From Elusimicrobiota bacterium (lineage in GTDB: Bacteria > Elusimicrobiota > Elusimicrobia > FEN-1173): DNA of 64,000 nt. The translations under genes and the position numbers were made by a program. Where the stretch lies: positions 39,262 through 103,261 of the forward strand of contig JAEURZ010000003.1 in assembly GCA_016788905.1 (NCBI GenBank), given 5' to 3'. Positions 1 through 64,000 of the stretch are shown piece after piece. The notes beneath the pieces are model-generated. The model saw only the letters and a list, made by a program, of their open reading frames with translations, was not told where the DNA came from and did no database searches. Numbering within the stretch: position 1 is the stretch's first letter; each line of letters begins with the position of its first letter.

Positions 1-10
1 CGAGGCCCTC

Positions 11-1231
11 GTGACTCATGACGAACTGGGGTTGGTTAATTTTTTGAAAGAGCTTGGACGGTCCCCAGATCTCGAGGAGGCCTTTTGTGTGGATCGGAAA
101 GGAAAAGTCTTGGCGCACACGGATCTGGCCTTGTTGGGAAGAACGTTGACAGCGTTTTCCTTTCCTTGGACGGCTATGGGGCAGCCGGGACCGAACTCCA
201 GCGAATGGATCTATTCCCAGGTTGCCACGCGAAATGAAAAATCCGAGGTTCTGGCGCGCGTGGTTTATGATTCGAGTGGAATTAAAAAGGTGGTGAGCGA
301 TCGATTGTCGAGCCTGGTCCGGCGATCGTTGGGGTTAGGCGGCGGGGTTCTGGGCTTGGCTCTTCTCCTGGCGTGGGGGACGGCCCGCGCTTTAACGCGC
401 CCCCTTCGCCGGCTGGCCCAGGGTGTTCGTCGTGTCGGAGGAGGGGATTGGACGGCGCGCGTATCGGATGACGCTCCAGGGGAAATCGGGGAACTGGCCC
501 GGGAATTCAATACCATGTCCAACCGTCTTGGTGAGTTGGATCGACTTAAAGATCAGTTCATTAACAATGTTTCCCATGACCTTCGCAATCCGCTCAGTGC
601 CATCGCCACCTCCGCGAAGATGCTTCGAACGGACGACCTTCCACCCCCCTCATTCCCTCTTCTTCGTGTGATCGAAGTCTCCGCCATTCGGTTGCGCACA
701 ATGGTTAATAACATCCTTGATACAGCGAAAATGCGTGAGGGGCGATTGGTCTACGAAAAATCAGTGTTTCATCCGAAGAAACTTTTCGAGGATTTGGCCG
801 CTCTGTTTGCTCCTCTGGCTAAAAAGTCCGGGAAAGAGCTCACGTTGAACCTGTCGGCCGATTTGCCCGCTCTTTACGCGGATGAAGAAAAAGTTCTCCG
901 TGTCTTTCTTAATTTGTTATCGAATGCGTTTAAATTTACGAAAGAAGGGGACCGCGTTTCACTGTCGGGGCGCGTGGTGGGGGCATGGGTAGAATTCCAA
1001 GTGGAAGACACCGGGTGGGGGATCGGATCGGACCGAATGGCGCACCTCTTTGAGGCTTTCCACTCAACCAGTGAGAAACCCGACGCTCCTCCCCAACAAG
1101 GAACGGGGCTCGGTCTTTCCATCGTCAAGGCCCTTGTCGAGGGGCACGAAGGTCGCGTGCGTGTTGAATCTTCATTAGGGAAGGGGACTCGTTTTATCGT
1201 TACTTTTCCCGCCGCAAAGGAACCCGTATGA
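11..1231 (+). CDS. sensor histidine kinase (HAMP-HisKA-HATPase_c), probably 5'-truncated at window edge
   Basis: H-box 'NNVSHDLRNPLSAI'; HAMP-like 'LRRLAQGVRRVGGGDWTARVSDDAPGEIGELAREFNTM'; N-box 'LLSNAFKFT'; G1 'VEDTGWGIG'; G2 'GTGLGLSIV'. The frame is open back to nt 2, so the true start is probably upstream. ATGA overlap with the next gene. Confidence 0.85.
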   Translation: MTHDELGLVNFLKELGRSPDLEEAFCVDRKGKVLAHTDLALLGRTLTAFSFPWTAMGQPGPNSSEWIYSQVATRNEKSEVLARVVYDSSGIKKVVSDRLSSLVRRSLGLGGGVLGLALLLAWGTARALTRPLRRLAQGVRRVGGGDWTARVSDDAPGEIGELAREFNTMSNRLGELDRLKDQFINNVSHDLRNPLSAIATSAKMLRTDDLPPPSFPLLRVIEVSAIRLRTMVNNILDTAKMREGRLVYEKSVFHPKKLFEDLAALFAPLAKKSGKELTLNLSADLPALYADEEKVLRVFLNLLSNAFKFTKEGDRVSLSGRVVGAWVEFQVEDTGWGIGSDRMAHLFEAFHSTSEKPDAPPQQGTGLGLSIVKALVEGHEGRVRVESSLGKGTRFIVTFPAAKEPV

Positions 1232-1914
1232 AAGAACGGGTCCTGGTCATTGAGGATGATCCTGAAATGAGGGAGGTCACTCACTTGGTTTTGGAGCGGG
1301 CGGGGTATCGCGTGGCCGAAGCCGGGTCTGCGGAGGAAGGCTTGGCGGCCATCCAAAAAGAATTCCCTGATCTCGTGGTTTCGGATATTCAATTGCCGGG
1401 GATATCGGGGATTCGGTTATGCGAAATACTTCGGCAAGAACAGCGCACCCAATCCATTCCGCTCATTCTCCTGACGGTTCTTGGCAAAAAGCCTGATAAG
1501 GTGAGGGGTTTGAAAATGGGAGCGGATGACTACATCACAAAACCCTACGACCCGGGCGAATTTCTGGCCCGGGTCGAAGCCCTTCTGCGTCGGACAGGGG
1601 GAGTCCGGCAGGCAAACACTCCGACTTTGGAATTTCGAAAACTCAAAGTAGACCTGGACCGCCGCGAAGTCACCTTGAACGAGAAATCCCTTTCCCTCCG
1701 CCGCAAGGAATTTGATTTGCTGGTGTTGTTTCTCAACAACCCTGGGCGTTTGTTGACCCGTCTTCGAATCACTCAGTCACTGTGGTCAGATGACGTGATC
1801 GTATCCGAAAATGCCCTCACCTCTCACATCAAGAACCTTCGGTCGTTCCTCGGAGCCTACGGGGACAGGATCGAAACGCTCGTGGGGGAAGGCTATCGAT
1901 TTAATGATGAATAA
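1228..1914 (+). CDS. response regulator, OmpR/PhoB family (REC + winged helix)
   Basis: 'VLVIEDDPEMRE', 'LVVSDIQLPGISG', 'DYITKPYDP', C-terminal 'LTSHIKNLR...GYRF'. Translationally coupled to the upstream kinase. Confidence 0.9.
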   Translation: MKERVLVIEDDPEMREVTHLVLERAGYRVAEAGSAEEGLAAIQKEFPDLVVSDIQLPGISGIRLCEILRQEQRTQSIPLILLTVLGKKPDKVRGLKMGADDYITKPYDPGEFLARVEALLRRTGGVRQANTPTLEFRKLKVDLDRREVTLNEKSLSLRRKEFDLLVLFLNNPGRLLTRLRITQSLWSDDVIVSENALTSHIKNLRSFLGAYGDRIETLVGEGYRFNDE

Positions 1915-2812
1915 CCCTCTCTTGGAATATGGGTCCGATGGGCTATTCTTCCAACGAAACTCCCGCGCCAAACAGAGAATCCCGTTATTTCGAACGCGCC
2001 TATATCTTTTGAGCGGTAGCTTGATCCTTGCGGTCGTCTTCGTTTCTCCGACCTTGGGTGGTTTTTTTTCCAAAAGGGACCGGGGGCGGCGGGGTCCGAC
2101 CGTGCTTAAAATGGACACAGGCGTTCGCGCGTCTTCCTTGGGAGGCGCGTTTGTGGGCTCAGCGGATGACGCCAGCGCTCTCTTTTGGAACCCGGCCGGA
2201 CTTCAGCGTGTTCCTCGTCAAGAATTCTTGGCGGGGCATTCCCAGGTATTTGAGGACCAAACACGCGACGACCTGGCGTGGGTTTTGCCTGTTTGGCGGC
2301 GGGGAGAAAGGGAAACCTGGGGAGTCCAGGCCTCGTATCTGGCGGTCGATCGGTTTGATTTGGTTAAGAATGGCAATCCCGCAGGGTCTGCTCGCCCGTG
2401 GGAAGGGGTGGTCGGACTCTCCTACGCGAGACCTTTTCGGAACCTTTTTTGGGGGGTGACGGGCAAGCTCGCCCGCAAGGAATTCCCCGGCGCTTCAGGG
2501 CAAAGCTATTTGCTGGACGCCGGGCTCCAGGGCACATCAAAAAAGATGGGAATTAATTGGGGGGTTACCCTGGCGAATTTGGGAACAACGATGACCTTGG
2601 GGGAGGGAACCCTGGCGCCTCCTCTGGTGATGCGTTGGGGGGCATCGAAAGGCTTTTTTTTAGGACAAAGAAATCGGCTTTGCTGGTCTGGTCAAATCGA
2701 TGCGCCATCGGATGATGTCTTGCTGGGCCGAATGGGGTTGGACTATGTGATCCCTGGGGAAGAATGGGTGTTCGCGTTTCGACTGGGAGGCCAAACCGCG
2801 GGAGCGACGTGA
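1904..2812 (+). CDS. outer-membrane beta-barrel protein, FadL/TodX (OMPP1) family-like
   Basis: 'SLGGAFVGSADDASALFWNPAGL' matches the FadL-family N-terminal NPA motif. Hydrophobic signal-like N-terminus 'LLSGSLILAVVFVSP'. Start is uncertain (ATG at 1904 overlaps the regulator stop by 11 nt). Ends at an in-frame TGA at 2810, with the same frame continuing into the next ORF. Confidence 0.55.
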   Translation: MMNNPLLEYGSDGLFFQRNSRAKQRIPLFRTRLYLLSGSLILAVVFVSPTLGGFFSKRDRGRRGPTVLKMDTGVRASSLGGAFVGSADDASALFWNPAGLQRVPRQEFLAGHSQVFEDQTRDDLAWVLPVWRRGERETWGVQASYLAVDRFDLVKNGNPAGSARPWEGVVGLSYARPFRNLFWGVTGKLARKEFPGASGQSYLLDAGLQGTSKKMGINWGVTLANLGTTMTLGEGTLAPPLVMRWGASKGFFLGQRNRLCWSGQIDAPSDDVLLGRMGLDYVIPGEEWVFAFRLGGQTAGAT

Positions 2813-2824
2813 ATCACGGGGGGG

Positions 2825-3778
2825 GTGGGATTCGGTCGTGGGCCGATCGTGGTGAACTACGCTTACGGTCCCAATGAGAATTTGGGAGCGGTCCATCGAA
2901 TGGATGTGGGGTTTCGGTTTGGAAAACCCCTCGGCCGTGAAGTCCAGCGTCGAGCTCTCCTGGAAACGGCCCAATCGGCCTGGGAGAAGGGACAAACGGC
3001 CCATGCGGCGGATCTGTTGGAGGAGATCAATGAATTTTCACCCCACTATTACCCTGCCGAAGTCTTGGGCAAAGAGGTCAATCGGCGAATCGAAGAGAGC
3101 CTCAAACCAGACACCTTGTATAATTTGGGTCTTCGAGCTTATGAGGAAAAAGATTTTGAAGCGGCGGGAGACTATTTAAGAAAACTGGTCATGCTCGATC
3201 CGTCCTACCCGGAGGCGAGCATCCTATTGAAAAAAGCCGAGTCCACGTTGTCCAAGGGAAGAGAGTCCCGGGCGCGGGAAGAATTGGCCCATGGTCTTGA
3301 ACGGCAAAGGAGAGCGCTGTCCCGGACGGCCCAGAAAGCTCAGGAACGGGGACGTTGGTCAGAGGCGCTGAAGAGTTGGCGATATATTTTAGTGCGGTTT
3401 CCGAAAGATGCGGAAGCTTTGGCAAAGGTGATCCAGTGCCGGAGGGAAATGGTGGCCTTGGCGAAATCGGCGGAAAAAGAGGGAGCCATAGAGATGGCGG
3501 TATTCCACTATCGTGCCCTTCAAGAGGACCGGTTCGACCCTGCCGTGTCCCAGCGAATTGAAAAACTGACGCGGGAAGCGACACGGAAAGCCGAAACACG
3601 GGCCCGAGAGCTGTATCAAGAGGGGGTCCGTGTCTATGACGCCGGCGACCTTAAGAAAGCTTTACCCCTCTTTGAGGAATCGGTTCGGTTGAATCCCAAC
3701 GATGAAGCCGCCGCCCGTGCCCGGGACCGGGTTCGAACAGAGACCAAGCGTGGGACCGAAGAGAGGAAAGCCCGATGA
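2825..3778 (+). CDS. TPR-repeat protein; first ~30 aa look like terminal beta-strands of the upstream OMP (possibly one gene interrupted by an in-frame TGA)
   Basis: GTG start immediately after a G8 tract. 'IVVNYAYGPNENLGAVHRMDVGFRF' has an alternating beta-strand pattern ending in F. The remainder is helical and TPR-like ('YNLGLRAYEEKDFEAAGDYLRKLVMLDPSYPEA', 'LYQEGVRVYDAGDLKKALPLFEESVRLNPND'). Same frame as 1904..2812. Confidence 0.5.
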   Translation: MGFGRGPIVVNYAYGPNENLGAVHRMDVGFRFGKPLGREVQRRALLETAQSAWEKGQTAHAADLLEEINEFSPHYYPAEVLGKEVNRRIEESLKPDTLYNLGLRAYEEKDFEAAGDYLRKLVMLDPSYPEASILLKKAESTLSKGRESRAREELAHGLERQRRALSRTAQKAQERGRWSEALKSWRYILVRFPKDAEALAKVIQCRREMVALAKSAEKEGAIEMAVFHYRALQEDRFDPAVSQRIEKLTREATRKAETRARELYQEGVRVYDAGDLKKALPLFEESVRLNPNDEAAARARDRVRTETKRGTEERKAR

Positions 3779-3857
3779 AAGAGTTCTGGTCCTGGTTCAA
3801 GGCGTCCGGCGCAGGCCCCCGCTTCCTTGGATCTGTCTTAGCGGTGGGGTTCCGTTC

Positions 3858-5747
3858 GTGATCCTCCGACAAAAATTTTTTTCTGTTTCATCGGTTTTAG
3901 TTTTTTTGGGTTTGTGTCTTGGGACCCTTCCGTTGCGGGGGCAAACGTTTGGAATCGGTGATTTGGATGTTCTAATTGCGACCACAGGAACTTTTATTAA
4001 TCGGGGGATCTGTGCGTCGGGTGGCGATTTTAATCATGATGGGTTTGCGGATGTGGCCATCATCACCTATTCAAACTATGGGGTTGCTCAGGAAATTAAT
4101 TTGTTTCCAGGGGGTCCGAACCTTCCCCCAACAGATACTTTTCCAAATCGAGTGCTCCTGAAGATTGTGCCCCCACCTGTTCCCTTTATCCTTGATCAGA
4201 TTTTGTTTGTTGATTTAAATGGGGACCATTTCGATGATCTTGTATTTAAAGGGTACCGGGTCAACGGGTCCGCCCCTTGGCTGTATACGATTTACGCGGT
4301 ATGGGGTTCGACCACCCCTCCCCTGACCCTCGATTTGAATCAAACTTCAGCGGATCTTGAGTTGAAATTATCCTACTCTCCAACCTTTTGTTCACTTGCC
4401 AAAGGGGATTTCAACGGAGACGGGCGGGGCGATTTAATGGTGAGCGGAGGAGATGCTCTTCAGGGGAATGTTTATCTATTTATGGGAAAACCCTCTTATT
4501 CAAGTTCATCTATTTTCCTGGATGACGGAGTTTCGGCCACCCACATTTATAAAAGTTCAGACACCTTTTTGGGCCAAACCCTGGCGAGTGGTGATATAAA
4601 TGGCGATGGAAAGTCGGACCTGATCCTTTCTGATAAAACTCATTCCAATGGGGCCTCAACGGAGAAGGGAAAGATCTATGTCGTTTTAGGTTCCGCCGGG
4701 TTCCCGACTCAGTGGAATTTGGATACGGAACCTGCCGATTACACTCTTTTCGGAACAAACGCAATAAATAGTCCTGCTGTGGGTGATTGGACGGGTGATG
4801 GCATTGACGATTTGTTCATTTTGGATGAAACGGAACAGAAAGGGTATTTGCTCGATGGTTTAAGTGTCGCCAACGGACCCAGCTCTTTTGATATGACCAC
4901 CGACGTCCCCGCCAACACCCCGATCGCTTTCGGGGATTTTATCTTTGGAATTGGATCTCCTACGGGGGACTTTGATGGGGATGGAAAAGCGGACCTTTTT
5001 TCCCCGGTTCATTCCCAATTGGGGGCATTTTTATCGAACGATTATTCGGGCCAGCCGGTTGTGCCATCCGCGGCTTTTCAATTTTCGGTGACGTCCAGTT
5101 GGAGTCTCGGAGACATCAATGGGGATGGAAAAAAAGATCTCGTGGTGACGCCGGAGGGAGGCCCCAGTGGGAGTGTCGGAATTATTTATGGGTACCACCC
5201 ATTGGATAACCCCGCCATTCACGTTCAAATCCCCATGGCCTTGCCTCAGGCCGTTCTTGAATTGTCCGTTGAAGGGGACCCCAAAGAAATGAACTTGTCC
5301 GGTGATTTTCTGGAAAATACGAACGGCAAATGGGTGCCTTTTCAACGGACGGTGCCGGTGACATTGACTCAAACTTCTGGAGAAAAGCATCTGAGGGTTT
5401 TATTTCGAAATTCCTTTGGGCGGACAAGTTCCTCAGCTGTCCAAAATGTTCTCGTTGAACCGGGTTTCCCGCGTTTGGAGGTCGTGCACAACGATTTTGA
5501 GCTTGGAGGCCCCAAGGTTCGGATCGATTGTCATCTTTTAACGTCGGCGCGGGTGAAAGCTTCCCTGTTTGATCAGGCCGGGGTGTTTTTGGGCCAAATG
5601 ATGGACTCCACCTTGGCCCCGGGGGTATGGCCTATTGAGTGGGACGGAAAAAACTCCACGGGCCAGTCTGTGTCGCCCGGTGTCTATTACATGTCCATTG
5701 ATATAGAGGGTCGGATTGAAAAGAAAAAAATCCTTTTGCGGCATTGA
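3858..5747 (+). CDS. secreted FG-GAP/VCBS-repeat protein with C-terminal FlgD-Ig-like / T9SS-type sorting domain
   Basis: Repeated 'DFNGDGRGDLMV', 'DINGDGKSDLIL', 'DFDGDGKADLF', 'DINGDGKKDLVV' (FG-GAP Ca-binding loops). C-terminus 'VKASLFDQAGVFLGQMMDSTLAPGVWPIEWDGKNSTGQSVSPGVYYMSIDIEG' resembles the FlgD Ig-like / Por secretion tail. Signal peptide 'KFFSVSSVLVFLGLCLGTLPLRG'. Start is tentative: in-frame GTG at 3858. The ORF-track ATG at 3702 overlaps the previous gene. Confidence 0.6.
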   Translation: MILRQKFFSVSSVLVFLGLCLGTLPLRGQTFGIGDLDVLIATTGTFINRGICASGGDFNHDGFADVAIITYSNYGVAQEINLFPGGPNLPPTDTFPNRVLLKIVPPPVPFILDQILFVDLNGDHFDDLVFKGYRVNGSAPWLYTIYAVWGSTTPPLTLDLNQTSADLELKLSYSPTFCSLAKGDFNGDGRGDLMVSGGDALQGNVYLFMGKPSYSSSSIFLDDGVSATHIYKSSDTFLGQTLASGDINGDGKSDLILSDKTHSNGASTEKGKIYVVLGSAGFPTQWNLDTEPADYTLFGTNAINSPAVGDWTGDGIDDLFILDETEQKGYLLDGLSVANGPSSFDMTTDVPANTPIAFGDFIFGIGSPTGDFDGDGKADLFSPVHSQLGAFLSNDYSGQPVVPSAAFQFSVTSSWSLGDINGDGKKDLVVTPEGGPSGSVGIIYGYHPLDNPAIHVQIPMALPQAVLELSVEGDPKEMNLSGDFLENTNGKWVPFQRTVPVTLTQTSGEKHLRVLFRNSFGRTSSSAVQNVLVEPGFPRLEVVHNDFELGGPKVRIDCHLLTSARVKASLFDQAGVFLGQMMDSTLAPGVWPIEWDGKNSTGQSVSPGVYYMSIDIEGRIEKKKILLRH

Positions 5748-5841
5748 AATGAATCACATGAAAGGAACATCCGCACCCACGTTATTGTAAAATGGAATTG
5801 TTGTCTATTGATCAAAGGCCAAACCACGAGGTTCCATCGCC

Positions 5842-8607
5842 ATGAATATTTCGAATCCATTAAACACCGAATCCCCAGATCCTTCCCTCTACCCGGGGGA
5901 TCCCGCCCACGACGTTTTTCGAGGGGACAAGGGGTCGTTGGATGTTTTTTTTCGACCGAAATCCGTGGCGGTTGTGGGGGCGACGGAACACGCGGGGACT
6001 GTGGGGCGAACCCTTCTCTGGAACTTGATTTCTTCTTCTTTCGGCGGAACTGTTTATCCGGTCAATCCCAAGCGGCCGAGCGTTTTAGGAATTAAGGCCT
6101 ATCCCCGGTTGTCGGCCATTCCGGACGCGGTGGATTTGGTGGTCATCGCCACTCCGGCTCCCTCCGTCCCCGACATCATTGCGGAATGCGTGTCCCTGGG
6201 GGTTCCCGGCGCGATCATTATTTCGGCGGGATTTAAAGAGAGCGGGGCCGAGGGCGCCGCCCTTGAGAAGCGCGTTCGAGAGATTGCTCGGGGAAAGATG
6301 CGTATTTTAGGGCCCAACTGTTTGGGTTTCATGTGTCCGCCCTCCGGTCTGAATGCCACTTTTGCCAAGGGGATCGCGGCGAAGGGGAATGTGGGTTTCT
6401 TAAGTCAATCGGGGGCCCTCTGTACCGCGGTTTTGGATTGGAGTTTCCGCGAGAAGATTGGGTTTTCCGCTTTTGTTTCCCTCGGCTCAATGTTGGACAT
6501 CGGGTGGGGCGATCTTATCGACTATTTGGGCAACGATCCCAAAACGGAAAGCATTGTGATTTACATGGAGTCCGTGGGCGACGCGCGGTCCTTTATGTCG
6601 GCGGCGCGGGAAGTTTCCCTTTCCAAACCTATTATTGTGATTAAAGCCGGGCGCACCGACGCGGCCGCGAAAGCCGCGGTGAGCCACACCGGGTCTCTCG
6701 TTGGTCGTGACGATGTTTTGGACGCGGCGTTTGAGCGGTGTGGCGTGATTCGGGTGGACGCGATCTCTGATCTTTTTCAAATGGCGGGTGTGTTGGCCCG
6801 TCAACCGCGTCCCAAGGGGCCCCGTTTGACCATCGTGACCAACGCGGGTGGGCCCGGGGTTCTTGCGGCGGATTCCCTCATTGAAAACGGGGGACATTTG
6901 GCGAATCTCAGCCTGGAGACCATGAAGGAACTGAACAGTTTTCTTCCGGCTCCCTGGAGTCATGGAAACCCCGTGGACGTGTTGGGTGACGCCGACGCGG
7001 CCCGTTATGGCCACGCGTTTGAGGCGGCGGCCAAAGACCCCAATTCCGATGGGCTTTTGCTGATCCTCACGCCCCAAGACATGACCGATCCCACGGGGTC
7101 GGCCCAGCAGTTGGCTCTTAAAGCCGGTGCCATGAGGGGGAAACCGATTCTGGCCAGTTGGATGGGGGGGGAATCTGTGGAGGCGGGCCGTACCATTCTT
7201 GCGGGAGCCGGTGTCCCCGTGTTTAAATATCCCGACACCGCCGCCAAAATTTTCTGCACCATGCACTCCTATAATTCCAATCTGCAATCTCTCTACGAAA
7301 CGCCCCACCTTTCTGTGGGGGGGGATGCGCCGGTGGATCGGAAAAGTGTGGATGAATTAATTCAGACCGCGCGGTCTTCCGGGCGAACCGTGATGACGGA
7401 AGATGAATCCAAGCGGCTTTTGGCCCTTTACGGTATTCCAACGGTTGAAACCAAACTGGCCACAACCGCGGACGAGGCGGTAAGGGAAGCCGACTCTCTG
7501 ACGTATCCGATCGTTTTAAAACTCCATTCCAAGACCATCACCCACAAATCCGATGTGGGGGGAGTGTTCCTCAACTTGGGAGATGCGGCGGCTGTGCGCC
7601 GGGCTTTTGACGCGATTAAAAAGAATGTGGAGGCTTTAAAGGGGCCCGGTCATTTTGATGGGGTCACCGTTCAGCGGATGATCCGCTGGGATGGGTATGA
7701 AGTGATTTGCGGGGCGAGCCCAGATCCTCAATTTGGACCGATGCTCCTTTTTGGCACTGGGGGAAAATTGGTGGAAATTTACCAGGACAAGGCTCTGGGC
7801 CTTCCTCCCCTCACCAGCACATTGGCTCGACGGATGATGGCCAAAACGAAGATTTGGAAAGCCCTTCAAGGGGTGCGGGGGCAAAAAGTTTCCGATCTCG
7901 CGGCGTTGGAACGGGTGATGATTCGGTTCAGTTGGTTGGTTTTGGAACAAACCGCGGTGAAAGAAATCGATATCAATCCCTTGTTGGTTTCTCCCGAGGG
8001 TGTTATTGCCATGGACGCTCGCGTCGCTCTTTACACCCCGGAGGAGGAGAAGACCCGTGTTCGGTCCGCCATCCGGCCTTACCCATCGGTTTACGATAAA
8101 CCGGCCGTGACCAAAGACGGGACGTCCGTTCGGTTTCGGCCCGTGCGGCCGGAAGACGAACCTCTTCTGGTGGAGTATCACGCTAAAGTCTCGGACCGAA
8201 GCGTGGTCAGTCGTTATATGCGGTCTTTCGAATTGAGTGAACGGGTGGCCCACGAACGGTTGCGCCGGGTGTGTTTCGTGGATTACGATCGGGAAATGGT
8301 GATCGTGGCGGAGCAACCGGGATCTAACGGAAAACCCGCCTGCCTCTGGGCGGTGGGCCGCCTTTCTCGGAGTTCTTCCACCCTGAATGCCCAGTGGTCC
8401 ATGTTGGTGGCGGACCCTTACCAGCACCGTGGGGTGGGAACCGCGTTTTTAAAAAACATGGTGGACATTGCCCGGGCGGAGGGCGTTAAAACTCTCTGGG
8501 CCGAAATCCGGCAGGAAAATAAAGACATGCTTCATATTTCCCAGCGCTTGGGATTCCGTCACACGACCTGTACGGATGGGACGGTAAGAGTGACCCTATC
8601 CCTCTAA
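5842..8607 (+). CDS. Pat-type protein lysine acetyltransferase (NDP-forming acyl-CoA synthetase domains fused to C-terminal GNAT)
   Basis: N-terminal CoA-binding '[24 protein letters not shown]...[10 protein letters not shown]'; ligase-CoA and ATP-grasp regions; C-terminal GNAT '[12 protein letters not shown]...[29 protein letters not shown]'. The 921 aa length and architecture match Pat/PatZ. Confidence 0.75.
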
Positions 8608-9068
8608 TGGAAACCCGGCCGCGCCCCAAGCGGATCGTTGTTTTTTTATTGGTCCTTTTCTTTGGGGCGGCGGGAGGATTAGGGATTTTTACGTTTATCT
8701 ACGCTAAGGGCTATTCCTACATGAGCAATGACCCAGCCGCCTGCGCCAATTGCCACGCCATGGATGGCCATCTGAGCGGTTGGGTTAAATCCACGCATCA
8801 CGCGGTGGCCACGTGCAACGATTGCCATCTTCCGGAAGGGTTGGTGGGAAAGGCGTACACCAAAGGGTCCAATGGTTTTTGGCACAGTTTTTATTTTACC
8901 ACGGGTCGTTACCCCGATCCGATTCGCATTAAACCTCACAATCGTGATGTGGTGGAAGCCAATTGTCGTCGGTGTCACGGGGATACCGTGGAGGCCATGG
9001 AGGGACCGCTGTTGTCCTCCCGTCAGCTGTCCTGTGTTCGGTGCCACGGCGAAGTCGGCCATTCCTAA
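8607..9068 (+). CDS. nrfH: NrfH, membrane-anchored tetraheme cytochrome c (NapC/NirT family)
   Basis: N-terminal TM helix 'IVVFLLVLFFGAAGGLGIF'; four CXXCH motifs (CANCH, CNDCH, CRRCH, CVRCH); located immediately upstream of nrfA. Confidence 0.8.
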   Translation: METRPRPKRIVVFLLVLFFGAAGGLGIFTFIYAKGYSYMSNDPAACANCHAMDGHLSGWVKSTHHAVATCNDCHLPEGLVGKAYTKGSNGFWHSFYFTTGRYPDPIRIKPHNRDVVEANCRRCHGDTVEAMEGPLLSSRQLSCVRCHGEVGHS

Positions 9069-9079
9069 GGAGAGACCCC

Positions 9080-10483
9080 ATGAATGCAACGAAAGGTTGG
9101 AAGCTTTACGCGGGCGGATTGGTCTTGGCGGTCCTTTCAACCGCCGGGGTCACCGCTTTGTTGGTGGATATTTTCGAGAAGAAACAAGAAGCCAAAAATC
9201 CCTTTTTTCGTGTGGTGGAGTTGACGGATGAAACGGAAGATCCCGCGGTGTGGGGAAAAAATTTCCCCCAACAGTATGACGCCTACAAACGCACGGTGGA
9301 TATGGTCCGAACGAAATACGGGGGGTCCGAGGCGCTCCCGCGGACGCCCACCGACGCCGATCCTCGATCGGTGGTGGCCACGTCGCGACTGGAATCCGAT
9401 CCCCGTTTGAAAACCATGTGGGCGGGATACGCTTTTTCAAAAGATTTCCGAGAAGAACGCGGGCACGCTTACATGTTGGAGGATCAGACTTACACGGAAC
9501 GTCAACGGGTGGCGCCCCAGCCGGGGACCTGCATGCATTGCCACGCTTCGGTATATGTCCCTTATAAGAAATTGGGGAACGGAGATTTAACCAAAGGCTT
9601 TGAAGCCATGAACCAAATGACTTACCCGGAAGCGCGGAAGTTGGTCAATCACCCGGTGGCCTGCATTGACTGCCACGACTCGGCCACGATGCAACTTCGA
9701 GTCACCCGGCCGGGATTTTTGGAGGGAATCCGGACGCTTAAGCTTTCTCAAGGGGTGAAAGATTATGACGTGAACCGGGACGCCACGCGTCAAGAGATGC
9801 GCTCCTTTGTGTGTGGTCAGTGCCACGTGGAATATTATTTCAAGGGGAAAGAGAAACGGTTGGTTTACCCCTGGCATAAGGGTCTGAAAGCCGAGGAAAT
9901 GTTGGCCTACTACGATGAAGTTGGCCATAAGGATTGGGTTCACGCGGACACAGGGGCCGAGGTTTTGAAAGTTCAGCACCCGGAATTTGAAATGTGGAGC
10001 CAAGGGATTCATTCCCGATCCGGTGTCGCTTGTGCCGATTGCCATATGCCCTACACCCGCATTGGCGCACAGAAGATCTCTGATCACCATGTGCGAAGCC
10101 CTCTCTTGAACGTCAGCCGGGCCTGTCTCACATGCCACAAGTTTTCAGAGGATGAAATGAAAGCCCGGGTGGATATCATTCAAACCCGGACTGTTCAATT
10201 GCGGGACAAGGCCATGGACGCTCTGGTGGAATTGATCCACGACATCAAGAAAGCCAAAGAGGAGGGGGCCACCGATGAACGCCTGGCCATTCCCCGGAAC
10301 GCCCAGCGGCAAGCCCAGTTTCGGTTGGATTTTGTAGAGTCGGAAAACTCCAACGGGTTCCACGCCCCCCAAGAGGCGGCTCGCCTGCTCGGGGAATCCA
10401 TCGATTGGAGCCGGAAAGGGCAGGTGGCTTTACGCGATGGAAAGAAATCGTTGGTTTCGGCGCCGAAATCAACATCCTATTGA
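9080..10483 (+). CDS. nrfA: cytochrome c nitrite reductase NrfA (pentaheme), CXXCH-type first heme
   Basis: Five heme motifs (CMHCH, CIDCH, CGQCH, CADCH, CLTCH) with NrfA-typical spacing and 'CGQCHVEYYF'. Signal/TM 'LYAGGLVLAVLSTAG'. RBS 'aaggag' precedes the ATG at 9080. The ORF-track start at 8963 is an upstream extension. Confidence 0.85.
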   Translation: MNATKGWKLYAGGLVLAVLSTAGVTALLVDIFEKKQEAKNPFFRVVELTDETEDPAVWGKNFPQQYDAYKRTVDMVRTKYGGSEALPRTPTDADPRSVVATSRLESDPRLKTMWAGYAFSKDFREERGHAYMLEDQTYTERQRVAPQPGTCMHCHASVYVPYKKLGNGDLTKGFEAMNQMTYPEARKLVNHPVACIDCHDSATMQLRVTRPGFLEGIRTLKLSQGVKDYDVNRDATRQEMRSFVCGQCHVEYYFKGKEKRLVYPWHKGLKAEEMLAYYDEVGHKDWVHADTGAEVLKVQHPEFEMWSQGIHSRSGVACADCHMPYTRIGAQKISDHHVRSPLLNVSRACLTCHKFSEDEMKARVDIIQTRTVQLRDKAMDALVELIHDIKKAKEEGATDERLAIPRNAQRQAQFRLDFVESENSNGFHAPQEAARLLGESIDWSRKGQVALRDGKKSLVSAPKSTSY

Positions 10484-10490
10484 GCTGAAA

Positions 10491-11531
10491 ATGATTTTAA
10501 CTAACGGATACGCCGCCCAGGCTTCGGACGCCCCCCTTACCCCGTTTCAGTTTGAACGGAGGGATCCCGGCCCCCAAGACGTGGTGATCGAAATTCTCTA
10601 TTGCGGAATTTGTCACAGCGATATCCACTCGGTTCGTAACGAGTGGGCTCATGGGCGGTACCCCATGGTTCCCGGCCATGAGATCGTTGGGCGGGTAAGC
10701 CGTTCGGGGGCCGGCGCGACGAAATTTAAACCGGGGAACCTGGTGGGGGTGGGGTGTTTTGTGGATTCCTGCCGGGTGTGTCCACCCTGCAAAGAGGGGA
10801 CCGAAAATTATTGTGAAAAGGGTCCCCTCTTTACCTACAACGCGGAGGACAAGGCCGGGCAGGTGACCCGGGGAGGCTATTCGTCCCACATCGTGGTGGA
10901 TGAATCCTACGTCCTGCGTATTCCGTCGGGACTTGACCCCGAACGCGCCGCGCCGCTCCTCTGCGCGGGAATCACCACCTACTCCCCGTTAAAACAGTGG
11001 AAGGTCGGCCGTGGCCATCGCCTGGCCGTGGTGGGGTTGGGAGGGTTGGGGCATATGGCGGTGAAGTTTGGGGTTTCTCTGGGAGCTCAGGTGACCGTTA
11101 TAAGTTCTTCCCCAAGCAAACGGGCCGAAGCGCACCTTTTGGGAGCGCACGACTTTGTGGTCACGAAAGATTTGACCCGAAGGGGAGAACTCCAAAGTTC
11201 CTTTGATTTTATCCTGGACACGGTTTCGGCGCCTCATGATATGGATGGGTTGTTGACCCTCCTTCGACGGGAAGGAACCCTCATCCTCGTCGGTGCCTCG
11301 CCAGACCCGTTGCCCGTGAGCCCTTTCTCGCTTATTTTTGGAAGAAAAAACATGGCGGGCTCCTTGATCGGCGGAATTCGGGAGACACAAGAGATGTTGG
11401 ATTTTTGCGCGAAAGCCGGTCTTCAAGCGGACGTGGAAGTGATTCCTTTGTCTCAGGTGAACGAGGCGTACGATCGAGTGGTTCGGGGGGACGTTCGTTA
11501 CCGCTTTGTGTTGGACCTGAAGACCCTGTAA
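10491..11531 (+). CDS. Zn-dependent NADP alcohol dehydrogenase (cinnamyl-alcohol dehydrogenase / YahK-like)
   Basis: 'YCGICHSDIHSVRNEWAHGRYPMVPGHEIVGRV' (catalytic Zn), 'CRVCPPCKEGTENYC' (structural Zn), Rossmann 'LAVVGLGGLGHMAVKF'. ATG at 10491 chosen over the overlapping ORF-track start. Confidence 0.85.
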   Translation: MILTNGYAAQASDAPLTPFQFERRDPGPQDVVIEILYCGICHSDIHSVRNEWAHGRYPMVPGHEIVGRVSRSGAGATKFKPGNLVGVGCFVDSCRVCPPCKEGTENYCEKGPLFTYNAEDKAGQVTRGGYSSHIVVDESYVLRIPSGLDPERAAPLLCAGITTYSPLKQWKVGRGHRLAVVGLGGLGHMAVKFGVSLGAQVTVISSSPSKRAEAHLLGAHDFVVTKDLTRRGELQSSFDFILDTVSAPHDMDGLLTLLRREGTLILVGASPDPLPVSPFSLIFGRKNMAGSLIGGIRETQEMLDFCAKAGLQADVEVIPLSQVNEAYDRVVRGDVRYRFVLDLKTL

Positions 11532-11538
11532 CGACACG

Positions 11539-12690
11539 ATGGACCTCTACTTTGACAACGCGGCCACTTCTTGGCCGAAACCACCCGCCGTCTTAAAAAG
11601 TTTTGAGACCTACCAGCGCACCGTGGGCGCGAGCGCCGGTCGCGGGGCTTACCCCCGGGCCCAGGCCTCGGGATCGATACTCGCGGCCTGCCGGAAGGCG
11701 TTGGCGGTTCTGGTCAACGCCCCGGACCCGGAACGAGTGATTTTTACACTCAATTGTTCGGATGCCCTCAATATGGCTATTCAGGGGATCCCCTGGCGAC
11801 GCGGGGATCGTGTTCTTGTCACACCTTTTGAACACAACTCAGTGCTTCGCCCTCTCCACGCGTTGAAGGCGAGGAGGGGGATCCTCATCGATTGTTTGCC
11901 CGTTGATCCGGAGGGGCGGGTTCGGTTGGAGAAATTGTCCGTAAGCCTTCGCCCGAGGACAAAGTTGGTGGCCTGTGTGCACGCTTCAAACGTGACGGGA
12001 GTGATCCAACCCGTGGCGGAAGTGGGGGCTTTCGCTCGAAGAAAAGGGATCCCCTTTCTGGTGGATGCCGCTCAATCGGCTGGTGCGATTCCCTTGGACA
12101 TGGGCGCGATGAAAATTGATCTTTTGGCTTTTCCCGGACACAAAGGGCTCTTGGGGCCTCTGGGTACTGGGGCCCTTGTCCTTTCAGAAAACATGGATCT
12201 GGAACCTTATCGGCAGGGGGGGACCGGCAGTCTCTCCGAGCTGGAAGTTCAGCCCCTGTTTTACCCGGATCGGCTGGAAACAGGCAGTCATAATGCCCCG
12301 GGGTTGTTGGGTTTATGGAAAGGGGTACAGTATGTCGCCCAGCGGGGCGTGGCCTCGATCCGGAGGCATGAACGGGCCCTCCTTAACCAATTCCGGGAAG
12401 GGATCGACACGATTCCTCAAATACGGTATATTGGTCCTTCCAAGTCCACCCACCAGGTGGCGGTTGTCTCCCTTCTCTTGGCGAATGAAGACCCTCGGCT
12501 TTCCGCGGCCCGGTTGTGGAAAAAAGGGCGGGTGATGGTTCGGGCCGGTCTTCACTGTGCCCCTTGGGCTCACAAACAGATGGGGACTTTTCCCCAGGGG
12601 ACGTTTCGATTTTCGTTTGGGCCGTATGTCACTTCGGCGCAGATCGATCGCGCGTTGGGCGCGCTTCGGGGCCTGGCCCGTGGGACATAA
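11539..12690 (+). CDS. class-V aminotransferase-fold PLP enzyme, cysteine desulfurase / selenocysteine lyase-like
   Basis: 'MDLYFDNAATSWPKPPAVL', PLP-lysine region 'LLAFPGHKGLLGPLGTGAL', overall Csd/SufS-like layout. Confidence 0.75.
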   Translation: MDLYFDNAATSWPKPPAVLKSFETYQRTVGASAGRGAYPRAQASGSILAACRKALAVLVNAPDPERVIFTLNCSDALNMAIQGIPWRRGDRVLVTPFEHNSVLRPLHALKARRGILIDCLPVDPEGRVRLEKLSVSLRPRTKLVACVHASNVTGVIQPVAEVGAFARRKGIPFLVDAAQSAGAIPLDMGAMKIDLLAFPGHKGLLGPLGTGALVLSENMDLEPYRQGGTGSLSELEVQPLFYPDRLETGSHNAPGLLGLWKGVQYVAQRGVASIRRHERALLNQFREGIDTIPQIRYIGPSKSTHQVAVVSLLLANEDPRLSAARLWKKGRVMVRAGLHCAPWAHKQMGTFPQGTFRFSFGPYVTSAQIDRALGALRGLARGT

Positions 12691-12838
12691 GGTGTTCCGA
12701 TAGATTCCCAGAAGAGCCATCGATCACAGTTTTTGGCGTTTTAGCCGATAAGTTATAAAATCCCTCTTGAAGGGGATGGCCCACGGGGAGACGTGTGCCC
12801 TTAAAATCTTTAGCGGAGAGCGACGAAGGGAGAAACCA

Positions 12839-15800
12839 ATGAACCCGAAAGACACCAACGAAGAAGCGCGCATCATCCAGTACATCAACTTGAAGCTGGC
12901 GGCCCGGGGGCAGGCGACCTACGGGGGCGTTTCCGGGGATCTCTTGGAAGTGGCCTGGCCCCTGTTGCAAAACCATCAGGAAAAAAGCCGATTGTTGGCG
13001 GGACATCTTTGTCCGCCGGACCGACGTATCCAAGATTTCCTTGACGCCTATTTGCATGAGCCGGAGGGATTGGAGCCTGTGTCTCTTCCCCATTTGACGT
13101 TCACGTTGGATCGGCCCGGTTTGGCCCGAACGCTTTCCCTTCCCCCGGACCAAGACGAGTTTTCATCTTCGATCATCCACACGTATCGAGTGAAACAGGG
13201 TATTCTGCACAATCCCAAAAGTGATCGACGGACAACCGCGGGCGTGTTTCACGTGGCCGAGGGTGGGTTTGCGGTTCCCTGGGATAAGAAGGCTGTTCCC
13301 AAGGTCGCGTTTCGGAACCTTTTTGCGGCGGCGGTACAACCCCCGGAGGACAACAAAATTCTTCCGTTCACCTCGAGCCAAAAGGAGAAAGTTCGCGTAT
13401 GGGTGTCCCTTCTCCTCCGTCCACTGGTCTGCCCCGCCGTTCCGGGGCTTCGTCCTGAAAAACGAACGGAGGTCCGCTTCTTTGCTCCGGGATCGTTGAT
13501 CAGCAACCTCGATTTCCTGGAGCGCATTTTTGGGAACGCGGGCGATCCCTCCCTTCCCGCCAACGATGCCGCCCTTGATATCGATGGGTGGACCGGACAC
13601 ACGGGGTGCGTTATTTTGGCTCCCCACTTGATTACGTTAAAGAAAAAAGACCTCGGGTTACCCACTCGGGACCAAGCCACTGAGCGTCAAAAAAGAGATG
13701 GCATGTGTTGGGACCATCCCGACGACCTTTACAATGACGGACAAGCCTTTAAGATTACCGCGCGGGATGAGCGGGGCGTGATGGTCACCCTGATTGCAGA
13801 TAATTATTTTGGGTACTGCAAGAAGGAAGTGAAGACGCAGATCAGTTACTCCGCCAATCTTTACGGTTGGGCTGAGGAAGAGCACGCCGGTGGAGCGATC
13901 GCGTTTTCCAGTTACGACCTCGGGGTTCGGTTTGCCCAGGAAGTCCGGGCGCTCCCGCAAAACGGTTTTACTTTCGCCGATATTGCCAAAAATTACGGAG
14001 ACCTTATGGAGGTCCAACCTGAAGGATATGGGGTGGATCGCCGGTTTCCGGACGTTCTCTATGTCCCGGAGGACGCGGTGTTCGACATGACCTCGAAAAC
14101 CGTCTCCTGGGAGTGGGACGGTGTGAAACGGTCCCTTCAACTCATCGCGCGAAACGTTTATATTCTTCCCAATGGGTACAAAGTGTTTCTGTCTCACTCG
14201 GTAGGGGGGCAAGGATGGCATTTGCGAGGCACCTCGGCCGAAGGAACGGTCTGTCATAAGCCCAGCACCGTCAGCGGTGGGGGAAAGTCGGAAATTTCAA
14301 AATCGATTGAGGACGCCATGGTTCAAGGGCCCGTGTTTGTGGCGGATTTTCCCAAAGACATGGACAGAGTGGAAGCCATTATTCGCCGGTCCTATGAGGA
14401 CCGTTTCAAAGATCGTCAACTGGTTAAGAACCCTTCCCGACCGATATTGGGTGTTGATCGATCCCTGGGTTCAGTGATTAAACTATTAACTCCAGCGGCG
14501 TCTTACAGTAACGAATTCAACGAGTGGCTTCGTTCCATTCCGTCGTATATCAAGGATCTGGTTTTCATAGTCAAACGTTTTTACCATTCCGATTGGGGAA
14601 CCGATTGGCGCAGTCATTTCAGTGTGGACATGGTGAACGGTACGTCGGGCCATGAATTAAAGTTGGACGGGCGTCGCTTGCGGGCCACCTATCTTCGGGT
14701 GGGTTTTGAGCGGGACGGATCCCGCCGGATCTGTCGCGTGCGCCAGGATTTTTCTCCCACAGAAAAAGTGCAGACCGAAGATGACATCACGGCCTCCGTG
14801 GTTGTTCCGCGCGAGTCCATCGTTGGGTTGCGTGCGGGGGAAATTCACCCGAGCGTTAAAATTGTGACCAATTGCGAACGACGCTTGTTTCAGCGCCCGG
14901 ATGAGGCGATTCATCCCGGATATGACAAACAAGCTGAGGCGGATTTGTCTGGGAACGAGGTGTTCCTCTCCAACTGGGAACCCATGGGCCCGGCGGAAGC
15001 GCGGACCTTGGTGGATGACGCTCTCTCCTTTGAGCTGTTCACGGCCCCGGTTCGGGATCTATTTCATCGGTTCCTGGCCGATGGAAAACCAGCCTATATC
15101 GTGTCGTCCGCTCGACCGCGCATCGTTGATGGGAAGCCCTCCAAGAATCCCCGGTATTTGCAGGAACGTCCCGACTTGATGAACCCACGGTTGGTGCACG
15201 TCTCTGAAATGGGGACCCGTTTGTATCGAAAGATCCCCATGGGAAAACCTGTCCCCTGGGTGGTGGACGCGGTGCTGCCCGCGCGGCGGAACAATCCCCC
15301 CGAAAACACGAAAAAAGGCATAGGAGCACCACCACTCTGCGTCTACAATCCGATTCATTTCGAGGAACTTCCTGAACTGTTTATGGATTTTGTTTGCAGT
15401 CTCACAGGGAAATCTCCTTCAACGACGGGTTTCGGGTCTGAGGGGGCTTTAACGAAAGGCCCATTCAACGCTCTTCCGCCGGTGATTGACCTGAACAACG
15501 CGATGGTCTCCTATATTTTGACCGGGTATCAAGGGTTCACGACCGCCGCGGGTCATGTGGGGCCCCATATTCAAGTGGACCACGACATCAGTTTGCTGGT
15601 CCCCGAAATCTGGGCCCGTTTGAGCGCCGAAGAGCTGGATCCAGCGTTCCTCATTCGAGAAGGGTATTTGGAACCTGTCTCGGACTTTGTTCATGAGGGT
15701 AAAACGGTTTTGGCCAGCCGGTTGGGGTATCGGATCACCGATAAATTTGTGCGTGGATTCCTTGGAAGAATTTTCAATAACCCGACCATCGTGTTCACTC

Positions 15801-16276
15801 CGGAAATGTTGCAGCCGGAATTGCAGGATCTGGGCGTTTTTGTCCAAGGGGTGAACGCCATTGTCGAGGCTCAGCAGCGTGTGGCGGAAGACTATTTTTC
15901 TGACGGCAGCGTAGCCCTGGCCTGCCCGCCGTTGAAGGCACTCTTACATATAATGGCGAAGGGAAGCTTTGAAGGGAAAGGGCCCTCTCATCCGGACGTT
16001 CGAGCCCTTTTTGACCGTAAAAATCTGCTCAAGAGCGACTGGTATCAGGCCCGTCTTTCCGCTCAACAGAAAAAAGACATCGCTCTCTGGCAGCGCCACG
16101 TGAAGCATATGGAGGCGTCGCTCAAATCCTTTCCTCCCGAAGAGTATCCTCTGATGGGCATTGACGATCGATGGGCTCACGCTAAAAAGATGTTGGCCGA
16201 AGTCAAAAGTCCCGCTTATCGGGAGTCCCTCGTGGGGTGCCTTGGCGTCGATCCAGCTTCTCTTTCTTCCAAATAG
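12839..16276 (+). CDS. large (1145 aa) soluble protein of unknown function. Its size would fit a PPi-dependent PEP carboxykinase-like family, but this is unverified
   Basis: Long uninterrupted ORF with RBS-like 'agggagaaacc' before the ATG at 12839. No TM segments and no motifs I recognise. The PPi-PEPCK suggestion rests on size only. Confidence 0.6.
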   Translation: MNPKDTNEEARIIQYINLKLAARGQATYGGVSGDLLEVAWPLLQNHQEKSRLLAGHLCPPDRRIQDFLDAYLHEPEGLEPVSLPHLTFTLDRPGLARTLSLPPDQDEFSSSIIHTYRVKQGILHNPKSDRRTTAGVFHVAEGGFAVPWDKKAVPKVAFRNLFAAAVQPPEDNKILPFTSSQKEKVRVWVSLLLRPLVCPAVPGLRPEKRTEVRFFAPGSLISNLDFLERIFGNAGDPSLPANDAALDIDGWTGHTGCVILAPHLITLKKKDLGLPTRDQATERQKRDGMCWDHPDDLYNDGQAFKITARDERGVMVTLIADNYFGYCKKEVKTQISYSANLYGWAEEEHAGGAIAFSSYDLGVRFAQEVRALPQNGFTFADIAKNYGDLMEVQPEGYGVDRRFPDVLYVPEDAVFDMTSKTVSWEWDGVKRSLQLIARNVYILPNGYKVFLSHSVGGQGWHLRGTSAEGTVCHKPSTVSGGGKSEISKSIEDAMVQGPVFVADFPKDMDRVEAIIRRSYEDRFKDRQLVKNPSRPILGVDRSLGSVIKLLTPAASYSNEFNEWLRSIPSYIKDLVFIVKRFYHSDWGTDWRSHFSVDMVNGTSGHELKLDGRRLRATYLRVGFERDGSRRICRVRQDFSPTEKVQTEDDITASVVVPRESIVGLRAGEIHPSVKIVTNCERRLFQRPDEAIHPGYDKQAEADLSGNEVFLSNWEPMGPAEARTLVDDALSFELFTAPVRDLFHRFLADGKPAYIVSSARPRIVDGKPSKNPRYLQERPDLMNPRLVHVSEMGTRLYRKIPMGKPVPWVVDAVLPARRNNPPENTKKGIGAPPLCVYNPIHFEELPELFMDFVCSLTGKSPSTTGFGSEGALTKGPFNALPPVIDLNNAMVSYILTGYQGFTTAAGHVGPHIQVDHDISLLVPEIWARLSAEELDPAFLIREGYLEPVSDFVHEGKTVLASRLGYRITDKFVRGFLGRIFNNPTIVFTPEMLQPELQDLGVFVQGVNAIVEAQQRVAEDYFSDGSVALACPPLKALLHIMAKGSFEGKGPSHPDVRALFDRKNLLKSDWYQARLSAQQKKDIALWQRHVKHMEASLKSFPPEEYPLMGIDDRWAHAKKMLAEVKSPAYRESLVGCLGVDPASLSSK

Positions 16277-16328
16277 GGCTCACGTTTTTACCCGTATTTG
16301 ATTTGGGTCAAGGTGAGGTGTGAGAAAA

Positions 16329-16357
16329 TTTACAAAACCGTTACAATTCCTTAAGGT
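16329..16357 (+). promoter_or_regulatory. possible sigma70-like promoter upstream of giant gene 1 (TTTACA-N17-TAAGGT)
   Basis: AT-rich 113-nt intergenic leader; the hexamers were read directly; weak -10. Confidence 0.2.
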
Positions 16358-16389
16358 GTATTGTTGGTGTTTTTCGGTAAAGTGTTGGC

Positions 16390-19300
16390 ATGTTGATCCT
16401 TCCCGGTCAATTCAAAAGGGTGACGGTTGCCATTCTTTCCGTTTCCCTGTTTTTTTCTCAATGTCTTTTTGCCTACCAATCTGAAAATGGATTTTGGGAA
16501 GACCGGCGGAGAGCCACCCAGCGGCAATCTCCAACCCAATTGGCCTCCCGGTCCATGGGATCTCCTTCCCTGGGAGGGGGCGCATTGGCCCCTGTTCCGA
16601 TCCTCAATTCTTCTCTTTCCTCTAACGTTTCGAAATCACTTCCGAAAAGTTTTTTAAAAGACCACGCCAACCTTTTGGCGGTGCTGTCTCCCGCATTTGG
16701 AAATATCCGAAAAGTATCTCTCGGGCACCCCTCTCCCTTTTCCGGCCCCGTGGTCATTCATATTCAAGACGTTCATATGAATCAAGAGGCCCAGTGGAAT
16801 ATCCGCGAAACGGTTCGATCGTTAATTCAGTCGGGCCAGGTGGGCTTGGTGGCTTTGGAAGGAGCCACAGAGGAACTGAACCTCCAACCTTTTGTGGATT
16901 TTCCCTATCGAAGAGCCGTTAAGTCAACGGCGGATTACCTCCTCAAGCAGAACAAAATCACCGGCCCCATTCACGCGGCTTTCACCGCAACGGGAAAACT
17001 GCCTCTCCTACGCGGAATTGATGATCCTGCCCACTATCAAGCCAACGTCCAGGCCTACAAAGATTCCGCTCCGCGGTTGCTGAAAATGCGCGAAGAAGTC
17101 CACGTTTTATCGATTCAGATCGAAGCTGAGAAAGGAGTTGTTTTTTCTCCCACCTTACGTGCGTTTGACCAGAAAGTCCGAGCTTACAGGGCAGAAAAAA
17201 TGGCCCTGGGGGACTATGTTCGGACCCTCATGGAAGTGGGGGGCGATTCTCCTGTCCCAATCGCCCTCCGCCATTTTGGCGAGGCGTTGGAAATGGAACG
17301 CACACTCAACTTCTCTCAGGTGGAGCTTGAGCGGGCCAAGGTAATCGAAGGACTAACGCAAAAACTGGATCCTCAAGAAACCAAAACGATGATGGCCCTA
17401 AGCCTGGCTTATCGGGCCGGGCAACTCAACTACGCCGAATTTTATACGCAATTGAGGGAAACGTGCCGGGCGAAGGGGCTCTCCTTGTCGAATTATCCTG
17501 CCCTGGATGCCTACGTTCGCTATGTGCTTCTGGCTGAGGGAATCGATGCTGAACAGTTATTGGAAGAGATCTCGATCCAGGAAAAACGTGCCTATGATCG
17601 ATTGGCGGCAACGTCGGAAGAAAAAGATTTGATCGCCCGGTCCCGTGAACTCTGGTTAACCGAAAAGTTGTTGGATTTTTCCCTGACACCAGCGGAATGG
17701 AAAGAATACGATACCACCGTTTCCAGGCCGGGGCGGGAGAATCTGCTTTCGTTCGAGTCGTTCTATCGGGAAGCCCATGCCCGTGACGGCGCCATGGCGG
17801 ATAATCTCCTGAACGCTGTGGGGCAAATGCCCCAGGGGAAAAGGGTCTCCATCTTGGTTACCGGTGGATATCACGCGGAAGGGATTGCCAAAAAATTAAC
17901 AGAAAGTGGAACCACGGTCATTTCCTACGTTCCGAAAATCGAAAAAATTGACACGACCCAGGGATCGGCCTACCTCAGTGTTTTCAGTCAAGAGAAATCC
18001 CCATTGGAAAAGCTGTTTTCTGGGAATAAATTATTCTTAGGCATCAACCCTGCGGCGGGTGTGCCGTCAGCGGCTGTGTTGTCTTCGTCTTTAGCCCAGT
18101 TGGAAGGAATTGCTTCGGAGGACCTGGAAAAAATATCTGGCTATGTAAATGAATTTCACCCGGGCATGAAATTATCACTTAAAGATCCTCATCAAATGCC
18201 GGACAGTGGATGGATGGCTGAGGTCCATGTTCAGGTCGGGGACGAAGAAAAGAGTTTTACGCTCATAACAGATCACGAATTCCGTATTAAATCATTCAAC
18301 TTAACCGAAAATGAGGAACGCCCGCCTTTCGCTTGGCTTACGGAAGTTCTCATCCCTGTTCATCACTTTCTCCAGGGCCACGCGGTCAACTTATGGCTCC
18401 GTGAAGGGAAATCCCCTGAGAGTTTTCAATCTTCATTCTTGGCTGCCCGTGAAACTTCCCTTTCTCGTTTAGTTAAGCAAACCTTGGCGGCGCGCAAATT
18501 ACTCCGATCACAAATAAATGCTAACGGAAGGGCGACCGGCTGGATGGGGGTGGGGATTTCTTGGGGGATCGGAGCGGGGGTGGGATTCGTTCGAAAGTGG
18601 TGGGGGAAAACTGAAAAAGGGGAAACCCCTTTCTCCTACGCAAGGCATTTTGTTTCCTGGAATCGGGGATTAAACGCGTCTCGTTCGGAAGATGGGGTGA
18701 ACGCCTTGGTGTCTGTTTCGGCGGGAGGGTTGGCGGGGCAGACGTGGATGGGTATGGCGTTGGACCCTTCTTTTCTTTTTGTGTGTATTTGGTTTTTGTT
18801 GTTTGTGGCGTCGCACTATGAGAAAAGAACAGGCGAAGGGAAAAAATCCTCGCTTGAAAAGCTAACCGGGCAGGCCCCCAGTTTCAGCAAAGCCATACAA
18901 TTGTTCGGGTTTTATCTTCTTCCCCTTTCGTCCTCGGTGTACATGGGGGCGTCTTCGGTGCCCCTGGGCTGGATTCTTTTGGTGGTCTTCCTCTATTTTC
19001 TTCTCATTCGGCGGGTGCATGATCAGATCAATAAAGAAAATGGGGTTCATTTAGGGGCATGGGGAACCTATTCCAATTTCCTTTTCCCAGCGTCAGCGGC
19101 CTACTGGTATGCGCGGTGGAGCGGGAAGGACGCCCAGGAGGCCCATGGGATCGGTCGGAAATGGATCTTTCTGGAAGGGGTCCCGTTGATTGGTTTGATA
19201 CTGATGGGTGGCTTATCTTCAGGTTTGGGAGAAGAAAGCGTGCTCTGGTTCGGTATCGATCCCGTTTTGGGGTCTTTGGCTCTTTTAGGGCACTTTGGGA

Positions 19301-21858
19301 TTGCCTGGGGTCGATTCGCAATGATGGCCCGGGTGGAAACGATGCAAGGGGAATCCCCACCGGCGGTGGGGGCCGTGACGCGTTACCTTATTTTGTTTGG
19401 ATTGTTCTTGGTCCCCGGAGGTCTCTTCATTGGGTTGTTCGTTAACTTGGTCGTGGCTCTTTTGCAATGGGACGCGGATGGGCGCGTTCCTTCTACTAAA
19501 ACACCCTGGTCTCCGGAAATCACACGAAAAGGGTATCAGATCCACTTGGTCGACTCGGATCAGTTGGAGGGATCACAGGATAAATGGCTTTCGGTCCGGG
19601 CGGTCATCACGCGAATTGGCCCTGACGGTGAGATCCAGTACCTGTTGGTGAAAAACCCTAGTGATCGATGGGAGTTTCCGGGCGGGGGAGGGGCTGAGGG
19701 GGAGTCTCCCACAGAGGCATTGAAAAGAGAACTGAAAGAAGAATTGGGGGAGCCGTTTGCACAGGATGTGGTCCAATTTCTTACCGAAACAAATGAAAAT
19801 AAAAAAAATAAACCGTTAATTACTCATGATTTAATGAAACCCAATAAAAATAAAGAATATAGATCAGTTTATCTTGAAATTTTCCCCCTAAATAAAAAGA
19901 AACACTCTTCTGTCCATATTAATGATGAGTCTTTGAGTAGTCGTTGGTTGAGTTACGAGAGAATGAAAATTGAACTCCCTTCGTTGACATTGGCGACGCG
20001 GATGTCGTTTCTCCCCGAAGTTTTTTTGCGCGAGTTTGGGATTGAAGGAGTGGTGTCCATGTCGCCTTTATTTGGCGACCCAGGAGCGCTATTGGTTGAA
20101 ACAAAAACAAAGAACTATGTGTTTCGCAAAGCGGGGAAAGATGCGTCAGAAGCCGCTTTTAATTCGGCGGTTCAAGCACATCTTTTTAAGAACGGAATTC
20201 TGGTGAGAGAATTAATTAAACGGCAGGGTTCGGAAGAGAGTGAAGAGAAATTTATTTTAAGGTTAGGAAATGTTCCGTTTGTTTTGGAACGTTACGGGGA
20301 TGAGGGCGAACCCATTAAAAAATCCGACGCTGAGGAAAAACACTATATTGCGTTAGGAGCATTGGCCGCTCAAGTTCAAAAGGCTTTAAAAAGTTTCCCA
20401 AAGAATTTGAGTCCAGATCGAAGACTCCCACGGTTTGAGGAAATGGTGAATCCAACGGTGGTGCTGGGTCTCAGCTTCTGGAATGTGGGTTTTTCGATTA
20501 ACGAGGATGGTTCTGTTTCTGTTTCGCGAATTCGTGTATTCGACCGTCCCCATTGGGGAGATCGGCTTGAAGAAATAGTGAATCTAGCGTTTGAAGTTGA
20601 AGCCCCCGGTTTACTTCAAGAACTTGTTACTGCGTATGCTTATCAAATTAATCCGGAACTGACCGATTCGGAGGTCCGTTCTTTAAATGGACCGAATCAG
20701 AAAGCGAACATGAGAGTAGCGTTTAGTGGGTATATGGCCGCAAAAAGGTTGGCTGATGAAAGGATTAATAACGCAAAAAAAATGTCGCCTTCTTCTCTTT
20801 CTTGGTTTTGGATGAATTTTCCATCCCACGTAAGCATTTTAGATGACCTCCTACGGAAAGCGCCCTGGGAATCGGTGTTTTTGGTTGTGGGAATGGGTGG
20901 CGCTGTCATGGCCAATTTGTTGCTGGGAGCTTCGATTTTTTGGGTTTTGGCGGCGTCCCTATTGGCCGGGGTGTTGGGGTATTCTCATACCTGGGGAACT
21001 TATGGGTTTGTGGATGGAAAAATGAAACGGGTTGTGGGAGCCCTGTCTGGGAACAAAGCCGTTTCCTGGTGGCTCTGGACATCAATCTTTGGGGCTCTCT
21101 TGTTGGGGGTGGGGCCGATGGTTCCGGCCGAAGCGCTTGGGTGGGTTCTGGGTGGCGGTACTTGGGCGGCGGCTTGGGTTGGGGTCGTTGTTCACCGGCG
21201 GGGGAACCGGGAATGGCTGGTGGATCATTTGGACAACGGGAACTTGACCCCGGCTCAGAAAAATATCGCCCGGGATATTTTAAAGAATTTGGAACAGCGA
21301 CCCATCCGGCTCGGGGTGGAGGAGTTTCGGGCCATGGTCATGCAAACGGCGGAAACCTATTCCCGTGGACAGGGAAGTCTTGCCATCGATGTTCATGCCC
21401 CAGCGGCGTCGCTTGGCCAGGGGATAAAGCTGTATTTTGTGGATCCTGTGGCGGTTCGTTCTTCCGAGAATGTGGAAAAATTGACATGGATGATGAAAGC
21501 GGACAAGAATCTTTATGTGGTTGCGGGCAATTCAATCGATGGTTTGCCCAGTGATCGTGTCCTTGTGGTGGAGGGGGCTTTCCAATCGGTGGGGGGGAAA
21601 GACAACCCTCTCTTTGATGTGTCTTTGAAAGAAGTCCGAGTTCCGATCCTTGATCGATTTAAAAATCCGTCGTTCCGAATTCTCCAAACACCGCTGATCC
21701 AGTTGAATGGTGACAACTTGGTACCAGAGGATCCACTCCTTGTTGCGTCTAAGAATGCTCTGATTTTCATCCTGGAATCCATGCGGGCGTTCCCGTCCAC
21801 CGCGTTTCACTGGGGTGATGTATTGCACGTTTATCGGGCTTTGGCGGAATCGGCTTAA
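16390..21858 (+). CDS. giant multi-domain membrane protein 1 (1822 aa): signal peptide, TIKI/TraB-like N-domain, polytopic TM region, Nudix hydrolase box, C-terminal TM + soluble domains
   Basis: Signal-like 'VTVAILSVSLFFSQCLFA'. N-domain motifs 'VVIHIQDVHMN' and 'ARDGAMADNLL...VTGGYHAEGI'. Nudix box 'GGGGAEGESPTEALKRELKEELGE'. Multiple hydrophobic helices. N-terminal 550 aa is paralogous to the downstream giant gene. Confidence 0.75.
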   Translation: MLILPGQFKRVTVAILSVSLFFSQCLFAYQSENGFWEDRRRATQRQSPTQLASRSMGSPSLGGGALAPVPILNSSLSSNVSKSLPKSFLKDHANLLAVLSPAFGNIRKVSLGHPSPFSGPVVIHIQDVHMNQEAQWNIRETVRSLIQSGQVGLVALEGATEELNLQPFVDFPYRRAVKSTADYLLKQNKITGPIHAAFTATGKLPLLRGIDDPAHYQANVQAYKDSAPRLLKMREEVHVLSIQIEAEKGVVFSPTLRAFDQKVRAYRAEKMALGDYVRTLMEVGGDSPVPIALRHFGEALEMERTLNFSQVELERAKVIEGLTQKLDPQETKTMMALSLAYRAGQLNYAEFYTQLRETCRAKGLSLSNYPALDAYVRYVLLAEGIDAEQLLEEISIQEKRAYDRLAATSEEKDLIARSRELWLTEKLLDFSLTPAEWKEYDTTVSRPGRENLLSFESFYREAHARDGAMADNLLNAVGQMPQGKRVSILVTGGYHAEGIAKKLTESGTTVISYVPKIEKIDTTQGSAYLSVFSQEKSPLEKLFSGNKLFLGINPAAGVPSAAVLSSSLAQLEGIASEDLEKISGYVNEFHPGMKLSLKDPHQMPDSGWMAEVHVQVGDEEKSFTLITDHEFRIKSFNLTENEERPPFAWLTEVLIPVHHFLQGHAVNLWLREGKSPESFQSSFLAARETSLSRLVKQTLAARKLLRSQINANGRATGWMGVGISWGIGAGVGFVRKWWGKTEKGETPFSYARHFVSWNRGLNASRSEDGVNALVSVSAGGLAGQTWMGMALDPSFLFVCIWFLLFVASHYEKRTGEGKKSSLEKLTGQAPSFSKAIQLFGFYLLPLSSSVYMGASSVPLGWILLVVFLYFLLIRRVHDQINKENGVHLGAWGTYSNFLFPASAAYWYARWSGKDAQEAHGIGRKWIFLEGVPLIGLILMGGLSSGLGEESVLWFGIDPVLGSLALLGHFGIAWGRFAMMARVETMQGESPPAVGAVTRYLILFGLFLVPGGLFIGLFVNLVVALLQWDADGRVPSTKTPWSPEITRKGYQIHLVDSDQLEGSQDKWLSVRAVITRIGPDGEIQYLLVKNPSDRWEFPGGGGAEGESPTEALKRELKEELGEPFAQDVVQFLTETNENKKNKPLITHDLMKPNKNKEYRSVYLEIFPLNKKKHSSVHINDESLSSRWLSYERMKIELPSLTLATRMSFLPEVFLREFGIEGVVSMSPLFGDPGALLVETKTKNYVFRKAGKDASEAAFNSAVQAHLFKNGILVRELIKRQGSEESEEKFILRLGNVPFVLERYGDEGEPIKKSDAEEKHYIALGALAAQVQKALKSFPKNLSPDRRLPRFEEMVNPTVVLGLSFWNVGFSINEDGSVSVSRIRVFDRPHWGDRLEEIVNLAFEVEAPGLLQELVTAYAYQINPELTDSEVRSLNGPNQKANMRVAFSGYMAAKRLADERINNAKKMSPSSLSWFWMNFPSHVSILDDLLRKAPWESVFLVVGMGGAVMANLLLGASIFWVLAASLLAGVLGYSHTWGTYGFVDGKMKRVVGALSGNKAVSWWLWTSIFGALLLGVGPMVPAEALGWVLGGGTWAAAWVGVVVHRRGNREWLVDHLDNGNLTPAQKNIARDILKNLEQRPIRLGVEEFRAMVMQTAETYSRGQGSLAIDVHAPAASLGQGIKLYFVDPVAVRSSENVEKLTWMMKADKNLYVVAGNSIDGLPSDRVLVVEGAFQSVGGKDNPLFDVSLKEVRVPILDRFKNPSFRILQTPLIQLNGDNLVPEDPLLVASKNALIFILESMRAFPSTAFHWGDVLHVYRALAESA

Positions 21859-21887
21859 TGACAAACGGGGGGCGGTAGATCAAGCCA

Positions 21888-24800
21888 ATGGAAAAAATGA
21901 CTTTTCTGCCAAAATTAAATCCGATATTGCGTCATTTGAGTGTGATCCTTTATGTGTGCACTCAAGTGGTATTTACGCATGCCGCTGAATCCGGATTTTG
22001 GGAGGAACGTCGCAAAAGCCGATCTCTCATTGGCTCAACGTATGCGGCGCTTCCAACGTCCTCCCTCCCTGGGATGGAACGAGTGACTAAAAATCTCGGT
22101 ACGTTGTCGGCCTCTCTCCATTCTTCCATTTCAAACCTCGGTGGCCATGCCCCTTTATCTCACGTCATTCGAGCCATTCCCCACGAATTAGGAAGCATTC
22201 GGAATATTTACCCACCCCAATCTCCCGAAAACCCAATCGTTGTCCTTCTTCAGGACGTCCATTGGAATATCGACGCCCAAAGGAATTTGAGCCGTTTGAT
22301 TCAAGAATTATCTTCTTTCCAATGGAAGGATGGAAAAAGCACAGAAATGGTTCTGGCTCTGGAAGGGGCATTTGGCGCCATCGATATCTCCGCCTTTAGG
22401 AACTACGGTCACCCGACGATTTTGAGGCGAGTCGCTGATCGGTTACTATTGGATCGCCGCATTGCTGGGCCGCTCCATGGACTTCTATCGGGGGAAAAAA
22501 TTCCCGCCCGCATTGTGGGCGTGGATGATCGGCGTCATTACCAGTCCAACGTCATGGCTTACCGCACCGCCATTCCGCATCAAAAAAGCCTCCGCAATCA
22601 ACTTTTCCAAAAACGAAGAGAGTTCGTTAAGCGTCAGAATACCGTTTTCAGCAAAGGCCTCAAATCCTTTGATTATGAGGCACGGTCCTACCACGAGGGG
22701 AAAAAGAGCTTAAGCCATTATTCCCGTATTCTGGCGAGCACGTATTCGGGAAATAAACAAACGTTCGCGCGAGAGAACCCCACCCTGTCCATTTTCCTTC
22801 AAGCGGTGGAGATGGAATCTTCTCTTGATTTCAATCGGGTTGAACGAGAACGCGGGCAATGGCTCAATCAATTGACCCATTTTTTATCAGCGGAAGGAAG
22901 AAATTCCTTAATTGAAGCTGGCATCTCTTATCGATTGGGACAGATTAGTTTGTCGGATTTTTATCAACACCTCATTGCGGTGGGTGGCACGAGGGCCCCT
23001 TTGGCAAATTTCCCAGCGATGGCGGCCTATACCAATTACGTGCTTTTAGGGGAACGGGTGGACCCAGGGAAACTTTTCGAAGAAGTCACCCGGTTGGAAA
23101 CGGCTCTCTATGACCGGTTGGCGGAAAGCCAAGAGGCAAAAGCCTTGGTCAAGGACACTCGAGAGCTTGATCTTTCGCTCCGGTTGGTTGATTTCGCCCT
23201 CACTCCCCCAGAGTGGGAGGCTTATAAGCGTTGGGTGCCTGAAAATTCCAATTTGGAAATTTTTGAGCGGTTTTATAGGGAAGCAGAAGCGCGCGATGGG
23301 ACCATGGCGGGGGCCCTTCAGTCCAGTTTGATTTTGTCTAAAGGGAACAAGGGTCCACTCGGTCCCCGCCCAACGCCTGCGTTGGGGATTTTGGTGGCCG
23401 GGGGCTTTCACGGGGAGGGAATAACGAAACGATTGGTGAACGCAGGGATCGGGGTGATCACGGTGGTCCCCCGAATTAAAACGTTGGATGACAAACCGGG
23501 GCTGGCCTTGTCTGTCTTTACCCAAGATCGGACCCCGCTTGAAAAACTCGTGTCTGGGGAAAAATTGTTCCTTTCAGAACCGGTGTTTGATCCCTCACGC
23601 CAAGCGTTGACCGCACTGGCCTGCGCCGCCACGGGGGCGGCGGATGGTCTCGCCATACCCCCCGGTGAAATCTCCAATCTATTACCTACCCCATTGGCCG
23701 ATCTTCCCACCCAAGTTCAGACACCATCCCCCCATACGGGTGTGGTCTCGATCCAAGCGAGAGGTGGCGAAGTCACCGTTACTTCAACACTTGAAAATCA
23801 AGGAGGACAGATCCTCTCCCTCACTGAATCCCAGGCGGGAAGAGGATTGCCCCAACCCGAACCCCTTCGCGGGTATTCCTGGGAACAATTGGTTGCGGCG
23901 ATGAGGCCCTTTATCGCCAGCGGGGGAAAAGACGAATCCTTTTATCGGGGGGTCGTATGGGATTTGATATTAGACCCTCGCCGGACCAAAAGACTGGGTC
24001 CGTTGCTCTCACGCCAAGCGGTGGACCCGGCACAGGCCATATCGGAATCCATCGACAACGGCCAAGATGGTGTTCTTCGACGGTTTGAACCGGATGTTCG
24101 GCCCGTCGGGCGACGCGGGGTGGGAGGGATTCAGATATTCAATGATCTCAAATCCAGCGCTGATCGCGTTGTCATTACTTCTTCCCGTGACGGGCTCAAT
24201 GGCGTTGAATTTACTTTCTGGAAAGAGGGCGGTGAAATTCGATTTACATATAAAATTCTTTATGTCTCCGAATGGGGAGACGAAAATATTAATGCTCTTT
24301 TGCCAGCCCTGTCAAAAGATATCGCCACGGAATTGGTTTTTCGCCTTCCTCAGGGGACGAAAATCGACGTTCGCTGCGCTCTTTCGGCCGAAGAAACGGG
24401 CCGCCGTCTATCCTTTGTGAGAAAAAAACTGCGCTTGAATACCCGTTCGCCTATCGACGTTAATGGGACGAATGTCGATCAAACAGGCGAATACAAACAC
24501 GGGGGCCTCACGCGTCCGGTATCGGCCACGGAATTGCCTCCCGTTCACGTCACCATCAACCCAAACGGATACTCGGTTACAGATGAGGGCATTGGCATGG
24601 GTTTGAAAGAGATGTTTGAGGACTATCTCTTCCCCTACAAGACAACCAAATCGATGACCACTCCCCATGGAGAAGTTGATTATTATTACAAACCGGGCTC
24701 CGGTCGGGAGACAACGATCGCATCGTTCATCCCATCGAGAGAAATTGAATCTCTCTCGCCCTCTCCGGAAGGGACTCCCCTCAACGTCATTCCGGAACTG

Positions 24801-27800
24801 TGCTTGGTCTTTCCCGATGGTGCCAACCTGACGGAAGATCGAGGGACCATTGACTTAGTGCCATCCGATCAACGCGTCACTTCCGAAATCGCGGGGATGA
24901 AGCGTTTGATTGACCGATGGACGAATCCAAGGCTTTCCATCGAAGAACGGTTTGCCCTACTGAACACTTTGGCCGTATTCTTAAGGGCAAAACAACCTCG
25001 GGCCGAGAAAGGGTTGACGAGGGACAATCTTCAAACCTGCACAGATCTCTTGTGGTATCTAAGCAAGAAAATCCTCCCTTTGTTAAAACAGGACAGGGAA
25101 CAAGGAAAGACGTTCCTTCCCAACACCGAGGAATGGCTTTCTTTTGAGGGGAAAAGCGGCGTCATTCTTTTGGATACAGATATTTTTGAACCGAACGCGG
25201 CGGATTTCATCGCTGCAGGGATGTCCGATGTAACGGAAAACCCACTGTGGGCTCCATTGGATAAGCGGATACGTCATTTTTATCTGGCGGATTTGAGCGC
25301 GGCCCCTGCGGTGATTCTCGTGGGCAGTGGGGAAACAGTTATTGTTGATCGGACTGTCTTTGAGCGAGAAAGTTCTGACCCGGAAATCCTGTTGGAGAGA
25401 ATTCGAAAAAGTATTGATACGGCCTGGGGAAAATCCAGCCAAACGTTAACAAAACAATCCCCTTCCAAAAAGTCTTGGGTTCAGAGGCATTCCCTCCGTA
25501 TCGCCTCCTTTTTTTTGGCCCTGCTGGTCGCCGCTTCGCTCTGGATGACCTGGACTGTTGATGGAAAATTTGAGAATGAACCGGTTGAATTCGTCCCCCA
25601 TCAGATGACTCTAACTCCTGGTGCGATCGGATGGTCAGCCCCCAGTTGGGTCGATTCGGAATGGTGGAGTTCGTTTTTCTCATTAGACAAGGAACTTAAA
25701 CCGCGCAAACCCTATGGACGGATCATCGGTTTAGTGGATTCTCCTTATCTGGTTAAAGGGTTTTACCCGCATCTTACTGGCGACGGTTCATTCAAATCAG
25801 CGGGCGACCTGACCTCCCGGATGGAGGGACCTTCTAAGTCAAAAATAAGCCTTATGGTCGCCGTAACAAAGGAAAGAAACGAATCCATCCCTTTGCTTGT
25901 TCCTTACCACGGACAAGTGGACGCCAAGAGCGTTAGAATCCATATCCCTGGAAGACCTGCGGAGGCCTTACCACTCGCATACGAATCGGGACAACCGGTG
26001 GTTCATCCTCTAACGAGAGGATCTTTTTCCCTCTCATGGGACGTTTGGGTGGCTGAGAAGCAATATTTTAGTTACCGAAACCTACCTCTACCACCCAAAG
26101 AAATCGAGAATTTCCCCTCCGAATGGGCAGCGGTCCTTGATCCTTTGCAATCCGCGCACGACGAAAAAAAACTTTCGGCCATTAAACATCTGATGGGACG
26201 CTATTTCGCCTACGATGCCGGTAAAACCTATGGATTTGATGGCACCAGTTGGGCCAGCACCGCTAAACCCTATTTGGAAAGAGGAGAACGAATTCCAATT
26301 GTCTGCAACACATCAACGTTATATTTTTATCTGATGGCGCGTTATGTGGGCCTTCCCGCCATATATGTCGAATTAGAAAATTCAGGAAGTGAGAATATCC
26401 TATACCGGGATCTGTCCGGCCACGCGCAGGTCGTCGTAAAAGTGGGATACGAATGGGTCGTGCTTGAAACGACCAATGTAATGCCTCTTGTCCAAAGAGC
26501 GTTTCCCTTAAAACCGAGTTCACTATGGGGAGATATTCAATCCCAAACTAAAAATTTAAATTTAATACTAATCGGTTTTTCTGGTTTTTTATTTTTTATG
26601 GCTCTATGGAAGGGGGGACCTCAATCAAAGGAATATTTTTCAAGGAATTATTTTAACCGGTTGAGATATTTTTTAAAAAACAGAGTTCATTTAAAGGGAT
26701 TCGATATACAGGTCTCCCCATGGGGAATGATCAAAAAAACCAGAACCACAAATCCTTTTGGAAATCCTTCGATTGAAACAGAAACTCATCTGGGTGTTCT
26801 TTATCAAACCAAAGGATCAACGTTTACCCCGTTGAAATATGAGCATGGCAAATCCGACTACTTTCTGTCTCTTAAAGGGGAATTCGAAGGCGTCATAATC
26901 AAATTAATATTTCTCTTGGTGTTCAGCGTCATCTTTGGATCAATTGGATGGGATATTTTGTCATCTTCATCGAATCTGACGACCCCGATCCTAATGGGAA
27001 TATCCATATGGATGTTGATCACCTTTTTGGTTTTGCATCGACTTCCTGTGTTAATTCGCCTCAATGAGAATGGATTAAAACTTGTTTCTGTTCCCTATCC
27101 AAAACGATTCGTTCCTGAGGTTTTAGAGGTTAAAGACGGCGCCTATTTGGATTTTGGGGGAGGTGATTTCTATTGGCTGGGACTTGAATCGGGTCACCTT
27201 AAGAAAATTGTTATTCCTGGACTTCGGGAAATTAAACCTGTTTCTAAACCCGGAGGGAAAGCCGCTTTAGTGGCATTGGTTAAAGATCAAAAAAATGGAT
27301 CCAGATTTATTGTATACGAACCCCAGGGGACTCATTTAAGGGAAGTATGGAGTATTCCCTCTCCCCCAAGCCTTGCCCCTCTGTATGATTGGAAATCATT
27401 ATACTTGTTCCCATCGAACCAATACGTCATTGCCTACCAAACCATCAATTCGGATATGACGGAATTCATTACTCTTGGCCAACCCATTCCGCCTATTCCG
27501 TCACAAATTCCGTTGAGGCATCTTTATCCATTTCAGAACAGTTTTATTAGTGAAGTGGGGAAAATCCCGATTTTTCCTGGGGATAGTCATCCGGAAATTA
27601 CACCTCGTCTGGATGGGAGACCGTATTACATCTTTTCAGACGATATTGTTGGGTTCCCAACAGGTGAGCGGGATGACGAGTCCAAATATTTAACTTTGTT
27701 CAATATTTGGTCGGGTGACCGGTTGGGGGAAATACCCATTCAAGGAATGGACAGCATCTATAACCCTATCGTTTTAATTGATAATACTGTTTTCAGATTA

Positions 27801-30800
27801 TCTCGCGCGACTGACGAAAAGGGATCCCCTAAACCCCAACTGCAAATCATCGATTCAACGGGGTATCGGTCCATTGACCTCGCCCCATGGGCAGGGCTTT
27901 CCAAAACTATTTCCGAGGTTTGTGCCAGAGTGACAGGGCATCCTCGAGATCTGTTTATCACCTTCGATGCTAGGCACAGCCAGATCTCCAAATACACGAG
28001 TGGTGAATATATAAATTCCGGCCTTCCCTTCTATTTCGGGTTCGACCGCCAAGACGGACTGACAATATTTGGAACGGAATTAAATCGTGTGTTTACCAAA
28101 TCTCCCTTGAAACCCCCGGAATTGAAAGAATTAAAGAAAAAATTGGATGGACCTGCCTTGGAATCCCTCGAGAACCGAATGTCGTATATGACAGAATGGC
28201 ATCCCCACGAATTGTTCATTCCCTGGGTGGATTCCACCATCCCACCGGATGTTAAAGATCGGTTGGATGGGGTGGCTCGCGAAAATCTAGAACGGCAGGA
28301 TTGGGTGCGGGAGGTTTGCCGCGCCCTATACGTTTTGAATCGAGACCCGGCTGGACAGGCAGGGCCAATTCTCAGACGTTACATGGACTTATTGGAGATG
28401 GATCCCGAATTGGAAGAAACCCTTCGCGAAAAACTCTTTACCCCTCAAACAATGCCTGGGGTTGACTATCCTATGGAGCCCATCGTTTTTTTATGGCGGT
28501 CGCCCAGCGAACAACCCCCTCTCCCTTTAGAGGTGGAATTTTTCCTGTCCCTGTTGTCGAAAGAATTCGAGGATATTTTGAAGTGGGAAACCGAAAGAGC
28601 CCCCACCTTCCCGACCGACATTGTCATAAACCCTTTAAGTGACGACCGTTCTTTGTCCCGGTTTTTGGGGGCCGCCCGAAAGACCTCAACAGAAGAGTTG
28701 GATGGCCCTGATGGGTTCTCAAAACTTAAGGACACCTACGATGAGTTAAGCCCCCAGGACCATGCCGCCCCATCTGAAATCGTGGGGCCAGCCAACAATC
28801 AGGGGCTGGCCGAACCGTTGTGGCTGCGGGAACTGGTACAAAACGCTCGGGATGCGGTAAGAGAAGCCCGCCGAACCGGGGCTTTATTACAAGATCCGGC
28901 CATACGAATGGGAAGTTATTTGAACCGAGAAGGAGAGCGTCCTCGTCTGGTCGTTAGCGTTAAAGACGGGTTAGGAATGTTTTTAAGCCGTTTGGTCAAA
29001 AAGGTGTTGGACCCGGACGAAACGACAAAGACCTTAGCGGACGATCTGCTGGAACAACTGAGAAAGGGAACGGACACCACCACCCGCACGCAAGGGGTTA
29101 TCGACACGCTCGTGCAACCGGAAAAACGTGACGATGCGGCCCTCCGCCAGGCGATCCAGGAGCAGATTGAGGGCAATGAAATTAATGAAGCGTTGGCGCG
29201 GAGAATGGCGGATGCGTTTTCGTTGGACATGACTCCCACCAGCTCGGGGTTTATTGGGATTGGTTTCTTTACAGCTTTTCAGGCCGATGAAGTCATGGTG
29301 CGAACGGGGCGCGGTGGCTCTCTTCATGAAATTAAATTGCGGACCGTGAGGGCGTCTGACGATAGGCGGATTGTGGACATTCAGCTCTTGTGGGCTCGAA
29401 AAATCTCGGATCCCCAGGGAAAGTATCAAGGAACGGATGTTCAATTGGGGTTCGATCTCCCACGAGAGGATGACCCCACCTTTGATCGTGAAGTGATTCG
29501 GGCCCGAATACGCAACGCCCATTTTCATTGGATGGCCATGAATTACCTCAGTGGGGTATCGGATGTGGACATCTATTGGAACGGCGTCAACCTACGGGAG
29601 TCCACCTCCCCAGGAGCGACTGTTGGGGAAATGGCCTCGGTTTTAGGATCCCGTCATCCCGGCCGCCTTTTGGTGGATGAACTCCGCATCCAAGAGCTCC
29701 CGAAAGCTCTCGTGTCCTTGGTCCCGACTTGGGTCCAACGGGTGTTGACCGAGGAAGGTGTTAACATTAAGTACCCCCGCACCCGGTCCTTCGTTCGAAC
29801 ACGACGCGCCATCCAATCCCCGGAAAACGATGCGCGTCCCATGGCCCTCTTGGCCCTGCGCACGGTCTATGTTCATTGGCGCAACGGAGGAGTGGTGGAC
29901 GGGTTGCCGCCTTATGAGGAGTATCGCCTCCAATCACCGTGGAACAGTTATCCGGCGGATGAAAACGTTCGGAGGGATGCGGCGTTCCTCTTGCAGACGA
30001 ACGGGAGCAAGGACGGTCAGGAGGAGTTTTGGGGCCGGTTTGAAAAGGAGTATCTATCGGCTCGGGGACGTTGGGTCCAACTTATGCTGGAAGTGGCTGA
30101 TGATCGAGACGCCTTCTATCGTCAAGCTCTGCCCCACGAGTTTTCAACCGCATTGGATGCCGCCCGGGAAAAGGGTGTATTGCTCGGTCTTTCCCCTGCC
30201 CGGGCGCCTCCCGCTTCCTCCGACGATTTGAGTCGGCGCGTTCTTCGTCCTCACCTGGCACGCTGGGCACGGCTCTTTCTCGAAGGACGGGTGAATATCG
30301 AAGGTCGTTCGGTGAGAGAATGGGCCGGTGTAACACCATCTGGAGAGGACTGGACTCAATCCCTATGGCAAGTTGTTCCCGAAGGGGCCACCCTTCCTCT
30401 TTCTCAGATCGTGGCGACCATGGACCCAACCGCGACCCCTGTTTTGGCTGAGGACACAACACAAATGGAATTATCGATTCGGGCCCTCTCAGAGGCAGGG
30501 AGCGTTTTTGCGGCGCGGTTGCCCCTTCCTCCCACCCACATGATGATCGACGAACGCCTCTTGTGGGCCTTAAAACTTTTTTTACTCAAAAATGAACTGT
30601 CTCCTCTATTGGACGCATTTTTGATGACGCTCGGGCGGCATAAGAATGGGTCAGCCGTCTCCTTTTACGAGCAATGCTTGCGTGAAGGGTTGGATAAAGC
30701 CGACCTGAAACGAAGGTTGGTGTCCCTGGGTAATATTTCCGACATCGACGCGTCCATTGATCACCAGATCCAACTCTTACGCGAAAACCCGACCCATCAG

Positions 30801-32036
30801 CTGGATACCTTACTGAAACCCAATGTTTCGTCCTCCTCCACGGTCCTTCCTGGGATGATTCCTGCGTTTACCCGGGCGCTTCTTTACCGGTTTGTGAAAT
30901 GGTTTGGCGCAAAGCGGGGAACATCCTTCTATGTGAAATGGGGATCGGCTTTTTCCGAGGGTGTCACTGTCCTAGGACTTCCTTTGCTCTTGATGGAGAT
31001 CGGGGGAGGGGTATTTAATCCCCTCTCTGCGCCAATGATTTTTTGGCTGATGTACGCCTCTGGAAAATTATTGTTCGTGCGGGCCCACCCCCAGGGGAAC
31101 AGCTTATTTTACGGGATGGCTTTTGCGCCAGTGGGAGTGGCGTTCTTTGTTGTGATGTTTCTGGGCTTATCGGTTCCCGGGATCCTTCTTATCGTCGCGT
31201 CGGAAGTGGTTCCCCATGTTCGCAACAACACCGCCTATTGGCATAGGTTAAGTCCAGGAGAACGATTGGCTTTGGAGGTTTCCGCCGCTCAGGACGCCCT
31301 TGCCCGTGGGGTCCGTGTTCGTGATGCGGATGAGCTCAGAGAGGAAACCTTTCAATTGTTGCTGGGTGCGGATTCCCTTGGCCAGCGTTGGACCCATCAC
31401 CTGCGCGTGGAGGACATCTCTTTGGAACAATCCCGTTTTAAAGAGAAGTATGGGCAGGTCCAACGGGAGGTCTTTTCTCCCCAAATGCCGCGTTCTTTGA
31501 GGGAAACCGTGTTGGAACAATTATTTCGAAAAATGGGACCGGCTCAACGTTTTGAATCCATGTGGGGGGAAGAAGATTCGTCCACGAATGCTGTTTTGAT
31601 TTTGTTGGACGAATTCCGAACCAACCAATTGGAGGAAATTGTTACTAAGGCTATTCAGGTCTCTCTCCAGCAGAAAAAACAATTGCTTTGGGTCGCTGAA
31701 AATAGGCCCCTCAAACTCCGGGCCGAGGCTCTTCTTCGAGATCGGGGGATTTTCGTTCAAATCCCACTCTTGAACGATGGAACCGATTTTGTTCGTGTGG
31801 GACGATTGGGGAGAGTCAACGACGGAGCCCTTGAACAACTCACCCAGCCCCAACGGAAAGATAAAGTGATCAGACAACTCTCCATCTGTTTGGGGGAAGA
31901 ATGGACGATCCAAAAAACAACCCAGGAATCCTTGTTCCAAAACGCGAATATCTTTTTCTTCGATCGCTGGCTTTCTGTTCATAAACTACTGGAAGAAGGA
32001 CAGCGCCTCGCCCACTTCATTGCTCAAATGGCGTAG
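21888..32036 (+). CDS. giant multi-domain membrane protein 2 (3382 aa): signal peptide, TIKI/TraB-like N-domain, transglutaminase-like Cys-protease core, TM segments, Hsp90/sacsin-type GHKL ATPase, C-terminal polytopic region
   Basis: Signal-like 'LSVILYVCTQVVFTHA'. N-domain 'IVVLLQDVHWN', 'ARDGTMAGAL...VAGGFHGEGI'. TGase-like 'VCNTSTLYFYLMARYVGLPAIYV...GHAQVVVKVGYEWVVLETTN'. GHKL boxes 'RELVQNARDA', 'VKDGLGM', 'SSGFIGIGFFTAFQADEVMV'. Many TM helices. Confidence 0.75.
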   Translation: MEKMTFLPKLNPILRHLSVILYVCTQVVFTHAAESGFWEERRKSRSLIGSTYAALPTSSLPGMERVTKNLGTLSASLHSSISNLGGHAPLSHVIRAIPHELGSIRNIYPPQSPENPIVVLLQDVHWNIDAQRNLSRLIQELSSFQWKDGKSTEMVLALEGAFGAIDISAFRNYGHPTILRRVADRLLLDRRIAGPLHGLLSGEKIPARIVGVDDRRHYQSNVMAYRTAIPHQKSLRNQLFQKRREFVKRQNTVFSKGLKSFDYEARSYHEGKKSLSHYSRILASTYSGNKQTFARENPTLSIFLQAVEMESSLDFNRVERERGQWLNQLTHFLSAEGRNSLIEAGISYRLGQISLSDFYQHLIAVGGTRAPLANFPAMAAYTNYVLLGERVDPGKLFEEVTRLETALYDRLAESQEAKALVKDTRELDLSLRLVDFALTPPEWEAYKRWVPENSNLEIFERFYREAEARDGTMAGALQSSLILSKGNKGPLGPRPTPALGILVAGGFHGEGITKRLVNAGIGVITVVPRIKTLDDKPGLALSVFTQDRTPLEKLVSGEKLFLSEPVFDPSRQALTALACAATGAADGLAIPPGEISNLLPTPLADLPTQVQTPSPHTGVVSIQARGGEVTVTSTLENQGGQILSLTESQAGRGLPQPEPLRGYSWEQLVAAMRPFIASGGKDESFYRGVVWDLILDPRRTKRLGPLLSRQAVDPAQAISESIDNGQDGVLRRFEPDVRPVGRRGVGGIQIFNDLKSSADRVVITSSRDGLNGVEFTFWKEGGEIRFTYKILYVSEWGDENINALLPALSKDIATELVFRLPQGTKIDVRCALSAEETGRRLSFVRKKLRLNTRSPIDVNGTNVDQTGEYKHGGLTRPVSATELPPVHVTINPNGYSVTDEGIGMGLKEMFEDYLFPYKTTKSMTTPHGEVDYYYKPGSGRETTIASFIPSREIESLSPSPEGTPLNVIPELCLVFPDGANLTEDRGTIDLVPSDQRVTSEIAGMKRLIDRWTNPRLSIEERFALLNTLAVFLRAKQPRAEKGLTRDNLQTCTDLLWYLSKKILPLLKQDREQGKTFLPNTEEWLSFEGKSGVILLDTDIFEPNAADFIAAGMSDVTENPLWAPLDKRIRHFYLADLSAAPAVILVGSGETVIVDRTVFERESSDPEILLERIRKSIDTAWGKSSQTLTKQSPSKKSWVQRHSLRIASFFLALLVAASLWMTWTVDGKFENEPVEFVPHQMTLTPGAIGWSAPSWVDSEWWSSFFSLDKELKPRKPYGRIIGLVDSPYLVKGFYPHLTGDGSFKSAGDLTSRMEGPSKSKISLMVAVTKERNESIPLLVPYHGQVDAKSVRIHIPGRPAEALPLAYESGQPVVHPLTRGSFSLSWDVWVAEKQYFSYRNLPLPPKEIENFPSEWAAVLDPLQSAHDEKKLSAIKHLMGRYFAYDAGKTYGFDGTSWASTAKPYLERGERIPIVCNTSTLYFYLMARYVGLPAIYVELENSGSENILYRDLSGHAQVVVKVGYEWVVLETTNVMPLVQRAFPLKPSSLWGDIQSQTKNLNLILIGFSGFLFFMALWKGGPQSKEYFSRNYFNRLRYFLKNRVHLKGFDIQVSPWGMIKKTRTTNPFGNPSIETETHLGVLYQTKGSTFTPLKYEHGKSDYFLSLKGEFEGVIIKLIFLLVFSVIFGSIGWDILSSSSNLTTPILMGISIWMLITFLVLHRLPVLIRLNENGLKLVSVPYPKRFVPEVLEVKDGAYLDFGGGDFYWLGLESGHLKKIVIPGLREIKPVSKPGGKAALVALVKDQKNGSRFIVYEPQGTHLREVWSIPSPPSLAPLYDWKSLYLFPSNQYVIAYQTINSDMTEFITLGQPIPPIPSQIPLRHLYPFQNSFISEVGKIPIFPGDSHPEITPRLDGRPYYIFSDDIVGFPTGERDDESKYLTLFNIWSGDRLGEIPIQGMDSIYNPIVLIDNTVFRLSRATDEKGSPKPQLQIIDSTGYRSIDLAPWAGLSKTISEVCARVTGHPRDLFITFDARHSQISKYTSGEYINSGLPFYFGFDRQDGLTIFGTELNRVFTKSPLKPPELKELKKKLDGPALESLENRMSYMTEWHPHELFIPWVDSTIPPDVKDRLDGVARENLERQDWVREVCRALYVLNRDPAGQAGPILRRYMDLLEMDPELEETLREKLFTPQTMPGVDYPMEPIVFLWRSPSEQPPLPLEVEFFLSLLSKEFEDILKWETERAPTFPTDIVINPLSDDRSLSRFLGAARKTSTEELDGPDGFSKLKDTYDELSPQDHAAPSEIVGPANNQGLAEPLWLRELVQNARDAVREARRTGALLQDPAIRMGSYLNREGERPRLVVSVKDGLGMFLSRLVKKVLDPDETTKTLADDLLEQLRKGTDTTTRTQGVIDTLVQPEKRDDAALRQAIQEQIEGNEINEALARRMADAFSLDMTPTSSGFIGIGFFTAFQADEVMVRTGRGGSLHEIKLRTVRASDDRRIVDIQLLWARKISDPQGKYQGTDVQLGFDLPREDDPTFDREVIRARIRNAHFHWMAMNYLSGVSDVDIYWNGVNLRESTSPGATVGEMASVLGSRHPGRLLVDELRIQELPKALVSLVPTWVQRVLTEEGVNIKYPRTRSFVRTRRAIQSPENDARPMALLALRTVYVHWRNGGVVDGLPPYEEYRLQSPWNSYPADENVRRDAAFLLQTNGSKDGQEEFWGRFEKEYLSARGRWVQLMLEVADDRDAFYRQALPHEFSTALDAAREKGVLLGLSPARAPPASSDDLSRRVLRPHLARWARLFLEGRVNIEGRSVREWAGVTPSGEDWTQSLWQVVPEGATLPLSQIVATMDPTATPVLAEDTTQMELSIRALSEAGSVFAARLPLPPTHMMIDERLLWALKLFLLKNELSPLLDAFLMTLGRHKNGSAVSFYEQCLREGLDKADLKRRLVSLGNISDIDASIDHQIQLLRENPTHQLDTLLKPNVSSSSTVLPGMIPAFTRALLYRFVKWFGAKRGTSFYVKWGSAFSEGVTVLGLPLLLMEIGGGVFNPLSAPMIFWLMYASGKLLFVRAHPQGNSLFYGMAFAPVGVAFFVVMFLGLSVPGILLIVASEVVPHVRNNTAYWHRLSPGERLALEVSAAQDALARGVRVRDADELREETFQLLLGADSLGQRWTHHLRVEDISLEQSRFKEKYGQVQREVFSPQMPRSLRETVLEQLFRKMGPAQRFESMWGEEDSSTNAVLILLDEFRTNQLEEIVTKAIQVSLQQKKQLLWVAENRPLKLRAEALLRDRGIFVQIPLLNDGTDFVRVGRLGRVNDGALEQLTQPQRKDKVIRQLSICLGEEWTIQKTTQESLFQNANIFFFDRWLSVHKLLEEGQRLAHFIAQMA

Positions 32037-32186
32037 GATCACCTTCCGAAAAGAGGAAATGGTTTAATCCGAAATTCCCCGTTGGATCGCGGAATTTGAC
32101 AAAAAAATTGGGCCTTTTCCTTTCACAAAAAAAGTTTGTCCGTAGTCCCTGCGACCGCGTTGGCGGAAATCTTCCGTCGAAAACAC

Positions 32187-32230
32187 TCCCTCTCCCTCCC
32201 CCTCTCCCGTCAACGGGAGAGGGAAACCCC
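32187..32230. repeat. G/C-rich hairpin repeat, copy 3 (CCCTCTCCC...CCCTCTCCCG-tcaa-CGGGAGAGGG)
   Basis: Inverted repeat read directly; same core as the copies at 32966-33030 and 33148-33204. Confidence 0.6.
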
Positions 32231-32247
32231 TTCAGCGTTACGGGAAT

Positions 32248-32670
32248 TTATCCGCCGAAGCGGAGGGTCGCTTTGGCGGTGCCGTCCCAACCGCAATAGA
32301 AGACGGGGGCGCCTTCTTCTTCCCAGTCTCGGGCGGCGGTTAATAACATTTCCGGGATCGCCATGCCGGATTCATTGAGAAAATCTTTTGTTCCGATCAG
32401 GGCGGCCCGGGGCGTTGATTCGCCCGGCAGTTGAACTGCACCGCCAAAACCCTTTTCCCCAAAATCTTGAAATCCACTGACCGTTTGCGTTCCTTGGCTG
32501 TTCCAGAGGGCTACGCGGTGAAGGTCCTTGGCGCAGGGGTGTTGTGATTGCGCGGCTAAACTGGCGGCGATCGTTAAAAAATCGCGCTGGGCCTCGATGC
32601 TGGCGGGCCAGGTTTGGAAACCGCGGAATCGCCAGGCCGGGTCGCCGGTGGGGTGGTCAAGGTTGTCCAT
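32248..32670 (-). CDS. hypothetical protein (140 aa)
   Basis: ORF co-oriented with and overlapping (14 nt) the upstream DUF420 gene; no motifs I recognise. Confidence 0.4.
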   Translation of the reverse strand: MDNLDHPTGDPAWRFRGFQTWPASIEAQRDFLTIAASLAAQSQHPCAKDLHRVALWNSQGTQTVSGFQDFGEKGFGGAVQLPGESTPRAALIGTKDFLNESGMAIPEMLLTAARDWEEEGAPVFYCGWDGTAKATLRFGG

Positions 32671-33142
32671 ATTTTAGGAAGAAATAAATTCCCACTCCGG
32701 TTAGGCATACATACATCCATATGGGCCAGGTCCAGCGGGCCCATTTACGGTGGCGATCGAAATTTCCTTTAAGTGCGAAGGCCAGGGTGGTGAGAACCAG
32801 GGGGACGACCACTGTGGCGAGGACGGTGTGGGACGCTAGGATGGTTAAGTAGATTGTGCGAATGGTGCCGGTTCCTAGAAATCGCGTGGTTCCTACCCGG
32901 GCGTGGTATTCGAGGTAAGAGAAAAGGAAGATTGTGGAGAGCAGGAAGGCGGTGCCCATGGCTAGGCGGTGGAGGGCGACCCCCCTCATCCGGCCCTTCG
33001 GGCCACCTTCTCCCACCGTTGGGGGAGAAGGAAAAACTTGACCCGTTGTGCGGATGGTTTGGATGGCGATCCATCCGATTGTCAAGAATATGGCGGTGGA
33101 GCCGTTTAGTAATGCGTGGAGAGCGGGGCGGGATAGCGTCAC
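32657..33142 (-). CDS. DUF420-family (YozB-like) membrane protein with an in-frame repeat-derived insertion
   Basis: Four TM layout. 'LNGSTAIFLTIGWIAIQ', 'HRLAMGTAFLLSTIFLFSYLEYH' and 'KGNFDRHRKWARWTWPIWMYVCLTGVGIYFFL' align with B. subtilis YozB-type DUF420. An extra ~18 aa 'FPSPPTVGEGGPKGRMRG' in loop 1 is encoded by the repeat copy at 32966-33030. Confidence 0.7.
   Translation of the reverse strand: MTLSRPALHALLNGSTAIFLTIGWIAIQTIRTTGQVFPSPPTVGEGGPKGRMRGVALHRLAMGTAFLLSTIFLFSYLEYHARVGTTRFLGTGTIRTIYLTILASHTVLATVVVPLVLTTLAFALKGNFDRHRKWARWTWPIWMYVCLTGVGIYFFLKYGQP
32966..33030. repeat. G/C-rich double-hairpin repeat, copy 1 (inside the DUF420 coding sequence)
   Basis: 'CCCCTCATCCGgcccttcgggccaCCTTCTCCCAccgttggGGGAGAAGG' is near-identical in architecture to the copy at 33148-33204. 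Confidence 0.6.
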
Positions 33143-33147
33143 AGTTA

Positions 33148-33204
33148 CCCCCCCCCTCTCCCGGTCCTTCGGACCACCCTCTCCCGCGGGCGGGAGAGGG
33201 TATA
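33148..33204. repeat. G/C-rich double-hairpin repeat, copy 2 (immediately 5' of the DUF420 gene start)
   Basis: 'CCCCCCCTCTCCCGgtccttcggaccaCCCTCTCCCGcgggCGGGAGAGGG': hairpin 1 (ggtccttcggacc) plus hairpin 2 (CCCTCTCCCG/CGGGAGAGGG). Confidence 0.6.
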
Positions 33205-33226
33205 AGAAAAGTATCCCATCAAAAGA

Positions 33227-34897
33227 CTATCGTAATAAAATCAGAACCAATATTTGGGTGGAGAGGACCCGCAAAAGCATGGTCAGGGGGTAAACCGTGG
33301 CGTAGGACAGCGCGGGGAGTTCCGAGTTCATGTAGGTGTTGGCGAAGGCCAGGGCGGGGGGATCCGTCATGGAGCCAGCCAAGACTCCACACAGGGCGGT
33401 GAAGTTGGTTTTATGGAAATAGCGAGCCGCCAATCCCACGACCAGGAGGGGCACCAAGGTGATGGCCGCGCCCCAAAGGACCCAAGAGACGCCACTTCCG
33501 GACATCAAAGTCTCGATGAATTTTCCGCCCGATTTTAACCCAACGCAAGTTAAGAAGAGGGAAATACCCAGTTCTCGGATCATTAAGTTGGCCGACACGG
33601 GCATATGCCACACCAACGAACGCCATTGGCCCACACGGGCGAGCACGATGGCCACGATCAGGGGTCCCCCCGCCAAACCCAGTCGGACCGGAGCGGGTAG
33701 GCCAGGGATCGTGAGAGGCAAACTTCCGAAAATGACCCCGACCGTAATTCCCACCAAGAGAGGAATGATTTGGGGATCGTTCAAGTCTTTGGGGGAATTT
33801 CCAAGCACGCCGGCGGCTTCGTTGATCGCTTCCCGCTCACCCACCATGAGGAGAGTGTCCCCGAATTTCAAGGTCAAATCGGGACGGGCGGCGAACTCCA
33901 AGTTCATTCGTGTCAGGCGGGACACGGTCACGCCAAAACGTTTCTGCAAAGAGAGTTCTTCAAGGGATTTCCCAAGGATGGTTTTGCGTGTAACGATCAC
34001 CCTCTGGGTCGAAATATTGCTTTCCACTTCGCGCAAGTCAAGTTCCGACTTTTTGCCGATGATGGCTTCAAGTGTTTTCAGCATTTCGTGGGGACCCACC
34101 GCTAAAATAACGTCGCCCACCGCGAGTGTGGTGGTGGGGTGTGCCACGGTCACTTCCCCGTTGTGCATGACCCTGGAAATAACGACAGACGCCGCCGGCA
34201 GGCCGGGGACATGCCCGATCGGCAAGCCGATGAGCGCGCTGTTGGTCACTTCCAGATTGGCGGAAAAAAGTTTTGGGGCATTTTCCCGGCTTTCGGCGGA
34301 GAACTGGTCTAATTCTTTTTCCGGATGGATTTTGAAAATGGTCTTGATGAAAATCATTGAAAGGATTATTCCGATGACGCCGAACGGATACGCGACCGCG
34401 TAGCCGAGCCCTGGCATTTTGACGATTTCGGAATGGGCCCCAAAAACGTCGCGGAGGGCCTGCTGGGCCGCCCCGAGGCTGGGGGTGTTCGTGGTGGCGC
34501 CGGAAAGGACCCCGACCGCCGCCTCCACCGGGACACCGCCTATGAAATGGGCCACGAGAGTCATCCCCACGCCAAGAAGTACCACGGAAGCCGCCATGAT
34601 GTTGAGGGGGAGACCTCCTTTTCTTAAGGACGAAAAGAACCCGGGGCCAACTTGCAGGCCGATGGCGTACACGAAAAGGATGAGCCCAAATTCACGGATA
34701 AATTCCAGGACATGTTCGTTGATGGTGATCCCGAAATGACCGAAAATGAGACCCGTAAAAAGGACTCCGGCAATGCCGATGTGAATGCCCCAAAGTTTGA
34801 ATTGGCCCAACGCGAGACCGAGCCCCGCAACGAGACAGATAACCGTTACCGCGTGGGGAACGGATTCGGGATTAAGAAGTGTGGCGAATAAGTCCAT
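33227..34897 (-). CDS. YidE/YbjL-family transporter (aspartate:alanine exchanger-type permease halves flanking two TrkA-C/RCK_C domains)
   Basis: 'MDLFATLLNPESVPHAVTVICLVAGLGLALGQFKLWGIHIGIAGVLFTGLIFGHFG'; duplicated permease domains with central soluble RCK_C-like region; the ATG at 34897 is internal to the longer ORF-track ORF. Confidence 0.75.
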   Translation of the reverse strand: MDLFATLLNPESVPHAVTVICLVAGLGLALGQFKLWGIHIGIAGVLFTGLIFGHFGITINEHVLEFIREFGLILFVYAIGLQVGPGFFSSLRKGGLPLNIMAASVVLLGVGMTLVAHFIGGVPVEAAVGVLSGATTNTPSLGAAQQALRDVFGAHSEIVKMPGLGYAVAYPFGVIGIILSMIFIKTIFKIHPEKELDQFSAESRENAPKLFSANLEVTNSALIGLPIGHVPGLPAASVVISRVMHNGEVTVAHPTTTLAVGDVILAVGPHEMLKTLEAIIGKKSELDLREVESNISTQRVIVTRKTILGKSLEELSLQKRFGVTVSRLTRMNLEFAARPDLTLKFGDTLLMVGEREAINEAAGVLGNSPKDLNDPQIIPLLVGITVGVIFGSLPLTIPGLPAPVRLGLAGGPLIVAIVLARVGQWRSLVWHMPVSANLMIRELGISLFLTCVGLKSGGKFIETLMSGSGVSWVLWGAAITLVPLLVVGLAARYFHKTNFTALCGVLAGSMTDPPALAFANTYMNSELPALSYATVYPLTMLLRVLSTQILVLILLR

Positions 34898-34917
34898 GGT
34901 TTTCCTCTTGGTTTTAT

Positions 34918-35400
34918 TTAAAAGGTGGTGAGACGAAGTGCGGCCGCGCAAGCCACCACGGCGAGCGTGGCAGCGATGTTGAAGCGGGCCCAAAAAATTA
35001 TCCGGCGTGTGGCGGTTTTGAAATCCAGCGAATCGGGGGTGTGGCTGGTGCGGACGAGGGCGGGGCCCCAGCGTTTATCATGCAAAACGCCCAACACCAA
35101 GGTGAGGACAAGAAACCCCATCTTGAGTCCAAAAATGCGACCGTAATCTGTTTCGAAAAACGAAACGGTCGAAGAGAAAAAAATGTAGCGAACTTGCCAA
35201 AAACCTGTGAGGATCAAAATGCCTAGAGCCCCATGGCCGAATCGTTTGAAGCGTTGGGCGATCGCGAGGGAAAGGGGCATTCTGTCTTTCGGGGTGAGGG
35301 TTTTCCTTAAAACGGGTGCCAGGATCAAGGCCAAAAAGAGTTGCCCACCCACCCAAAAGAGGGCGGCTGTTAAATGCAGGAACAGAACGAGTGTGGCCAT
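34918..35400 (-). CDS. small polytopic membrane protein (CopD-like / unknown function)
   Basis: Four predicted TM helices; 'LHLTAALFWVGGQLFLALILAPV'; no catalytic motif recognised. Confidence 0.5.
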   Translation of the reverse strand: MATLVLFLHLTAALFWVGGQLFLALILAPVLRKTLTPKDRMPLSLAIAQRFKRFGHGALGILILTGFWQVRYIFFSSTVSFFETDYGRIFGLKMGFLVLTLVLGVLHDKRWGPALVRTSHTPDSLDFKTATRRIIFWARFNIAATLAVVACAAALRLTTF

Positions 35401-35401
35401 A

Positions 35402-36655
35402 TCAGTAGACGAACTCTCGAATGTCGTAAAGGGCGCGTCGCTCGCCTCGCGGAGTCAACTGGGCCTCTAGGGCACGCCGTTGGGACAAGAGTTCCGGTTC
35501 GGAGAGAGCGGTCCATCCCTTCTGGGCGGCCAGCCGTCCGTAGGGGGTTTGGGGTCCAGCGATGAGCGGCGAAAAATAGAGGAGGTCGCCCGGTCCCAAC
35601 AGGGCGTTGCGCAGGAGATCCGCTGTTTCGCGGACGTGCGCTGACGCGTTTTCTTGCCCGCCCGCACCGAGCAAGACAATGAGCCCCACCGCGATGCCCG
35701 CGCTTTTGAGTTTGAAAATGCTCTCCGCTACCGTTTCGGCATTCCCTGGTTTTCGGAGCTCGCGTCTCAATGTCTCGGCTCCTGTCTCGACGCCGATGTA
35801 GGCCCGCCGGTAGCCTGTTCGGGACAGGGCTTGAAGATCGGAGATGGTCCAGGCCGACATTCGGGACGCGTCGGCAAAGGAATAAATTCCGCCCACTCCG
35901 TCCGTCTGGGGAGTCGCCAATTGGGGGAAACGAAGCGCCAGTTCTTCGGCCATGGGGATCAGGGCATGGGGCGGGGCCTGGAAGGCGTTGGCATCCCCCA
36001 AAAAAAGTGAACAACGCCCCGACAACGCGGGCCCGAAGAAGCGTTTGGTCTCTTCCGCGTGGAGGAGAACTTCCTCGAGGGTTCGGACGCGGGAGCGGCG
36101 TCCGCTGTAGAAATCACAAAAAGTGCACTGGTTCCAGGCGCATCCCTCCGCCACCTGAACCACAAGGGCCAAATACTGGTCCGGAGGAAGAATCCCGATC
36201 GGTTGCCAAATTTTCGAAAACTGGGCCGCGTCTGATGTCCAGGCTTTGTTTACCCCACGGATCAGAAAATCAAGGAAGTCGGCCGTGGCTTCTTTATCCA
36301 CGGGCGTTTCCCTTCCGCGCACAAAGGATCGGAGACTGTTGCGTTGGGAAAGTATCGGCAGATTTTGACGGCAGGAGTTTATCAAATCCAAGAAACGCTC
36401 TTTGAGTGCTGTCCGTTCGAGCTCGGGCAATTCCCTTATGTGTCGGTGGGCTTCCCCCTCAGGGTTCCAGACCCACTTTTTTTCTAAACAGCGTCCGTCC
36501 AGGCCCCGGACAGTGTAAAAACCATTTTCATAGAGACCCGTCGGCCGACCCGCCCGATCGAACGAGAGGGTGGCTTGAGGGGAAATCACCAGGGAAAAGC
36601 TCCCGGATGTCTCTCCCACAAGCAGAGTCTCGATATCGGCTAGCGATGTGGTCAT
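35402..36655 (-). CDS. radical-SAM-like Fe-S protein with non-canonical CX4CX2C motif
   Basis: 'VQVAEGCAWNQCTFCDFY' (C-x4-C-x2-C); SAM-pocket-like 'SLFLGDANAF'; TIM-barrel-like remainder; ~160 aa N-terminal domain of unknown function. Confidence 0.5.
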   Translation of the reverse strand: MTTSLADIETLLVGETSGSFSLVISPQATLSFDRAGRPTGLYENGFYTVRGLDGRCLEKKWVWNPEGEAHRHIRELPELERTALKERFLDLINSCRQNLPILSQRNSLRSFVRGRETPVDKEATADFLDFLIRGVNKAWTSDAAQFSKIWQPIGILPPDQYLALVVQVAEGCAWNQCTFCDFYSGRRSRVRTLEEVLLHAEETKRFFGPALSGRCSLFLGDANAFQAPPHALIPMAEELALRFPQLATPQTDGVGGIYSFADASRMSAWTISDLQALSRTGYRRAYIGVETGAETLRRELRKPGNAETVAESIFKLKSAGIAVGLIVLLGAGGQENASAHVRETADLLRNALLGPGDLLYFSPLIAGPQTPYGRLAAQKGWTALSEPELLSQRRALEAQLTPRGERRALYDIREFVY

Positions 36656-36717
36656 GGTTTGGTGATCCCCCTGGACTGTCTTGTGGGTTACCCCATTTTA
36701 GCTTATTATAGGAGCGT

Positions 36718-37881
36718 ATGAGAAACAGCTCCCTCCCTTTGCCCAACCGTTCGGGCCAATCGCCTTCGAACCCAGCGGCCCCACCCCGGTTGGTTTTTTG
36801 GGAAACCACAGCGGCCTGTAACCTCCGGTGTGTTCATTGCCGTCGGTTGGATGTTTTGGACCAGGTGTCCGAAACGGATCTGCCGACCGTCGCGGCGAAG
36901 GCCATGATTGCCGACATCGCCACAAACTATAAGCCGATTTTGGTCTTGTCTGGGGGAGAGCCCCTTTTTCGACCGGACATTCTGGAATTGGCGGGTTTTG
37001 CCCGGGAGCAGGGCCTTCGGGTAGCCCTGGCCACGAATGGAACCCTTGTGGACCCGAAAAAGGCCAAAGAGATCAAAGAGGCGGGGGTGGCGCGCGTGAG
37101 TATTTCGCTGGATGGGGCCCATCCCGCCACTCACGACCGGTTTCGGGGCGAAGGGAACTTTGAGCGCGCTTGGGCGGGTTTTGACCACCTCAAAAAAGTG
37201 GGGGTTTCTCTCCAAATCAATATGACGGTCACCCGCTACAACGCGCATGAGCTTCCAGACCTTTACGCCATGGCTCTGGACCGAGGGGCGGCCGCGCTTC
37301 ACCTTTTTATGTTGGTTCCCGTTGGATGCGGTGTTCAGATCGCCGAATCCGACATGTTGCCTTCAGCGGAATATGAAAAATGGTTGAACTGGTTTTATGA
37401 CCGGGATGTGGAGCGAAAAATGGAACTGAAAGCCACCTGCGCGCCCCACTATTTTCGCATCGTTCGGGAACGATCCAAAGAAATAGGCGGCTTGCCCCCC
37501 AGCCATCATCGTCAGGAAGCCAAGGGAGCCACCCACCCCCATCAGTCTTTGCATCAGACAACGAAGGGGTGTTTGGCCGGGCAGGGGGTGTGTTTTGTGT
37601 CCCATAAGGGCGAAGTCTTTCCTTGCGGGTACCTCCCCATTTCCGTTGGTAATATTCGCACGACCCCTTTCAAAACCCTGTGGGAAACATCCCCCGTTTT
37701 TGAAAATTTACGTAACCCCGCCCAATTGGAAGGGAAATGCGGTGCCTGTTCGTTTAAGTACGTTTGTGGGGGGTGCCGCGCTCGGGCTTATTACGAGCAC
37801 GGGGATGAATTGGCGGAAGAACCCCACTGTGTTTATGTCCCTCCCGGGTTTGAGGCGAGCTCCGCCTGCGACGCGTATTGA
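36718..37881 (+). CDS. radical SAM / SPASM-domain protein (AhbC/AhbD/NirJ-like)
   Basis: 'ETTAACNLRCVHCRR' (CX3CX2C), 'VLSGGEPLFRPD'; C-terminal Cys-rich SPASM region 'CAPHYF...CLAGQGVCFVSHKGEVFPCGYLP...KCGACSFKYVCGGCRARAY'. Confidence 0.8.
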   Translation: MRNSSLPLPNRSGQSPSNPAAPPRLVFWETTAACNLRCVHCRRLDVLDQVSETDLPTVAAKAMIADIATNYKPILVLSGGEPLFRPDILELAGFAREQGLRVALATNGTLVDPKKAKEIKEAGVARVSISLDGAHPATHDRFRGEGNFERAWAGFDHLKKVGVSLQINMTVTRYNAHELPDLYAMALDRGAAALHLFMLVPVGCGVQIAESDMLPSAEYEKWLNWFYDRDVERKMELKATCAPHYFRIVRERSKEIGGLPPSHHRQEAKGATHPHQSLHQTTKGCLAGQGVCFVSHKGEVFPCGYLPISVGNIRTTPFKTLWETSPVFENLRNPAQLEGKCGACSFKYVCGGCRARAYYEHGDELAEEPHCVYVPPGFEASSACDAY

Positions 37882-38019
37882 TTCGAAATGAAGAGTGGGA
37901 TCACGGTCTTTTGGGCATGATCTGGGTCATGGCGGATTTAGATCTTTTATAGGACAATTATTTGCGGGGGGTTCATGGGCAACCGGGGGGGTGCCCGTTG
38001 CAGCAAGGAGGCCAGTCCC

Positions 38020-38637
38020 ATGCTCAATGTCGGCGGGAACCGTCAACGGTGCTACCTCTACCAAATGCGGTCGGGGTTGGGAGACGATCCTTACGAGATT
38101 CTTACCCGGCTTACCCATCGGGTGTGGCAGACGTTCGATAAGCGACAGGGGGACTATTCCCTTGATCCCCATCTTTGGCCTGAAATTTTCCACACCTTCC
38201 ATCGCGTGTTCCAGGGACGCCTGTCATTCAACCCTTATTGCGGTCAGCGGGACGCCTGCTATCAAATCCCTTGTGTGCTGTGCGGGCGCGAACCTCACGC
38301 GCACGCTCCTTTAAAAAGGTTGTTCCATTTAGAAACCCGTCGACCCTTACCGGAATTCCTCCAAGCCATTGCCGCGGCTCTCGAGCGCCGACTTCGTCGC
38401 AAAGACATTCGTTCACGGGGGGGAGAAAAACCCCTGAGAGACTTGTTCCACGAAAGCATGGTGGACGCGCTCAAGGAACATTTTTTTATGAGTGAGGTTT
38501 GTTCTCACTGTCCGGTGCGGGAAACGTTGGGCGACCGGAGGGTCTGGGTCCGGGACGTGATGGAAGTCCCCTGGGGCGGATTACGGCGTGTTCTTCCCCA
38601 GGAGGCTCCCCAATTCGAAGAGCTCGAGGAGGCGTAA
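38020..38637 (+). CDS. hypothetical Cys/His-containing protein (205 aa)
   Basis: RBS 'aaggagg' 8 nt before the ATG at 38020; 'CGQRDACYQIPCVLCGREPHAH' and 'CSHCPVRE'; downstream of the SPASM gene on the same strand. Confidence 0.45.
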   Translation: MLNVGGNRQRCYLYQMRSGLGDDPYEILTRLTHRVWQTFDKRQGDYSLDPHLWPEIFHTFHRVFQGRLSFNPYCGQRDACYQIPCVLCGREPHAHAPLKRLFHLETRRPLPEFLQAIAAALERRLRRKDIRSRGGEKPLRDLFHESMVDALKEHFFMSEVCSHCPVRETLGDRRVWVRDVMEVPWGGLRRVLPQEAPQFEELEEA

Positions 38638-38642
38638 TCCCT

Positions 38643-39509
38643 ATGAAAATTCTGCTCGCGGTGGACGGATCGAAACATTCCCAATGGGCCGAACGTTTGT
38701 TGTCTCTCGTGACGGGGCCGGGGCATTCCGTTGAGGTCCTGACCGTCATCCCCGTTGTCCACAGGGGTGATGCGGGAATCCCCTCGATCACGGAAGTCAT
38801 AAGGGAAAGCGGAGCGAAGATGGTCCGCGCCGTGGCGAAAGGGTTAGGGAAAAAGTTTAAGACGTCCACCGCGGTGGTCGAATCCTCGGATGTGGCCGCC
38901 ACGATCTTGGATCGGGCGAAAAAGTTCCGGGCCGATCTCGTGGTGTTGGGCGCTCGCGGGGTCACCCCTCTCAAAACATTTTTCTTGGGAAGCGTATCGA
39001 ACAAGGTGACCCGCCACGCCACCTGTTCGGTTTTGGTGGCGCACCGAAACCCGGGTCGGACCCTGACTGTGTTGTCGGCAGTGGACGGTTCGCCCGAGGG
39101 GCGCCGAGCCACGGCGTTTGCGCATAAATTGGGGGCGGCCCGTTCCGCCCGATTGATTTTGGTTCACGTGTTGGCTGAGCCGATGGTTTTCTGGATTCCG
39201 GAGGTGGGCGTCCCAGGGGGCTATGGAAACGTGTCCGCCCACCAGGTGTCCCTGAAGGCCCTGCGTGAACGAGGGGCGCGTGTCTTGGCGGACGCCAAAA
39301 AAGAGTGGGTGGGCCAATTCAAATCTGTCCGGACGCAATTGCGGGAAGGGCATCCCTCCGGCGAAATTCTCCACGCGGCCAAAAGTTCTCGGGCCAGCTT
39401 GGTGGTGGTGGGCCGACGGGGTCTGTCCCGGTTGGATCGCTTCTTTATGGGGAGCGTATCTCAGAAAGTATCATCCTACGCGTCCTGCGGGGTCTTGATT
39501 GTGCACTGA
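38643..39509 (+). CDS. tandem universal stress protein (2x UspA domains)
   Basis: 'MKILLAVDGSKHSQWAE...LVVLGARG...GSVSNKVTRHATCSVLV' repeated as '...LVVVGRRG...GSVSQKVSSYASCGVLI'. Confidence 0.8.
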   Translation: MKILLAVDGSKHSQWAERLLSLVTGPGHSVEVLTVIPVVHRGDAGIPSITEVIRESGAKMVRAVAKGLGKKFKTSTAVVESSDVAATILDRAKKFRADLVVLGARGVTPLKTFFLGSVSNKVTRHATCSVLVAHRNPGRTLTVLSAVDGSPEGRRATAFAHKLGAARSARLILVHVLAEPMVFWIPEVGVPGGYGNVSAHQVSLKALRERGARVLADAKKEWVGQFKSVRTQLREGHPSGEILHAAKSSRASLVVVGRRGLSRLDRFFMGSVSQKVSSYASCGVLIVH

Positions 39510-39523
39510 GTAAAGGGGGTTTT

Positions 39524-40252
39524 ATGGTTCTTGCCACAGACCATCTCACACGGTTTCTTTCGGCGGCGGCAAAGCTTCTTCCCGATCACGCCGATAATGG
39601 AAGGGCTCCGCGCCCGTTTATTACCATTTCGCGCCAAACAGGGGCGGGCGGTTACGCGATCGCGCGAGCGTTGCTGGAAAAAACCCGCTCGTGTCGACCG
39701 CAAACGATCTTTGGTGGTTGGGCTCTCTTCAATGAGCGGTTGGCGGAAGTGGTGGCGGATAATCCTTCCCTCAAAGTGTCTCTCCGGGGCTTGGCGGAGG
39801 AGGAGTTCGCCTCAGGCATTCAGGATATGGTGTCTTCCTGGATCGCGGGTCTTTCCCCCCAGTCCGTGGTGGTGTCTCACTTGTTTAAAGTGATTCGCTC
39901 TTTGGCGGGGGGAGGTAAAGTCATCATCGTGGGTCGGGCCGGGGCTTGCCTCACTCGCCCCTTGATGGGAGGACTTCACTTGCGTTTGGTGGCCTCGCTT
40001 CCGACCCGGGTTCGTCGGGTGATGGCCCTTCGTGGTGTTTCCGAGAAAGACGCCCGACAGTCGATCTTGGCGCGGGATCGGGCCCGTGCGGCCTTGGTCA
40101 AAAATTATTTCCATCGGGACATTGAGGATCCCTTGTTGTACGATTTGGTTTGGAACACAGAAACGGTGGGAGCTTCCGCGATTGCGGCGACCACGCTCCG
40201 GGCGGTGGAGGCGGTTGTTCGGCAAGGGCCCGGGAAAGGCCTCGAACTCTGA
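39524..40252 (+). CDS. cytidylate-kinase-like family protein (P-loop NTPase, function unclear)
   Basis: 'PFITISRQTGAGGYAIARALLEK' matches the CMP-kinase-like family signature. Confidence 0.6.
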   Translation: MVLATDHLTRFLSAAAKLLPDHADNGRAPRPFITISRQTGAGGYAIARALLEKTRSCRPQTIFGGWALFNERLAEVVADNPSLKVSLRGLAEEEFASGIQDMVSSWIAGLSPQSVVVSHLFKVIRSLAGGGKVIIVGRAGACLTRPLMGGLHLRLVASLPTRVRRVMALRGVSEKDARQSILARDRARAALVKNYFHRDIEDPLLYDLVWNTETVGASAIAATTLRAVEAVVRQGPGKGLEL

Positions 40253-40266
40253 GAAAAGGAGATTCG

Positions 40267-40503
40267 ATGACGAAGATAATTCAGAAATCGAAGGGCCCTC
40301 TTCCCGGGATATTTCTTCCTGGAGTCGGCCTGATGGATATTCTGGAGCACGGGGGGGGCGTGCGCGGGGTGTTTGACCGTGTGCACACCCACTTTTTTGA
40401 AACCCTCTGCGCGCCGGATTCATTTCACGAGGGACCGTTCCCTGCGAGGTCCCAGCGAACGAAAGGAAAAGGAGGGTCCCATGCTCAAGGCCACTCTCGG
40501 TAA
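40267..40503 (+). CDS. possible small ORF (78 aa), doubtful
   Basis: RBS 'aaaggag' before the ATG at 40267; contains a G8 tract; overlaps the start of the next gene; no motifs. Confidence 0.2.
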   Translation: MTKIIQKSKGPLPGIFLPGVGLMDILEHGGGVRGVFDRVHTHFFETLCAPDSFHEGPFPARSQRTKGKGGSHAQGHSR

Positions 40504-40891
40504 AGAACTTCTTATCAAACGGTTGAACGAAATAGGGGGTCTGGCTGACGTCGTCAAAACGGTCGCCGAAAAAGGCCTGACCATTTTGGCGGTGTGCGCC
40601 TGGGTGGAAGGACGAGACGGCGTTTTTCGCCTTCTGGTGGACGATGCGTTACGGGCGTCCGACGCCCTTCGCGCCAAAAACATTGAGGTTCGCGAAACGC
40701 ATGTGGTGGTGGTCGAGGTCCCTCACAAACCCGGCATGCTTAAGCTGTTAACGGAAAAATTGCGGGAGGCGGCCATTGACCTCCATCATCTCTACGCTTC
40801 CGCGGCCACGGATCAAGCCAAGTGTGTGGTGGTGTTTTCAAGTTCCGATAACCAGCGGGCGGTTGTCGTTCTTAATCAAGCCGCTCACTGA
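40481..40891 (+). CDS. tandem ACT-domain protein
   Basis: RBS 'aaggagg' before the ATG at 40481; two bab-fold-like halves 'LTILAVCAWVEGRDGVFRLLV' / 'ETHVVVVEVPHKPGMLKLL'. Confidence 0.55.
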   Translation: MLKATLGKELLIKRLNEIGGLADVVKTVAEKGLTILAVCAWVEGRDGVFRLLVDDALRASDALRAKNIEVRETHVVVVEVPHKPGMLKLLTEKLREAAIDLHHLYASAATDQAKCVVVFSSSDNQRAVVVLNQAAH

Positions 40892-40979
40892 CGTCTCCCC
40901 TCCTGAACCCTGTTGGCCGGGTTCAGGATTTTTAATTCCCAAAATGTTTGTCTTCCCTTCATTTTAAACAAACGCTAGA

Positions 40980-42239
40980 ATGCCAGCCATGGAACGCGCG
41001 GTGGTGGTCGGGATTCGTTTGAAGGGGGGCGACGAAAGGGTTGAGTCCGCGTCTCTTCTGGAACTTAAACGTCTTCTTGAAACCGCTGGGGGGGTGGCGG
41101 AAGCCACGGTGGTTCAGGAACGGGCCCGACGGGACCCCGCGACACTGATTGGTGAGGGAAAGGCGGTGGAGATTGCCGAGCTGGTGAAGCGTGACGGGTT
41201 GTCCGCCGTCGTTTTTGATGAGGAACTTTCCCCCAGTCAACAGAAGAATTTGCAAGAGGTGATCCCCGCCAAGATCATTGACCGAACCCGGCTTATTTTA
41301 GATATTTTTGCCCAGCGGGCCCGTACGCGGGAAGGCAAACTGCAAGTGGAACTGGCTCAAATGAACTACCTCTTGCCGAGGATTACGGAGCGGTATGGGC
41401 GTTTTGAACAACAGACCGGAGGAATTGGGACCCGGGGCCCTGGAGAACGGAAACTGGAAATTTCCCAACGGCGTATTCGGGAACGGATCGTGCGTTTGAA
41501 GCGTGAGATGGTTGGCGTTCGACATCAACGGGCCCTTCAGCGAGACAATCGGCGGCGGACCCCGGTTCCCCTTGTGGCGATTGTGGGATACACCAACGCC
41601 GGGAAATCGACTCTTTTAAACGCGCTCCACACAAGCCCTGGCCTCGATGTGTTGGCCGATGACAAACTTTTTGCCACGTTGGACCCCACCACCCGACGGG
41701 TGAAATTGCCGGGGGGGCGACCGGCGTTGTTCGTGGACACGGTGGGCTTTATTCAACGGTTGCCGCATCACCTGGTGGCGGCCTTCCACGCCACGTTGGA
41801 AGAAGCCCGCGATTCGGATTTCGTTGTTCATGTGGTGGACGCATCGAACCCGGATTGGGTTGAACAGAAGCGGGTGGTGGAAGATGTCCTCCGTCTTTTA
41901 GAGGCAGACAAGATTCCCCGGATGAACCTGTTCAATAAATGTGACGCGCTTACATCGGCCCAGCGGGCTCAGGGGCGGCGGGAAGGGCGGGTGATGGTTT
42001 CCGCCCGAAAGGGCGATGGATTGGACCGGTTTCTTTCTCGGGTGGAAGCCCAATTGGAAGTGGGGCTTGTGGACCGGACCTTTGTTCTTCCGCACAGGCG
42101 CCGAGATCTCTTGCCCGTTCTTTACGGTACGGGGCGAATCGTTTCTGAAAAACCGGCGGCGGACGGTACCCGGTTTCGGGTCAAATTGGACGATAAAAAT
42201 TGGGGATTTATTCGAAAGGAGCTGGAGCATGGTTGTTAA
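40980..42239 (+). CDS. hflX: GTPase HflX
   Basis: HflX N-domain 'AVVVGIRLKGGDER...', G1 'VAIVGYTNAGKSTLLNAL', G3 'VDTVGF', G4 'NKCD'. Confidence 0.9.
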   Translation: MPAMERAVVVGIRLKGGDERVESASLLELKRLLETAGGVAEATVVQERARRDPATLIGEGKAVEIAELVKRDGLSAVVFDEELSPSQQKNLQEVIPAKIIDRTRLILDIFAQRARTREGKLQVELAQMNYLLPRITERYGRFEQQTGGIGTRGPGERKLEISQRRIRERIVRLKREMVGVRHQRALQRDNRRRTPVPLVAIVGYTNAGKSTLLNALHTSPGLDVLADDKLFATLDPTTRRVKLPGGRPALFVDTVGFIQRLPHHLVAAFHATLEEARDSDFVVHVVDASNPDWVEQKRVVEDVLRLLEADKIPRMNLFNKCDALTSAQRAQGRREGRVMVSARKGDGLDRFLSRVEAQLEVGLVDRTFVLPHRRRDLLPVLYGTGRIVSEKPAADGTRFRVKLDDKNWGFIRKELEHGC

Positions 42240-42789
42240 TAAATCAAATCTTTCCGGGGCGCGGCCCATGACATGGGCCAATCGCATCACGATAGCGCGT
42301 ATCCTTTTGACGCCGGTGTTGGTGATTCTTCTCTTAAAGGGCGAGCGATTGTGGCCCTTGTATATTTTCGTTTTAGCGGCCCTTTCCGATGTGTTGGATG
42401 GGGCCGTGGCCCGTTGGCGGGGCGAGCAGACCACCTTAGGGACCTTTCTGGATCCCATCGCGGACAAGCTCCTTCTTTCTTCTTCCTTTTTGGTTTTTGC
42501 TCATTTGGGTCGCTGTCCCATGTGGGTTTTTATTGTCGTTTTTTCTCGAGATCTTTTAATTCTTTTGGGGTGGAACGTGATCACTATTTTATCTGGCACA
42601 TCCATCGTTCGCCCTCGGTTTTTGGGGAAAGCCACCACGTTGGTGCAAATGCTCACCGTTATGGCGGTGTTGGCCTTCCCAGGCCAAACGTGGCCGGCGC
42701 TGCTTTTCTGGCCGATGGTGGCGGTCACGGTCATGTCCATGGCGGATTATGTCTGGGTGGGGTCGAAAACATTAGGGGAATTAGCGTGA
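42229..42789 (+). CDS. pgsA: CDP-diacylglycerol--glycerol-3-phosphate 3-phosphatidyltransferase
   Basis: CDP-alcohol phosphatidyltransferase motif 'DVLDGAVARWRGEQTTLGTFLDPIADKLL'; RBS 'aaaggag' before 42229 (alternative start at 42268); GTGA overlap with der. Confidence 0.8.
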   Translation: MVVNKSNLSGARPMTWANRITIARILLTPVLVILLLKGERLWPLYIFVLAALSDVLDGAVARWRGEQTTLGTFLDPIADKLLLSSSFLVFAHLGRCPMWVFIVVFSRDLLILLGWNVITILSGTSIVRPRFLGKATTLVQMLTVMAVLAFPGQTWPALLFWPMVAVTVMSMADYVWVGSKTLGELA

Positions 42790-44114
42790 GCAGCACTTTG
42801 CCCACCGTCGTTATCGTTGGTCGGCCCAACGTAGGGAAGTCCACTCTTTTCAACCGGCTTTGCGAGAGCCGCCGGGCCATCACGTCTCCCATTGCGGGAA
42901 CCACCCGGGACTGGATTGAAGGCTTGTGTCATTGGAACGGGCGCGTGTATCGAGTGGTGGACACCGGAGGCTATGCACCGGGGGCGGACGTGATGGCCTC
43001 GGTGCGGACTCAGGTGAAGCGTTGGGTGGATCAAGCCGACGTGATCGTATGGGCCGTGGACGCCAAGGAAGGGTTGACCGCCGGGGATCAGGATTTTGCC
43101 CGTTTGCTGCGGCCGATGGCGGGCCGAGTGATCCTGGCCGTGAACAAAGCAGACGCCGAACGGCATGACGCCGCGTTGGGTGATTTCGCGCGGTTGGGGT
43201 TTTCAAACATTTTGACTCTGTCGGCGTCCCATGGGCGGCGCATTTCCAGTTTATTGGACACTTTAGAAGAAAAAACGGGAGGTCCACCGCGGGGAGGGGA
43301 ACCCCACGACGCGGACACGGAAGAAGTTCGAATCTCAATTGTGGGTCGCCCGAACGTGGGGAAATCGTCTCTCACGAACCGGTTGGTCGGGGAAGAGCGG
43401 ATGATCGTTTCCCCCGTTCCCGGAACCACGCGGGACACCATTGACAGCCGATTGCGCTGGAAAGACCAATCGTTCCTCTTGATCGACACGGCGGGCCTTC
43501 GAGCGAAAAAGTCCAAGGCCGACGATTTGGAGGGGTTAACCCGGTTGATGACCGAACGCGCTTTGGAACGGTGTGAGGTGGCCCTCCTTTTGGTGGACGC
43601 TTCGGAGGGGTTGACCGAGGGGGACGTGGCGGTGGGCCGACTGATTGATGAAAAACGCCGGGCGTGTGTGGTGGGGGTGAACAAATGGGACCTGGTGGTG
43701 GATCGGGCGCCCAACGCCGCCTATTTCCGCGACCGAACGCCGGAAGGGATGCCCTTTATGGCCCACAGTCCCGTGGTTTTTCTCTCCGCGAAAACGGGCC
43801 ATCACGTGGAAGAACTTTTAAAAGCGTTACGGGTCACACGGGACGCTTTTCGTCAGCGCTTTGACGAAGAGGAACTGACGGCCTTTTTTTGGAAGGCGGT
43901 GCAGGAACGTCCCTATTCTTACCGTGGACGCAAGATGGTTTTTTACAGCGCGACGCAGGCGGCCACCGCACCACCGGTTTTTATCCTGCGTTCCAATCTG
44001 GAACCAGGGGAAGTCCACTTTTCCTTTGAGCGCCACCTGGAAGGGGTTTTTCGAAAGGTGTATGGGATGGCGGGGGTTCCGTTGGTGATGAAGTTTAAGA
44101 AAGGAAAACGATGA
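42786..44114 (+). CDS. der: ribosome-associated GTPase Der (EngA), two GTP-binding domains + KH-like C-terminus
   Basis: 'VVIVGRPNVGKSTLFNRL' and 'ISIVGRPNVGKSSLTNRL'. GTG start at 42786 in frame. The long upstream ORF-track extension overlaps pgsA and was rejected. Confidence 0.9.
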   Translation: MSSTLPTVVIVGRPNVGKSTLFNRLCESRRAITSPIAGTTRDWIEGLCHWNGRVYRVVDTGGYAPGADVMASVRTQVKRWVDQADVIVWAVDAKEGLTAGDQDFARLLRPMAGRVILAVNKADAERHDAALGDFARLGFSNILTLSASHGRRISSLLDTLEEKTGGPPRGGEPHDADTEEVRISIVGRPNVGKSSLTNRLVGEERMIVSPVPGTTRDTIDSRLRWKDQSFLLIDTAGLRAKKSKADDLEGLTRLMTERALERCEVALLLVDASEGLTEGDVAVGRLIDEKRRACVVGVNKWDLVVDRAPNAAYFRDRTPEGMPFMAHSPVVFLSAKTGHHVEELLKALRVTRDAFRQRFDEEELTAFFWKAVQERPYSYRGRKMVFYSATQAATAPPVFILRSNLEPGEVHFSFERHLEGVFRKVYGMAGVPLVMKFKKGKR

Positions 44115-44722
44115 TCGAGATCTTTGTGATTATGGGTCTGGCCTATGGTTTGGGATCTATCCCAACCGGCTACCTGATGGGGCGGGGGCTTAAAGGTATC
44201 GATATTCGTACCGTTGGATCGGGTAACGTGGGGGCGACCAACGTTTTTCGTTCTGTGGGGAAAATGGCCGGAGTCGCGACTCTCTTGGTGGATATTGCCA
44301 AAGGATTTCTTGCTGTGGAATTGGCGCTCATCTTTTTGGGGGGAAACCTATGGCCCTTGTTCGCGGGTGTGGCCGTGGTGGGTGGGCACAGTTGGTCCTT
44401 TTGGGTTCACTTTCGTGGGGGGAAAGGAGTGGCCACCTCCGCGGGAGTGTTTTTGGCTCTTTTGCCCGTCCCCATGGGGATCGCGCTCCTCGTTTTTGCG
44501 TTACTTTTCGGGCTCTCTCGACGTGTTTCGGTCGGGTCCATTGGGGCCGCCATGGTTTTGCCTGTGGCCGCTCAGGGGTTGGAGAGCCCCGCCTCTCGGG
44601 TTTTGTTGGCGTTGATTTTAAGTGGCGTTGTCATTTTTCGTCACATTCCCAATATTCGGCGGCTCCTTCGCGGTGAGGAACCTCCTCTCTTTACTCTGTC
44701 AAAAAAAGGACCCCTTCCATGA
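44111..44722 (+). CDS. plsY: glycerol-3-phosphate acyltransferase PlsY
   Basis: 'GLAYGLGSIPTGYLMGR...GSGNVGATNVFRSVGK'; ATGA overlaps with der and gpsA. Confidence 0.9.
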   Translation: MIEIFVIMGLAYGLGSIPTGYLMGRGLKGIDIRTVGSGNVGATNVFRSVGKMAGVATLLVDIAKGFLAVELALIFLGGNLWPLFAGVAVVGGHSWSFWVHFRGGKGVATSAGVFLALLPVPMGIALLVFALLFGLSRRVSVGSIGAAMVLPVAAQGLESPASRVLLALILSGVVIFRHIPNIRRLLRGEEPPLFTLSKKGPLP

Positions 44723-45756
44723 ATGAGCGCATCGCGGTTTTGGGCGGCGGCAGTTGGGGCGCAACGCTGGCCGACCACCTGGCAAAAAATGGTCATGATG
44801 TGTTTTTGTGGGAATTCGTGGAGAATGACGCGGACCGATTAAAGCGAACACGGCGCTTGCCCACTTTACCGCCTTTGGTTCTTCATGACAGTGTCCAAGT
44901 GACCTCACGTCTCGGGGAAGCTCTTTCCGGGAGATCGGTCCTGGTGAACGCTGTTCCTTCAACCCATGTTCGATCCACGTTTCAGGCGGTTAAAAAGACC
45001 GATGCGTTACTCCCGGGAGCTTGGGTGGTGAGCGTTTCCAAGGGGATAGAAAACGATTCGCTCAAACGCATGAGCGAGGTCATCGCGGAGTCGGATCCGC
45101 GCTTGGCCGGACGGGTGGCGGTATTGGCGGGGCCTTCTCACGCGGAAGAAGTGGCTCGTTCCCTCCCGGCCGCTGTGGTGGCCGCGGGGCCGGACACCTT
45201 TCGACAAAAAATAGTGGACTTGTTTAACGCCGATCATCTGCGTGTGTACACCAATCCTGATTTTACGGGTGTGGAACTATGTGGGGCCCTCAAAAATGTT
45301 TTTGCGGTGGCTTGCGGTGTATCGGACGGATTGGGTTTTGGGGACAACACAAAGGCCGCCCTCATGACCCGGGGATTGAACGAGATGGTTCGGTTGGGCA
45401 TGGCTGAAGGGGCCCAGGTGATTACCTTTTTGGGATTGGCAGGGTTGGGGGATTTGATTGTGACGTGTACGTCCCAACATTCCCGGAACCGTTCCTTAGG
45501 GGAAAAATTGGGTTCAGGAAAAACGGCCAAAGAGGCGTTGGCTGAAATGACCATGGTGGCCGAAGGGTTCCCCACCACGAAGAGCGCCATGCAATTGGCG
45601 TTGCGGCACGGGTTGGATCTCCCCATTATTCTGGAGCTTTATCATATTCTCTATGAGGGAAAGCCCGCACGGGACGCCATGCGGGACCTGCTGTCCCGAC
45701 CGCCGGTGCCGGAAATGATGCACATCCAATCTTTTATTAAACAAATGCCGTCCTAA
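44719..45756 (+). CDS. gpsA: NAD(P)H-dependent glycerol-3-phosphate dehydrogenase
   Basis: 'IAVLGGGSWGATLADHLAKNGHDVFLW' Rossmann; conserved der-plsY-gpsA order. Confidence 0.9.
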   Translation: MNERIAVLGGGSWGATLADHLAKNGHDVFLWEFVENDADRLKRTRRLPTLPPLVLHDSVQVTSRLGEALSGRSVLVNAVPSTHVRSTFQAVKKTDALLPGAWVVSVSKGIENDSLKRMSEVIAESDPRLAGRVAVLAGPSHAEEVARSLPAAVVAAGPDTFRQKIVDLFNADHLRVYTNPDFTGVELCGALKNVFAVACGVSDGLGFGDNTKAALMTRGLNEMVRLGMAEGAQVITFLGLAGLGDLIVTCTSQHSRNRSLGEKLGSGKTAKEALAEMTMVAEGFPTTKSAMQLALRHGLDLPIILELYHILYEGKPARDAMRDLLSRPPVPEMMHIQSFIKQMPS

Positions 45757-45765
45757 GGAGAGATC

Positions 45766-46023
45766 ATGAACAAAGCGGACCTGGTGAAAATGGTAGCGAA
45801 GGACGTGGGCAATTTAATGGAAGCGAAATCGGCGGTGACGCATATGTTTGAAGGGATGGCGAAGGCCCTCCAGGAGGGGAACAAAGTCGTGGTGCAGGGG
45901 TTTGGGAGTTTTCACGTGGTGATGCGAAAAAGCAAGCCGGCCCGCAACCCTCGGACGGGTACGCCCGTGATCATTCCTCCCCGGCGGCGGATTAAATTTA
46001 AAATGGCGAAAGGACTTCTTTGA
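45766..46023 (+). CDS. hup: DNA-binding protein HU
   Basis: 'MNKADLVKMVAK...GFGSFHVVMRKSKPARNPRTGTPVIIPPRRRIKFKMAKGL'. Confidence 0.9.
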   Translation: MNKADLVKMVAKDVGNLMEAKSAVTHMFEGMAKALQEGNKVVVQGFGSFHVVMRKSKPARNPRTGTPVIIPPRRRIKFKMAKGLL

Positions 46024-46030
46024 CGAAGTC

Positions 46031-46066
46031 CTCCTTCCGTCGATCAGGGCGGAGGATTTATTGATT
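46031..46066 (+). terminator. possible intrinsic terminator after HU gene
   Basis: Imperfect hairpin 'cctccttccg...cgggcggagg' followed by 'tttatt'. Confidence 0.3.
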
Positions 46067-46098
46067 TCTGGTTCGGCTTGTGGTATATTGGCCGTCCC

Positions 46099-46479
46099 AT
46101 GCTCTTGAGTCTACCGACGGATCAGGAGTTCTTCTCCATCGGCGAAGTGAGTCGACTCACGGGCCTGAAGTCGCACGTTTTGCGGTATTGGGAGTCAGCC
46201 GCTGGTGTGGTGCGTCCTGCCCGTCGAGGGTCGGGGCATCGGCGTTTTTCCCGAAAAGATGTGGAAGGGCTTCTTCGTGTCCAGGAGTTGGTCCGGGACC
46301 GCGGGCTGACTCTGGCGGGGGCCAAGAAACATTTACGGGCCGAAGCGAAACGGGGGCCCCTGCAGATCTCTTTAGCGCTGAGCGATTCCTCGGCCGCTGT
46401 GTCCACGCTAAAAGATGTTCGATCGGATTTGGCGGCACTCGTCAAAGATTTGAAAGCGAGGACCGATAGCCTTCGTTGA
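46099..46479 (+). CDS. MerR-family transcriptional regulator
   Basis: HTH 'FFSIGEVSRLTGLKSHVLRYWESAAGVVRPARRGSGHRRFSRKDVEGL'. Confidence 0.75.
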   Translation: MLLSLPTDQEFFSIGEVSRLTGLKSHVLRYWESAAGVVRPARRGSGHRRFSRKDVEGLLRVQELVRDRGLTLAGAKKHLRAEAKRGPLQISLALSDSSAAVSTLKDVRSDLAALVKDLKARTDSLR

Positions 46480-46520
46480 AGGTGTCGGAGAGTTGGTTTT
46501 AATTGTTCAGTCCGAGACAC

Positions 46521-46592
46521 CGGGGCGTAGCGTAGTGGTAGCGCACTCGCTTGGGGTGCGAGAGGTCGTGGGTTCAAGTCCCACCGCCCCGA
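46521..46592 (+). tRNA. tRNA-Pro (anticodon GGG)
   Basis: Cloverleaf by hand: acceptor CGGGGCG/CGCCCCG, anticodon stem CTCGC/GCGAG, loop TTGGGGT, T-arm GTGGG-TTCAAGT-CCCAC, discriminator A; no encoded CCA. Confidence 0.85.
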
Positions 46593-46695
46593 TGTGTCGG
46601 ACTGAAACGTGGTGTAAAAATAAAAAGGTGGCGGTTTTTTTATTCCAAGCTCCGTTGTCCCGCTTAGGCCTACACGGTCCCCGTCGTTCTCTCCT

Positions 46696-47874
46696 GTGAA
46701 CCCACAGGCACGGATTCTCTTTTGTTATATTTCCCACGCCAGTGGACACCAGCGGGCCGCGGACGCGGTGATGGGGGTGTTGCGGCGACGTCGGCCGCCG
46801 GTCTCTTGCGAGGGAATTCACTCCATCAATTATTCCAATCCCGTTTTTGGGAAGATTATTTCCAAACTTTATATTCAATTGCTGAAAATGGTTCCCCAGG
46901 TGTGGGACTATTTGTATGACAACCCCTATGTTGAAAAAGCGACTCGGGATCTCCGCGAGTTTATTGGACTTTTCAATACCCGACGCATCACCGAACTTCT
47001 ACGAAAATATCGTCCCAGTTGTTTGGTGTGCACTCAGGCGGTTCCCGCGGGATTGTTGTCGGCAATGAAAGAACGGGGGCTTATTAACGTTCCCCTGGTG
47101 GGCATTATTACCGATTTCGGTGTTCACAAATATTGGATTTCTTCTCAGGTGGATCTTTATCTGGTGCCTTCCAACGAAGTCCGTCGACGGATGATGCGGT
47201 TGGGGGTCTCGGAAGACCGTATTCGAGTGACGGGAATCCCTGTGGACCTTCATTTTGCGCAGCGTCTCGATCGGAGAGCGGCACGAGCGGCCCTGGGGCT
47301 TGGCACTCGGGATCCCCTGATTTTAGTGATGGGCGGTAACTACGGGTTGGGGCCCTTGGAAGACGCCGTCAACGCGTTGCGTCGTATTCCCCTAGGGTTT
47401 CAATTGGTGGTTGTTTGTGGGAACAACCGGTCACTCCTCCGACGGATGACACGCTATTTTGCGGGGGACCGACGCGTTCGGATTTTAGGACACACCCGTA
47501 CGGTTCATCGGCTGATGGGGGCGGCTGATTTGCTGATTTCCAAGCCTGGGGGATTGACCACGTCGGAAGCCTTGGCCCAAGGACTCCCTATGGTGATGAT
47601 AGAACCGATCCCAGGTCAAGAAGAACGGAACGCCACGTATCTCCTTCGACACGGAGCGGCAATTCGGGCTGACACATTGGATGAATTGGTCGAGGTGGTG
47701 AGTCACTTATTTTTGGAGCCTGCTCGCTTGGATCGCTTGAGGGAAAGTGGGGCCCGCTTAGCTCGCCCTTGGGCGGCTCGGGACGCGGCCGATGCGATTC
47801 TTTCTCTGGTGAGCAGTGATCGGGATAGTCCTCCCCGTGCTGTGGGGCGGCGGGTTTCATCGGCGTTCACGTGA
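46696..47874 (+). CDS. MGDG-synthase-like glycosyltransferase (GT28-type diacylglycerol glycosyltransferase)
   Basis: N-terminal 'ILFCYISHASGHQRAADAV' (MGDG_synth domain), C-terminal GT28 'GGNYGLGPLE...SKPGGLTTSEALAQGLPMV'; GTG start. Confidence 0.75.
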   Translation: MNPQARILFCYISHASGHQRAADAVMGVLRRRRPPVSCEGIHSINYSNPVFGKIISKLYIQLLKMVPQVWDYLYDNPYVEKATRDLREFIGLFNTRRITELLRKYRPSCLVCTQAVPAGLLSAMKERGLINVPLVGIITDFGVHKYWISSQVDLYLVPSNEVRRRMMRLGVSEDRIRVTGIPVDLHFAQRLDRRAARAALGLGTRDPLILVMGGNYGLGPLEDAVNALRRIPLGFQLVVVCGNNRSLLRRMTRYFAGDRRVRILGHTRTVHRLMGAADLLISKPGGLTTSEALAQGLPMVMIEPIPGQEERNATYLLRHGAAIRADTLDELVEVVSHLFLEPARLDRLRESGARLARPWAARDAADAILSLVSSDRDSPPRAVGRRVSSAFT

Positions 47875-48701
47875 GTCGAGAATTTTTTTGGGCGTTGGGG
47901 CTTTCTCTTTCCAGCCGTGTTGCGGCGGCCTTGCCTCCTTCTTTGCGTTACCGTTGGGCGTCCGGCCTGGGGAGGGGGATGCGGAAATTGTTTGCAACAA
48001 AATCCGATGCGGTGAGAAAGAACATCGAACGTATGAACGCTTTCTATGGCACGCGGTTTCAGGTGGATCGGGTGTTTGAAAATTTTGGCGTGACATTGGC
48101 TGATTTTTTAGGCCGACAAAAAGTTACTATATCGGTCGAGGGCCGCGATCAGGCCGAGGCGGTCCGCGCTCGTGGGCGTGGGGCCATTCTCTTGACGACG
48201 CACTTAGGTAATTGGGAGATGGGGGGGCGTGTTGTCGCGGAGTGGGGGTGGCCTGTGACGGCCGTGTTTCAGCCCTATCGATCCCGTGCCATGCAACATT
48301 TTATTCAGTCTCGGAGGCCGTCGGGGTTTTCGTATCTGGCGGTGGGGCGGGGGGCCGCTCACGGAATTGCCAAAGCCCTGCGACGGAGAGAGACGGTCGC
48401 CATGTTGGGGGACCGTCCTTTTGGGGAGGATGGTGGTCGGGTTTCCCTTTGTGGAAGCGAGATTCGTCTCCCCCGCGGACCATTCCTTTTTGCAAGTCGC
48501 CTGGGGTGTCCGATCCTTCCCGGGTTCGCTCTCATGGATCGACCGGGCCACTACCGGGTTGTTGTGGAGGGTCCTTTATGGCCGGAAGGCCCCGACCCTG
48601 TTCAGAATCTTATGGACAAGATGGCCCAAGTATTGGGAAAATACGTTGCCACTCATGGTGACCAATGGTATTGCTTCGAGCCGTTGTGGGAAAACCAATA
48701 A
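47871..48701 (+). CDS. lysophospholipid/lipid-A-type acyltransferase (LpxL/HtrB family)
   Basis: 'ILLTTHLGNWEMGG' (HX4D-variant acyltransferase motif); GTGA overlap with the upstream glycosyltransferase. Confidence 0.75.
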   Translation: MSREFFWALGLSLSSRVAAALPPSLRYRWASGLGRGMRKLFATKSDAVRKNIERMNAFYGTRFQVDRVFENFGVTLADFLGRQKVTISVEGRDQAEAVRARGRGAILLTTHLGNWEMGGRVVAEWGWPVTAVFQPYRSRAMQHFIQSRRPSGFSYLAVGRGAAHGIAKALRRRETVAMLGDRPFGEDGGRVSLCGSEIRLPRGPFLFASRLGCPILPGFALMDRPGHYRVVVEGPLWPEGPDPVQNLMDKMAQVLGKYVATHGDQWYCFEPLWENQ

Positions 48702-48708
48702 AGTCTGA

Positions 48709-48756
48709 ACGGAAGGCGGGCGGAAACATTAATTTACGGGGTGTAGCGCAGTTGGG
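48709..48756 (+). repeat. direct repeat A1: upstream flank plus 5' 19 nt of tRNA-Pro(CGG), duplicated
   Basis: 'aacggaaggcgggcgga...ttacggggtgtagcgcagttgg' recurs at 48855-48902, differing only in a ~9-nt central patch. Confidence 0.6.
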
Positions 48757-48854
48757 TCCCGTGTGCCGAGTAGGGCACACGATTGGGACGACCGGCTTTA
48801 GCCGGGCCGGCCTGGAACCCCTGTGTGAGGGTTGGAAGGCGCGCTTGGTTCGAA

Positions 48855-48902
48855 AACGGAAGGCGGGCGGAGGTAGTGATTTACGGGGTGTAGCGCAGTT
48901 GG
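48855..48902 (+). repeat. direct repeat A2 (authentic copy running into tRNA-Pro(CGG))
   Basis: Same sequence as A1; the 98-nt spacer 48757-48854 carries the hairpin 'cgtgtgccgagtagggcacacg'. Confidence 0.6.
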
Positions 48903-48956
48903 TAGCGCGCTTGGTTCGGGACCAAGAGGTCCGGGGTTCAAGTCCCCGCACCCCGA
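48884..48956 (+). tRNA. tRNA-Pro (anticodon CGG)
   Basis: Acceptor CGGGGTG/CACCCCG, D-arm GCGC-AGTTGGTA-GCGC, anticodon stem CTTGG/CCAAG with loop TTCGGGA, T-arm CGGGG-TTCAAGT-CCCCG, discriminator A. Confidence 0.85.
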
Positions 48957-48964
48957 TTTTTAAG
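48944..48964 (+). repeat. att-like 21-bp direct repeat, copy 1 (tRNA 3' end + 8 nt)
   Basis: 'ccccgcaccccgatttttaag' is repeated perfectly at 49145-49165. Confidence 0.65.
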
Positions 48965-49144
48965 TTAGGTGATGTTCATCACTGCGATCGGTTCGTTTTG
49001 GGGGTTGGTGGAAGTCGTTCGTTGCACTTACCGCGGGACCCGGGGCCTGTTCGGCCCGTCGTAAACGTCCCCTTTGGGGCCGGCCGCTGTTCGCGGCGTG
49101 CCAAACGTGTGCCACTGGCACACGGCACCCACAGGCACCCACGA

Positions 49145-49165
49145 CCCCGCACCCCGATTTTTAAG
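49145..49165 (+). repeat. att-like 21-bp direct repeat, copy 2
   Basis: Perfect copy of the tRNA-Pro(CGG) 3' end plus flank, 180 bp downstream of copy 1. The intervening segment carries the palindrome 'gtgtgccactggcacac'. Confidence 0.65.
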
Positions 49166-49172
49166 GGAAAAG

Positions 49173-49448
49173 ATGCTTAGTCGTCGGCGATGGCGATTTG
49201 ATGGGCGGGTTCAGGGGGTCGGTTTTCGGGCCTTTTGTGAGGAAGCGGCTCTTTCTCGCGGAATTCGGGGGTGGGTCCGTAACGAATTTGACGGGTCGGT
49301 TTCCCTTGAAGCGGAAGGGGAGGTGGACGTCTTGGCGGACCTTCTAAATCATGTCCGAACCTCTCACCTGCTGGCGCGTGTGGATCGCACTGAGGAGATT
49401 CCATTAACACCCAAGAATGATCCCGCGGAGATGTTTATCATTCGATGA
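49173..49448 (+). CDS. acyP: acylphosphatase
   Basis: 'WRFDGRVQGVGFRAFCEEAALSRGIRGWVRNEFDGSVSLEAEGE'; the ATG at 49173 is internal to the longer ORF-track ORF. Confidence 0.85.
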   Translation: MLSRRRWRFDGRVQGVGFRAFCEEAALSRGIRGWVRNEFDGSVSLEAEGEVDVLADLLNHVRTSHLLARVDRTEEIPLTPKNDPAEMFIIR

Positions 49449-49560
49449 ATCCTTCCGGTTCTAACGAGCCGCATTTTTTTATGTTGGCAAGGGATCGGGG
49501 TTTGTGTAGGTGGTTCTGGCGAATTTTTTGGGTTGAGGCGATTTGAAGGAGATCACCGGA

Positions 49561-50391
49561 ATGGCGGAAAGTTTGGATGCGGTTACGCTCTACTTTCATG
49601 GGGTTAAGCGTCTTCAGGATGTGTCCAAAGAAGACGTGACTGAATTGTGGCGCCGAGCCAAAAAAGGCGATAAGAAATCCAAGAAACGGTTGGTCGAATC
49701 AAATTTACGATTGGTGATTCCTGTCGCCAAGAAATATTTTCGTTCCGGGGTTGATTTTATCGACCTCATTATGGAAGGGAATTTGGGTTTGATGCACGCG
49801 GTCGATAAATTTGATCCCAAACGAGGGTTTCGATTTTCGACCTACGCGTCGTATTGGATCGAGCAATCGATTCGTCGGGCTTACGATGAACAATCAAAAT
49901 TGATTCGTATACCGCCCCACGCGCTGGAAGCCCTTCGTCGGTGGTTAAGAGAATGGGAGCGGTTGAGGGTTGAACACGGTCGGAGCCCGACCATTCAAGA
50001 AATGGGAAAAAAACTCTCACTTTCCCCGAGGCAAATTCGCAGCGTTGTGGACGCTCATGAAGCGGCCAGGCCTGTGGGGAGCCTGGATATGCCGTTGGAT
50101 GAAGACGAAAACCTTTTTATTCGCGACATGGTGAGTGATCGGCCGGATCAGGGGCCGGAACGTATTTTTTCACTTCTCCGGGATCGGAGTGATGTGGCCA
50201 CCGCCCTCAGGGGGGTCAGCCAACGGGAGAGATCTATTTTGGAAATGCGTTATGGTGTGACGGGAAAAGAGCCCATGACATTAGAAGAGGTGGGAAAAAA
50301 AATGCGAATCTCCCGGGAACGGGTTCGCCAATTGGAAGAACGCGCGATGGCGCGGCTGCGTCGCGTGAGTCACCGAATGGGGCTGCGGTGA
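49561..50391 (+). CDS. RNA polymerase sigma-70-family sigma factor (alternative, group 2/3-like; no region 1.1)
   Basis: Region 2 'DLIMEGNLGLMHAVDKFDPKRGFRFSTYASYWIEQSIRRAY'; region 4 'LEEVGKKMRISRERVRQLEERAMARLRR'. Start at 49561 (RBS 'gaaggag' 7 nt upstream) preferred over the in-frame ATG at 49543. Confidence 0.8.
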   Translation: MAESLDAVTLYFHGVKRLQDVSKEDVTELWRRAKKGDKKSKKRLVESNLRLVIPVAKKYFRSGVDFIDLIMEGNLGLMHAVDKFDPKRGFRFSTYASYWIEQSIRRAYDEQSKLIRIPPHALEALRRWLREWERLRVEHGRSPTIQEMGKKLSLSPRQIRSVVDAHEAARPVGSLDMPLDEDENLFIRDMVSDRPDQGPERIFSLLRDRSDVATALRGVSQRERSILEMRYGVTGKEPMTLEEVGKKMRISRERVRQLEERAMARLRRVSHRMGLR

Positions 50392-50930
50392 CATCGGTTT
50401 CCTCCGCTCTCCCCGTGGATTTGCGGTCTCTTATTCGAGACATTCCGGATTTCCCCAAGAAAGGAATTGTTTTTAAGGACATCACGCCTCTCCTGGGGGA
50501 CGGACCGGCGTTTGCCCATTCGATTGATCTCTTGGCGAAGGTGGGAGAACGGCATCGTGTTGACAAAGTGATTTCCATTGAATCCCGAGGGTTTATCTTT
50601 GGATCGGCGGTGGCTTGTCGATTGGGTGTTGGGCTGGTTCCTGTCCGAAAAAAAGGACGACTGCCCTATCAGACGATTTCCGCCCGTTACGCGTTGGAAT
50701 ACGGGGAAGACACGTTGCAAATGCATGTGGACGCTCTTCGCCCAAACGAACGCGTCATTGTTGTTGACGATGTGTTGGCCACAGGGGGAACCGCAGGGGC
50801 GGTAGCGCGGCTGGTGGCCGAAGCGGGCGGCCTCGTGATGGGAGCGGCCTTTGCGATCGAGCTGAATTTCTTAAAGGGACGTGAACGGTTGAGTGGATTT
50901 GAGGTGGTGTCTCTCATTCAATACGATTGA
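50388..50930 (+). CDS. apt: adenine phosphoribosyltransferase
   Basis: 'DFPKKGIVFKDITPLLGD', PRPP motif 'VIVVDDVLATGGTAGA'; GTG start in a GTGA overlap with the sigma-factor stop. Confidence 0.9.
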   Translation: MTSVSSALPVDLRSLIRDIPDFPKKGIVFKDITPLLGDGPAFAHSIDLLAKVGERHRVDKVISIESRGFIFGSAVACRLGVGLVPVRKKGRLPYQTISARYALEYGEDTLQMHVDALRPNERVIVVDDVLATGGTAGAVARLVAEAGGLVMGAAFAIELNFLKGRERLSGFEVVSLIQYD

Positions 50931-50967
50931 CTTCTTTTCTGTTGGAATAGGGTCGTTTTCCGCCCAA

Positions 50968-51041
50968 GCCTCCGTAGCTCAATTGGATAGAGCGGCTCCG
51001 TCCTAAGGAGAAGGTTGGTGGTTCAAGTCCGCCCGGGGGCG
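50968..51041 (+). tRNA. tRNA-Arg (anticodon CCT)
   Basis: Acceptor GCCTCCG/CGGGGGC (one G-U), D-arm GCTC-AATTGGATA-GAGC, anticodon loop GTCCTAA, T-arm GGTGG-TTCAAGT-CCGCC, discriminator G. Confidence 0.85.
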
Positions 51042-51087
51042 TGGGCGGAAAATGAGTGGATCAATACGATCAAAGGGTGGGCTCTTT

Positions 51088-51789
51088 ATGTCATCAAATA
51101 TTTTCTCATTGCCGGGCCGTGCTCACGTGCCGGTGACCAAAGGCGAAAAAGTGGCGCAGTGGATCGTGACGCATCGGGCCCAATTGGGCTTGGCTCTCGT
51201 TACGCTCATTTTGGCGGGGGGCCTCGCGGGCCTCATTGTGGTGAATCGAAAAAAGCTTCAGGAAGGGGGAATCCTTCAGCTGGCGAAGGCCCGTTATCAG
51301 GCCTCCCAGGGGGCAATGAAAGAGGCTTTGGGGGCCATTGACGAAGTCATCAATACCCAACGAACGAACGCCGTGGGGATGCAGGCCTATATTTTAAAAG
51401 GGGACATTTTGTTCAGCGACCGAAAGTTCGAAGAGGCCGCAAAAAATTATCGCGCAGGATTTGGTCAAGCGTCGCTCCCCGCTTACAAGGTGTTGATGTT
51501 GGCCGGACAGGCTTCTTCTGCTGTGGAACTTCAGCAGTACAAGGAAGCCATTGGGTTTTATGACCAATTGGTTCGGGACTACCCGGATCATTTCCTTGTC
51601 CCCCGGGCGTATATGGAGCTCGGTCGATTGCATTCCGCTCTTCAGCAATGGGCGGAGGCGAAAGTCTCTTACGAAAGGCTCCTCACTCTTTACTCCAAGT
51701 CCCCTTGGGCGGTTGAGGCTGAAGTGAATCTCGCGGCTGTCGCGGCGAAGCTGCCTTCTGAAAGGCCGGTTCCTGAACCGATCAAATAA
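51088..51789 (+). CDS. membrane-anchored TPR-like protein (YfgM/UPF0070-like)
   Basis: N-terminal TM 'LGLALVTLILAGGLAGLIVV' followed by helical repeats ('AYILKGDILFSDRKFEEAAKNYRAGF', 'AYMELGRLHSALQQWAEAKVSYERLL'). Confidence 0.55.
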   Translation: MSSNIFSLPGRAHVPVTKGEKVAQWIVTHRAQLGLALVTLILAGGLAGLIVVNRKKLQEGGILQLAKARYQASQGAMKEALGAIDEVINTQRTNAVGMQAYILKGDILFSDRKFEEAAKNYRAGFGQASLPAYKVLMLAGQASSAVELQQYKEAIGFYDQLVRDYPDHFLVPRAYMELGRLHSALQQWAEAKVSYERLLTLYSKSPWAVEAEVNLAAVAAKLPSERPVPEPIK

Positions 51790-51811
51790 ATAAATGAGAG
51801 TGAGAACACCA

Positions 51812-51840
51812 TTGACAGAGACGTTTGGTTCTGTTAGTAT
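51812..51840 (+). promoter_or_regulatory. sigma70-type promoter of the infC-rpmI-rplT operon (TTGACA-N17-TAGTAT)
   Basis: Consensus -35 hexamer with 17-nt spacer and near-consensus -10, read directly; 115 nt upstream of infC. Confidence 0.45.
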
Positions 51841-51858
51841 GACACCGCAACACGACGC

Positions 51859-51887
51859 AGGGGCGGACTTCCTCCCCTGTTATTTTT
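51859..51887 (+). terminator. leader hairpin + U-tract (candidate L20-responsive attenuator / ribosomal-protein leader)
   Basis: 'aggggcgg-actt-cctcccct' stem-loop followed by 'gttattttt', located between the promoter and infC. Confidence 0.4.
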
Positions 51888-51955
51888 AGGAGACAACGAG
51901 CATCTACCCTAAACCTTTTACGCGGCCTCCAGTAGGAAATACCAGTGGACCGCGA

Positions 51956-52450
51956 GTGAATAACCAAATACGGTCTCAGCAGGTCCGTCTCATTGATGAG
52001 GATGGAACCCAGTTGGGAATCAAAAACCTGGATGAGGCCATTCGCACGGCCCAAGACAGAGGGAAGGATTTAGTTGAGGTCGCCCCCCTGGCAAATCCCC
52101 CGGTGTGTAAAGTGGTGGACTTCTCCAAGTATCGCTACGAAAAAGAGAAGCAAAAGAAAGAAGCGAAAAAGCACGCGAAGGGTGGCCAGGTTAAAGAAGT
52201 TCGGTTTCGGCCCCGTATTGGGGAGCATGATTTTGATACGAAACTAAGGTCCATTCAAAAGTTTTTAGATGGGCGGGATAAGGTGCGTATTACCGTGATG
52301 TTCCGCGGGCGGGAAATGGAACACAAAGATTTGGGCCATAAAATCATTGAACGGATCAAGGGTATTTTGGGCGAAGCGGCCACGGTGGAATCTTCCCCAA
52401 CGATGTTCGGGAACCGGATGATCCTGATGTTGGCCCCCCAGAAAAAGTAG
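51956..52450 (+). CDS. infC: translation initiation factor IF-3
   Basis: 'IRSQQVRLIDEDGTQLGIKNLDEAIRTAQDRGKDLVEVAPLANPPVCKVVDFSKYRYE'; non-ATG (GTG) start as usual for infC. Confidence 0.9.
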   Translation: MNNQIRSQQVRLIDEDGTQLGIKNLDEAIRTAQDRGKDLVEVAPLANPPVCKVVDFSKYRYEKEKQKKEAKKHAKGGQVKEVRFRPRIGEHDFDTKLRSIQKFLDGRDKVRITVMFRGREMEHKDLGHKIIERIKGILGEAATVESSPTMFGNRMILMLAPQKK

Positions 52451-52507
52451 CGGACACGATTTTTACACCGGAACTATGTCCGGTCAATAAATAAGTCGAG
52501 TTCATTC

Positions 52508-52708
52508 ATGCCAAAAATTAAAAGTCACAGTGGAGCGAAAAAGCGTTTTCGAATCACCGCTCAAGGGCACGTCATGCATCAAACGCAGGGACGACGGCAT
52601 CTCTTGATCGGTATGTCTTCCAATCGGCGCCGTCGTTTCCTGAAAGACAACAAATTGAACACCAAACAATCCGATATGATTAAAGCGATCTTGCCCTATG
52701 CGCGTTAA
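52508..52708 (+). CDS. rpmI: 50S ribosomal protein L35
   Basis: 'MPKIKSHSGAKKRFRITAQG'. Confidence 0.9.
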   Translation: MPKIKSHSGAKKRFRITAQGHVMHQTQGRRHLLIGMSSNRRRRFLKDNKLNTKQSDMIKAILPYAR

Positions 52709-53063
52709 AAGTTCTGTTTACACTCGTCAGCGAAAAAAGAAATGGTTCCGTCGCGCCAAAGGGGCCTACGCCACGAAAAGTACCCGGTGGCGGATGGTTA
52801 TTCAACATTTGGAAATGTCCATGCGGCATATGTATCGGGGTCGCAAAGATAAAAAGCGTGACATGCGGGCTATTTGGATTCAACGAATCAATGCCGCTTC
52901 CCGTGCGGAAGGCTTGAGTTACTCACGCTTTTTCTCGGGTTTAAAAAAGGCCGGTGTCGTCATGGATCGCAAGGTGATTGCGACCATGGCCACGGAAGAC
53001 CAGGCGTCCTTCCAGAAACTCGCGGCAGTGGCTCGAGAACACGCCTTCGTTAAAGCGGCGTAG
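52698..53063 (+). CDS. rplT: 50S ribosomal protein L20
   Basis: 'IWIQRINAASRAEGLSYSRFFSGLKKAGVVMDRKVIATMA'. Confidence 0.9.
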   Translation: MRVKSSVYTRQRKKKWFRRAKGAYATKSTRWRMVIQHLEMSMRHMYRGRKDKKRDMRAIWIQRINAASRAEGLSYSRFFSGLKKAGVVMDRKVIATMATEDQASFQKLAAVAREHAFVKAA

Positions 53064-53114
53064 TCTTTCCGGGCTGGACCCGGTGTTCTGACTTTCCGGG
53101 CCCCGTCGTTCTTT

Positions 53115-54179
53115 ATGTCCGCCCTCCTTTCACAACTGGAATCCCTTCGAACCGAGAGTCTTGCGGAGGCTGCGTCATTAGCCGATGGGGACGCGTTGGA
53201 AGCTTATCGTCTCAAATACCTCGGTCGTAAAGAAGGGGCGTTAACGCGGATTCTTACCGCCCTCCCGGGTTTACCCAGTGACGAAAAACGCGATGTTGGA
53301 CGGCGTGCCAACGAACTAAAAGTTGCCATTGAAGCGAGTGTGGACCGCCGAAAGAAAGAATTGGACAATGCCCGCCTAACCTCTGAGCTCTCAAAATCAA
53401 AAATTGATCTTTCCTTGCCGGGATTCCCCTTGCGGCGTGGGGGCCAGCATCCCTTGACGCGGGTGATGGAGGAGATTACTGATGTTTTTTTACGGTTGGG
53501 TTTTTCCATTGCGGAAGGACCTGAGGCCGAAACAGATGATAATAACTTCACCGCTCTCAACCACCCACCGGATCATCCCGCTCGAGACTCTCACGACACG
53601 TTCTACTTAAAGGACTTTACCGATCGAGCGGGTCAACCGCTTCTTCTTCGTACGCACACCTCCCCCGTTCAAATTCGGCATTTGCGGTCTCGCAAGCCTC
53701 CTGTCTACATCGTTGCTCCAGGGCGAGTTTTTCGTCATGAAAATGTGGACGCCACGCACTCCTACGTTTTTCATCAGGTGGAAGGTCTCGCGGTGGATAT
53801 CGGGATTTCCGTGGCGGATCTGAAGGGGGTATTGACCCTTTTCGCGGAACGTCTTTTCGGCGATCGGGGGGTCTCCGTTAAAACACGCTTTCGTCCTTCT
53901 TTTTTTCCTTTCGTTGAACCTGGTCTTGAAATGGATATCTCCTGCACGCTCTGTGGTCAAAAAGGGTGCCGGGTGTGCAAGTTCACGGGGTGGGTGGAAA
54001 TGTTAGGGTCGGGTCTTGTTCATCCGAATGTTCTTCGGTCCGTGGGGTGTGACCCGGAAAAATATTCGGGCTGGGCTTTTGGCATAGGGGTGGAGCGGGT
54101 GGCCATGTTCAAATACGGAGTGGACGACATGCGCCTTTTCTACGAGAACGACATTCGGTTCTTGGAGAATTTCGCGTGA
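53115..54179 (+). CDS. pheS: phenylalanine--tRNA ligase alpha subunit
   Basis: Class-II core 'FRPSFFPFVEPGLEMDISC', 'GWAFGIGVERVAMFKYGVDD'. Confidence 0.9.
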   Translation: MSALLSQLESLRTESLAEAASLADGDALEAYRLKYLGRKEGALTRILTALPGLPSDEKRDVGRRANELKVAIEASVDRRKKELDNARLTSELSKSKIDLSLPGFPLRRGGQHPLTRVMEEITDVFLRLGFSIAEGPEAETDDNNFTALNHPPDHPARDSHDTFYLKDFTDRAGQPLLLRTHTSPVQIRHLRSRKPPVYIVAPGRVFRHENVDATHSYVFHQVEGLAVDIGISVADLKGVLTLFAERLFGDRGVSVKTRFRPSFFPFVEPGLEMDISCTLCGQKGCRVCKFTGWVEMLGSGLVHPNVLRSVGCDPEKYSGWAFGIGVERVAMFKYGVDDMRLFYENDIRFLENFA

Positions 54180-56557
54180 AGGCTTCCTTTCTTTGGTTGA
54201 AAGAGTTCGTCGAATTTTCCGAAACTCCCCAGGAGATCGCCGCGCTATTGCTGAAGCAGGGATTTGAGGTGTCCGCTCTTACTCCGGTGGGAGGCGCGGT
54301 GTCCGGCGTGGTGGTGGCTCAGGTGGAGTCGGCCGAAAAGCATCCCAACGCGGACAAGCTTAAACTGTGTGACGTTTTTGACGGAACCTCCCATTTTCAG
54401 GTGGTCTGTGGAGCGCCCAACGTTGAGGCGGGGCATCGATATCCGTTCGCCCGCTTGGGAGCCCGGTTGCCGGATGGGCTTGTGATTGAGAAACGGCCCC
54501 TGCGGGGGATCGATTCCCACGGGATGCTTTGTTCCTCTCGGGAGTTGGGGCTTGGTCCCGACCACTCCGGTCTTTACCTTCTTCCGAACGAAGCTCCCTT
54601 GGGTCAAGACGTTTTGGAAACGCTCGCGCTTAACGATGTTATTCTCGATGTGGAAGTGACTCCCAACCGACCTGATGCGCTTTCCCACTGGGGTCTCGCT
54701 CGTGAGATCGCTGCGGGGCTGGGGAAACCTGTTCGGTGGCCTGCCTTGTCGATTCCGGTGGTTCCCCGAAAAACGGGTTTGGTCCGGGTGGAGGAACGAA
54801 CGCTGTGCGGCCGATATGTGGCCCGTGTTCTCGATTCCGTGCGGGTGGCGCCATCCCCCCTGTGGATGCGTCTTCGGTTGGAGCGATGCGGGATTCGGTC
54901 CATTAATAATGTGGTGGATGTGACCAACTACGTTTTGCTGGAATTGGGTCATCCCCTTCACGTCTTTGATCGTGCCCGGCTAGCGGGGGGATCGGTTGTT
55001 GTTCGTTTGGGAGGCGCCGGAGAGAAATTGGAATGTTTAGACGGGGTCACCCGAACCGTGGATGGGGTTCTTGTCATTGCGGATGGTAAAGGTCCTGTGG
55101 CCGCGGCGGGGGTGATGGGGGGGCAGGGGACTGGCGTGGGGGAAAACACAACGTCTGTTTTGTTGGAAAGCGCACGATTTTTGCCGTCTCATGTTCGGCG
55201 CTCCCGCGGCCGATTGAACGTGTCCACCGAAAGTTCCTACCGTTTTGAACGGGGGACCGATTTTGAAATGACGGAGAAGGCCAGCTGTCGTGCGGCGGCC
55301 TTGATTCAGTCTCTGGCCGGTGGCGTGATGGTGGCGGAAGAGGACGCCCGGAGTGAAATGGCGACGCCGAAGCCCATTGAAGTTTCCTTTGAACGACTTT
55401 TGCGTCTTTTGGGATTGTCGGTGAGCCTGGCTGACGTTAAAAACGCTTTGGAAAGTTTTGGTTTTGTGTGCGAAGGCGGGGACCCTTTGTTGCGCGTAAC
55501 GCCGCCTCTTCATCGGGCGGATGTGCAGGACACTCCGGACATCGTTGAAGAAGTGGCGCGTCGGATCGGTTACGATCGTATCCCTGGCCGTGTGCGGGCG
55601 GCGGTGTCCGATGGGCCGGCGCTTCCGCTTGTCCGTTCGCTTTCACTCCGTGCACGGGATAAATTGATCGGGCTTGGGTTTTGGGAAGCTGTTCAAAGCG
55701 GGTTGGTTCCTCGAACGTTGTGGGACCGTTGGGCGGGGCCCACCGGCGAAAACCCGGTGGAACTATCCAACCCTCTTTCTTTGACCGGAGAATGTCTGAA
55801 CCCCAGTCTCTTGGTGAACCTTTTGGTGTGTCTGGCGGGTAATGTTCGGCGGGGATCCCGTGACGCTCGACTGTTCGAATCGGCCCGGGCCTTTCACCGT
55901 AAGGGGGGGGCGGTGGTGGAAGCGGATCATATCGCTTGGGCGGCCACGGGGCGGGACCACGCGGATCACTGGAAATATCGCTCGCGTCCCTTGGAAATGT
56001 GGGACGCCCGGGCCTGGTCTGAGGCGCTTCTGAACGAGTGGCGTTTGGAAGGTATTTCTTTTAAAGTGGAACCCCTCCCCTTTCTCCACCCGGCCGAATC
56101 CCAAACGATTTGGCGGGGTGAGGAACGTTTGGGTTATTTCGGACGGGTGCATCCCCTTCAAGCGGAAATGTGGGCGTTGCCGTCCGATACGTTTGTGGGG
56201 GAGTATAACCTGTCGGTGGCGGTGGGGGGACCTTTTGTCGAACGAAATTACCGAGGACTTTCCCGTCAGCCGGCCTTGGTTCGTGATTTCTCCCTGGTGT
56301 TTCCCGAGGGAGTTCCTTGGGCGTCCATCGTCTCGTGGATCAACCGTGAGTGCGCATGGGTGGAGGCTGTTGAACTTTTTGATGTGTTTCATGGGCAGGG
56401 ACTTCCAGCGGGGACGCGGAGCCTCGCGTTTCGGGTCACGTTTCGGCATTCCGATCGAACTCTTACCGACGAGGAAGCTCAGACTTTGCACGAACGGGTG
56501 CTGACCGGATTGGAGAAAGCCCATGGGGCCCATCTCCGGGTGGCTATCCCCTCATGA
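54176..56557 (+). CDS. pheT: phenylalanine--tRNA ligase beta subunit
   Basis: tRNA-binding N-domain 'GVVVAQVESAEKHPNADKLKLC', B3/4 and B5 regions, C-terminal FDX-ACB; GTGA overlap with pheS. Confidence 0.9.
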   Translation: MKASFLWLKEFVEFSETPQEIAALLLKQGFEVSALTPVGGAVSGVVVAQVESAEKHPNADKLKLCDVFDGTSHFQVVCGAPNVEAGHRYPFARLGARLPDGLVIEKRPLRGIDSHGMLCSSRELGLGPDHSGLYLLPNEAPLGQDVLETLALNDVILDVEVTPNRPDALSHWGLAREIAAGLGKPVRWPALSIPVVPRKTGLVRVEERTLCGRYVARVLDSVRVAPSPLWMRLRLERCGIRSINNVVDVTNYVLLELGHPLHVFDRARLAGGSVVVRLGGAGEKLECLDGVTRTVDGVLVIADGKGPVAAAGVMGGQGTGVGENTTSVLLESARFLPSHVRRSRGRLNVSTESSYRFERGTDFEMTEKASCRAAALIQSLAGGVMVAEEDARSEMATPKPIEVSFERLLRLLGLSVSLADVKNALESFGFVCEGGDPLLRVTPPLHRADVQDTPDIVEEVARRIGYDRIPGRVRAAVSDGPALPLVRSLSLRARDKLIGLGFWEAVQSGLVPRTLWDRWAGPTGENPVELSNPLSLTGECLNPSLLVNLLVCLAGNVRRGSRDARLFESARAFHRKGGAVVEADHIAWAATGRDHADHWKYRSRPLEMWDARAWSEALLNEWRLEGISFKVEPLPFLHPAESQTIWRGEERLGYFGRVHPLQAEMWALPSDTFVGEYNLSVAVGGPFVERNYRGLSRQPALVRDFSLVFPEGVPWASIVSWINRECAWVEAVELFDVFHGQGLPAGTRSLAFRVTFRHSDRTLTDEEAQTLHERVLTGLEKAHGAHLRVAIPS

Positions 56558-57288
56558 GCCCCACGCCCCGTTTTCGCCCTGAACGACAGGTCGCCACGGT
56601 GGCCTTGTTGGGTACCCTCTTAACCCTGTTGTCAGGATGCGTCTACCTGCGTCTTCTTGAAGTCAAGAAACAACTTCAAAATTTCGATACCCACTTTGCT
56701 ATTGGAGGTCGGTCGAATCTCGTCATTGAATTTAAGAAACCGGTTCTTCGTTTAAAAGACACCCGTTTTCTTGTTGGGGCGGAACCTCTTTTTCAAACAG
56801 AAAATAACGGGGAGGTCCTCCTTCACTATGAATTTAATTTGGTCCATCGCTCCTCCGTTCCCTCTCCGCCGCCGTTAAACCGATTGAGCTTGGATCTGGT
56901 CTCCCGCGATGGGCGTTTGGCCAAAATCATTGTGCCTGAAAAGTTCATGCTCCTCTTTCCGCGAAACGTTATATTGGAAACGCTGAAGCAGGCGAAGGAC
57001 GCCGAAGTGTTTGAACTAAAAAAAATGGCCCGGGGACTCATTCATTTGCCCCCCGATATTGAAGCGGAACTTCCCAGTCACGAAAAGACGTTAATGTTGC
57101 TGGGCAATCCCGCGGTCAGTGTTCCTGAAAATGATTTGCAAGTCTTATCCTATCGTTACGCCATTTCCAGCGCGACCCGGGATGTTCCCATTTTGGCTCA
57201 CCTGAGTTTTGACGCGTCTGGTCTTCTTAAAAAAGTGCATGTGCGGTGGGACCAGTCTTCCATCGAGGCACTTTTTATTCGGGAGTAG
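56554..57288 (+). CDS. hypothetical lipoprotein
   Basis: Lipobox 'LLTLLSGC'; no other motifs; ATGA overlap with pheT. Confidence 0.55.
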   Translation: MSPTPRFRPERQVATVALLGTLLTLLSGCVYLRLLEVKKQLQNFDTHFAIGGRSNLVIEFKKPVLRLKDTRFLVGAEPLFQTENNGEVLLHYEFNLVHRSSVPSPPPLNRLSLDLVSRDGRLAKIIVPEKFMLLFPRNVILETLKQAKDAEVFELKKMARGLIHLPPDIEAELPSHEKTLMLLGNPAVSVPENDLQVLSYRYAISSATRDVPILAHLSFDASGLLKKVHVRWDQSSIEALFIRE

Positions 57289-57291
57289 TGT

Positions 57292-58500
57292 TTGGGGCGC
57301 TGGCTCTGTCTGCTCGGTGTTGGCGTTTTTCTGTCCGCCTGCTTAGGTCCGGTTCCCTCCTCGCGTGAGTCCCCTGTTGCGCCGCGCCCCTTTGACAGTG
57401 GTCTTGGGGGCAATTCCCATTCGTTGGTTCGCCTTTCCCCCGCTGAAATTCCCTCTCTGATTGACGATTCTTCTATCCCGGAACTGGTCGTCGCTGTTCA
57501 GCAGAGTGTGGGGTATTATCGATCGCTTCCTTCCGACCGTTTTTTTTATTTGGGTCCCGATGTTTACACGGCGGACGAAATGGCCGCGTCCCTGGAACAT
57601 TTTCTTTTCGTGATGGAGGGTGAGAAGGGAGACCGTCGGGAAGCCCTGGCGCGAGATTTCCATGTCTACGCTTCAGTGGGGTCAGACCACCAGGGCACGG
57701 TGGTCTACAGCGCCTATTACGAGCACAGTTTACAGGCCTCTCTGAAAAAGACGAAAAGGTTTCGGTTTCCCTTGTATGGGCGACCACCGGATCTGGAGGA
57801 AGAGCGGTTTCCGAACGGGGACCGTCGGGTCTTCCGGAAATCGAATCTCGGGCGGACGCCCTATTACACGCGGAAGGATATTGATTCGGATTTCGTTTTG
57901 GCGGGGCGCGATTTGGAAATTGCGTGGGCCGATGACCCTGTGGAAATATTTTTTCTGCAGGTTCAGGGGTCCGGCTGGTTGCTTCTCCCTGATGGCAGCC
58001 GGGTCCGGGTCCGTTACGCGGGAAACAACGGGCACCCGTATCAGTCGGTGGGAGGGGCGATGATCGAGCAGGGGATCCTTCCACGGAAAAAGTTTAGTCG
58101 GAAGGCCATGGTGGACTATTTGGCGTCCCACCCGGACGAACGGCAGAAGATTTTGAATAAAAATTCCCGCTACATTTTTTTTAAAATTGATCAGGGGTCG
58201 TTAAAGGATAAGGCCGTTGGTTCCTTGAACCTGCCGTTAACCCCAGGCCGGTCGGTGGCCCTAGATCCCCAGGTATTCCCGCCGGGCGCTCTGGCGTGGA
58301 TGTCTACTTCGGGGAGAAACAACGTTCAACGATTCGTGTTAAGTCAGGACGAAGGAGGGGCGATCAAGGGGCCCGGGCGGGTGGACTATTTTGTGGGAAG
58401 TGGAGCGGAAGCGGAGGCCTACGCTGTGGGGTTATGGGAAAAAGGACGACTTTTCTTTTTGGCCAAGAAGCGAGGAGGGACGGCAGGGGGCGGTCGTTGA
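57292..58500 (+). CDS. mltA: membrane-bound lytic murein transglycosylase A-like lipoprotein
   Basis: Lipobox 'GVFLSAC'; MltA-like 'LQVQGSGWLLLPDGSRVRVRYAGNNGHPYQS' and 3D-domain-like C-terminus '...YFVGSGAEAEAYAVGLWEKGRLFFL'. Confidence 0.6.
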   Translation: MGRWLCLLGVGVFLSACLGPVPSSRESPVAPRPFDSGLGGNSHSLVRLSPAEIPSLIDDSSIPELVVAVQQSVGYYRSLPSDRFFYLGPDVYTADEMAASLEHFLFVMEGEKGDRREALARDFHVYASVGSDHQGTVVYSAYYEHSLQASLKKTKRFRFPLYGRPPDLEEERFPNGDRRVFRKSNLGRTPYYTRKDIDSDFVLAGRDLEIAWADDPVEIFFLQVQGSGWLLLPDGSRVRVRYAGNNGHPYQSVGGAMIEQGILPRKKFSRKAMVDYLASHPDERQKILNKNSRYIFFKIDQGSLKDKAVGSLNLPLTPGRSVALDPQVFPPGALAWMSTSGRNNVQRFVLSQDEGGAIKGPGRVDYFVGSGAEAEAYAVGLWEKGRLFFLAKKRGGTAGGGR

Positions 58501-59339
58501 GGGATGAGGGACGGAGAACGGGCGGCCCGTTGTTCGGGGGGCTCTCCCGGGGGAACGAATGTAAAGCTCGTGCGGGGTGTTTGTTGGCGAACAGCGAAAA
58601 AAACGCCTTTTCGGAATTGACTCTTCGCCATAAGCGAACCTCCCCAACTCACGGGAAGGGGAGAAATCCCTTTCATTTTTTGACTCAACTTCACCACTAA
58701 GGAAGCCAGGTGGTTTTGGGCCTCGTGAATGATCTGGGCACAACGGGAATCCCGGGCAGACCGTCGGAATACTGTTTTTGCCAGAGCGGCTGTTTCTTTG
58801 ATCGACAAACCTGTTAACGGAAGAGCGTTCCGTTTTAAAAACTCGTTTCCCATCCACCAGCCGCTTCCCTCGTCGCCCCGTTTGGGGCCAAGCCCCCCCA
58901 CCCGAATCCATCGTCCCGTTTGAGTTATTCCCATCGCGATGGACCCGGTCCCCGCCACGAGAAAAATTCCAACCGTTCCCTTTCTCGGGTGCCCCAGGGC
59001 GGTGTGGATCGCCAGCTCAATATCCGAGAGAGTGTTCACGGTTTTGGCCAAGGAAGAAAGTTTTCGGGCAAGTTTTTTGCGTTCCGAAAGAGTCCATATT
59101 CCTTTTGACCCGACGATCAAACGTTGAACGTTGTTCCATTCGTTTCGCTTCCAAAGCGAATGGAGAACCGGGACCAACTGCTCGAGGGAGACCCCATTCT
59201 TTTTCCATTTGTAGAGCGCGCGTGTGGATCCTTTCGCGGCCGCCAGGCGCAACCAACTTCCTCCCAGATCCACGACCACGGTGGTGGGCGATTTCGTTTT
59301 AGTTGACCTGCTCCGCAGGATCTGGGGTTCGATGATCAT
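58419..59339 (-). CDS. BadF/BadG/BcrA/BcrD-type ATPase; candidate MurNAc/GlcNAc kinase (MurK-like)
   Basis: ASKHA fold 'VVVDLGGSWLRLAAA', 'GIFLVAGTGSIAMG'. ATGA coupling to nagZ. 3' end overlaps the mltA 3' end convergently by 82 nt. Confidence 0.6.
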   Translation of the reverse strand: MIIEPQILRSRSTKTKSPTTVVVDLGGSWLRLAAAKGSTRALYKWKKNGVSLEQLVPVLHSLWKRNEWNNVQRLIVGSKGIWTLSERKKLARKLSSLAKTVNTLSDIELAIHTALGHPRKGTVGIFLVAGTGSIAMGITQTGRWIRVGGLGPKRGDEGSGWWMGNEFLKRNALPLTGLSIKETAALAKTVFRRSARDSRCAQIIHEAQNHLASLVVKLSQKMKGISPLPVSWGGSLMAKSQFRKGVFFAVRQQTPRTSFTFVPPGEPPEQRAARSPSLIPQRPPPAVPPRFLAKKKSRPFSHNPTA

Positions 59340-60916
59340 CGGAAGCCTTTTTGTCTCCGCTCCGTGGCTTTTTCTCTCATAGGGGACCCTAGGGGGGAAT
59401 CCGAGCTGAATATCTTTTTTAGGCAGGCCTCCAGTTGGACTTGGCGGAAGCCAAAGGCGTTGACGATCGTGGTGGACGGTTTAGAGAATTCTTCGTCATA
59501 GGGATCCCGCATCAAGACCACGACCAACGAACGAATCTTTTTTTCAAGAATTTTTAATAGTTTGTAATTTCCCGGTTGCAGGTGGGCGTCATAACAAAAG
59601 AAAATAGTGGCGGCGCAGGATTCACTTTTCTGTACCGCCGTGCGTATTTCCTCCTGATTCGGGTTGATCGTGAGTAAATGAATCCGAGCCGAAGAAGAGG
59701 GGGGAATGCATTTCCGCAGGAATGTTTTTTCCTGGCAAAGGGCCGGTTCGATCATGATTGTTTTGGCCAGATCGGACAAGCGGGGGAAAAGGATTTGAAA
59801 AGGGCCCCCGATTCGGATCGGAAGCGGTTGGCGGCCTTCCCTTACATTCACCGCCCCTTGAGCCACGGTTTCCGCGAGTGGAGCGCCCGATCGTTCGGAG
59901 CAAGGGACCCCTGGGGCAAAGCGAGTTCGGTTTCTCCCCCGAAGGGCACGGAGGCGTTCCACGGACCGTTCCAGATCTTTGATCTTCAATTCACCGGAGA
60001 CGTAAGCGTCCCGAAGGTTCCGGAAAACGTCCCGTTGGAGATCACGTTTGTGGCAACAAAGGATCAGATCGTGGCCCGCCCGTGCGGCGAGCACGGCCGC
60101 CCGACCGACAGGCGCCAATCCCCGTAACGCGCCCATTTCCAAATCGTCGGACGCCACGACACCGCGAAAGTCCAGTTCCTTTCGCAACACGTCCGTGATC
60201 AGTCGGCGTGAGAACGTGGCGGGTGTTTTTGGGTGAGGATCGAGGTTCGGGTACAAAGGGTGGGACGACATGACCATGTCCACCCCGGCCTGGATGGCGG
60301 CCTGAAAGGGGATCAGGTGGTGTTTCCTCCATTCGCGCCATTTGACGGGGATGACGGGGAGATCGAGATGGGGGTCACGGGTGGCGGGGCCCAGGCCGGG
60401 GAAATGTTTGGCGCAGCCGCTCACCCCTTCGTTCTGGAGCGCCCGGATTCGAGCTGTGGCGAGCCGGGCCACAATTTCCGGATCGGGGCCGTAGGAACGA
60501 ATTCCAATATTGGGGCTGAAGGCTTTCGTTAGAACGTCCACGGTAGGGGAAAAGGAGACATCCATGCCCAGCCGACGAAGTTCCCGGCCTTCGATGGTTC
60601 CCTCCGCGCGAGCGGCACTTGTTTTTCCGTAACGGCCGAACGCCAGGTTGTCGGGAAAAACAGTGACCCCGGACTGGAACATGATCACACGTCCCCCTTC
60701 GTGATCTACGGTGACCAGGAGCCGTCGACCGAGGGCTTGTTCCATGTCTTGAAGGAGAGCTCGGATTTGAGTGGGAGAACGGAAGTTGATGCGAAACAGG
60801 ATAAGACCTGCGGCGTGTGTTTCACGAAAAAAGAGAATATCGTCCCGTGTGGCTCGGGGGCCCGGAAGACCAAAAATCAATGTTTCCCCAATGAGGGACT
60901 CGAGGGTGTCGGTCAT
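59336..60916 (-). CDS. nagZ: beta-N-acetylhexosaminidase NagZ (GH3) with C-terminal extension
   Basis: 'GLILFRINFRSPTQIRALLQDMEQALGRRLLVTVDHEGGRV', 'KHFPGLGPATRDPHLDLP'. Start at the internal ATG 60916. The ~150 aa upstream extension in the ORF track has no homology-like features. Confidence 0.8.
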   Translation of the reverse strand: MTDTLESLIGETLIFGLPGPRATRDDILFFRETHAAGLILFRINFRSPTQIRALLQDMEQALGRRLLVTVDHEGGRVIMFQSGVTVFPDNLAFGRYGKTSAARAEGTIEGRELRRLGMDVSFSPTVDVLTKAFSPNIGIRSYGPDPEIVARLATARIRALQNEGVSGCAKHFPGLGPATRDPHLDLPVIPVKWREWRKHHLIPFQAAIQAGVDMVMSSHPLYPNLDPHPKTPATFSRRLITDVLRKELDFRGVVASDDLEMGALRGLAPVGRAAVLAARAGHDLILCCHKRDLQRDVFRNLRDAYVSGELKIKDLERSVERLRALRGRNRTRFAPGVPCSERSGAPLAETVAQGAVNVREGRQPLPIRIGGPFQILFPRLSDLAKTIMIEPALCQEKTFLRKCIPPSSSARIHLLTINPNQEEIRTAVQKSESCAATIFFCYDAHLQPGNYKLLKILEKKIRSLVVVLMRDPYDEEFSKPSTTIVNAFGFRQVQLEACLKKIFSSDSPLGSPMREKATERRQKGFR

Positions 60917-61006
60917 GGGACCTGGAGGGCGTCCGCGGGATCGGGACACAAGAATGATTTTTTTGGAGACTCTAAAAGGGGCGCTAAAATTGATATTCTC
61001 CTCGAT

Positions 61007-61900
61007 ATGGACGTTCGTTCTTACGCTCGACTTCCCACGGAAAAACCCCACCCTCGGTCCGCAGGGTTGGACCGGCTTTCCCCTGGGGGCCAATTCGACC
61101 TGATGAACCAAGATAATTTCGCCGCCGCGAAGGCGGTGGCCAGCGTCAAGCGGGATGTCCTTCGCGCCGTGAATCTGCTGGTCGACCGGATGTCCCGCGG
61201 GGGCCGGGTGTTCCTTGTGGGGGCCGGGACCAGCGGTCGCCTGTGCGTTTTGGAAGCCGCGGAATGTCCGCCCACGTTCGGTACGTCCCCGACCCTCGTT
61301 CAGGCCCTTATGGCCGGGGGAAGACCCAGTGTTTTCCGATCGAAAGAAGGTGCGGAAGACCAAGCCCAGGAACTTGAAAAAAAATTAGGTTCCCTTCTTC
61401 AACCGTCGGACGTTGTGGTGGCGGTCGCTGCCAGTGGCGTTACGGCTTTTGCCGGTGCCGCCTTGGTCCTGGCTCGGAGGCGTCGCGCGGCCACTGTTTT
61501 TGTGACGTGCAACCCCCAGTCTTCCGTTCCGGCCGACGCGCGTGTTCGGCTCCGCACCGGGCCGGAAGTTTTGGCCGGGTCCACCCGGTTGAAGGCTGGC
61601 ACGGCCACCAAGATGATACTAAACATGCTGACCACTCTGACCATGGTGCGGTTGGGAAAAGTGTATGGCCCCTGGATGGTGGACCTACAGCCCCGTTCCA
61701 AAAAACTGGTGGCCCGCGCCACCCATTTGATTTCCCTTTTGGGTCGCACCTCAACGGCGGAGGCGGCGTCCCTGTTGCGCCGTTCTGGGGGGAAAGTTAA
61801 AACCGCGATCGTGATGGCGCGGCACGGGGTCTCGCGTTTTGAGGCCGAGCGCCGGTTGGTCCAAGCGGGAGGTTTTCTTCGGGAGGTTTTGATTCCATGA
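61007..61900 (+). CDS. murQ: N-acetylmuramic acid 6-phosphate etherase
   Basis: SIS domain 'GGRVFLVGAGTSGRLCVLEAAECPPTFG', 'TAAEAASLL'; divergent from nagZ. Confidence 0.8.
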   Translation: MDVRSYARLPTEKPHPRSAGLDRLSPGGQFDLMNQDNFAAAKAVASVKRDVLRAVNLLVDRMSRGGRVFLVGAGTSGRLCVLEAAECPPTFGTSPTLVQALMAGGRPSVFRSKEGAEDQAQELEKKLGSLLQPSDVVVAVAASGVTAFAGAALVLARRRRAATVFVTCNPQSSVPADARVRLRTGPEVLAGSTRLKAGTATKMILNMLTTLTMVRLGKVYGPWMVDLQPRSKKLVARATHLISLLGRTSTAEAASLLRRSGGKVKTAIVMARHGVSRFEAERRLVQAGGFLREVLIP

Positions 61901-63096
61901 GGTACGGGTGGGCCTTTCTCTCGCTGATGTTCTTTGGCCTTGGTTCCGTTAACGGGGCCGTGCAGACGGGGTTGGATGTGTTGGTGGAAAATCATTTCGA
62001 GCCCCTTTGGGGGAAACGGGTGGGGGTGATTGCGAATCACGCCGCGGTGGATCGGCACGGGCGCCATTTGGTCGATTATCTCATGGAGGCCCCGGGCGTG
62101 ACGATGGCCGCGGTGTTTTCTCCTGAGCATGGATTTAGTGGCACAGTGGAACATGGGCGGACGGTGAACCATAGTTTATGGGCAGATACCACCATTCCTC
62201 TCTACAGTTTATACGGCGATTCCAAACGCCCAACGGCGGATCAACTTAAAAATCTGGATGTTTTGGTGTGTGATCTTCCCGATGTGGGGGTGCGCTATTA
62301 CACGTACATCACCACCCTGGGGTATGCTTTGGAAGAGGCCGCGAAGGCCGATTTGGAGTTTGTGGTCTTGGACCGGCCCAATCCATTGGGAGGGGCCGTG
62401 GTGGAAGGTTTGGTTCTGTCTACGGGGGTTCGGCACTTTACGGCGTACTATTCCATACCAACCCGTCACGGTCTGACCCTGGGGGAAATTGCCCGCTGGC
62501 ACGATCAAAAGGGGGCATTAAACTCCCGCCTTCTCACCGTGACCATGCGGGGGTGGGAACGGCCCATGTTATGGGAAAACACCGGACTAAAATTCATCCC
62601 ACCTTCCCCCAATATCCCTACCCCGCGAACGGCGCTGCTTTACGCCGGGGTGGGGGCCTTCGAATCCACGAACGTTTCCGTGGGGCGCGGGACGGACACC
62701 CCTTTTGAAGTTTTTGGGGCTCCGTGGATGAAAAATGTGACGGTGGTTAAACGTTTGTCTAAAAAGAAATTACGGGGGGTTCGGTTTAAAGCGGTTGTCT
62801 TTCGGCCGAAAACAGACCGTTACAAAAAGCGGAAATGTTATGGGGTGCGGGTCATCATCACCAACCCCAAGACCGTTCGACCCGTGGATATTTTTGTTCA
62901 CGCGGTCTGTGCGTTGCGCGATATTTCACCAAAGGATTTTAAACCCCGATGGGCCGAAATGCCCCGGGTGGTGGGGTCCTCGGATTTTGAGGTCTGGTTC
63001 AACGCTGGGGAATCGCCAGAGACCATTCTTAACCGGGTGCACGAGAGCGCCGCTGGTTTTAGCGAAGAACGAAAACCTTTCCTCCTTTACCCATGA
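61897..63096 (+). CDS. DUF1343-family exo-beta-N-acetylmuramidase (NamZ/YbbC-like)
   Basis: Signal peptide 'FLSLMFFGLGSVNGA'; 'GKRVGVIANHAAVDRHGRHLVDYL' and overall DUF1343 layout; ATGA overlap with murQ. Confidence 0.7.
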   Translation: MRYGWAFLSLMFFGLGSVNGAVQTGLDVLVENHFEPLWGKRVGVIANHAAVDRHGRHLVDYLMEAPGVTMAAVFSPEHGFSGTVEHGRTVNHSLWADTTIPLYSLYGDSKRPTADQLKNLDVLVCDLPDVGVRYYTYITTLGYALEEAAKADLEFVVLDRPNPLGGAVVEGLVLSTGVRHFTAYYSIPTRHGLTLGEIARWHDQKGALNSRLLTVTMRGWERPMLWENTGLKFIPPSPNIPTPRTALLYAGVGAFESTNVSVGRGTDTPFEVFGAPWMKNVTVVKRLSKKKLRGVRFKAVVFRPKTDRYKKRKCYGVRVIITNPKTVRPVDIFVHAVCALRDISPKDFKPRWAEMPRVVGSSDFEVWFNAGESPETILNRVHESAAGFSEERKPFLLYP

Positions 63097-63112
63097 CGGG
63101 GACTCCCTCCTG

Positions 63113-64000
63113 ATGGAATCTGCACTTTTCGGAAACGCGTTGGTCTCTCCGGCCGATTTCGGGGTGCTGGTGGGGTTATTGGTGGCCATGGTGGGGGTGG
63201 GATTTTATTTTCGTCGCCGGCAAACCAACACGGACGAATTCTTTTTAGGAAGTCGCCGCGTCCCCGGTTGGGCGGCCGCCCTGTCCTTTGTGGCCACCGA
63301 AGTGAGCGCGGTGACCATCATTTCTGTCCCGGCCGTCGGGTTTCTTGAAAATTGGGAATACCTTCAATTCTTTATCGGGTCGGCCGCGGCACGGATTGTG
63401 ATTGCCACGCTCTTCATTCCTGCGTTTTATAAATACAACTGCACGACCGTTTATCAATTTCTGGCCGCTCGGTTTGGGTGGGGAACTCAAGTGGCGGCCT
63501 CTTCCTTTTTCTTTTTGACGCGGCTCTTGGGGTCTGGGGTCCGCCTCATGGCCGCGTGTTTGGCGCTTTCTGTCCTTTTGGGGTGGAACATTCTTCCGGT
63601 CATCCTGATCTTTATTTTGATTGGGATTATTTATATGGGACTTGGGGGTATGCGGGCTGTGGTTTGGACGAACGTTTTGCAGGCGGGTGTTTTTATTGTT
63701 GGAGGAGTGGCGGCGGTTCTTTTTCTGGCTGGACAAGTGGATGGGGGGCTGACGGGAATGCTTCAGACAGCTCGTCAAGGGGGCCGGTTGTCTGTTTTTG
63801 ACTGGGGGCCCTCTTTTGGGGACCCGGCCTATTTTTCGACTTTTTTCAAAAACCCCCATATTTTGTGGGTGGCCATCCTCAACGGTTTTTTTGGGTCCAT
63901 GGCGGCTTTTGGGACGGACCAGGATTTAATGCAACGGTTGCTCACCGTAGAAACCCGACGGGAAAGTCAAAAAACCATGATCGCCACCATCGTGTTAAGT
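63113..64000 (+). CDS. sodium:solute symporter family transporter (3'-truncated by window end)
   Basis: 'GSRRVPGWAAALSFVATEVSAVTIISVPAVGF', 'YMGLGGMRAVVWTNVLQAG', 'GTDQDLMQRLL'; the frame is open to the window end. Confidence 0.75.
   Translation, partial: MESALFGNALVSPADFGVLVGLLVAMVGVGFYFRRRQTNTDEFFLGSRRVPGWAAALSFVATEVSAVTIISVPAVGFLENWEYLQFFIGSAAARIVIATLFIPAFYKYNCTTVYQFLAARFGWGTQVAASSFFFLTRLLGSGVRLMAACLALSVLLGWNILPVILIFILIGIIYMGLGGMRAVVWTNVLQAGVFIVGGVAAVLFLAGQVDGGLTGMLQTARQGGRLSVFDWGPSFGDPAYFSTFFKNPHILWVAILNGFFGSMAAFGTDQDLMQRLLTVETRRESQKTMIATIVLS

Follow-up and report, generated by a model that had tools for sequence, protein, structure and literature searches.

Does the very large membrane protein encoded at this locus contain a genuine transglutaminase-like enzyme and, if so, where and on what might it act? 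Within the window (the whole 64,000-nucleotide stretch of DNA that was analysed, from an uncultured Elusimicrobia bacterium), one open reading frame of 10,149 nt encodes a protein of 3,382 residues, designated giant protein 2. A sequence-only reading had singled out a peptide encoded at 26295-26480 as a candidate transglutaminase-like core. The translation contains this peptide as described, 'PIVCNTSTLYFYLMARYVGLPAIYVEL...SGHAQVVVKVGYEWVVLETTN', as residues 1470-1531, with nucleotide 26295 being the first base of the Pro1470 codon and nucleotide 26480 the last base of Val1531. Giant protein 2 is also encoded, without any difference, on an independent Logan contig, and an Elusimicrobia metagenome-assembled genome (MAG) at NCBI encodes MBL8023032.1, a copy that falls into its 90%-identity cluster. 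The public copies that we looked up all carry the name "hypothetical protein". NCBIfam gave no match for either the module described below or the whole protein, PADLOC (anti-phage defence) gave none for giant protein 2, and PHROGs (phage proteins) gave none for the module. As detailed below, this 3,382-residue membrane protein carries a real, so far unannotated TgpA-like domain of the transglutaminase/cysteine-protease type. The enzyme fold is a known one; the domain is a divergent representative of it, and the giant protein around it is an unusual setting. The host gene and the parts of the domain are as follows.

21888..32036, forward strand: giant open reading frame of 3,382 aa (giant protein 2), host of the domain (open reading frame list and translation)
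25710..26072, forward strand: beta-sandwich subdomain of the TgpA-like module, residues ~1275-1395
26094..26495, forward strand: transglutaminase-like (papain-fold) catalytic core, residues ~1403-1536 (PF01841 match; profile matches to 4xz7, 9crn and 3isr; model; fold searches)
26100..26102, forward strand: Glu1405 codon, third invariant residue of the family (32/32, motif 'LP..E..D.P')
26304..26306, forward strand: Cys1473 codon (tgc), predicted nucleophile (invariant, 32/32; N-terminus of model helix 214-227)
26421..26423, forward strand: His1512 codon (cac), predicted general base (invariant, 32/32; start of model strand 253-260)
26466..26468, forward strand: Glu1527 codon (gaa), predicted third triad residue (column Glu 26, Asp 5, Ser 1; n = 32)

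The interval 26295-26480 lies inside the catalytic core.

With the query alone, the Pfam Transglut_core profile (PF01841) reached 19.1 bits (E = 0.0016), short of its gathering cut-off, which is 23 bits. The match (E = 0.0016-0.0028) covers profile positions 43-107 of 108, which form the catalytic part, and the full-length homologue P0080 scores 26.7 bits. The profile match anticipated by the sequence-only reading was thus obtained for the catalytic part and, above the cut-off, for a homologue, but the query by itself stayed below it. Of the query and its 31 homologues, aligned as 32 domain segments, 7 matched PF01841 at E ≤ 0.01 (best E = 1.7e-6), indicating that Pfam's model overlooks most of the subfamily. 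In the translation, the Cys and the 'GLPA' motif are spaced as in the canonical motif, and so are the His and the acid. A single-sequence search of solved structures returned noise only, and the profile built from the 32-sequence alignment matched the solved transglutaminase-like proteins 4xz7 (E = 1e-4), 9crn (TglA; E = 0.004) and 3isr (E = 0.11), with the Cys, His and acid columns aligned. Because the Transglut_core match, which is below the cut-off at E = 0.0016-0.0028, is accompanied by an invariant Cys and His and by profile matches that align Cys with Cys and His with His, we conclude that it is not due to chance.

The full HMMER scan yielded 34 matches, 31 of which are true homologues (best E = 3e-43 to 1e-35). 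P0062, P0067 and P0068 were rejected as family members and left out of the alignment; they match only a beta-sandwich stretch of about 45 residues, which occurs as 12-19 tandem repeats. Word-indexed searches with residues 1150-1600 and 1545-1990 recovered no sequence at all, giant protein 2 itself included, and are therefore no sign of an orphan segment. In the resulting alignment of the query and 31 homologues, the mean column identity is 23%, and only three columns are invariant, namely Glu1405, Cys1473 and His1512. In TglA, Cys1473 is aligned with the Cys of 'VCNGYA' and Glu1527 with the Asp of 'VDVT'; in 4xz7, the corresponding residues are the Cys of 'MCVGFS' and the Asp of 'IDGT'. His1512 is aligned with the 'HAW' or 'HAT' of solved transglutaminases. 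Canonical, characterised transglutaminases have Asp as their third triad residue. Glu is also accepted at this position in papain-like enzymes (PMC10318531). The putative catalytic Cys and His, whose conservation had been suggested as a check, are retained in all 32 sequences, and the third position carries Glu (26 sequences), Asp (five) or Ser (one). At the level of sequence conservation, the family therefore possesses the Cys-His-acid triad of the transglutaminase-like superfamily.

The AlphaFold model of the module has a pLDDT of 92.2 and a pTM of 0.88. In the model numbering, C214 starts helix 214-227, H253 starts strand 253-260, and E268 follows strand 263-267. A nucleophilic Cys at a helix N-terminus is universal among papain-like enzymes (PMC10318531), and the model exhibits a papain-like alpha/beta core in which a helix begins with the Cys and the sheet after it bears the His. 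In the Foldseek search, the best structural match was the TgpA entry 6g49, over the full length (E = 9e-9). The leading matches are transglutaminase-like proteins, and the lower-scoring ones include unrelated beta-sandwich folds. The modelled module also shows the two-subdomain fold of PDB 6G49 / 6G4H. The fold of the module, as modelled, is TgpA-like and homologous to the periplasmic domain of Pseudomonas aeruginosa TgpA. Profile match, triad conservation, model and fold match together support the transglutaminase-like core that had been proposed from the letters of the DNA.

TgpA (PA2873) is an inner-membrane protein of P. aeruginosa, whose periplasmic transglutaminase domain corresponds to PDB 6G49 / 6G4H. 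Ca2+-independent transglutaminase activity of the isolated domain is a feature of the TgpA family. In TgpA, the domain forms a loop on the periplasmic side, with transmembrane helices before and after it, and shows transglutaminase activity in vitro (PMC3507681). The module of giant protein 2 resembles it in being a loop between transmembrane helices and in its predicted Cys-His-acid triad, whereas the sequence identity is only about 15% and the third triad residue is Glu instead of the Asp of TgpA. The five-helix N-terminal domain DUF3488 (PF11992) gave no Pfam match at E ≤ 1 anywhere in giant protein 2, and one helix precedes the module, compared with five in the DUF3488 of the TgpA family. 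Because PF11992 is missing and the preceding helix is single, giant protein 2 is regarded as a carrier of a TgpA-like module and not as a TgpA orthologue. The hosts also differ in size: giant protein 2 has 3,382 residues with Hsp90-like modules on both sides, whereas TgpA has about 670-690 (its length is given as both 668 and 688 aa; PMC3507681). Co-transcribed neighbours of the PA2875-PA2874 type, known from TgpA, were not evident around homologues of the module. Structural similarity to Streptococcus suis TGase (4XZ7), S. pyogenes TglA (9CRN) and a Cytophaga putative cysteine protease (3ISR) is much weaker than that to TgpA, and these proteins are soluble or secreted, without the flanking helices and the giant-protein context. 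The animal transglutaminases (TG2, TG3 and factor XIII) are remote, with 9-13% identity, and their four-domain architecture was not detected here.

Beyond the module, three conserved regions, two transmembrane helices and one compositional segment were delimited.

21945..23687, forward strand: N-terminal module, residues ~20-600 (BLAST mapping of matches)
23955..25442, forward strand: conserved module A, residues ~690-1185, with a weak resemblance to the N-terminal GHKL ATPase domain of Hsp90 (homologue conservation, profile)
25494..25559, forward strand: transmembrane helix upstream of the TgpA-like module, residues ~1203-1224 (Kyte-Doolittle hydropathy scan)
26553..26618, forward strand: transmembrane helix downstream of the TgpA-like module, residues ~1556-1577 (hydropathy scan)
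28695..30227, forward strand: conserved module C, Hsp90/TRAP1-like GHKL ATPase module, residues ~2270-2780 (profile, model, Foldseek)
25968..27857, forward strand: segment of low third-codon-position GC (GC3), 'AT-rich' (composition profile, GC by codon position, two-breakpoint likelihood fit)

Pfam detected neither module A nor module C in giant protein 2. The profile of module C matched HtpG at E = 5e-6 and TRAP1 at E = 6e-6, in register at the nucleotide-binding motifs N, G1 and G2 ('RELVQNARDA', 'DGLGM' and 'GFIGIGFF'). Its AlphaFold model (pLDDT 74) matched TRAP1 in Foldseek (E = 5e-8). These results indicate a Bergerat-fold, Hsp90-like module. For module A the support is weak; the best solved-structure matches of its profile are almost all Hsp90-family N-domains (best E = 6.7e-4). 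The order module A, transmembrane helix, TgpA-like module, transmembrane helix, module C recurs in proteins of about 2,350-2,410 residues from five Elusimicrobia genomes. The TgpA-like module is a constant component of these proteins, a conserved Elusimicrobia family of about 2,400 residues, and is bracketed there by two Hsp90-like GHKL modules. It also occurs in proteins of 400-800 residues. The locus search used the 8 closest sequences, the 32-sequence alignment being too divergent. No gene neighbours of the homologues were conserved, and thus the neighbours give no functional hint.

The N-terminal module is common to the upstream 1,822-aa protein (giant protein 1; 35% identical over residues 17-562) and to 47 other giant proteins. 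In the whole-protein search, all 47 matches are confined to the N-terminal ~600 residues, and phmmer and a motif regular expression found no TgpA-like module in these 47 giants; the weak phmmer matches in P0046 and P0047 proved on inspection not to be transglutaminase cores. These ~600 residues are shared by giants of Elusimicrobia, Omnitrophica and Chlamydiota, which carry NUDIX, PPDK_N, HAD, methyltransferase, SecA and HATPase-type domains and many transmembrane helices. Judged by repertoire, they are like the 'Archaeovorin' type described for Omnitrophota (bioRxiv 10.1101/2023.11.21.568195). Giant protein 2 is much shorter than the Omnitrophota giants, which have at least 7,000 aa and, in one case, 39,678 aa (bioRxiv 10.1101/2023.11.21.568195). 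A term count found the word 'transglutaminase' nowhere in the full text of that preprint.

An AT-rich block had been placed immediately downstream of the core. The block is real, but it begins upstream of the core (nt ~25968), and the core lies inside it. The best-fitting segment comprises codons ~1361-1990, with a GC3 of 0.40 versus 0.55 (log-likelihood ratio of the two-breakpoint fit, 20.7), and takes in the catalytic core and the non-conserved region with helices TM2-TM4. The steepest drop in GC (0.29) is located just downstream of the core, at codons 1541-1600. Homologous genes elsewhere lack a low-GC3 block. Residues 1540-2003 showed no homology to any of the fetched proteins. A foreign inserted domain is unsupported in this region; the orthologue-like P0051 has the same helix arrangement, although the sequences are not alignable.

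The side of the membrane on which the module resides was examined from the charges around the two helices. Four K/R residues precede the upstream helix and one follows it, and homologues share this bias. The downstream helix is followed by K/R-rich sequence, and in homologues by 4-6 K/R residues after the corresponding helix; roughly 8-10 homologues have K/R-rich flanks on the far sides of both helices. Counting helices from the N-terminus pulls the other way. The N-termini of giant protein 2 and of the ~2,400-residue homologues resemble Sec signal peptides, and several such proteins have no clear second helix before module A, so that the count places the module inside. Between its N-terminal module and TM1, the query has just one candidate helix, a weak one (residues 573-591, hydropathy 1.34), and if this segment does not span the membrane, the TgpA-like module would be cytoplasmic by helix count. 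Its substrates would then be cytoplasmic ones or the giant protein itself, an arrangement that we regard as unlikely. At both flanking helices, homologues consistently show a strong positive-inside bias, and a clear helix after the N-terminal module in P0061 and in most giants bearing that module restores a periplasmic count. Moreover, a cytoplasmic module would leave both Hsp90-like ATPase modules outside the cell, where ATP is absent. It would also disagree with the periplasmic location of the TgpA domain and with the family member P0081, in which a transmembrane helix is followed by the module and two LysM domains without any helix between the module and LysM. From this sequence evidence, the loop that carries the module probably faces the periplasm.

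We therefore consider it likely that residues ~1275-1536 constitute a two-part TgpA-like enzyme module, a beta-sandwich followed by the transglutaminase-like (papain-fold) catalytic core, which would perform Cys-His-Glu acyl chemistry on an envelope substrate in the periplasm. Cys1473, activated by His1512, which is in turn oriented by Glu1527, would attack a side-chain or isopeptide amide of the substrate, for which protein glutamine, a peptidoglycan peptide and a surface polymer are candidates. The attack would yield a thioester intermediate, which would go on to react either with an amine, giving cross-linking, or with water, giving protease, amidase or deamidase activity. The earlier suggestion of protease or cross-linking activity holds as far as the sequence reaches, but neither of the two is singled out. 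The same fold and triad might serve mainly a hydrolase and not a cross-linking transglutaminase. Such a hydrolase could be a protease, a deamidase or an isopeptidase for peptidoglycan or pseudomurein, and its target the envelope of the cell itself or of a neighbouring cell. This reading is a serious competitor, to which we give somewhat less than even chances. Between these possibilities we lean towards TgpA-like acyl transfer on envelope components.

The module might also be an autoprocessing protease that divides the giant precursor into smaller functional units. Autoprocessing has been suggested for peptidase domains of giant Omnitrophota proteins (bioRxiv 10.1101/2023.11.21.568195), and the papain fold is in wide use for self-cleavage. 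Here, however, it appears very unlikely, as there is no sign of a cleavage site, a periplasmic active site would reach only the periplasmic loops of its own chain, and the module also occurs in proteins of 400-800 residues. A catalytically dead domain with a structural or binding role, or a motif that resembles the core by chance, is hardly credible. Inactive transglutaminase-like domains are known, such as those of EPB42 and Rad4 (PMC10318531), but such domains lose their catalytic residues, whereas Cys and His are invariant here at a mean column identity of 23%. The single-sequence Pfam score below the cut-off would fit a chance motif, which is excluded by the fold match and the homologue E values, so that both versions are effectively refuted.

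The preferred reading of a periplasmic TgpA-like enzyme leaves room for a role of its neighbours in the chain. Speculatively, the cytoplasmic Hsp90-like modules may control or couple to the periplasmic module. The order Hsp90-like module, helix, TgpA-like module, helix, Hsp90-like module might then represent a trans-membrane machine, in which chaperone-type ATPase modules in the cytoplasm are covalently coupled to a periplasmic transglutaminase or isopeptidase, and ATP-driven changes inside gate the cross-linking or cutting of the envelope outside; we regard this as unlikely. For giant versions bearing the N-terminal module, the target of such a machine might be the wall of a neighbouring cell.

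That a large bacterial membrane protein contains a transglutaminase-like domain is by itself unsurprising. TgpA is essential in P. aeruginosa, and we know of no established physiological substrate for it. A distant but structurally clear relative of TgpA provides an independent comparative handle on the role of the module at the envelope. This relative is permanently joined in one chain with two Hsp90-like ATPase modules, and its phylum is uncultured and branches deeply. The finding moreover provides a testable enzymatic function for part of the giant Elusimicrobia/Omnitrophota proteins, a class that is "hypothetical" in public records.

The peptide that a sequence-only reading had assigned to a transglutaminase-like core is found in the translation of 21888..32036, where the Pro1470 codon starts at nucleotide 26295. 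The gene for this giant protein is real, and an independent Logan contig encodes an identical protein. An Elusimicrobia MAG at NCBI holds a copy in the same 90%-identity cluster (MBL8023032.1), designated "hypothetical protein" like all public copies that we looked up. The features of the gene and protein are as follows.

21888..32036, + strand: giant ORF, 10,149 nt, 3,382 aa (ORF list, translation)
21945-23687, + strand: N-terminal module, ~600 residues (BLAST mapping)
23955-25442, + strand: module A, Hsp90-like, residues ~690-1185 (weak profile match)
residues ~1203-1224: hydrophobic helix upstream of the TgpA-like module (TM1)
residues 1275-1395 (model 16-136): beta-sandwich of the TgpA-like module (AlphaFold2 model)
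residues 1403-1536 (model 144-277): alpha/beta core of the TgpA-like module (AlphaFold2 model)
26304-26306, + strand: Cys1473 codon, proposed nucleophile (translation)
26421-26423, + strand: His1512 codon, proposed base (translation)
26466-26468, + strand: Glu1527 codon, downstream acid (translation)
residues ~1556-1577: hydrophobic helix downstream of the TgpA-like module
28695-30227, + strand: module C, Hsp90/TRAP1-type GHKL, residues ~2270-2780 (profile, Foldseek)

The query alone matched Pfam Transglut_core at 14.9-19.1 bits (E = 0.034 to 0.0016, profile positions 43-107/108), which is below the gathering score of 23 and therefore suggestive; NCBIfam gave no match to it. Word-indexed protein searches with internal segments of the giant protein missed its own protein as well as the homologue P0051. 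Because the query's own protein was not returned, negatives from these searches were discounted. A full HMMER scan, run against 1.84 billion representative proteins, yielded 34 matches, P0051 among them; 31 of the 34 are true homologues of the ~265-residue domain (top E-values 3e-43 to 1e-35). The other three (P0062, P0067 and P0068) were excluded because their match is limited to a repeated beta-sandwich stretch. These proteins, otherwise unrelated to one another, carry 12-19 tandem repeats of ~80 residues that match ~45 residues of the beta-sandwich (query ~1333-1377), and an Ig-like repeat unit common to both is suggested.

In the alignment of the query with the 31 homologues (n = 32, mean column identity 23%), the only invariant columns are the three of Glu1405, Cys1473 and His1512. 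The third triad column holds Glu in 26 sequences, Asp in five and Ser in one, and divergent members have the canonical motif 'FDPT'. Glu1405 (26100-26102) belongs to an 'LP..E..D.P' motif located where the catalytic subdomain begins. PF01841 was matched at E<=0.01 by seven of the 32 aligned sequences, and one homologue, P0080, exceeds its cut-off at full length (26.7 bits). Against all PDB sequences, the alignment profile matched a Streptococcus suis TGase (4XZ7, E = 1e-4), S. pyogenes TglA (9CRN, E = 0.004) and a putative cysteine protease from Cytophaga (3ISR, E = 0.11); in the 4XZ7 and TglA alignments, Cys pairs with Cys, His with His and Glu with Asp. Although the query itself is sub-threshold, the homologue matches to PF01841, the triad conservation and the PDB matches bear out both the proposed core and the conservation of its Cys and His.

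The AlphaFold2 model built with this alignment is confident (pLDDT 92.2, pTM 0.88) and consists of two parts, the beta-sandwich and the alpha/beta core. In model numbering, helix 214-227 has the Cys at its N-terminus, strand 253-260 starts with the His, and the acid directly follows strand 263-267. A survey of papain-like enzymes treats such an arrangement as canonical and accepts Glu as a third residue (PMC10318531). By fold and triad, the module belongs to the transglutaminase-like superfamily. Most of its family is missed by Pfam, and neither the defence library PADLOC (against the giant protein) nor the phage library PHROGs (against the module) gave a match.

As BLAST mapping shows, the module is a constant component of a larger architecture that is itself conserved. 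P0051 (3,067 aa) aligns to query residues 117-1535 and 2003-2957, and four further homologues (P0052-P0055, ~2,350 aa) align to ~604-1538 and ~2100-2800. The same layout is present in proteins of 2,353-2,411 residues from five Elusimicrobia genomes; a sixth locus with the module is on a short contig labelled Planctomycetota. No conserved neighbour genes were found among these loci. The giant gene lies among ordinary chromosomal genes (including ADP-forming acetyl-CoA synthetase, NrfA-type cytochrome c552, an aminotransferase, radical SAM enzymes and tRNAs). Directly 5' of both large genes, on the same strand, is a 1,169-aa ORF (12767-16276, +) with no Pfam match, PADLOC match or predicted transmembrane helix.

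The module C profile matched HtpG (E = 5e-6) and TRAP1 (E = 6e-6). The N, G1 and G2 boxes line up in these alignments, with the module C motifs 'RELVQNARDA', 'DGLGM' and 'GFIGIGFF', and the model of module C (pLDDT 74) matched TRAP1 in Foldseek (E = 5e-8). For module A, whose order of motifs seems unusual, the profile gave weak matches (best E = 6.7e-4), mainly to Hsp90 N-domains. Pfam detected neither module in the giant protein. Other homologues place the TgpA-like module differently: P0081 has two LysM domains and a methyltransferase, P0080 a PEMT-like C-terminal membrane domain, and P0056 two copies of the module.

The N-terminal module also occurs, at 35% identity, in the upstream giant protein 1 (1,822 aa, 16390-21858), and is common to 47 giants of Elusimicrobia, Omnitrophica and Chlamydiota, which are 2,000-5,900 aa long. 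In these giants, very different enzymatic domains lie downstream of it (NUDIX, PPDK_N, HAD, methyltransferase, SecA and DnaJ), and this repertoire resembles that of the "Archaeovorin" giants (bioRxiv 10.1101/2023.11.21.568195); the term "transglutaminase" has zero occurrences in the full text of that preprint. The N-terminal module is mostly located between a signal-like N-terminal segment and a helix at ~600-800. Giant protein 1 weakly matched the Tiki/ChaN haem-binding family (Cofac_haem_bdg, 19.8 bits vs a cut-off of 27.7).

In the query and roughly 8-10 homologues, the helix upstream of the TgpA-like module has 3-7 Lys/Arg in its N-side flank and 0-1 in its C-side flank, and the pattern is reversed at the downstream helix. 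This positive-inside signature favours a periplasmic loop, as do three further points. TgpA is arranged alike, with its domain as a periplasmic loop between transmembrane helices (PMC3507681). In P0081, the order is TM, module and two LysM domains, with no helix in the module-LysM interval. With a periplasmic loop, the ATPase-type modules stay cytoplasmic. A single signal argues against such a loop: the N-termini of the query and of the ~2,400-residue homologues resemble Sec signal peptides, and the query has just one, weak candidate for a helix linking its N-terminal module to TM1 (residues 573-591, hydropathy 1.34). In P0061 and the majority of the other giants that carry the N-terminal module, a clear helix comes after it, so the number of membrane crossings again fits a periplasmic loop. 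The module probably faces the periplasm. Segment 573-591 (nt ~23604-23660) is weakly hydrophobic and Ala-rich ('ALTALACAATGAADGLAIP') where most relatives have the clear helix, and the topology of the entire giant protein depends on whether this segment crosses the membrane.

The core had also been placed directly before a ~1.4 kb AT-rich segment. An AT-rich block is real and more than an effect of amino-acid composition, with GC3 of 0.39-0.40 within and 0.54-0.55 outside. However, the best two-breakpoint fit sets it at codons ~1361-1990 (25968-27857), so the catalytic core lies inside the block, not before it. The GC minimum (0.29) is at codons 1541-1600, directly after the core. Residues ~1540-2000 aligned to no homologue; the helix pattern of P0051 is unchanged across this region. 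The GC dip is absent from homologous genes of high-GC Elusimicrobia. In the gene of giant protein 1, a block at 19600-20800 (GC3 0.40 vs 0.56) spans the NUDIX domain; both large genes have one low-GC3 block each, of ~1.2-1.9 kb. Such blocks may reflect a mosaic origin (recombination with a lower-GC relative) or locally relaxed constraint.

The TgpA-like fold, the triad with its Cys and His invariant and its acid conserved, the flanking helices and the conserved Hsp90-like fusion are established. The module would face the periplasm and form a thioester acyl-enzyme with the amide of an envelope substrate; this intermediate would then react either with an amine, which yields a cross-link, or with water. 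We lean towards TgpA-like acyl transfer, because TgpA is by far the nearest relative and, in isolation, the TgpA domain acts as a Ca2+-independent transglutaminase (PMC3507681). A hydrolase, e.g. an isopeptidase or deamidase, is nearly as likely, with precedents in PeiW/PeiP and WbmE. The module is not a TgpA orthologue, since the DUF3488 domain of TgpA was not found by Pfam in the giant protein, the identity is only ~15%, and the module has Glu where TgpA has Asp. Coupling of the module to the ATPase modules is speculation. The enzyme fold itself is familiar, and our literature search did not find the order Hsp90-like, TM, TgpA-like module, TM, Hsp90-like. This conserved order could bear on the unexplained essential role of TgpA.

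Follow-up and report, generated by a model that had tools for sequence, protein, structure and literature searches.

Three copies of a probable BoxC/PIT/TMECO intrastrand triplex motif, one of them in frame within a DUF420 gene, in an Elusimicrobiota bacterium

Introduction

What are the short, G/C-rich repeats that crowd around a DUF420 membrane-protein gene in the genome of an Elusimicrobiota bacterium, and how did one of them come to lie within the gene? The original prediction – made from the letters of the window (the whole 64-kb stretch of DNA that was analysed) – was of a family of double hairpins with three related copies, one inserted in frame into the DUF420 gene, where it is tolerated as a Pro/Gly-rich segment, and one situated at the gene's 5′ end. 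The three copies are indeed there, and their coordinates can be refined.

Among the repeats to which they might be compared, RIME and Bru-RS are alphaproteobacterial. For some 30 years the BoxC/PIT/TMECO motifs have been known while neither their function nor their origin has been agreed; they have been described as strictly intergenic and unlinked to mobility genes. Earlier work on BoxC and PIT is said to include that of Bergler (1992) and of Bachellier (1990s), and Hoyne and Maher (2000) reportedly also worked on BoxC/PIT/TMECO.

Results

Anatomy of the three copies

All three copies (A, B and C) share one orientation, the G-rich strand being the minus strand of the window, which for the DUF420 operon is the sense strand, and all follow one plan: a C-rich arm is followed by two G-rich arms, the first of which is complementary to it. 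Copy A (32188-32223, minus strand) consists of CCCTCTCCC (32223-32215), the loop GTTGAC, GGGAGAGGG (32208-32200), the loop GGA and again GGGAGAGGG (32196-32188). Copy B (32980-33031, minus strand) opens with CCTTCTCCC (33031-33023), the loop CCAACGGT and GGGAGAAGG (33014-33006), followed by a T, a mini-hairpin GGCCCGAAGGGCC (33004-32992), the third strand GGATGAGGG (32991-32983) and a final GGG. Copy C (33148-33200, minus strand) is built likewise from CCCTCTCCC (33200-33192), the loop GCCCGC, GGGAGAGGG (33185-33177), a T, the mini-hairpin GGTCCGAAGGACC (33175-33163), the third strand GGGAGAGGG (33162-33154) and a G6 run that extends to 33148. Copies B and C have a 33-nt block in common and differ within it at compensating positions only; relative to A and C, the arm CCTTCTCCC of copy B carries one compensated change, and its loop of 8 nt is 2 nt beyond the published range.

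Copies B and C each allow 9/9 Watson-Crick pairs and 9/9 valid purine-motif triads, and by the same triad rule the third arm of copy A, GGGAGAGGG, which fits the published pattern, also scores 9/9. Here only the hairpins were folded computationally, the triplex being read from the triad rules. The double hairpin of the original prediction is thus half of the picture: a second hairpin does exist in B and C, but the element is a hairpin plus a triplex-forming third strand, and this third G-rich arm, which reads as a C-run on the plus strand, had been missed. The copy within the gene, ambiguously numbered at the time, is that at 32966-33030. As RNA, copy A has a minimum free energy of -23.7 kcal/mol; folding z-scores of the sense strand are weak (-0.8 to -2.6), and in the minimum-energy fold of sense-strand C it is the tail, not the first G-rich arm, with which the 5′ arm is paired.

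Searches of the window set the three copies apart from its background. The pattern CCCTCTCCC-N2-12-GGGAGAGGG has two exact matches against none in 100 shuffles, and CCYTCTCCC has 12 against a mean of 2.4, with 8 of the 12 inside the three elements; the mini-hairpin pattern alone, found twice in the window where 0.97 are expected, is not significant. Fuzzy searches and a general triplex finder recovered A, B and C and nothing else in the 64 kb (shuffled windows gave 0.05-0.55 fuzzy matches per pattern, a control that covers the fuzzy patterns and not the triplex finder). Rfam scans, run at gathering as well as at E-value thresholds, yielded tRNAs and sub-threshold noise, with no match to the elements, and a terminator scan of 31900-33400 placed no terminator-like site at any of the three copies, the 3′ sides of which are G-rich.

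Family identity

The best explanation of these features is that A, B and C are copies of the BoxC/PIT/TMECO family of intrastrand triplex motifs, and we consider this very probable. Copy A matches the published pattern CCCTCNCCC-N3-6-GGGNGAGGG-N3-GGGNGAGGG exactly (PMC4666352). The hairpin part of that pattern (CCCTCNCCC, 3-6 nt, GGGNGAGGG) is present in A and C as CCCTCTCCC, a 6-nt loop and GGGAGAGGG, and we judged the CCTTCTCCC, 8-nt loop and GGGAGAAGG of copy B to be its equivalent; a second G-rich arm, GGGNGAGGG, with the potential for triads is likewise present. The 3-nt second loop (of the TTA or CCG type) is found in A, as GGA, whereas in B and C it measures 14 nt, composed of T and GGYCCGAAGGRCC. 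Because of this loop, B and C are a variant and not canonical members: their second loop is enlarged and holds a 5-bp mini-hairpin, which is an optional occupant of loop 2.

In its broader features, too, the resemblance is close: the three-arm logic of the sequence, the conserved words CCCTCTCCC, GGGAGAGGG and GGGTGAGGG, a location that seems to be mostly intergenic, the occasional inverted pairs and the variability of loci among close relatives are common to both. Departures from the published account are the long second loop of B and C, the triple variant CCTTCTCCC / GGGAGAAGG / GGATGAGGG of copy B, the position of B (within the DUF420 coding sequence and apparently read in frame, while A and C are intergenic), the Elusimicrobiota host and an association with DUF559 genes that is absent from that account. 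The family, then, is a known one; what is new is the long-loop variant, the host phylum and the coding context. Loops in the published search were limited to 1-6 nt, the published distribution comprises 262 proteobacterial genomes plus Synechocystis, and E. coli copies were described as 'always intergenic' (PMC4666352). Our searches of the literature with long sequence words (loop-closing bases included), peptides and 10-mers returned nothing relevant. The loop-closing bases of the copies here are absent from E. coli copies.

Copies in other genomes

That further copies should exist was borne out on a large scale in other genomes, with none elsewhere in the window. The 23-mer at the core of B and C occurs in at least 120 genome stretches from many phyla: alpha-, beta- and gamma-proteobacteria, with complete chromosomes among the matches listed, together with Planctomycetota, Armatimonadota, Acidobacteriota, Gemmatimonadota, Myxococcota and Fraserbacteria. 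Copies are also found on IMG/VR viral contigs, and in a metagenome hairpin scan most of the matches listed carry the GGGTGAGGG tail. The 33-nt right part of copy B is identical to the consensus of 93 copies from other genomes among the matches listed, and the right part of copy C is identical to a Rhodocyclales copy.

These copies reveal covariation. Among the matches listed, 114 of 126 B/C-type copies have 9/9 triads; position 7 of the purine arm and position 3 of the third strand are A/A in 96 and G/G in 25, with A/G or G/A in none; and at a pair of the mini-hairpin most copies have C-G, about 10 have T-A, 3 have T-G and none has C-A. (In the MAFFT alignment of 124 copies the variable loop was left unaligned.) With respect to flanking genes the copies are distributed as >E> 31, <E< 15, >E< 24 and <E> 7, with an excess at the 3′ ends of genes and in convergent intervals and a deficit in divergent ones; between co-directional genes the G-rich strand is in the mRNA sense with a bias of 53:31. 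Density is 1-3 per Mb-sized replicon elsewhere and three in 64 kb here, all within 1 kb, a clustering for which the family model does not account.

Of 125 copies elsewhere, 2 pass a strict filter for coding context. Pfam confirmed two, one of which had passed that filter. In Rudaea a copy splits an N6_Mtase domain, and in a Rhodocyclales MAG a UvrA-like protein carries copies; both are in the same frame as the DUF420 insert (GEGGPKGR...). In Shinella a copy underlies an annotated dihydrolipoamide acetyltransferase coding sequence, as an overlap of annotation only.

The DUF420 gene and the insertion of copy B

The host of copy B is a DUF420 (CtaM/YozB-type) membrane-protein gene (32657-33142, minus strand) of 161 aa with a GTG start at 33142, represented at NCBI by MBL8023034.1 (161 aa). 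Its Pfam match (PF04238, E = 1e-35) begins at residue 53. Downstream lies a conserved partner, ORF140 (32248-32670, minus strand), which overlaps the DUF420 stop by 14 nt, has no Pfam match and keeps its synteny in relatives L001-L006 and L249; copy A comes next, 25 nt past the ORF140 stop and between convergent genes.

Copy B is in frame. The inserted block (32980-33039, minus strand) comprises 60 nt, AAGTTTTT plus copy B, and supplies 20 codons of loop 1, where copy B translates as FPSPPTVGEGGPKGRMRG; the block is free of stops in 5/6 frames. Compared with the empty site ATTCGCGCCCAACGCGTTGGCCTTCACCGC of L250 (P0008), the window has 60 nt more at the element and 9 nt more just upstream, and insert-free orthologues measure 138-145 aa against 161 aa in the window. 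The Pfam match, these lengths and the empty site together uphold the predicted insertion into loop 1. AlphaFold models the protein as a four-helix bundle (mean pLDDT 88) in which residues 31-50, between helices 5-34 and 49-82, have a pLDDT of about 53, and the TM1 codons upstream of the insert differ from those of relatives by 7-8 synonymous versus 1-2 non-synonymous changes, and so are under purifying selection. The low-confidence loop between helices and the selection on TM1 favour the view that the Pro/Gly-rich insertion is tolerated, and copy B is probably read through as a loop of about 20 residues. An ATG in its third strand, GGATGAGGG (32987-32989, minus strand), is the start of a truncated 110-aa product in JGI gene calls: P0004 (110 aa) is 99% identical over 68% of the query, and such calls occur in L001 and L002.

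Copy C and variation among relatives

The end of copy C lies 5 nt before the GTG at 33142, in keeping with the copy expected at the gene's 5′ end. The native DUF420 codons 2-6 (33127-33140, minus strand), ACGCTATCCCGCCC, encode TLSRP and form with ACCCTCTCCCGCCC in the 5′ arm of copy C (33201-33188) an imperfect 14-nt direct repeat (12/14). Copy C is polymorphic: it is absent from the syntenic relatives L003-L007, the gap being bounded by the 14-nt direct repeat, and L003-L006 have a single copy of the repeat sequence with no element between. Either the window lineage gained it by insertion or L003-L006 lost it by deletion. An upstream ORF of 24 codons (33145-33219, minus strand; ATG at 33219, TAA at 33147-33145) crosses copy C, its stop codon falling 2 nt short of the DUF420 GTG; its probable homologue is the N-terminal extension (MDFFSY...) that DUF420 carries in the relatives.

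The other copies vary as well. Orthologous, less perfect versions of copy A are present in L003 and L006. At the copy B site, L003-L006 show rearrangement, with 2-3 tandem 18-nt hairpin units, and L248 and L249 show decay; the G-run has nine bases (G9) in the window versus eight (G8) in L001/L002. The alignment of orthologues, proposed as a check on the insertion, thus gave recognisable remnants of the element in close orthologues and no insert at all in more distant ones. Seven sequences have loop-1 inserts of 15-34 residues which, though the frame is kept in every relative, are hypervariable in sequence and length even between orthologues that are 85-88% identical. In a neighbour-joining tree the insert-bearing DUF420 clades stand among insert-free ones, a placement that implies at least three gains or several losses in the history of copy B.

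Association with DUF559 genes

In other genomes the genes that lie between motif pairs encode DUF559 proteins (Vsr-like nucleases; Pfam E ~1e-43). Complete motifs, often as inverted pairs, flank 11 of 16 DUF559 genes sampled regardless of motif presence, and in these cassettes 5-45 nt separate the tail from the start codon that follows (as with GGGTGAGGGGAAGTTATG in L167). A tblastn search for DUF559 found none in the window or in L001-L007. A, B and C are direct and not inverted, whereas the proposed cassette is defined by inverted motifs within about 100 nt of a DUF559 gene, and they are at most solo derivatives of such cassettes. E. coli strains without ycjD have a different island after sapF, and so offered no clean empty site for the cassette borders.

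Discussion

In single-stranded G-rich DNA the C-rich arm and the first G-rich arm would form a 9-bp hairpin, onto the purine arm of which the second G-rich arm would fold back antiparallel, giving G.G-C, A.A-T and T.A-T triads. Single strands of TMECO do adopt, in vitro, an intrastrand triplex that is stable, by CD and NMR; in E. coli, DMS footprinting in vivo did not detect the triplex, and double-stranded oligonucleotides remained duplex (PMC4666352). E. coli TMECO loci are hypervariable, and polymerase stops have been reported (PMC4666352). By analogy, the motifs here may act as obstacles to replication and so promote slippage and template switching. Such events would account for what the relatives show: indels flanked by direct repeats of 8-14 nt, tandem expansions of 18 nt and a change in the length of the G-run. 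Since footprinting in E. coli did not reveal the triplex in vivo, it is by inference that we attribute this instability to structure. Copy B would have entered DUF420 as a 60-nt block; with a length that is a multiple of three and no stops in 5/6 frames, it would be translated as a disordered TM1-TM2 loop of cytoplasmic type, merely tolerated by the protein.

Could the elements instead be of the REP/REPIN or MITE type, moved by a transposase (RAYT, IS200/IS605 TnpA or DDE), with the triplex incidental? They are short palindromes, dispersed and for the most part outside genes, favour gene 3′ ends and convergent intervals, occur on viral contigs and, in the case of copy C, come and go. But across 91 copies flank match lengths equal those of the shuffled control, giving no target-site duplication; there are no terminal inverted repeats beyond the hairpin and no conserved GTAG or CGTC tag in 124 aligned copies; copies are few (3 in 64 kb, 1-3 per large replicon); and near-perfect covariation of the third strand is not expected of a transposase site. 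No Y1 or RAYT gene was noticed, which is weak evidence given that the Pfam scan took in four ORFs around the elements; Holder et al. (2015) never found mobility genes near TMECOs (PMC4666352). We regard transposition of this kind as quite unlikely. A role in the RNA of the DUF420 operon, with A as terminator or 3′ stabiliser and C as a leader with a Shine-Dalgarno-like or masking tail, is also unlikely. All three copies have the G-rich strand in the mRNA sense, as does the family by its 53:31 bias; the tail of C lies 5 nt before the GTG, much as the tails of DUF559 cassettes precede their starts, and sense-strand C has its alternative fold. Against this, no copy is followed by a U-tract (for which reason copy A was rejected as a terminator), the terminator scan was empty at A, B and C, sense-strand z-scores are weak, Rfam gave no match, and such a role makes no sense for copy B inside a coding sequence. 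Moreover, PIT elements in E. coli have no promoter or terminator activity, and purine-motif triplexes are not formed in RNA (PMC4666352).

The remaining alternatives concern copy B above all. Were its loop-1 insert a selected protein feature – a Pro/Gly-rich linker or binding motif, with DNA structure irrelevant – one could point to the frame kept in every relative despite rearrangement (15-34 residues, seven sequences) and to the same frame in the Rudaea and Rhodocyclales coding copies. Yet frame retention follows from the need to keep TM1 joined to the rest of the protein, the insert is hypervariable among orthologues of 85-88% identity and missing from many others, and it is modelled as a low-confidence loop; selection for the peptide is decidedly unlikely. 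Local origin, in which hairpins arose de novo by template switching in a hypervariable loop and resemble the family by coincidence, draws on the identity of the 5′ arm and loop of copy C with native coding DNA of L003, on the likeness of the B loop CCAACGGT to a palindrome, CCAACGCGTTGG, at the empty site, and on the tandem expansions of hairpin units at the same spot in relatives. The 33-nt right part of B, however, is identical in every base to 93 copies from unrelated genomes among the matches listed, and that of C to a Rhodocyclales copy; identity across genomes makes independent origin impossible; complete chromosomes among the matches argue against assembly contamination. Template switching may reshape copies, but leaves their origin unexplained. 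This reading is largely refuted and extremely improbable. Further ideas were set aside: a G-quadruplex in the G-rich strand, the covariation of triads already accounting for the third arm, and a CsrA site and an anti-Shine-Dalgarno, both unsupported.

Other known systems resemble the elements in part. Rickettsia palindromic elements (RPE), for which Ogata et al. (2000) reportedly described in-frame insertions in protein-coding genes, are likewise short palindromic repeats with most frames open that end as surface or loop segments tolerated by the protein, a resemblance confined to in-frame insertion. They are 100-150 nt long, AT-rich, restricted to Rickettsia and relatives and without a triplex-forming third arm, while those described here measure 36-60 nt, are GC-rich and occur in many phyla, with an Elusimicrobiota host. 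REP/BIME and REPIN-RAYT elements too are extragenic, GC-rich palindromes of short length that favour the 3′ ends of genes, single or in inverted pairs and without target-site duplications; but the copies examined have neither the GTAG/CGTC tag, nor hundreds of copies per genome, nor, among the four ORFs scanned around the elements here, a RAYT, are conserved across phyla rather than species-specific, and enclose between inverted pairs a DUF559 PD-(D/E)XK nuclease in place of a Y1 transposase. MITEs, such as Coxiella QMITEs (PMC5896051) and Neisseria Correia elements, are small, non-autonomous and add peptide segments or new starts, and differ in their terminal inverted repeats and target-site duplications, neither of which was found here (91 copies).

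The DUF559 genes suggest a tentative answer to the question of origin. It is possible, if doubtful, that BoxC/PIT/TMECO motifs are terminal modules of an unrecognised compact selfish cassette encoding a DUF559 (Vsr-fold) nuclease, with solo and coding copies as its footprints. Such a cassette may range over at least Pseudomonadota, Deinococcota and Cyanobacteriota; and since motif pairs flank DUF559 genes, motifs that stand alone, inverted pairs with no gene between them (E. coli K-12 has such pairs) and coding copies such as B may be orphan cassette ends. We know of no DUF559 activity on triplex or hairpin DNA. The fold is that of a T:G mismatch nickase and a homing endonuclease: a homing endonuclease of a group I intron (PMC3424549) belongs to the Vsr/DUF559/DUF2726 group of PD-(D/E)XK proteins, and Caulobacter VsrA is a further case of the Vsr fold (PMC12907096). 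The window is without a DUF559 gene, and the link is one of genomic association alone.

The locus bears on the biology of the family in several ways. Elusimicrobiota is a host phylum far beyond the published range, and a long-loop variant with a mini-hairpin would escape loop-limited searches; its base-for-base identity with proteobacterial copies speaks for either horizontal spread or a very strong constraint. Read inside genes for DUF420, an N6-methylase and a UvrA-like protein, the motif may be a source of variation in protein loops, and is a source of misplaced start-codon calls. The relatives show, as in a natural time series, how such sites change: short direct repeats bound the indels, hairpin units expand in tandem and a homopolymer run alters its length by slippage, all in agreement with the instability reported for the family. 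If the association with DUF559 holds genome-wide, the spread of the motifs would be directly testable; and the cassette, if real, would give the BoxC family both an origin and a mechanism of dispersal.

Organization of the elements

The three G/C-rich elements A, B and C lie at a local operon whose sense strand is the minus strand. Read 5′ to 3′, the stop codon (TAG, 33229-33227) of an Asp-Al_Ex/TrkA_C transporter gene is followed by copy C (33200-33148) and, after five bases, by the GTG (33142) of the DUF420 gene, where the original prediction had placed a copy at the gene's 5′ end. Copy B (33031-32980) lies within this gene. ORF140, whose start overlaps the DUF420 stop, precedes copy A (32223-32188), which begins 25 nt past the ORF140 stop; beyond it a convergent ORF of 3382 aa ends. 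The first 14 nt of ORF140, beginning with its ATG, belong also to the end of DUF420 (32657-32670), an arrangement suggestive of translational coupling. ORF140 has no Pfam match, is kept in synteny among relatives, and bears what we take to be a loose likeness to the nucleotide-binding region of P-type ATPases.

Words shared by A, B and C are far more frequent in the 64-kb window than expected by chance: the palindrome CCCTCTCCC-N-GGGAGAGGG matched twice in the window and never in 100 shuffles, while CCYTCTCCC matched 12 times against a mean of 2.4, eight of the 12 falling within the elements. Fuzzy searches with three patterns (a 33-nt right part; hairpin plus tail; loose hairpins) yielded nothing in 64 kb other than A, B and C, against 0.05-0.55 matches per pattern in shuffled windows. 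The count of the small hairpin by itself was not significant in the window. Elsewhere in the window, near-duplicate 48-nt segments (48708-48755 and 48855-48902) and a further pair (46536-46593 and 48900-48957) extend into the first bases of adjoining tRNA-like sequences; a cluster of three tRNA genes occupies 46521-46592, 48884-48956 and 50968-51041.

The repeat had been described as a double hairpin. The repeat is real, but its anatomy is one of three arms – a C-rich arm, its complement, and a second G-rich arm. Copy A reads CCCTCTCCC-GTTGAC-GGGAGAGGG-GGA-GGGAGAGGG; copy C reads CCCTCTCCC-GCCCGC-GGGAGAGGG-(T GGTCCGAAGGACC)-GGGAGAGGG, followed by G6; and copy B reads CCTTCTCCC-CCAACGGT-GGGAGAAGG-(T GGCCCGAAGGGCC)-GGATGAGGG, followed by GGG. 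In both the long hairpin and the mini-hairpin, the changes between B and C are compensating, and the third arm mirrors the change in the long hairpin. When this arm is aligned antiparallel with the purine arm, all nine triads of B and of C are valid for the purine motif (G.G-C, A.A-T, T.A-T), and the same rule yields nine of nine for A, since its arms are identical. RNA folding recovered the hairpins, at −22 to −33 kcal/mol, but with z-scores that are only modest. Rfam holds no entry matching the elements.

A long-loop variant of a known family

A scan with the 23-mer GGGAGARGGTGGYCCGAAGGRCC, at one genome per species, matched at least 120 stretches, in keeping with the repeat family originally proposed. 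Among the matches listed, hosts included Rhizobium, Mesorhizobium, Shinella, Caulobacter, Brevundimonas, Azospirillum, Bosea, Lysobacter, Stutzerimonas, Legionella, Rhodocyclales, Planctomycetota, Fimbriimonas, Acidobacteriota, Gemmatimonadaceae, Myxococcaceae and Candidatus Fraserbacteria; 31 IMG/VR contigs also contain the 23-mer. Copies share a conserved block of ~50 nt in otherwise unrelated sequence and are few per replicon (1-3 in each of 16 plasmid records). In metagenomes, most copies of the A/C hairpin among the matches listed run on into NN-GGGGTGAGGG. Nine of nine triads are valid in 114 of 126 B/C-type copies, and in these 126 purine position 7 and third-strand position 3 were A/A in 96, G/G in 25 and mixed in none.

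The identity of the family was recognised via the E. coli ycjD locus, reached from the DUF559 genes discussed below: it is BoxC, described anew first under the name PIT element and subsequently as TMECO (Holder et al. 2015, PMC4666352). Copy A is an exact fit to the published pattern, CCCTCNCCC-N3-6-GGGNGAGGG-N3-GGGNGAGGG (PMC4666352), whereas B and C, with a second loop of 14 nt, fall outside it and thus constitute a long-loop variant. TMECO forms a stable class II triplex in vitro, leaves no triplex footprint in vivo, and has neither promoter nor terminator activity; 3610 copies were counted in 262 proteobacterial genomes, the 23 of E. coli K-12 being "always" intergenic; mobility genes were never seen in its neighbourhoods, and strain-to-strain variability at its loci is unusually high (PMC4666352). 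No terminator-like site coincides with A, B or C, and no target-site duplication was found at the copies tested. With gene orientation approximated by GC phase, copies were enriched downstream of genes and between convergent genes and depleted between divergent genes; the G strand is preferred in mRNA sense by about 2:1, a bias to which A, B and C all conform.

A probable translated copy within DUF420

The Elusimicrobiota MAG's 161-aa DUF420 protein (NCBI MBL8023034.1) had been predicted to carry an extra segment in loop 1 where the repeat sits, tolerated as an in-frame insertion, and both claims stand. Most homologues are 138-145 aa without an insert and carry RAQRV at the position of QTIRTTGQVFPSPPTVGEGGPKGRMRGV in the window; compared with the empty site of L250, a distant relative (ATTCGCGCCCAACGCGTTGGCCTTCACCGC), the window has 60 additional nt, comprising AAGTTTTT and the 52-nt element, and a further 9 nt just upstream. 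This T-rich lead-in also stands 5′ of some Mesorhizobium copies. The 60-nt block has a length divisible by three and leaves five of six frames open; comparison of the preceding 27 TM1 codons with three relatives gave 7-8 synonymous and only 1-2 non-synonymous changes, so these codons are translated; and AlphaFold predicts a confident four-helix bundle (mean pLDDT 88) in which the insert is a loop (pLDDT ~53) between helices 5-34 and 49-82. Together these make translation of copy B well supported. The Pfam match starts no earlier than residue 53, and JGI pipelines nevertheless call a 110-aa DUF420 (10001-10333 in L001 and L002, contigs of the same population), starting at an ATG inside the third arm GGATGAGGG (32987-32989). 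Triplex motifs with GGATGAGGG contain this built-in ATG after purine-rich sequence.

Coding copies are rare, only about two of 125 passing a strict coding-context filter. In a Rudaea MAG the motif splits an N6_Mtase domain (ORF residues ~257-280), and in a Rhodocyclales MAG two adjacent copies lie in a UvrA-like protein (residues ~470-525); both proteins use the frame of B (…GEGGPKGR…). A copy on Shinella plasmid NZ_OZ000533.1 (385083-385129) overlaps a CDS annotated as dihydrolipoamide acetyltransferase and is a candidate coding copy.

Rearrangement among relatives

Comparison was made with the syntenic L003-L006 (DUF420 85-88% identical) and the more distant L007 and L248-L250. All of these relatives have an empty site C: where L003 reads ...TATTCCCTCTCCCGCCCCGC, the window has ...TATACCCTCTCCCGCCC, then 48 nt consisting of element and TAACTGTG, then ACGCTATCCCGCCCCGC. 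The polymorphism is bounded by an imperfect direct repeat of 14 nt, of which the 5′ arm of C forms part. C might have been inserted in the window lineage or lost from L003-L006. Most DUF420 genes, including those of L007 and L250, begin exactly at the position of the window GTG, and the MDFFSY extension of L003-L006, homologous to the window's non-coding upstream ATG, is derived. From these start positions we favour C as the probable ancestral element, deleted between the repeats in L003-L006, over its gain in the lineage of the window.

A 24-codon upstream ORF (33145-33219, minus strand), whose first six codons are homologous to MDFFSY, crosses copy C and ends 2 nt before the DUF420 start. 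By this homology, DNA that is non-coding in the window, together with an arm of the element, appears to have turned coding in L003-L006, or the reverse. The upstream ORF contains the G homopolymer after C (33148-33156), 5 nt ahead of the GTG, so that the length of the run fixes where the ORF ends. The run has nine G in the window but eight in L001 and L002, where two SNPs are the only other differences in 1.2 kb; one additional G would join the upstream ORF in frame with DUF420.

At site B, the 3′ flank …GGCCGGATGAGGGGGG is retained in L003-L006, the 5′ flank (AAGTTTTT, C-rich arm, loop 1) in L003 only. The middle of B is replaced by 2-3 tandem 18-nt units GAGGGGACCTTCGTCCCC (L003 10141-10174; L004 ~10117-10170; L006 ~10114-10147), and in L004-L006 the 5′ arm is also lost, between CAACGG repeats. 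Each unit is a self-complementary hairpin that encodes EGxFVP, its loop the reverse complement of the window mini-hairpin loop. L248 has a diverged full element at site B and L249 arm and tail only; in a crude NJ tree insert-bearing DUF420 clades are interspersed among insert-free ones.

Copy A is orthologous but less perfect in L003 and L006, where a 113-nt insert bounded by ~17-nt repeats lies ahead of it. ORF140 and copy A are followed by an island of variable content, namely the 3382-aa ORF in the window (21888-32036), different 2204-2419-aa HATPase_c_3 ORFs in L004-L006 (L004 10962-18221; L006 10944-17558) and an IS66 transposase region in L003 (11100-13500). L006 carries copy A and the final ~75 nt of ORF140 a second time 9.4 kb downstream, on the far side of the island (20100-20330). 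Variation at the three sites matches the published link of these motifs with local instability, a match that does not prove a structural cause.

Association with DUF559 genes

At one motif locus, L045, a small ORF lies between two inverted copies. Genes of this type are DUF559 (Pfam, E ~1e-43), and tblastn found homologues at 13 loci, most flanked within 1-60 nt by inverted motifs (L045, L094, L204, L187, L209, L090, L167 and others). These 13 loci were preselected for motif presence, and we therefore drew an unbiased sample of 16 DUF559 genes (L282-L297) by tblastn in plasmid and chromid records, with 300-nt flanks each. A complete motif (8-nt arms with every triad valid, or the published pattern with at most one mismatch) lay within 300 nt of 11 of the 16, often two-sided and inverted. 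Strict hairpins occurred at 0.89/kb at the sampled genes, against 0.076/kb for extra copies in motif-selected loci. Hosts of flanked genes were Azospirillum, Sinorhizobium, S. meliloti, Shinella (exact B type), Deinococcus proteolyticus, D. aetherius, Methylobacterium, Neisseria, Photobacterium and E. coli (ycjD); the Sphingomonas flank has its own variant, CCCCTCCC/GGGAGGGG. Across many phyla, DUF559 genes have neighbouring motifs of the BoxC/TMECO type or lineage-specific variants of it.

In L094, a low-GC Legionella sp. MAG, DUF559 is flanked by two inverted exact B-type motifs (2403-2459 and ~2799-2830); the ~30 nt outside each are near-identical, which suggests that the whole unit may have been acquired recently. 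In E. coli sapF-ycjD-fabI (L287/L298), ycjD has as neighbours a TMECO and a partial second copy of its own 3′ end. Of 5426 complete E. coli genomes, 3374 contain ycjD, and strains without it have an MFS efflux island directly after sapF. E. coli also has five gene-less inverted TMECO pairs, always type A with type B (PMC4666352). Neither PMC4666352 nor the literature searched on DUF559 describes the association. The Vsr/DUF559 fold is known from both a mismatch nickase and a homing endonuclease (PMC3424549), and in Caulobacter, DNA damage due to a DUF559 protein arises in the absence of its partner methylase (PMC12907096). By tblastn, the window and its relatives L001-L007 lack a DUF559 gene, so that here the link is a hypothesis on origin only.

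The original observation and its interpretation were thus real and correctly read, of a family already known as BoxC/PIT/TMECO. What is new is a long-loop, hairpin-bearing variant of that family; its motif in Elusimicrobiota, base-for-base identical to proteobacterial copies; a well-supported translated copy, together with a natural series of rearranged descendants; and a testable link between triplex motifs and DUF559 nuclease genes.

Follow-up and report, generated by a model that had tools for sequence, protein, structure and literature searches.

The Escherichia coli tyrT operon is the described system closest to the locus examined here. In it, rtT is reported to be one repeat unit (PMC3318445, after Bosl and Kersten, 1991); a connection with the stringent response has been proposed, and the mode of action is described as unknown. 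We checked the tyrT/tyrV architecture directly on E. coli K-12 (NC_000913), where the tyrV trailer, a region annotated rttR/tpr, contains 178-nt units that each end in AATCCTTCCCCCACCACCA followed by TCACTTTCAAAAG. One such unit folds with a 10-bp closing helix (GGGGAAGGAU/AUCCUUCCCC) in which the tRNA-derived strand is used. Regulatory RNA can also come from the spacer of a tRNA precursor, as with 3'ETS-leuZ, which serves as an Hfq-dependent sponge and is no repeat of tRNA fragments.

Direct repeats of a tRNA 3' end are usually read as proof of integration, and CIMEs and their accretion are established concepts (PMC5704250). Here we compare a repeat of this kind in Elusimicrobiota with its counterparts in relatives. 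We consider it probable that the repeat is a tRNA-derived trailer repeat which encodes a selected structured RNA, is vertically inherited, and is gained and lost by unequal recombination, rather than a remnant of an integrated element.

The duplicated tRNA-Pro(CGG) end and its surroundings

The window (the whole stretch of 64,000 nucleotides analyzed) comes from an uncultured Elusimicrobiota bacterium and carries, in local order, gpsA, HU, MerR, tRNA-Pro(GGG), MGDG synthase, an LpxL-like acyltransferase, tRNA-Pro(CGG), acyP, a sigma factor, apt, tRNA-Arg(CCT), and infC. A preliminary description had pointed to perfect 21-bp direct repeats of the tRNA-Pro(CGG) 3' end around a palindromic segment and had taken them for the signature of site-specific integration, probably left by a decayed integrative element or a small non-autonomous one. 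The repeats themselves are real (Table 1). The 21-mer, CCCCGCACCCCGATTTTTAAG, has exactly two copies in the 64-kb window with up to three mismatches allowed, where 100 shuffles led us to expect none by chance. It joins the last 13 nt of the tRNA, as delimited by ARAGORN and Rfam, to an 8-nt trailer, TTTTTAAG. The repeat period is 201 bp, the enclosed segment is 180 bp, and the second copy stands just before acyP, ending 8 nt ahead of its ATG. Similarity around the repeats reaches 26 nt (48939-48964 and 49140-49165, 92% identical), which the preliminary description had not mentioned. The other features that it listed are likewise present: a perfect palindrome, GTGTGCC-ACT-GGCACAC, at 49107-49123; two occurrences of GGCACCCA, at 49124 and 49134; and, in the upstream spacer, a related hairpin, GTGTGCC-GAGTAG-GGCACAC, at 48761-48780.

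Table 1. Positions of the features discussed, in the window and, for the Y family, in the loci of relatives.
Feature	Locus	Position	Strand	Basis
Leader copy 1 (AACGGAAGGCGGGCGG...ATTTA), duplicate of 48855-48883	Window	48708..48736	+	Repeat search
Pseudo-tRNA 5' fragment, tRNA-Pro(CGG) nt 1-19, CGGGGTGTAGCGCAGTTGG	Window	48737..48755	+	Repeat search
Structured insert, 83 nt, at D-loop position	Window	48756..48838	+	Inverted repeats, fold
Pseudo-tRNA fragment, tRNA nt 22-35, GCGCGCTTGGTTCG, ends inside anticodon loop	Window	48839..48852	+	100% identical to 48905-48918
Leader copy 2, leader of live tRNA-Pro(CGG)	Window	48855..48883	+	Repeat search
tRNA-Pro(CGG), functional, no CCA encoded	Window	48884..48956	+	ARAGORN; Rfam RF00005, 71.2 bits
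Direct repeat copy 1: tRNA last 13 nt + trailer TTTTTAAG	Window	48944..48964	+	Repeat search
Trailer unit, fast-evolving 5' part	Window	48965..49029	+	Identity comparison among relatives
Trailer unit, conserved structured core	Window	49030..49157	+	Covariance model R1, covariation, folds
P1 5' strand GCGGG	Window	49033-49037	+	
P2 GGGCC-TGTTC-GGCCC	Window	49043-49057	+	
Lineage-specific insertion in core	Window	about 49068-49097	+	
P3 hairpin GTGCC-AAAC-GTGTGCC-ACT-GGCACAC-GGCAC	Window	49098-49128	+	
P1 3' strand CCCGC, inside tRNA-derived CCCCGCACCCCGA (49145-49157)	Window	49146-49150	+	
Direct repeat copy 2: tRNA 3' end copy + trailer copy	Window	49145..49165	+	Repeat search
acyP (acylphosphatase), first downstream gene	Window	49174..49448	+	PF00708
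Y unit	L006	2600-2800		
Y unit	L007	2556-2810		
Y unit	L132	1100-1300		
Y unit	L133	1097-1300		
Y unit	L014	2552-2670		
Y unit	L009	5342-5490		

A simple promoter and terminator scan found no terminator at tRNA-Pro(CGG) or at the unit end, and one weak promoter-like site, inside the acyltransferase gene. At this site (window 49158-49176) and at the orthologous ones, acyP starts 8-25 nt past the 3' end of the tRNA or unit. Most species have little or no Shine-Dalgarno sequence before it (e.g., CCCCGATTTTTGCATG). Together, the short distance and the scarcity of Shine-Dalgarno sequences suggest a tRNA-mRNA co-transcript in which the 5' end of the acyP mRNA would be made by tRNA 3' processing.

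The spacer upstream of tRNA-Pro(CGG), on which the preliminary description had not commented beyond its hairpin, duplicates part of the tRNA 5' half along with the leader (48708-48755 and 48855-48902 match at 90% in the window repeat search). The 19-nt fragment CGGGGTGTAGCGCAGTTGG recurs unchanged in the orthologous units upstream of the gene in L005, L132, L006, L135, and L007. It is followed by an insert whose first hairpin, bulged (GTCCC-GTGTGCC-GAGTAG-GGCACAC-GATT-GGGAC, 48756-48789), is an inverted copy of the P3 hairpin of the downstream unit; two further hairpins come after it. The covariance model of the downstream core (R1, below) matches this region on the minus strand (48754-48819, 21.8 bits), and the orthologous inserts of L005 and L132 show compensatory stem changes. 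The best explanation of 48737-48852 would be a mirror-image partial duplication that carries an inverted copy of the unit hairpin. Pseudo-halves that embrace a live gene also brought to mind a split or intron-containing tRNA. We rejected this candidate because the halves lack the 3' strand of the anticodon stem and the variable loop, and because the upstream half is missing in many unit-bearing genomes.

Occupancy of the site among relatives

Using the acyltransferase as an anchor, we gathered about 25 informative loci. Over the locus, two conspecific contigs (L001, L002) do not differ from the window. The unit occupies one syntenic site in about ten Elusimicrobiota species, with neighboring acyltransferases 61-100% identical. 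It is found throughout two sister clades, clade I (window, L127, L130, L132, L133, L135/L006, L007, and L005) and clade II (L049, L051, L137-139, and L141-144), between which acyltransferase identity is 62-86%; a range of 62-83% was obtained among the unit-bearing loci. The only apparent losses are in clade I: L052, which has an empty site, and L133, which has only a truncated remnant. The site is also empty in distant relatives (L008/L048, L010, L011, L012, and L050; 52-61% identity), where the tRNA follows the acyltransferase by 12-28 nt and acyP comes directly next. The junction sequence expected at a site with no unit is GTTCAAGTCCCCGCACCCCGATTTTTAAGGGAA.

Most genomes, including the window, contain one unit, while tandem arrays of two are found in L006 and L007 and of three in L005. 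Because L135 and L006 are 99% identical at the DNA level and yet have one and two units, respectively, copy number is polymorphic within a species, as would be expected if the repeats recombine unequally. The empty alleles and further copies that the preliminary description had asked for exist in relatives. The cognate integrase that it proposed to look for was not found within about 4-6 kb in any of the about 25 loci.

The sequence that flanks the units also varies with the host. In clade I, a T-run follows the tRNA and every unit. In clade II, the tRNA and units are followed by the trailer GAGACACCCG..., a sequence complementary to the 5' leader of the same clade (GGGTGTGTCTC). The repeated flank is each species' own tRNA trailer, which is the pattern of in-situ tandem duplication and not of an imported attP.

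These comparisons bear directly on the possibility that a tyrosine recombinase integrated an element into the tRNA-Pro(CGG) 3' end and that its interior was later deleted, leaving attL and attR around about 180 bp. A CIME-like version of this reading has an integrase encoded elsewhere that may still mobilize the element, with tandem copies arising by accretion. In its favor, a duplicated tRNA 3' end is the classical sign of integration, and empty sites in relatives and tandem arrays both occur. However, all of the about 25 loci lack an integrase within about 4-6 kb and have housekeeping genes as neighbors, none contains a full-size element at tRNA-Pro(CGG), and the sequences that would have to be remnants (130-230 bp, at two tRNA genes) have no full-size counterpart anywhere. 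A gene downstream of the tRNA in L015 was considered as a possible integrase, but its translation, judged by eye, is unlike a recombinase. Two IMG/VR scans, one for the hairpin plus 3' fragment and one for the P2-P3 core, gave no matches. An exact-pattern scan of metagenome contigs for the core gave no match but carries no weight, since the collection apparently lacks even the conspecific JGI contig. The unit has occupied one site since before the divergence of species whose neighboring proteins are 62% identical. Its distribution throughout two sister clades, with an interior core conserved with covariation, is not patchy or host-independent. The repeated flank follows the host's own trailer, including the leader-complementary sequence of clade II, and the compensatory evolution of stems in the core is not something that arm-type protein-binding sites require. 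We consider an att scar or CIME-like element very unlikely. From the preliminary description we retain the derivation of the repeat from the tRNA 3' end and a discrete unit that is present, absent, or multiplied, but the vertical inheritance, structural selection, own-trailer flank, and lack of an integrase within about 4-6 kb speak against its reading as a signature of site-specific integration. The decayed integrative element is likewise not supported, with a 3' core under structural selection instead of decay, no integrase within that distance, and no copy in the IMG/VR scans. An IS200/IS605-like element was considered separately, prompted by a TTAC just left of the core. It was rejected because clade II has TTGAC or TCGAC at this position, each unit has one hairpin, and there is no TnpA.

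The two ends of the unit evolve at different rates. Between most species, the 5' part of about 75 nt is 41-65% identical, against a shuffled expectation of 47%, whereas the 3' part of about 70 nt is 80-100% identical. For the window, the 5' part (48965-49029) is 79% identical to that of L130, 58-65% to those of other clade I members, and 49-52% to those of clade II. A tpr-like small ORF was rejected as a candidate product since this part is not conserved. The 5' part of the window unit is thus nearest to that of L130 and not to that of its sister, L127, and this incongruence between unit and species similarity fits an ancestral array in which paralogous units underwent birth and death. L132, L005, and L006 share a 100% identical alpha-type core despite acyltransferases that are only 72-83% identical, and this could reflect transfer rather than constraint.

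A second family of units, Y, was found after tRNA-Pro(GGG) in L006, L007, L132, L133, and L014, and after tRNA-Pro(CGG) in L009 (Table 1). It has no Rfam match and is absent after the window's own tRNA-Pro(GGG). Each Y unit consists of GTGGGACTT, a structured multi-hairpin insert of about 100 nt, and AAGTCCCACCGCCCCGA with the trailer. The helix that closes it consists of the tRNA T-stem with 4 bp added (GTGGGACTT/AAGTCCCAC) and covaries with the species' own tRNA (GGTGGGAATT/AATTCCCACC in L014), and eight compensatory pairs were counted among five sequences. The identity block of Y-type units begins in the T-loop (17 nt). Such a start is typical of integrases that cross over in the T-loop, and in this respect Y lends the att reading some support.

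Several further observations were made at these loci. Upstream of the live tRNA-Pro(CGG) gene of L009 (4860-5268) are two tandem, nearly full-length pseudo-copies, each interrupted precisely in the T-loop by a multi-hairpin insert of about 140 nt and each with its acceptor 3' strand broken; one of them scores 28.3 bits against the Rfam tRNA model, just below threshold. The leader (GTCCGAGACA, 46511-46520) and trailer (TGTGTCGGAC, 46593-46602) of the window's tRNA-Pro(GGG) are complementary at 9 of 10 positions, which extends the acceptor stem by about 10 bp. Leader and trailer also pair around tRNA-Pro(CGG) in L008/L048 (CCGGATC/GATCCGG), L010, L011, L012, L050, and all clade II loci, and this pairing may form a processing stem. 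L133 and L134 have an unrelated MITE-like insertion upstream of the tRNA, about 30-130 nt past the acyltransferase stop, with terminal inverted repeats of about 29 bp (CGTCATCCCGGCGAAAGCCGGGATCCAGT ... ACTGGATCCCGGCTTTCGCCGGGATGACG).

Two other observations concern variation among close relatives. Two independent short-read assemblies of the window's species (Logan contigs L003 and L004, whose position 1 is window position 49137) are interrupted within the unit at the GGCACCCAC tandem, 37 nt short of acyP. These breaks may be a result of unit-level heterogeneity or of repeat collapse in those populations. L141, L142, L144, L051, and L143 share an identical acyltransferase protein and differ at the tRNA-derived 3' end of the unit (about 3540-3560), with GCGCCCCCGCCCCCCGA in the first four and GCGACCCCGCACCCCGA in L143. 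Two recent A-to-C changes would account for this difference, or else a tract of gene conversion by the live tRNA.

The folded core and its possible origins

The conserved 3' part of the unit folds into a three-way junction, which was recovered independently by RNAalifold from 13 cores. It comprises P1 (GCGGG/CCCGC), whose 3' strand lies within the tRNA-derived 13-mer; P2 (GGGCC-UGUUC-GGCCC); and P3, a hairpin of 12 bp in which a conserved AAAC bulge separates the outer stem (5 bp) from the inner one (7 bp), which is capped by an ACU loop. The tail that follows is single-stranded and made of ACCCCGA, the copy of the acceptor 3' strand, and the trailer. In the core alignment 98.6% of cells are paired. 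Compensatory changes affect four pairs and 18 cells, a level reached by 0 of 500 shuffles, and sliding the 3' partners by 1-3 columns lowers pairing to 31-49%. The inner stem occurs as GTGTGCC, GGGTGCC, GCGCGCC, and GAGCGCC, each with its complement, and the outer stem varies as GTCCA/TGGAC, GTCGC/GCGAC, and GTCGT/ACGAC. All six one-sided changes give G.U on the plus strand and none gives A.C, which argues for selection on a plus-strand RNA and not on duplex DNA or the minus strand. We also considered the palindrome as a protein-binding DNA site and rejected this because stem positions 2 and 4 change only in compensatory fashion.

In canonical cores, the three-way junction is the dominant minimum-free-energy fold (ensemble frequency 0.4-0.9, z-scores -2.3 to -4.2). 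A covariance model of the core, R1, scores 60-109 bits on every unit and has no match in 497 kb from other phyla. On the window unit (49021-49164, plus strand) it scores 73.7 bits (E = 4e-18), compared with about 100 elsewhere. The window copy is, judging from the modeled fold, a derived variant in which P1 and P3 are intact, P2 is remodeled, and an insertion of about 30-40 nt with extra hairpins separates P2 from P3. Its hairpin seems nested in the remains of another (GTCGTAAACG ... GGCACCCACGA). Given the internal insertion and lower score, the unit may be partly degenerate. An Rfam E-value search of window positions 46000-52000 and the loci of five relatives returned tRNAs only, and the core (model R1) and the Y family are candidate RNA motifs outside Rfam.

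The position of this junction, ending 8-25 nt before the acyP start with conserved unpaired nucleotides and, in clade I, a T-run after it, could be expected of a cis-regulatory leader of the acyP-sigma factor-apt operon, such as an attenuator or a riboswitch-like three-way junction. The same module, however, stands before tRNA-Arg in L050 and before the MGDG-synthase gene in L007, and relatives with an empty site retain the same operon. Tandem arrays of two to three units would be unusual for a riboswitch, there is no Rfam match, and the T-run lies 7 nt from the nearest helix, with no terminator predicted. A leader function appears highly improbable.

The P2+P3 portion (about 48 nt, here X) also occurs outside the unit. 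The main rival to a trailer repeat takes X as a small mobile or copy-pasted hairpin element, MITE/REP-like, driven by single-stranded DNA hairpins, or spread by template switching, that targets the loops of redundant tRNA copies and tRNA flanks. On this view, the fragments of tRNA are pseudogenes in decay, and conservation stems from recent spread and not from a host function. X occupies the T-loop position of the downstream unit and, inverted, the D-loop position of the upstream pseudo-half (window, L005, and L132; partially in L006, L135, and L007). Inverted, it is a clean 49-nt insertion in the tRNA-Pro(GGG) Y unit of L007 relative to L006. The hairpin-within-hairpin appearance of the window unit, the fully identical core of three species, and the tRNA copies of L009, with a different 140-nt insert exactly in the T-loop, can be read in the same way. 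In L050, where the tRNA-Pro(CGG) site is empty, two tandem modules in plus orientation with a 59-nt period lie directly at the 5' end of tRNA-Arg(CCT) (3860-3990). Judged from where these copies lie, X has evidently moved or been copied between tRNA flanks.

Against this, X has only two copies in the 64-kb window, and all 24 of the perfect-stem hairpins in 202 kb of Elusimicrobiota DNA are next to tRNA genes, so X is not a dispersed REP-like family. It has no terminal inverted repeats, target-site duplication, or transposase. The ACT loop and the AAAC bulge are conserved in plus-oriented copies, while in inverted ones nothing but the stem is. This indicates sequence-specific selection in the plus orientation. 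The one-sided changes, moreover, are all G.U in the transcribed sense. We consider X as a mobile element unlikely. The small non-autonomous element of the preliminary description thus survives for this hairpin module alone, copies of which, in either orientation, lie at further tRNA flanks. A broader proposal, that X, Y (about 100 nt), and the 140-nt insert of L009 are undescribed tRNA-loop modules that propagate into the T- and D-loop positions of tRNA copies and into tRNA flanks, seems to us quite unlikely. If true, it would mean a miniature mobile element specific to tRNA, or an RNA derived from tRNA that propagates itself, by a mechanism in which no adjacent recombinase is needed.

The trailer repeat that we favor would have begun as a partial tandem duplication of the 3' portion of tRNA-Pro(CGG) with its trailer, and would since have been inherited vertically at one site in an Elusimicrobiota clade. 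Comparison between genomes shows this probable origin and the dynamics that followed, in which unequal homologous recombination, or slippage, between the duplicated tRNA-end and trailer stretches would add and remove units. We infer the transcription, processing, and function of the unit. It would be co-transcribed with the tRNA on the plus strand, as the one-sided G.U changes suggest. Its 3' part of about 70 nt would form the selected junction with a single-stranded tail, and the unit would present the 3' end of the tRNA and its trailer signals again just before acyP. By analogy with E. coli tyrT/rtT, the unit would most likely yield a stable by-product RNA through processing, serve between the tRNA and acyP as a buffer for termination or processing, or do both. 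Several observations run counter to this reading. The window unit may be partly degenerate, the fully identical alpha-type core of three species could be due to transfer, and the simple scan predicted no terminator where the unit ends. The inversion of the P2+P3 module and its occurrence at other tRNA flanks (the tRNA-Pro(GGG) unit of L007 and upstream of tRNA-Arg in L050) are not explained by pure in-situ duplication, and L052 is empty although it is among the unit-bearing species of clade I.

Comparison with known systems

The unit shares with CIME remnants a segment bounded by direct repeats of a tRNA 3' end, absent in some relatives and capable of forming tandem arrays (PMC5704250). It differs in its size of 130-230 bp, lack of a recombinase, vertical inheritance, structurally selected core, and use of the host's own trailer as the flank. 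The same signature that usually stands for integration would here come from a conserved, structured in-situ trailer repeat, and because such a repeat mimics an att signature, island-finding pipelines would miscall the unit as an att scar.

Like REP, BIME, and REPIN sequences, the hairpins are short, GC-rich, imperfect, bulged palindromes in both orientations and sometimes in tandem. Unlike them, they have only tRNA-adjacent copies (in 202 kb), are embedded in a larger conserved junction with tRNA-derived strands, and were seen with no RAYT gene. The unit would also resemble 3'ETS-leuZ in being a functional RNA cut from the transcribed spacer of a tRNA precursor, with the difference that nothing indicates base-pairing targets for it.

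The likeness to tyrT/rtT is the most extensive. In both cases, tandem units of variable copy number directly follow a tRNA gene on its 3' side, oriented as the gene is, and each ends with the tRNA 3' end (19 nt of it in E. coli and 13 nt in Elusimicrobiota) copied together with the trailer. In both, the closing helix pairs the tRNA-derived T-stem strand with a complementary 5' segment and leaves the acceptor 3' strand as a tail. There is, however, no sequence homology (the Rfam rtT model, RF00391, has no match in the Elusimicrobiota loci) and no conserved tpr-like small ORF in the Elusimicrobiota unit. The Elusimicrobiota core is a compact 70-nt junction conserved across a deep clade rather than in one species group, and some genomes have a mirror-image 5' pseudo-half upstream. 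The Elusimicrobiota unit is, in addition, known from its sequence, with its transcription and processing inferred. By these comparisons, the unit is best described as an analogue, and not a homologue, of the E. coli tyrT/rtT repeats. As a candidate new RNA motif, the Elusimicrobiota trailer repeat joins a known but obscure kind. The enigmatic tyrT/rtT architecture thereby gains a second example that is phylogenetically remote, far better sampled, and backed by covariation. This suggests that trailer RNAs derived from tRNAs recur as a solution, possibly a functional one, and are not a peculiarity of E. coli.
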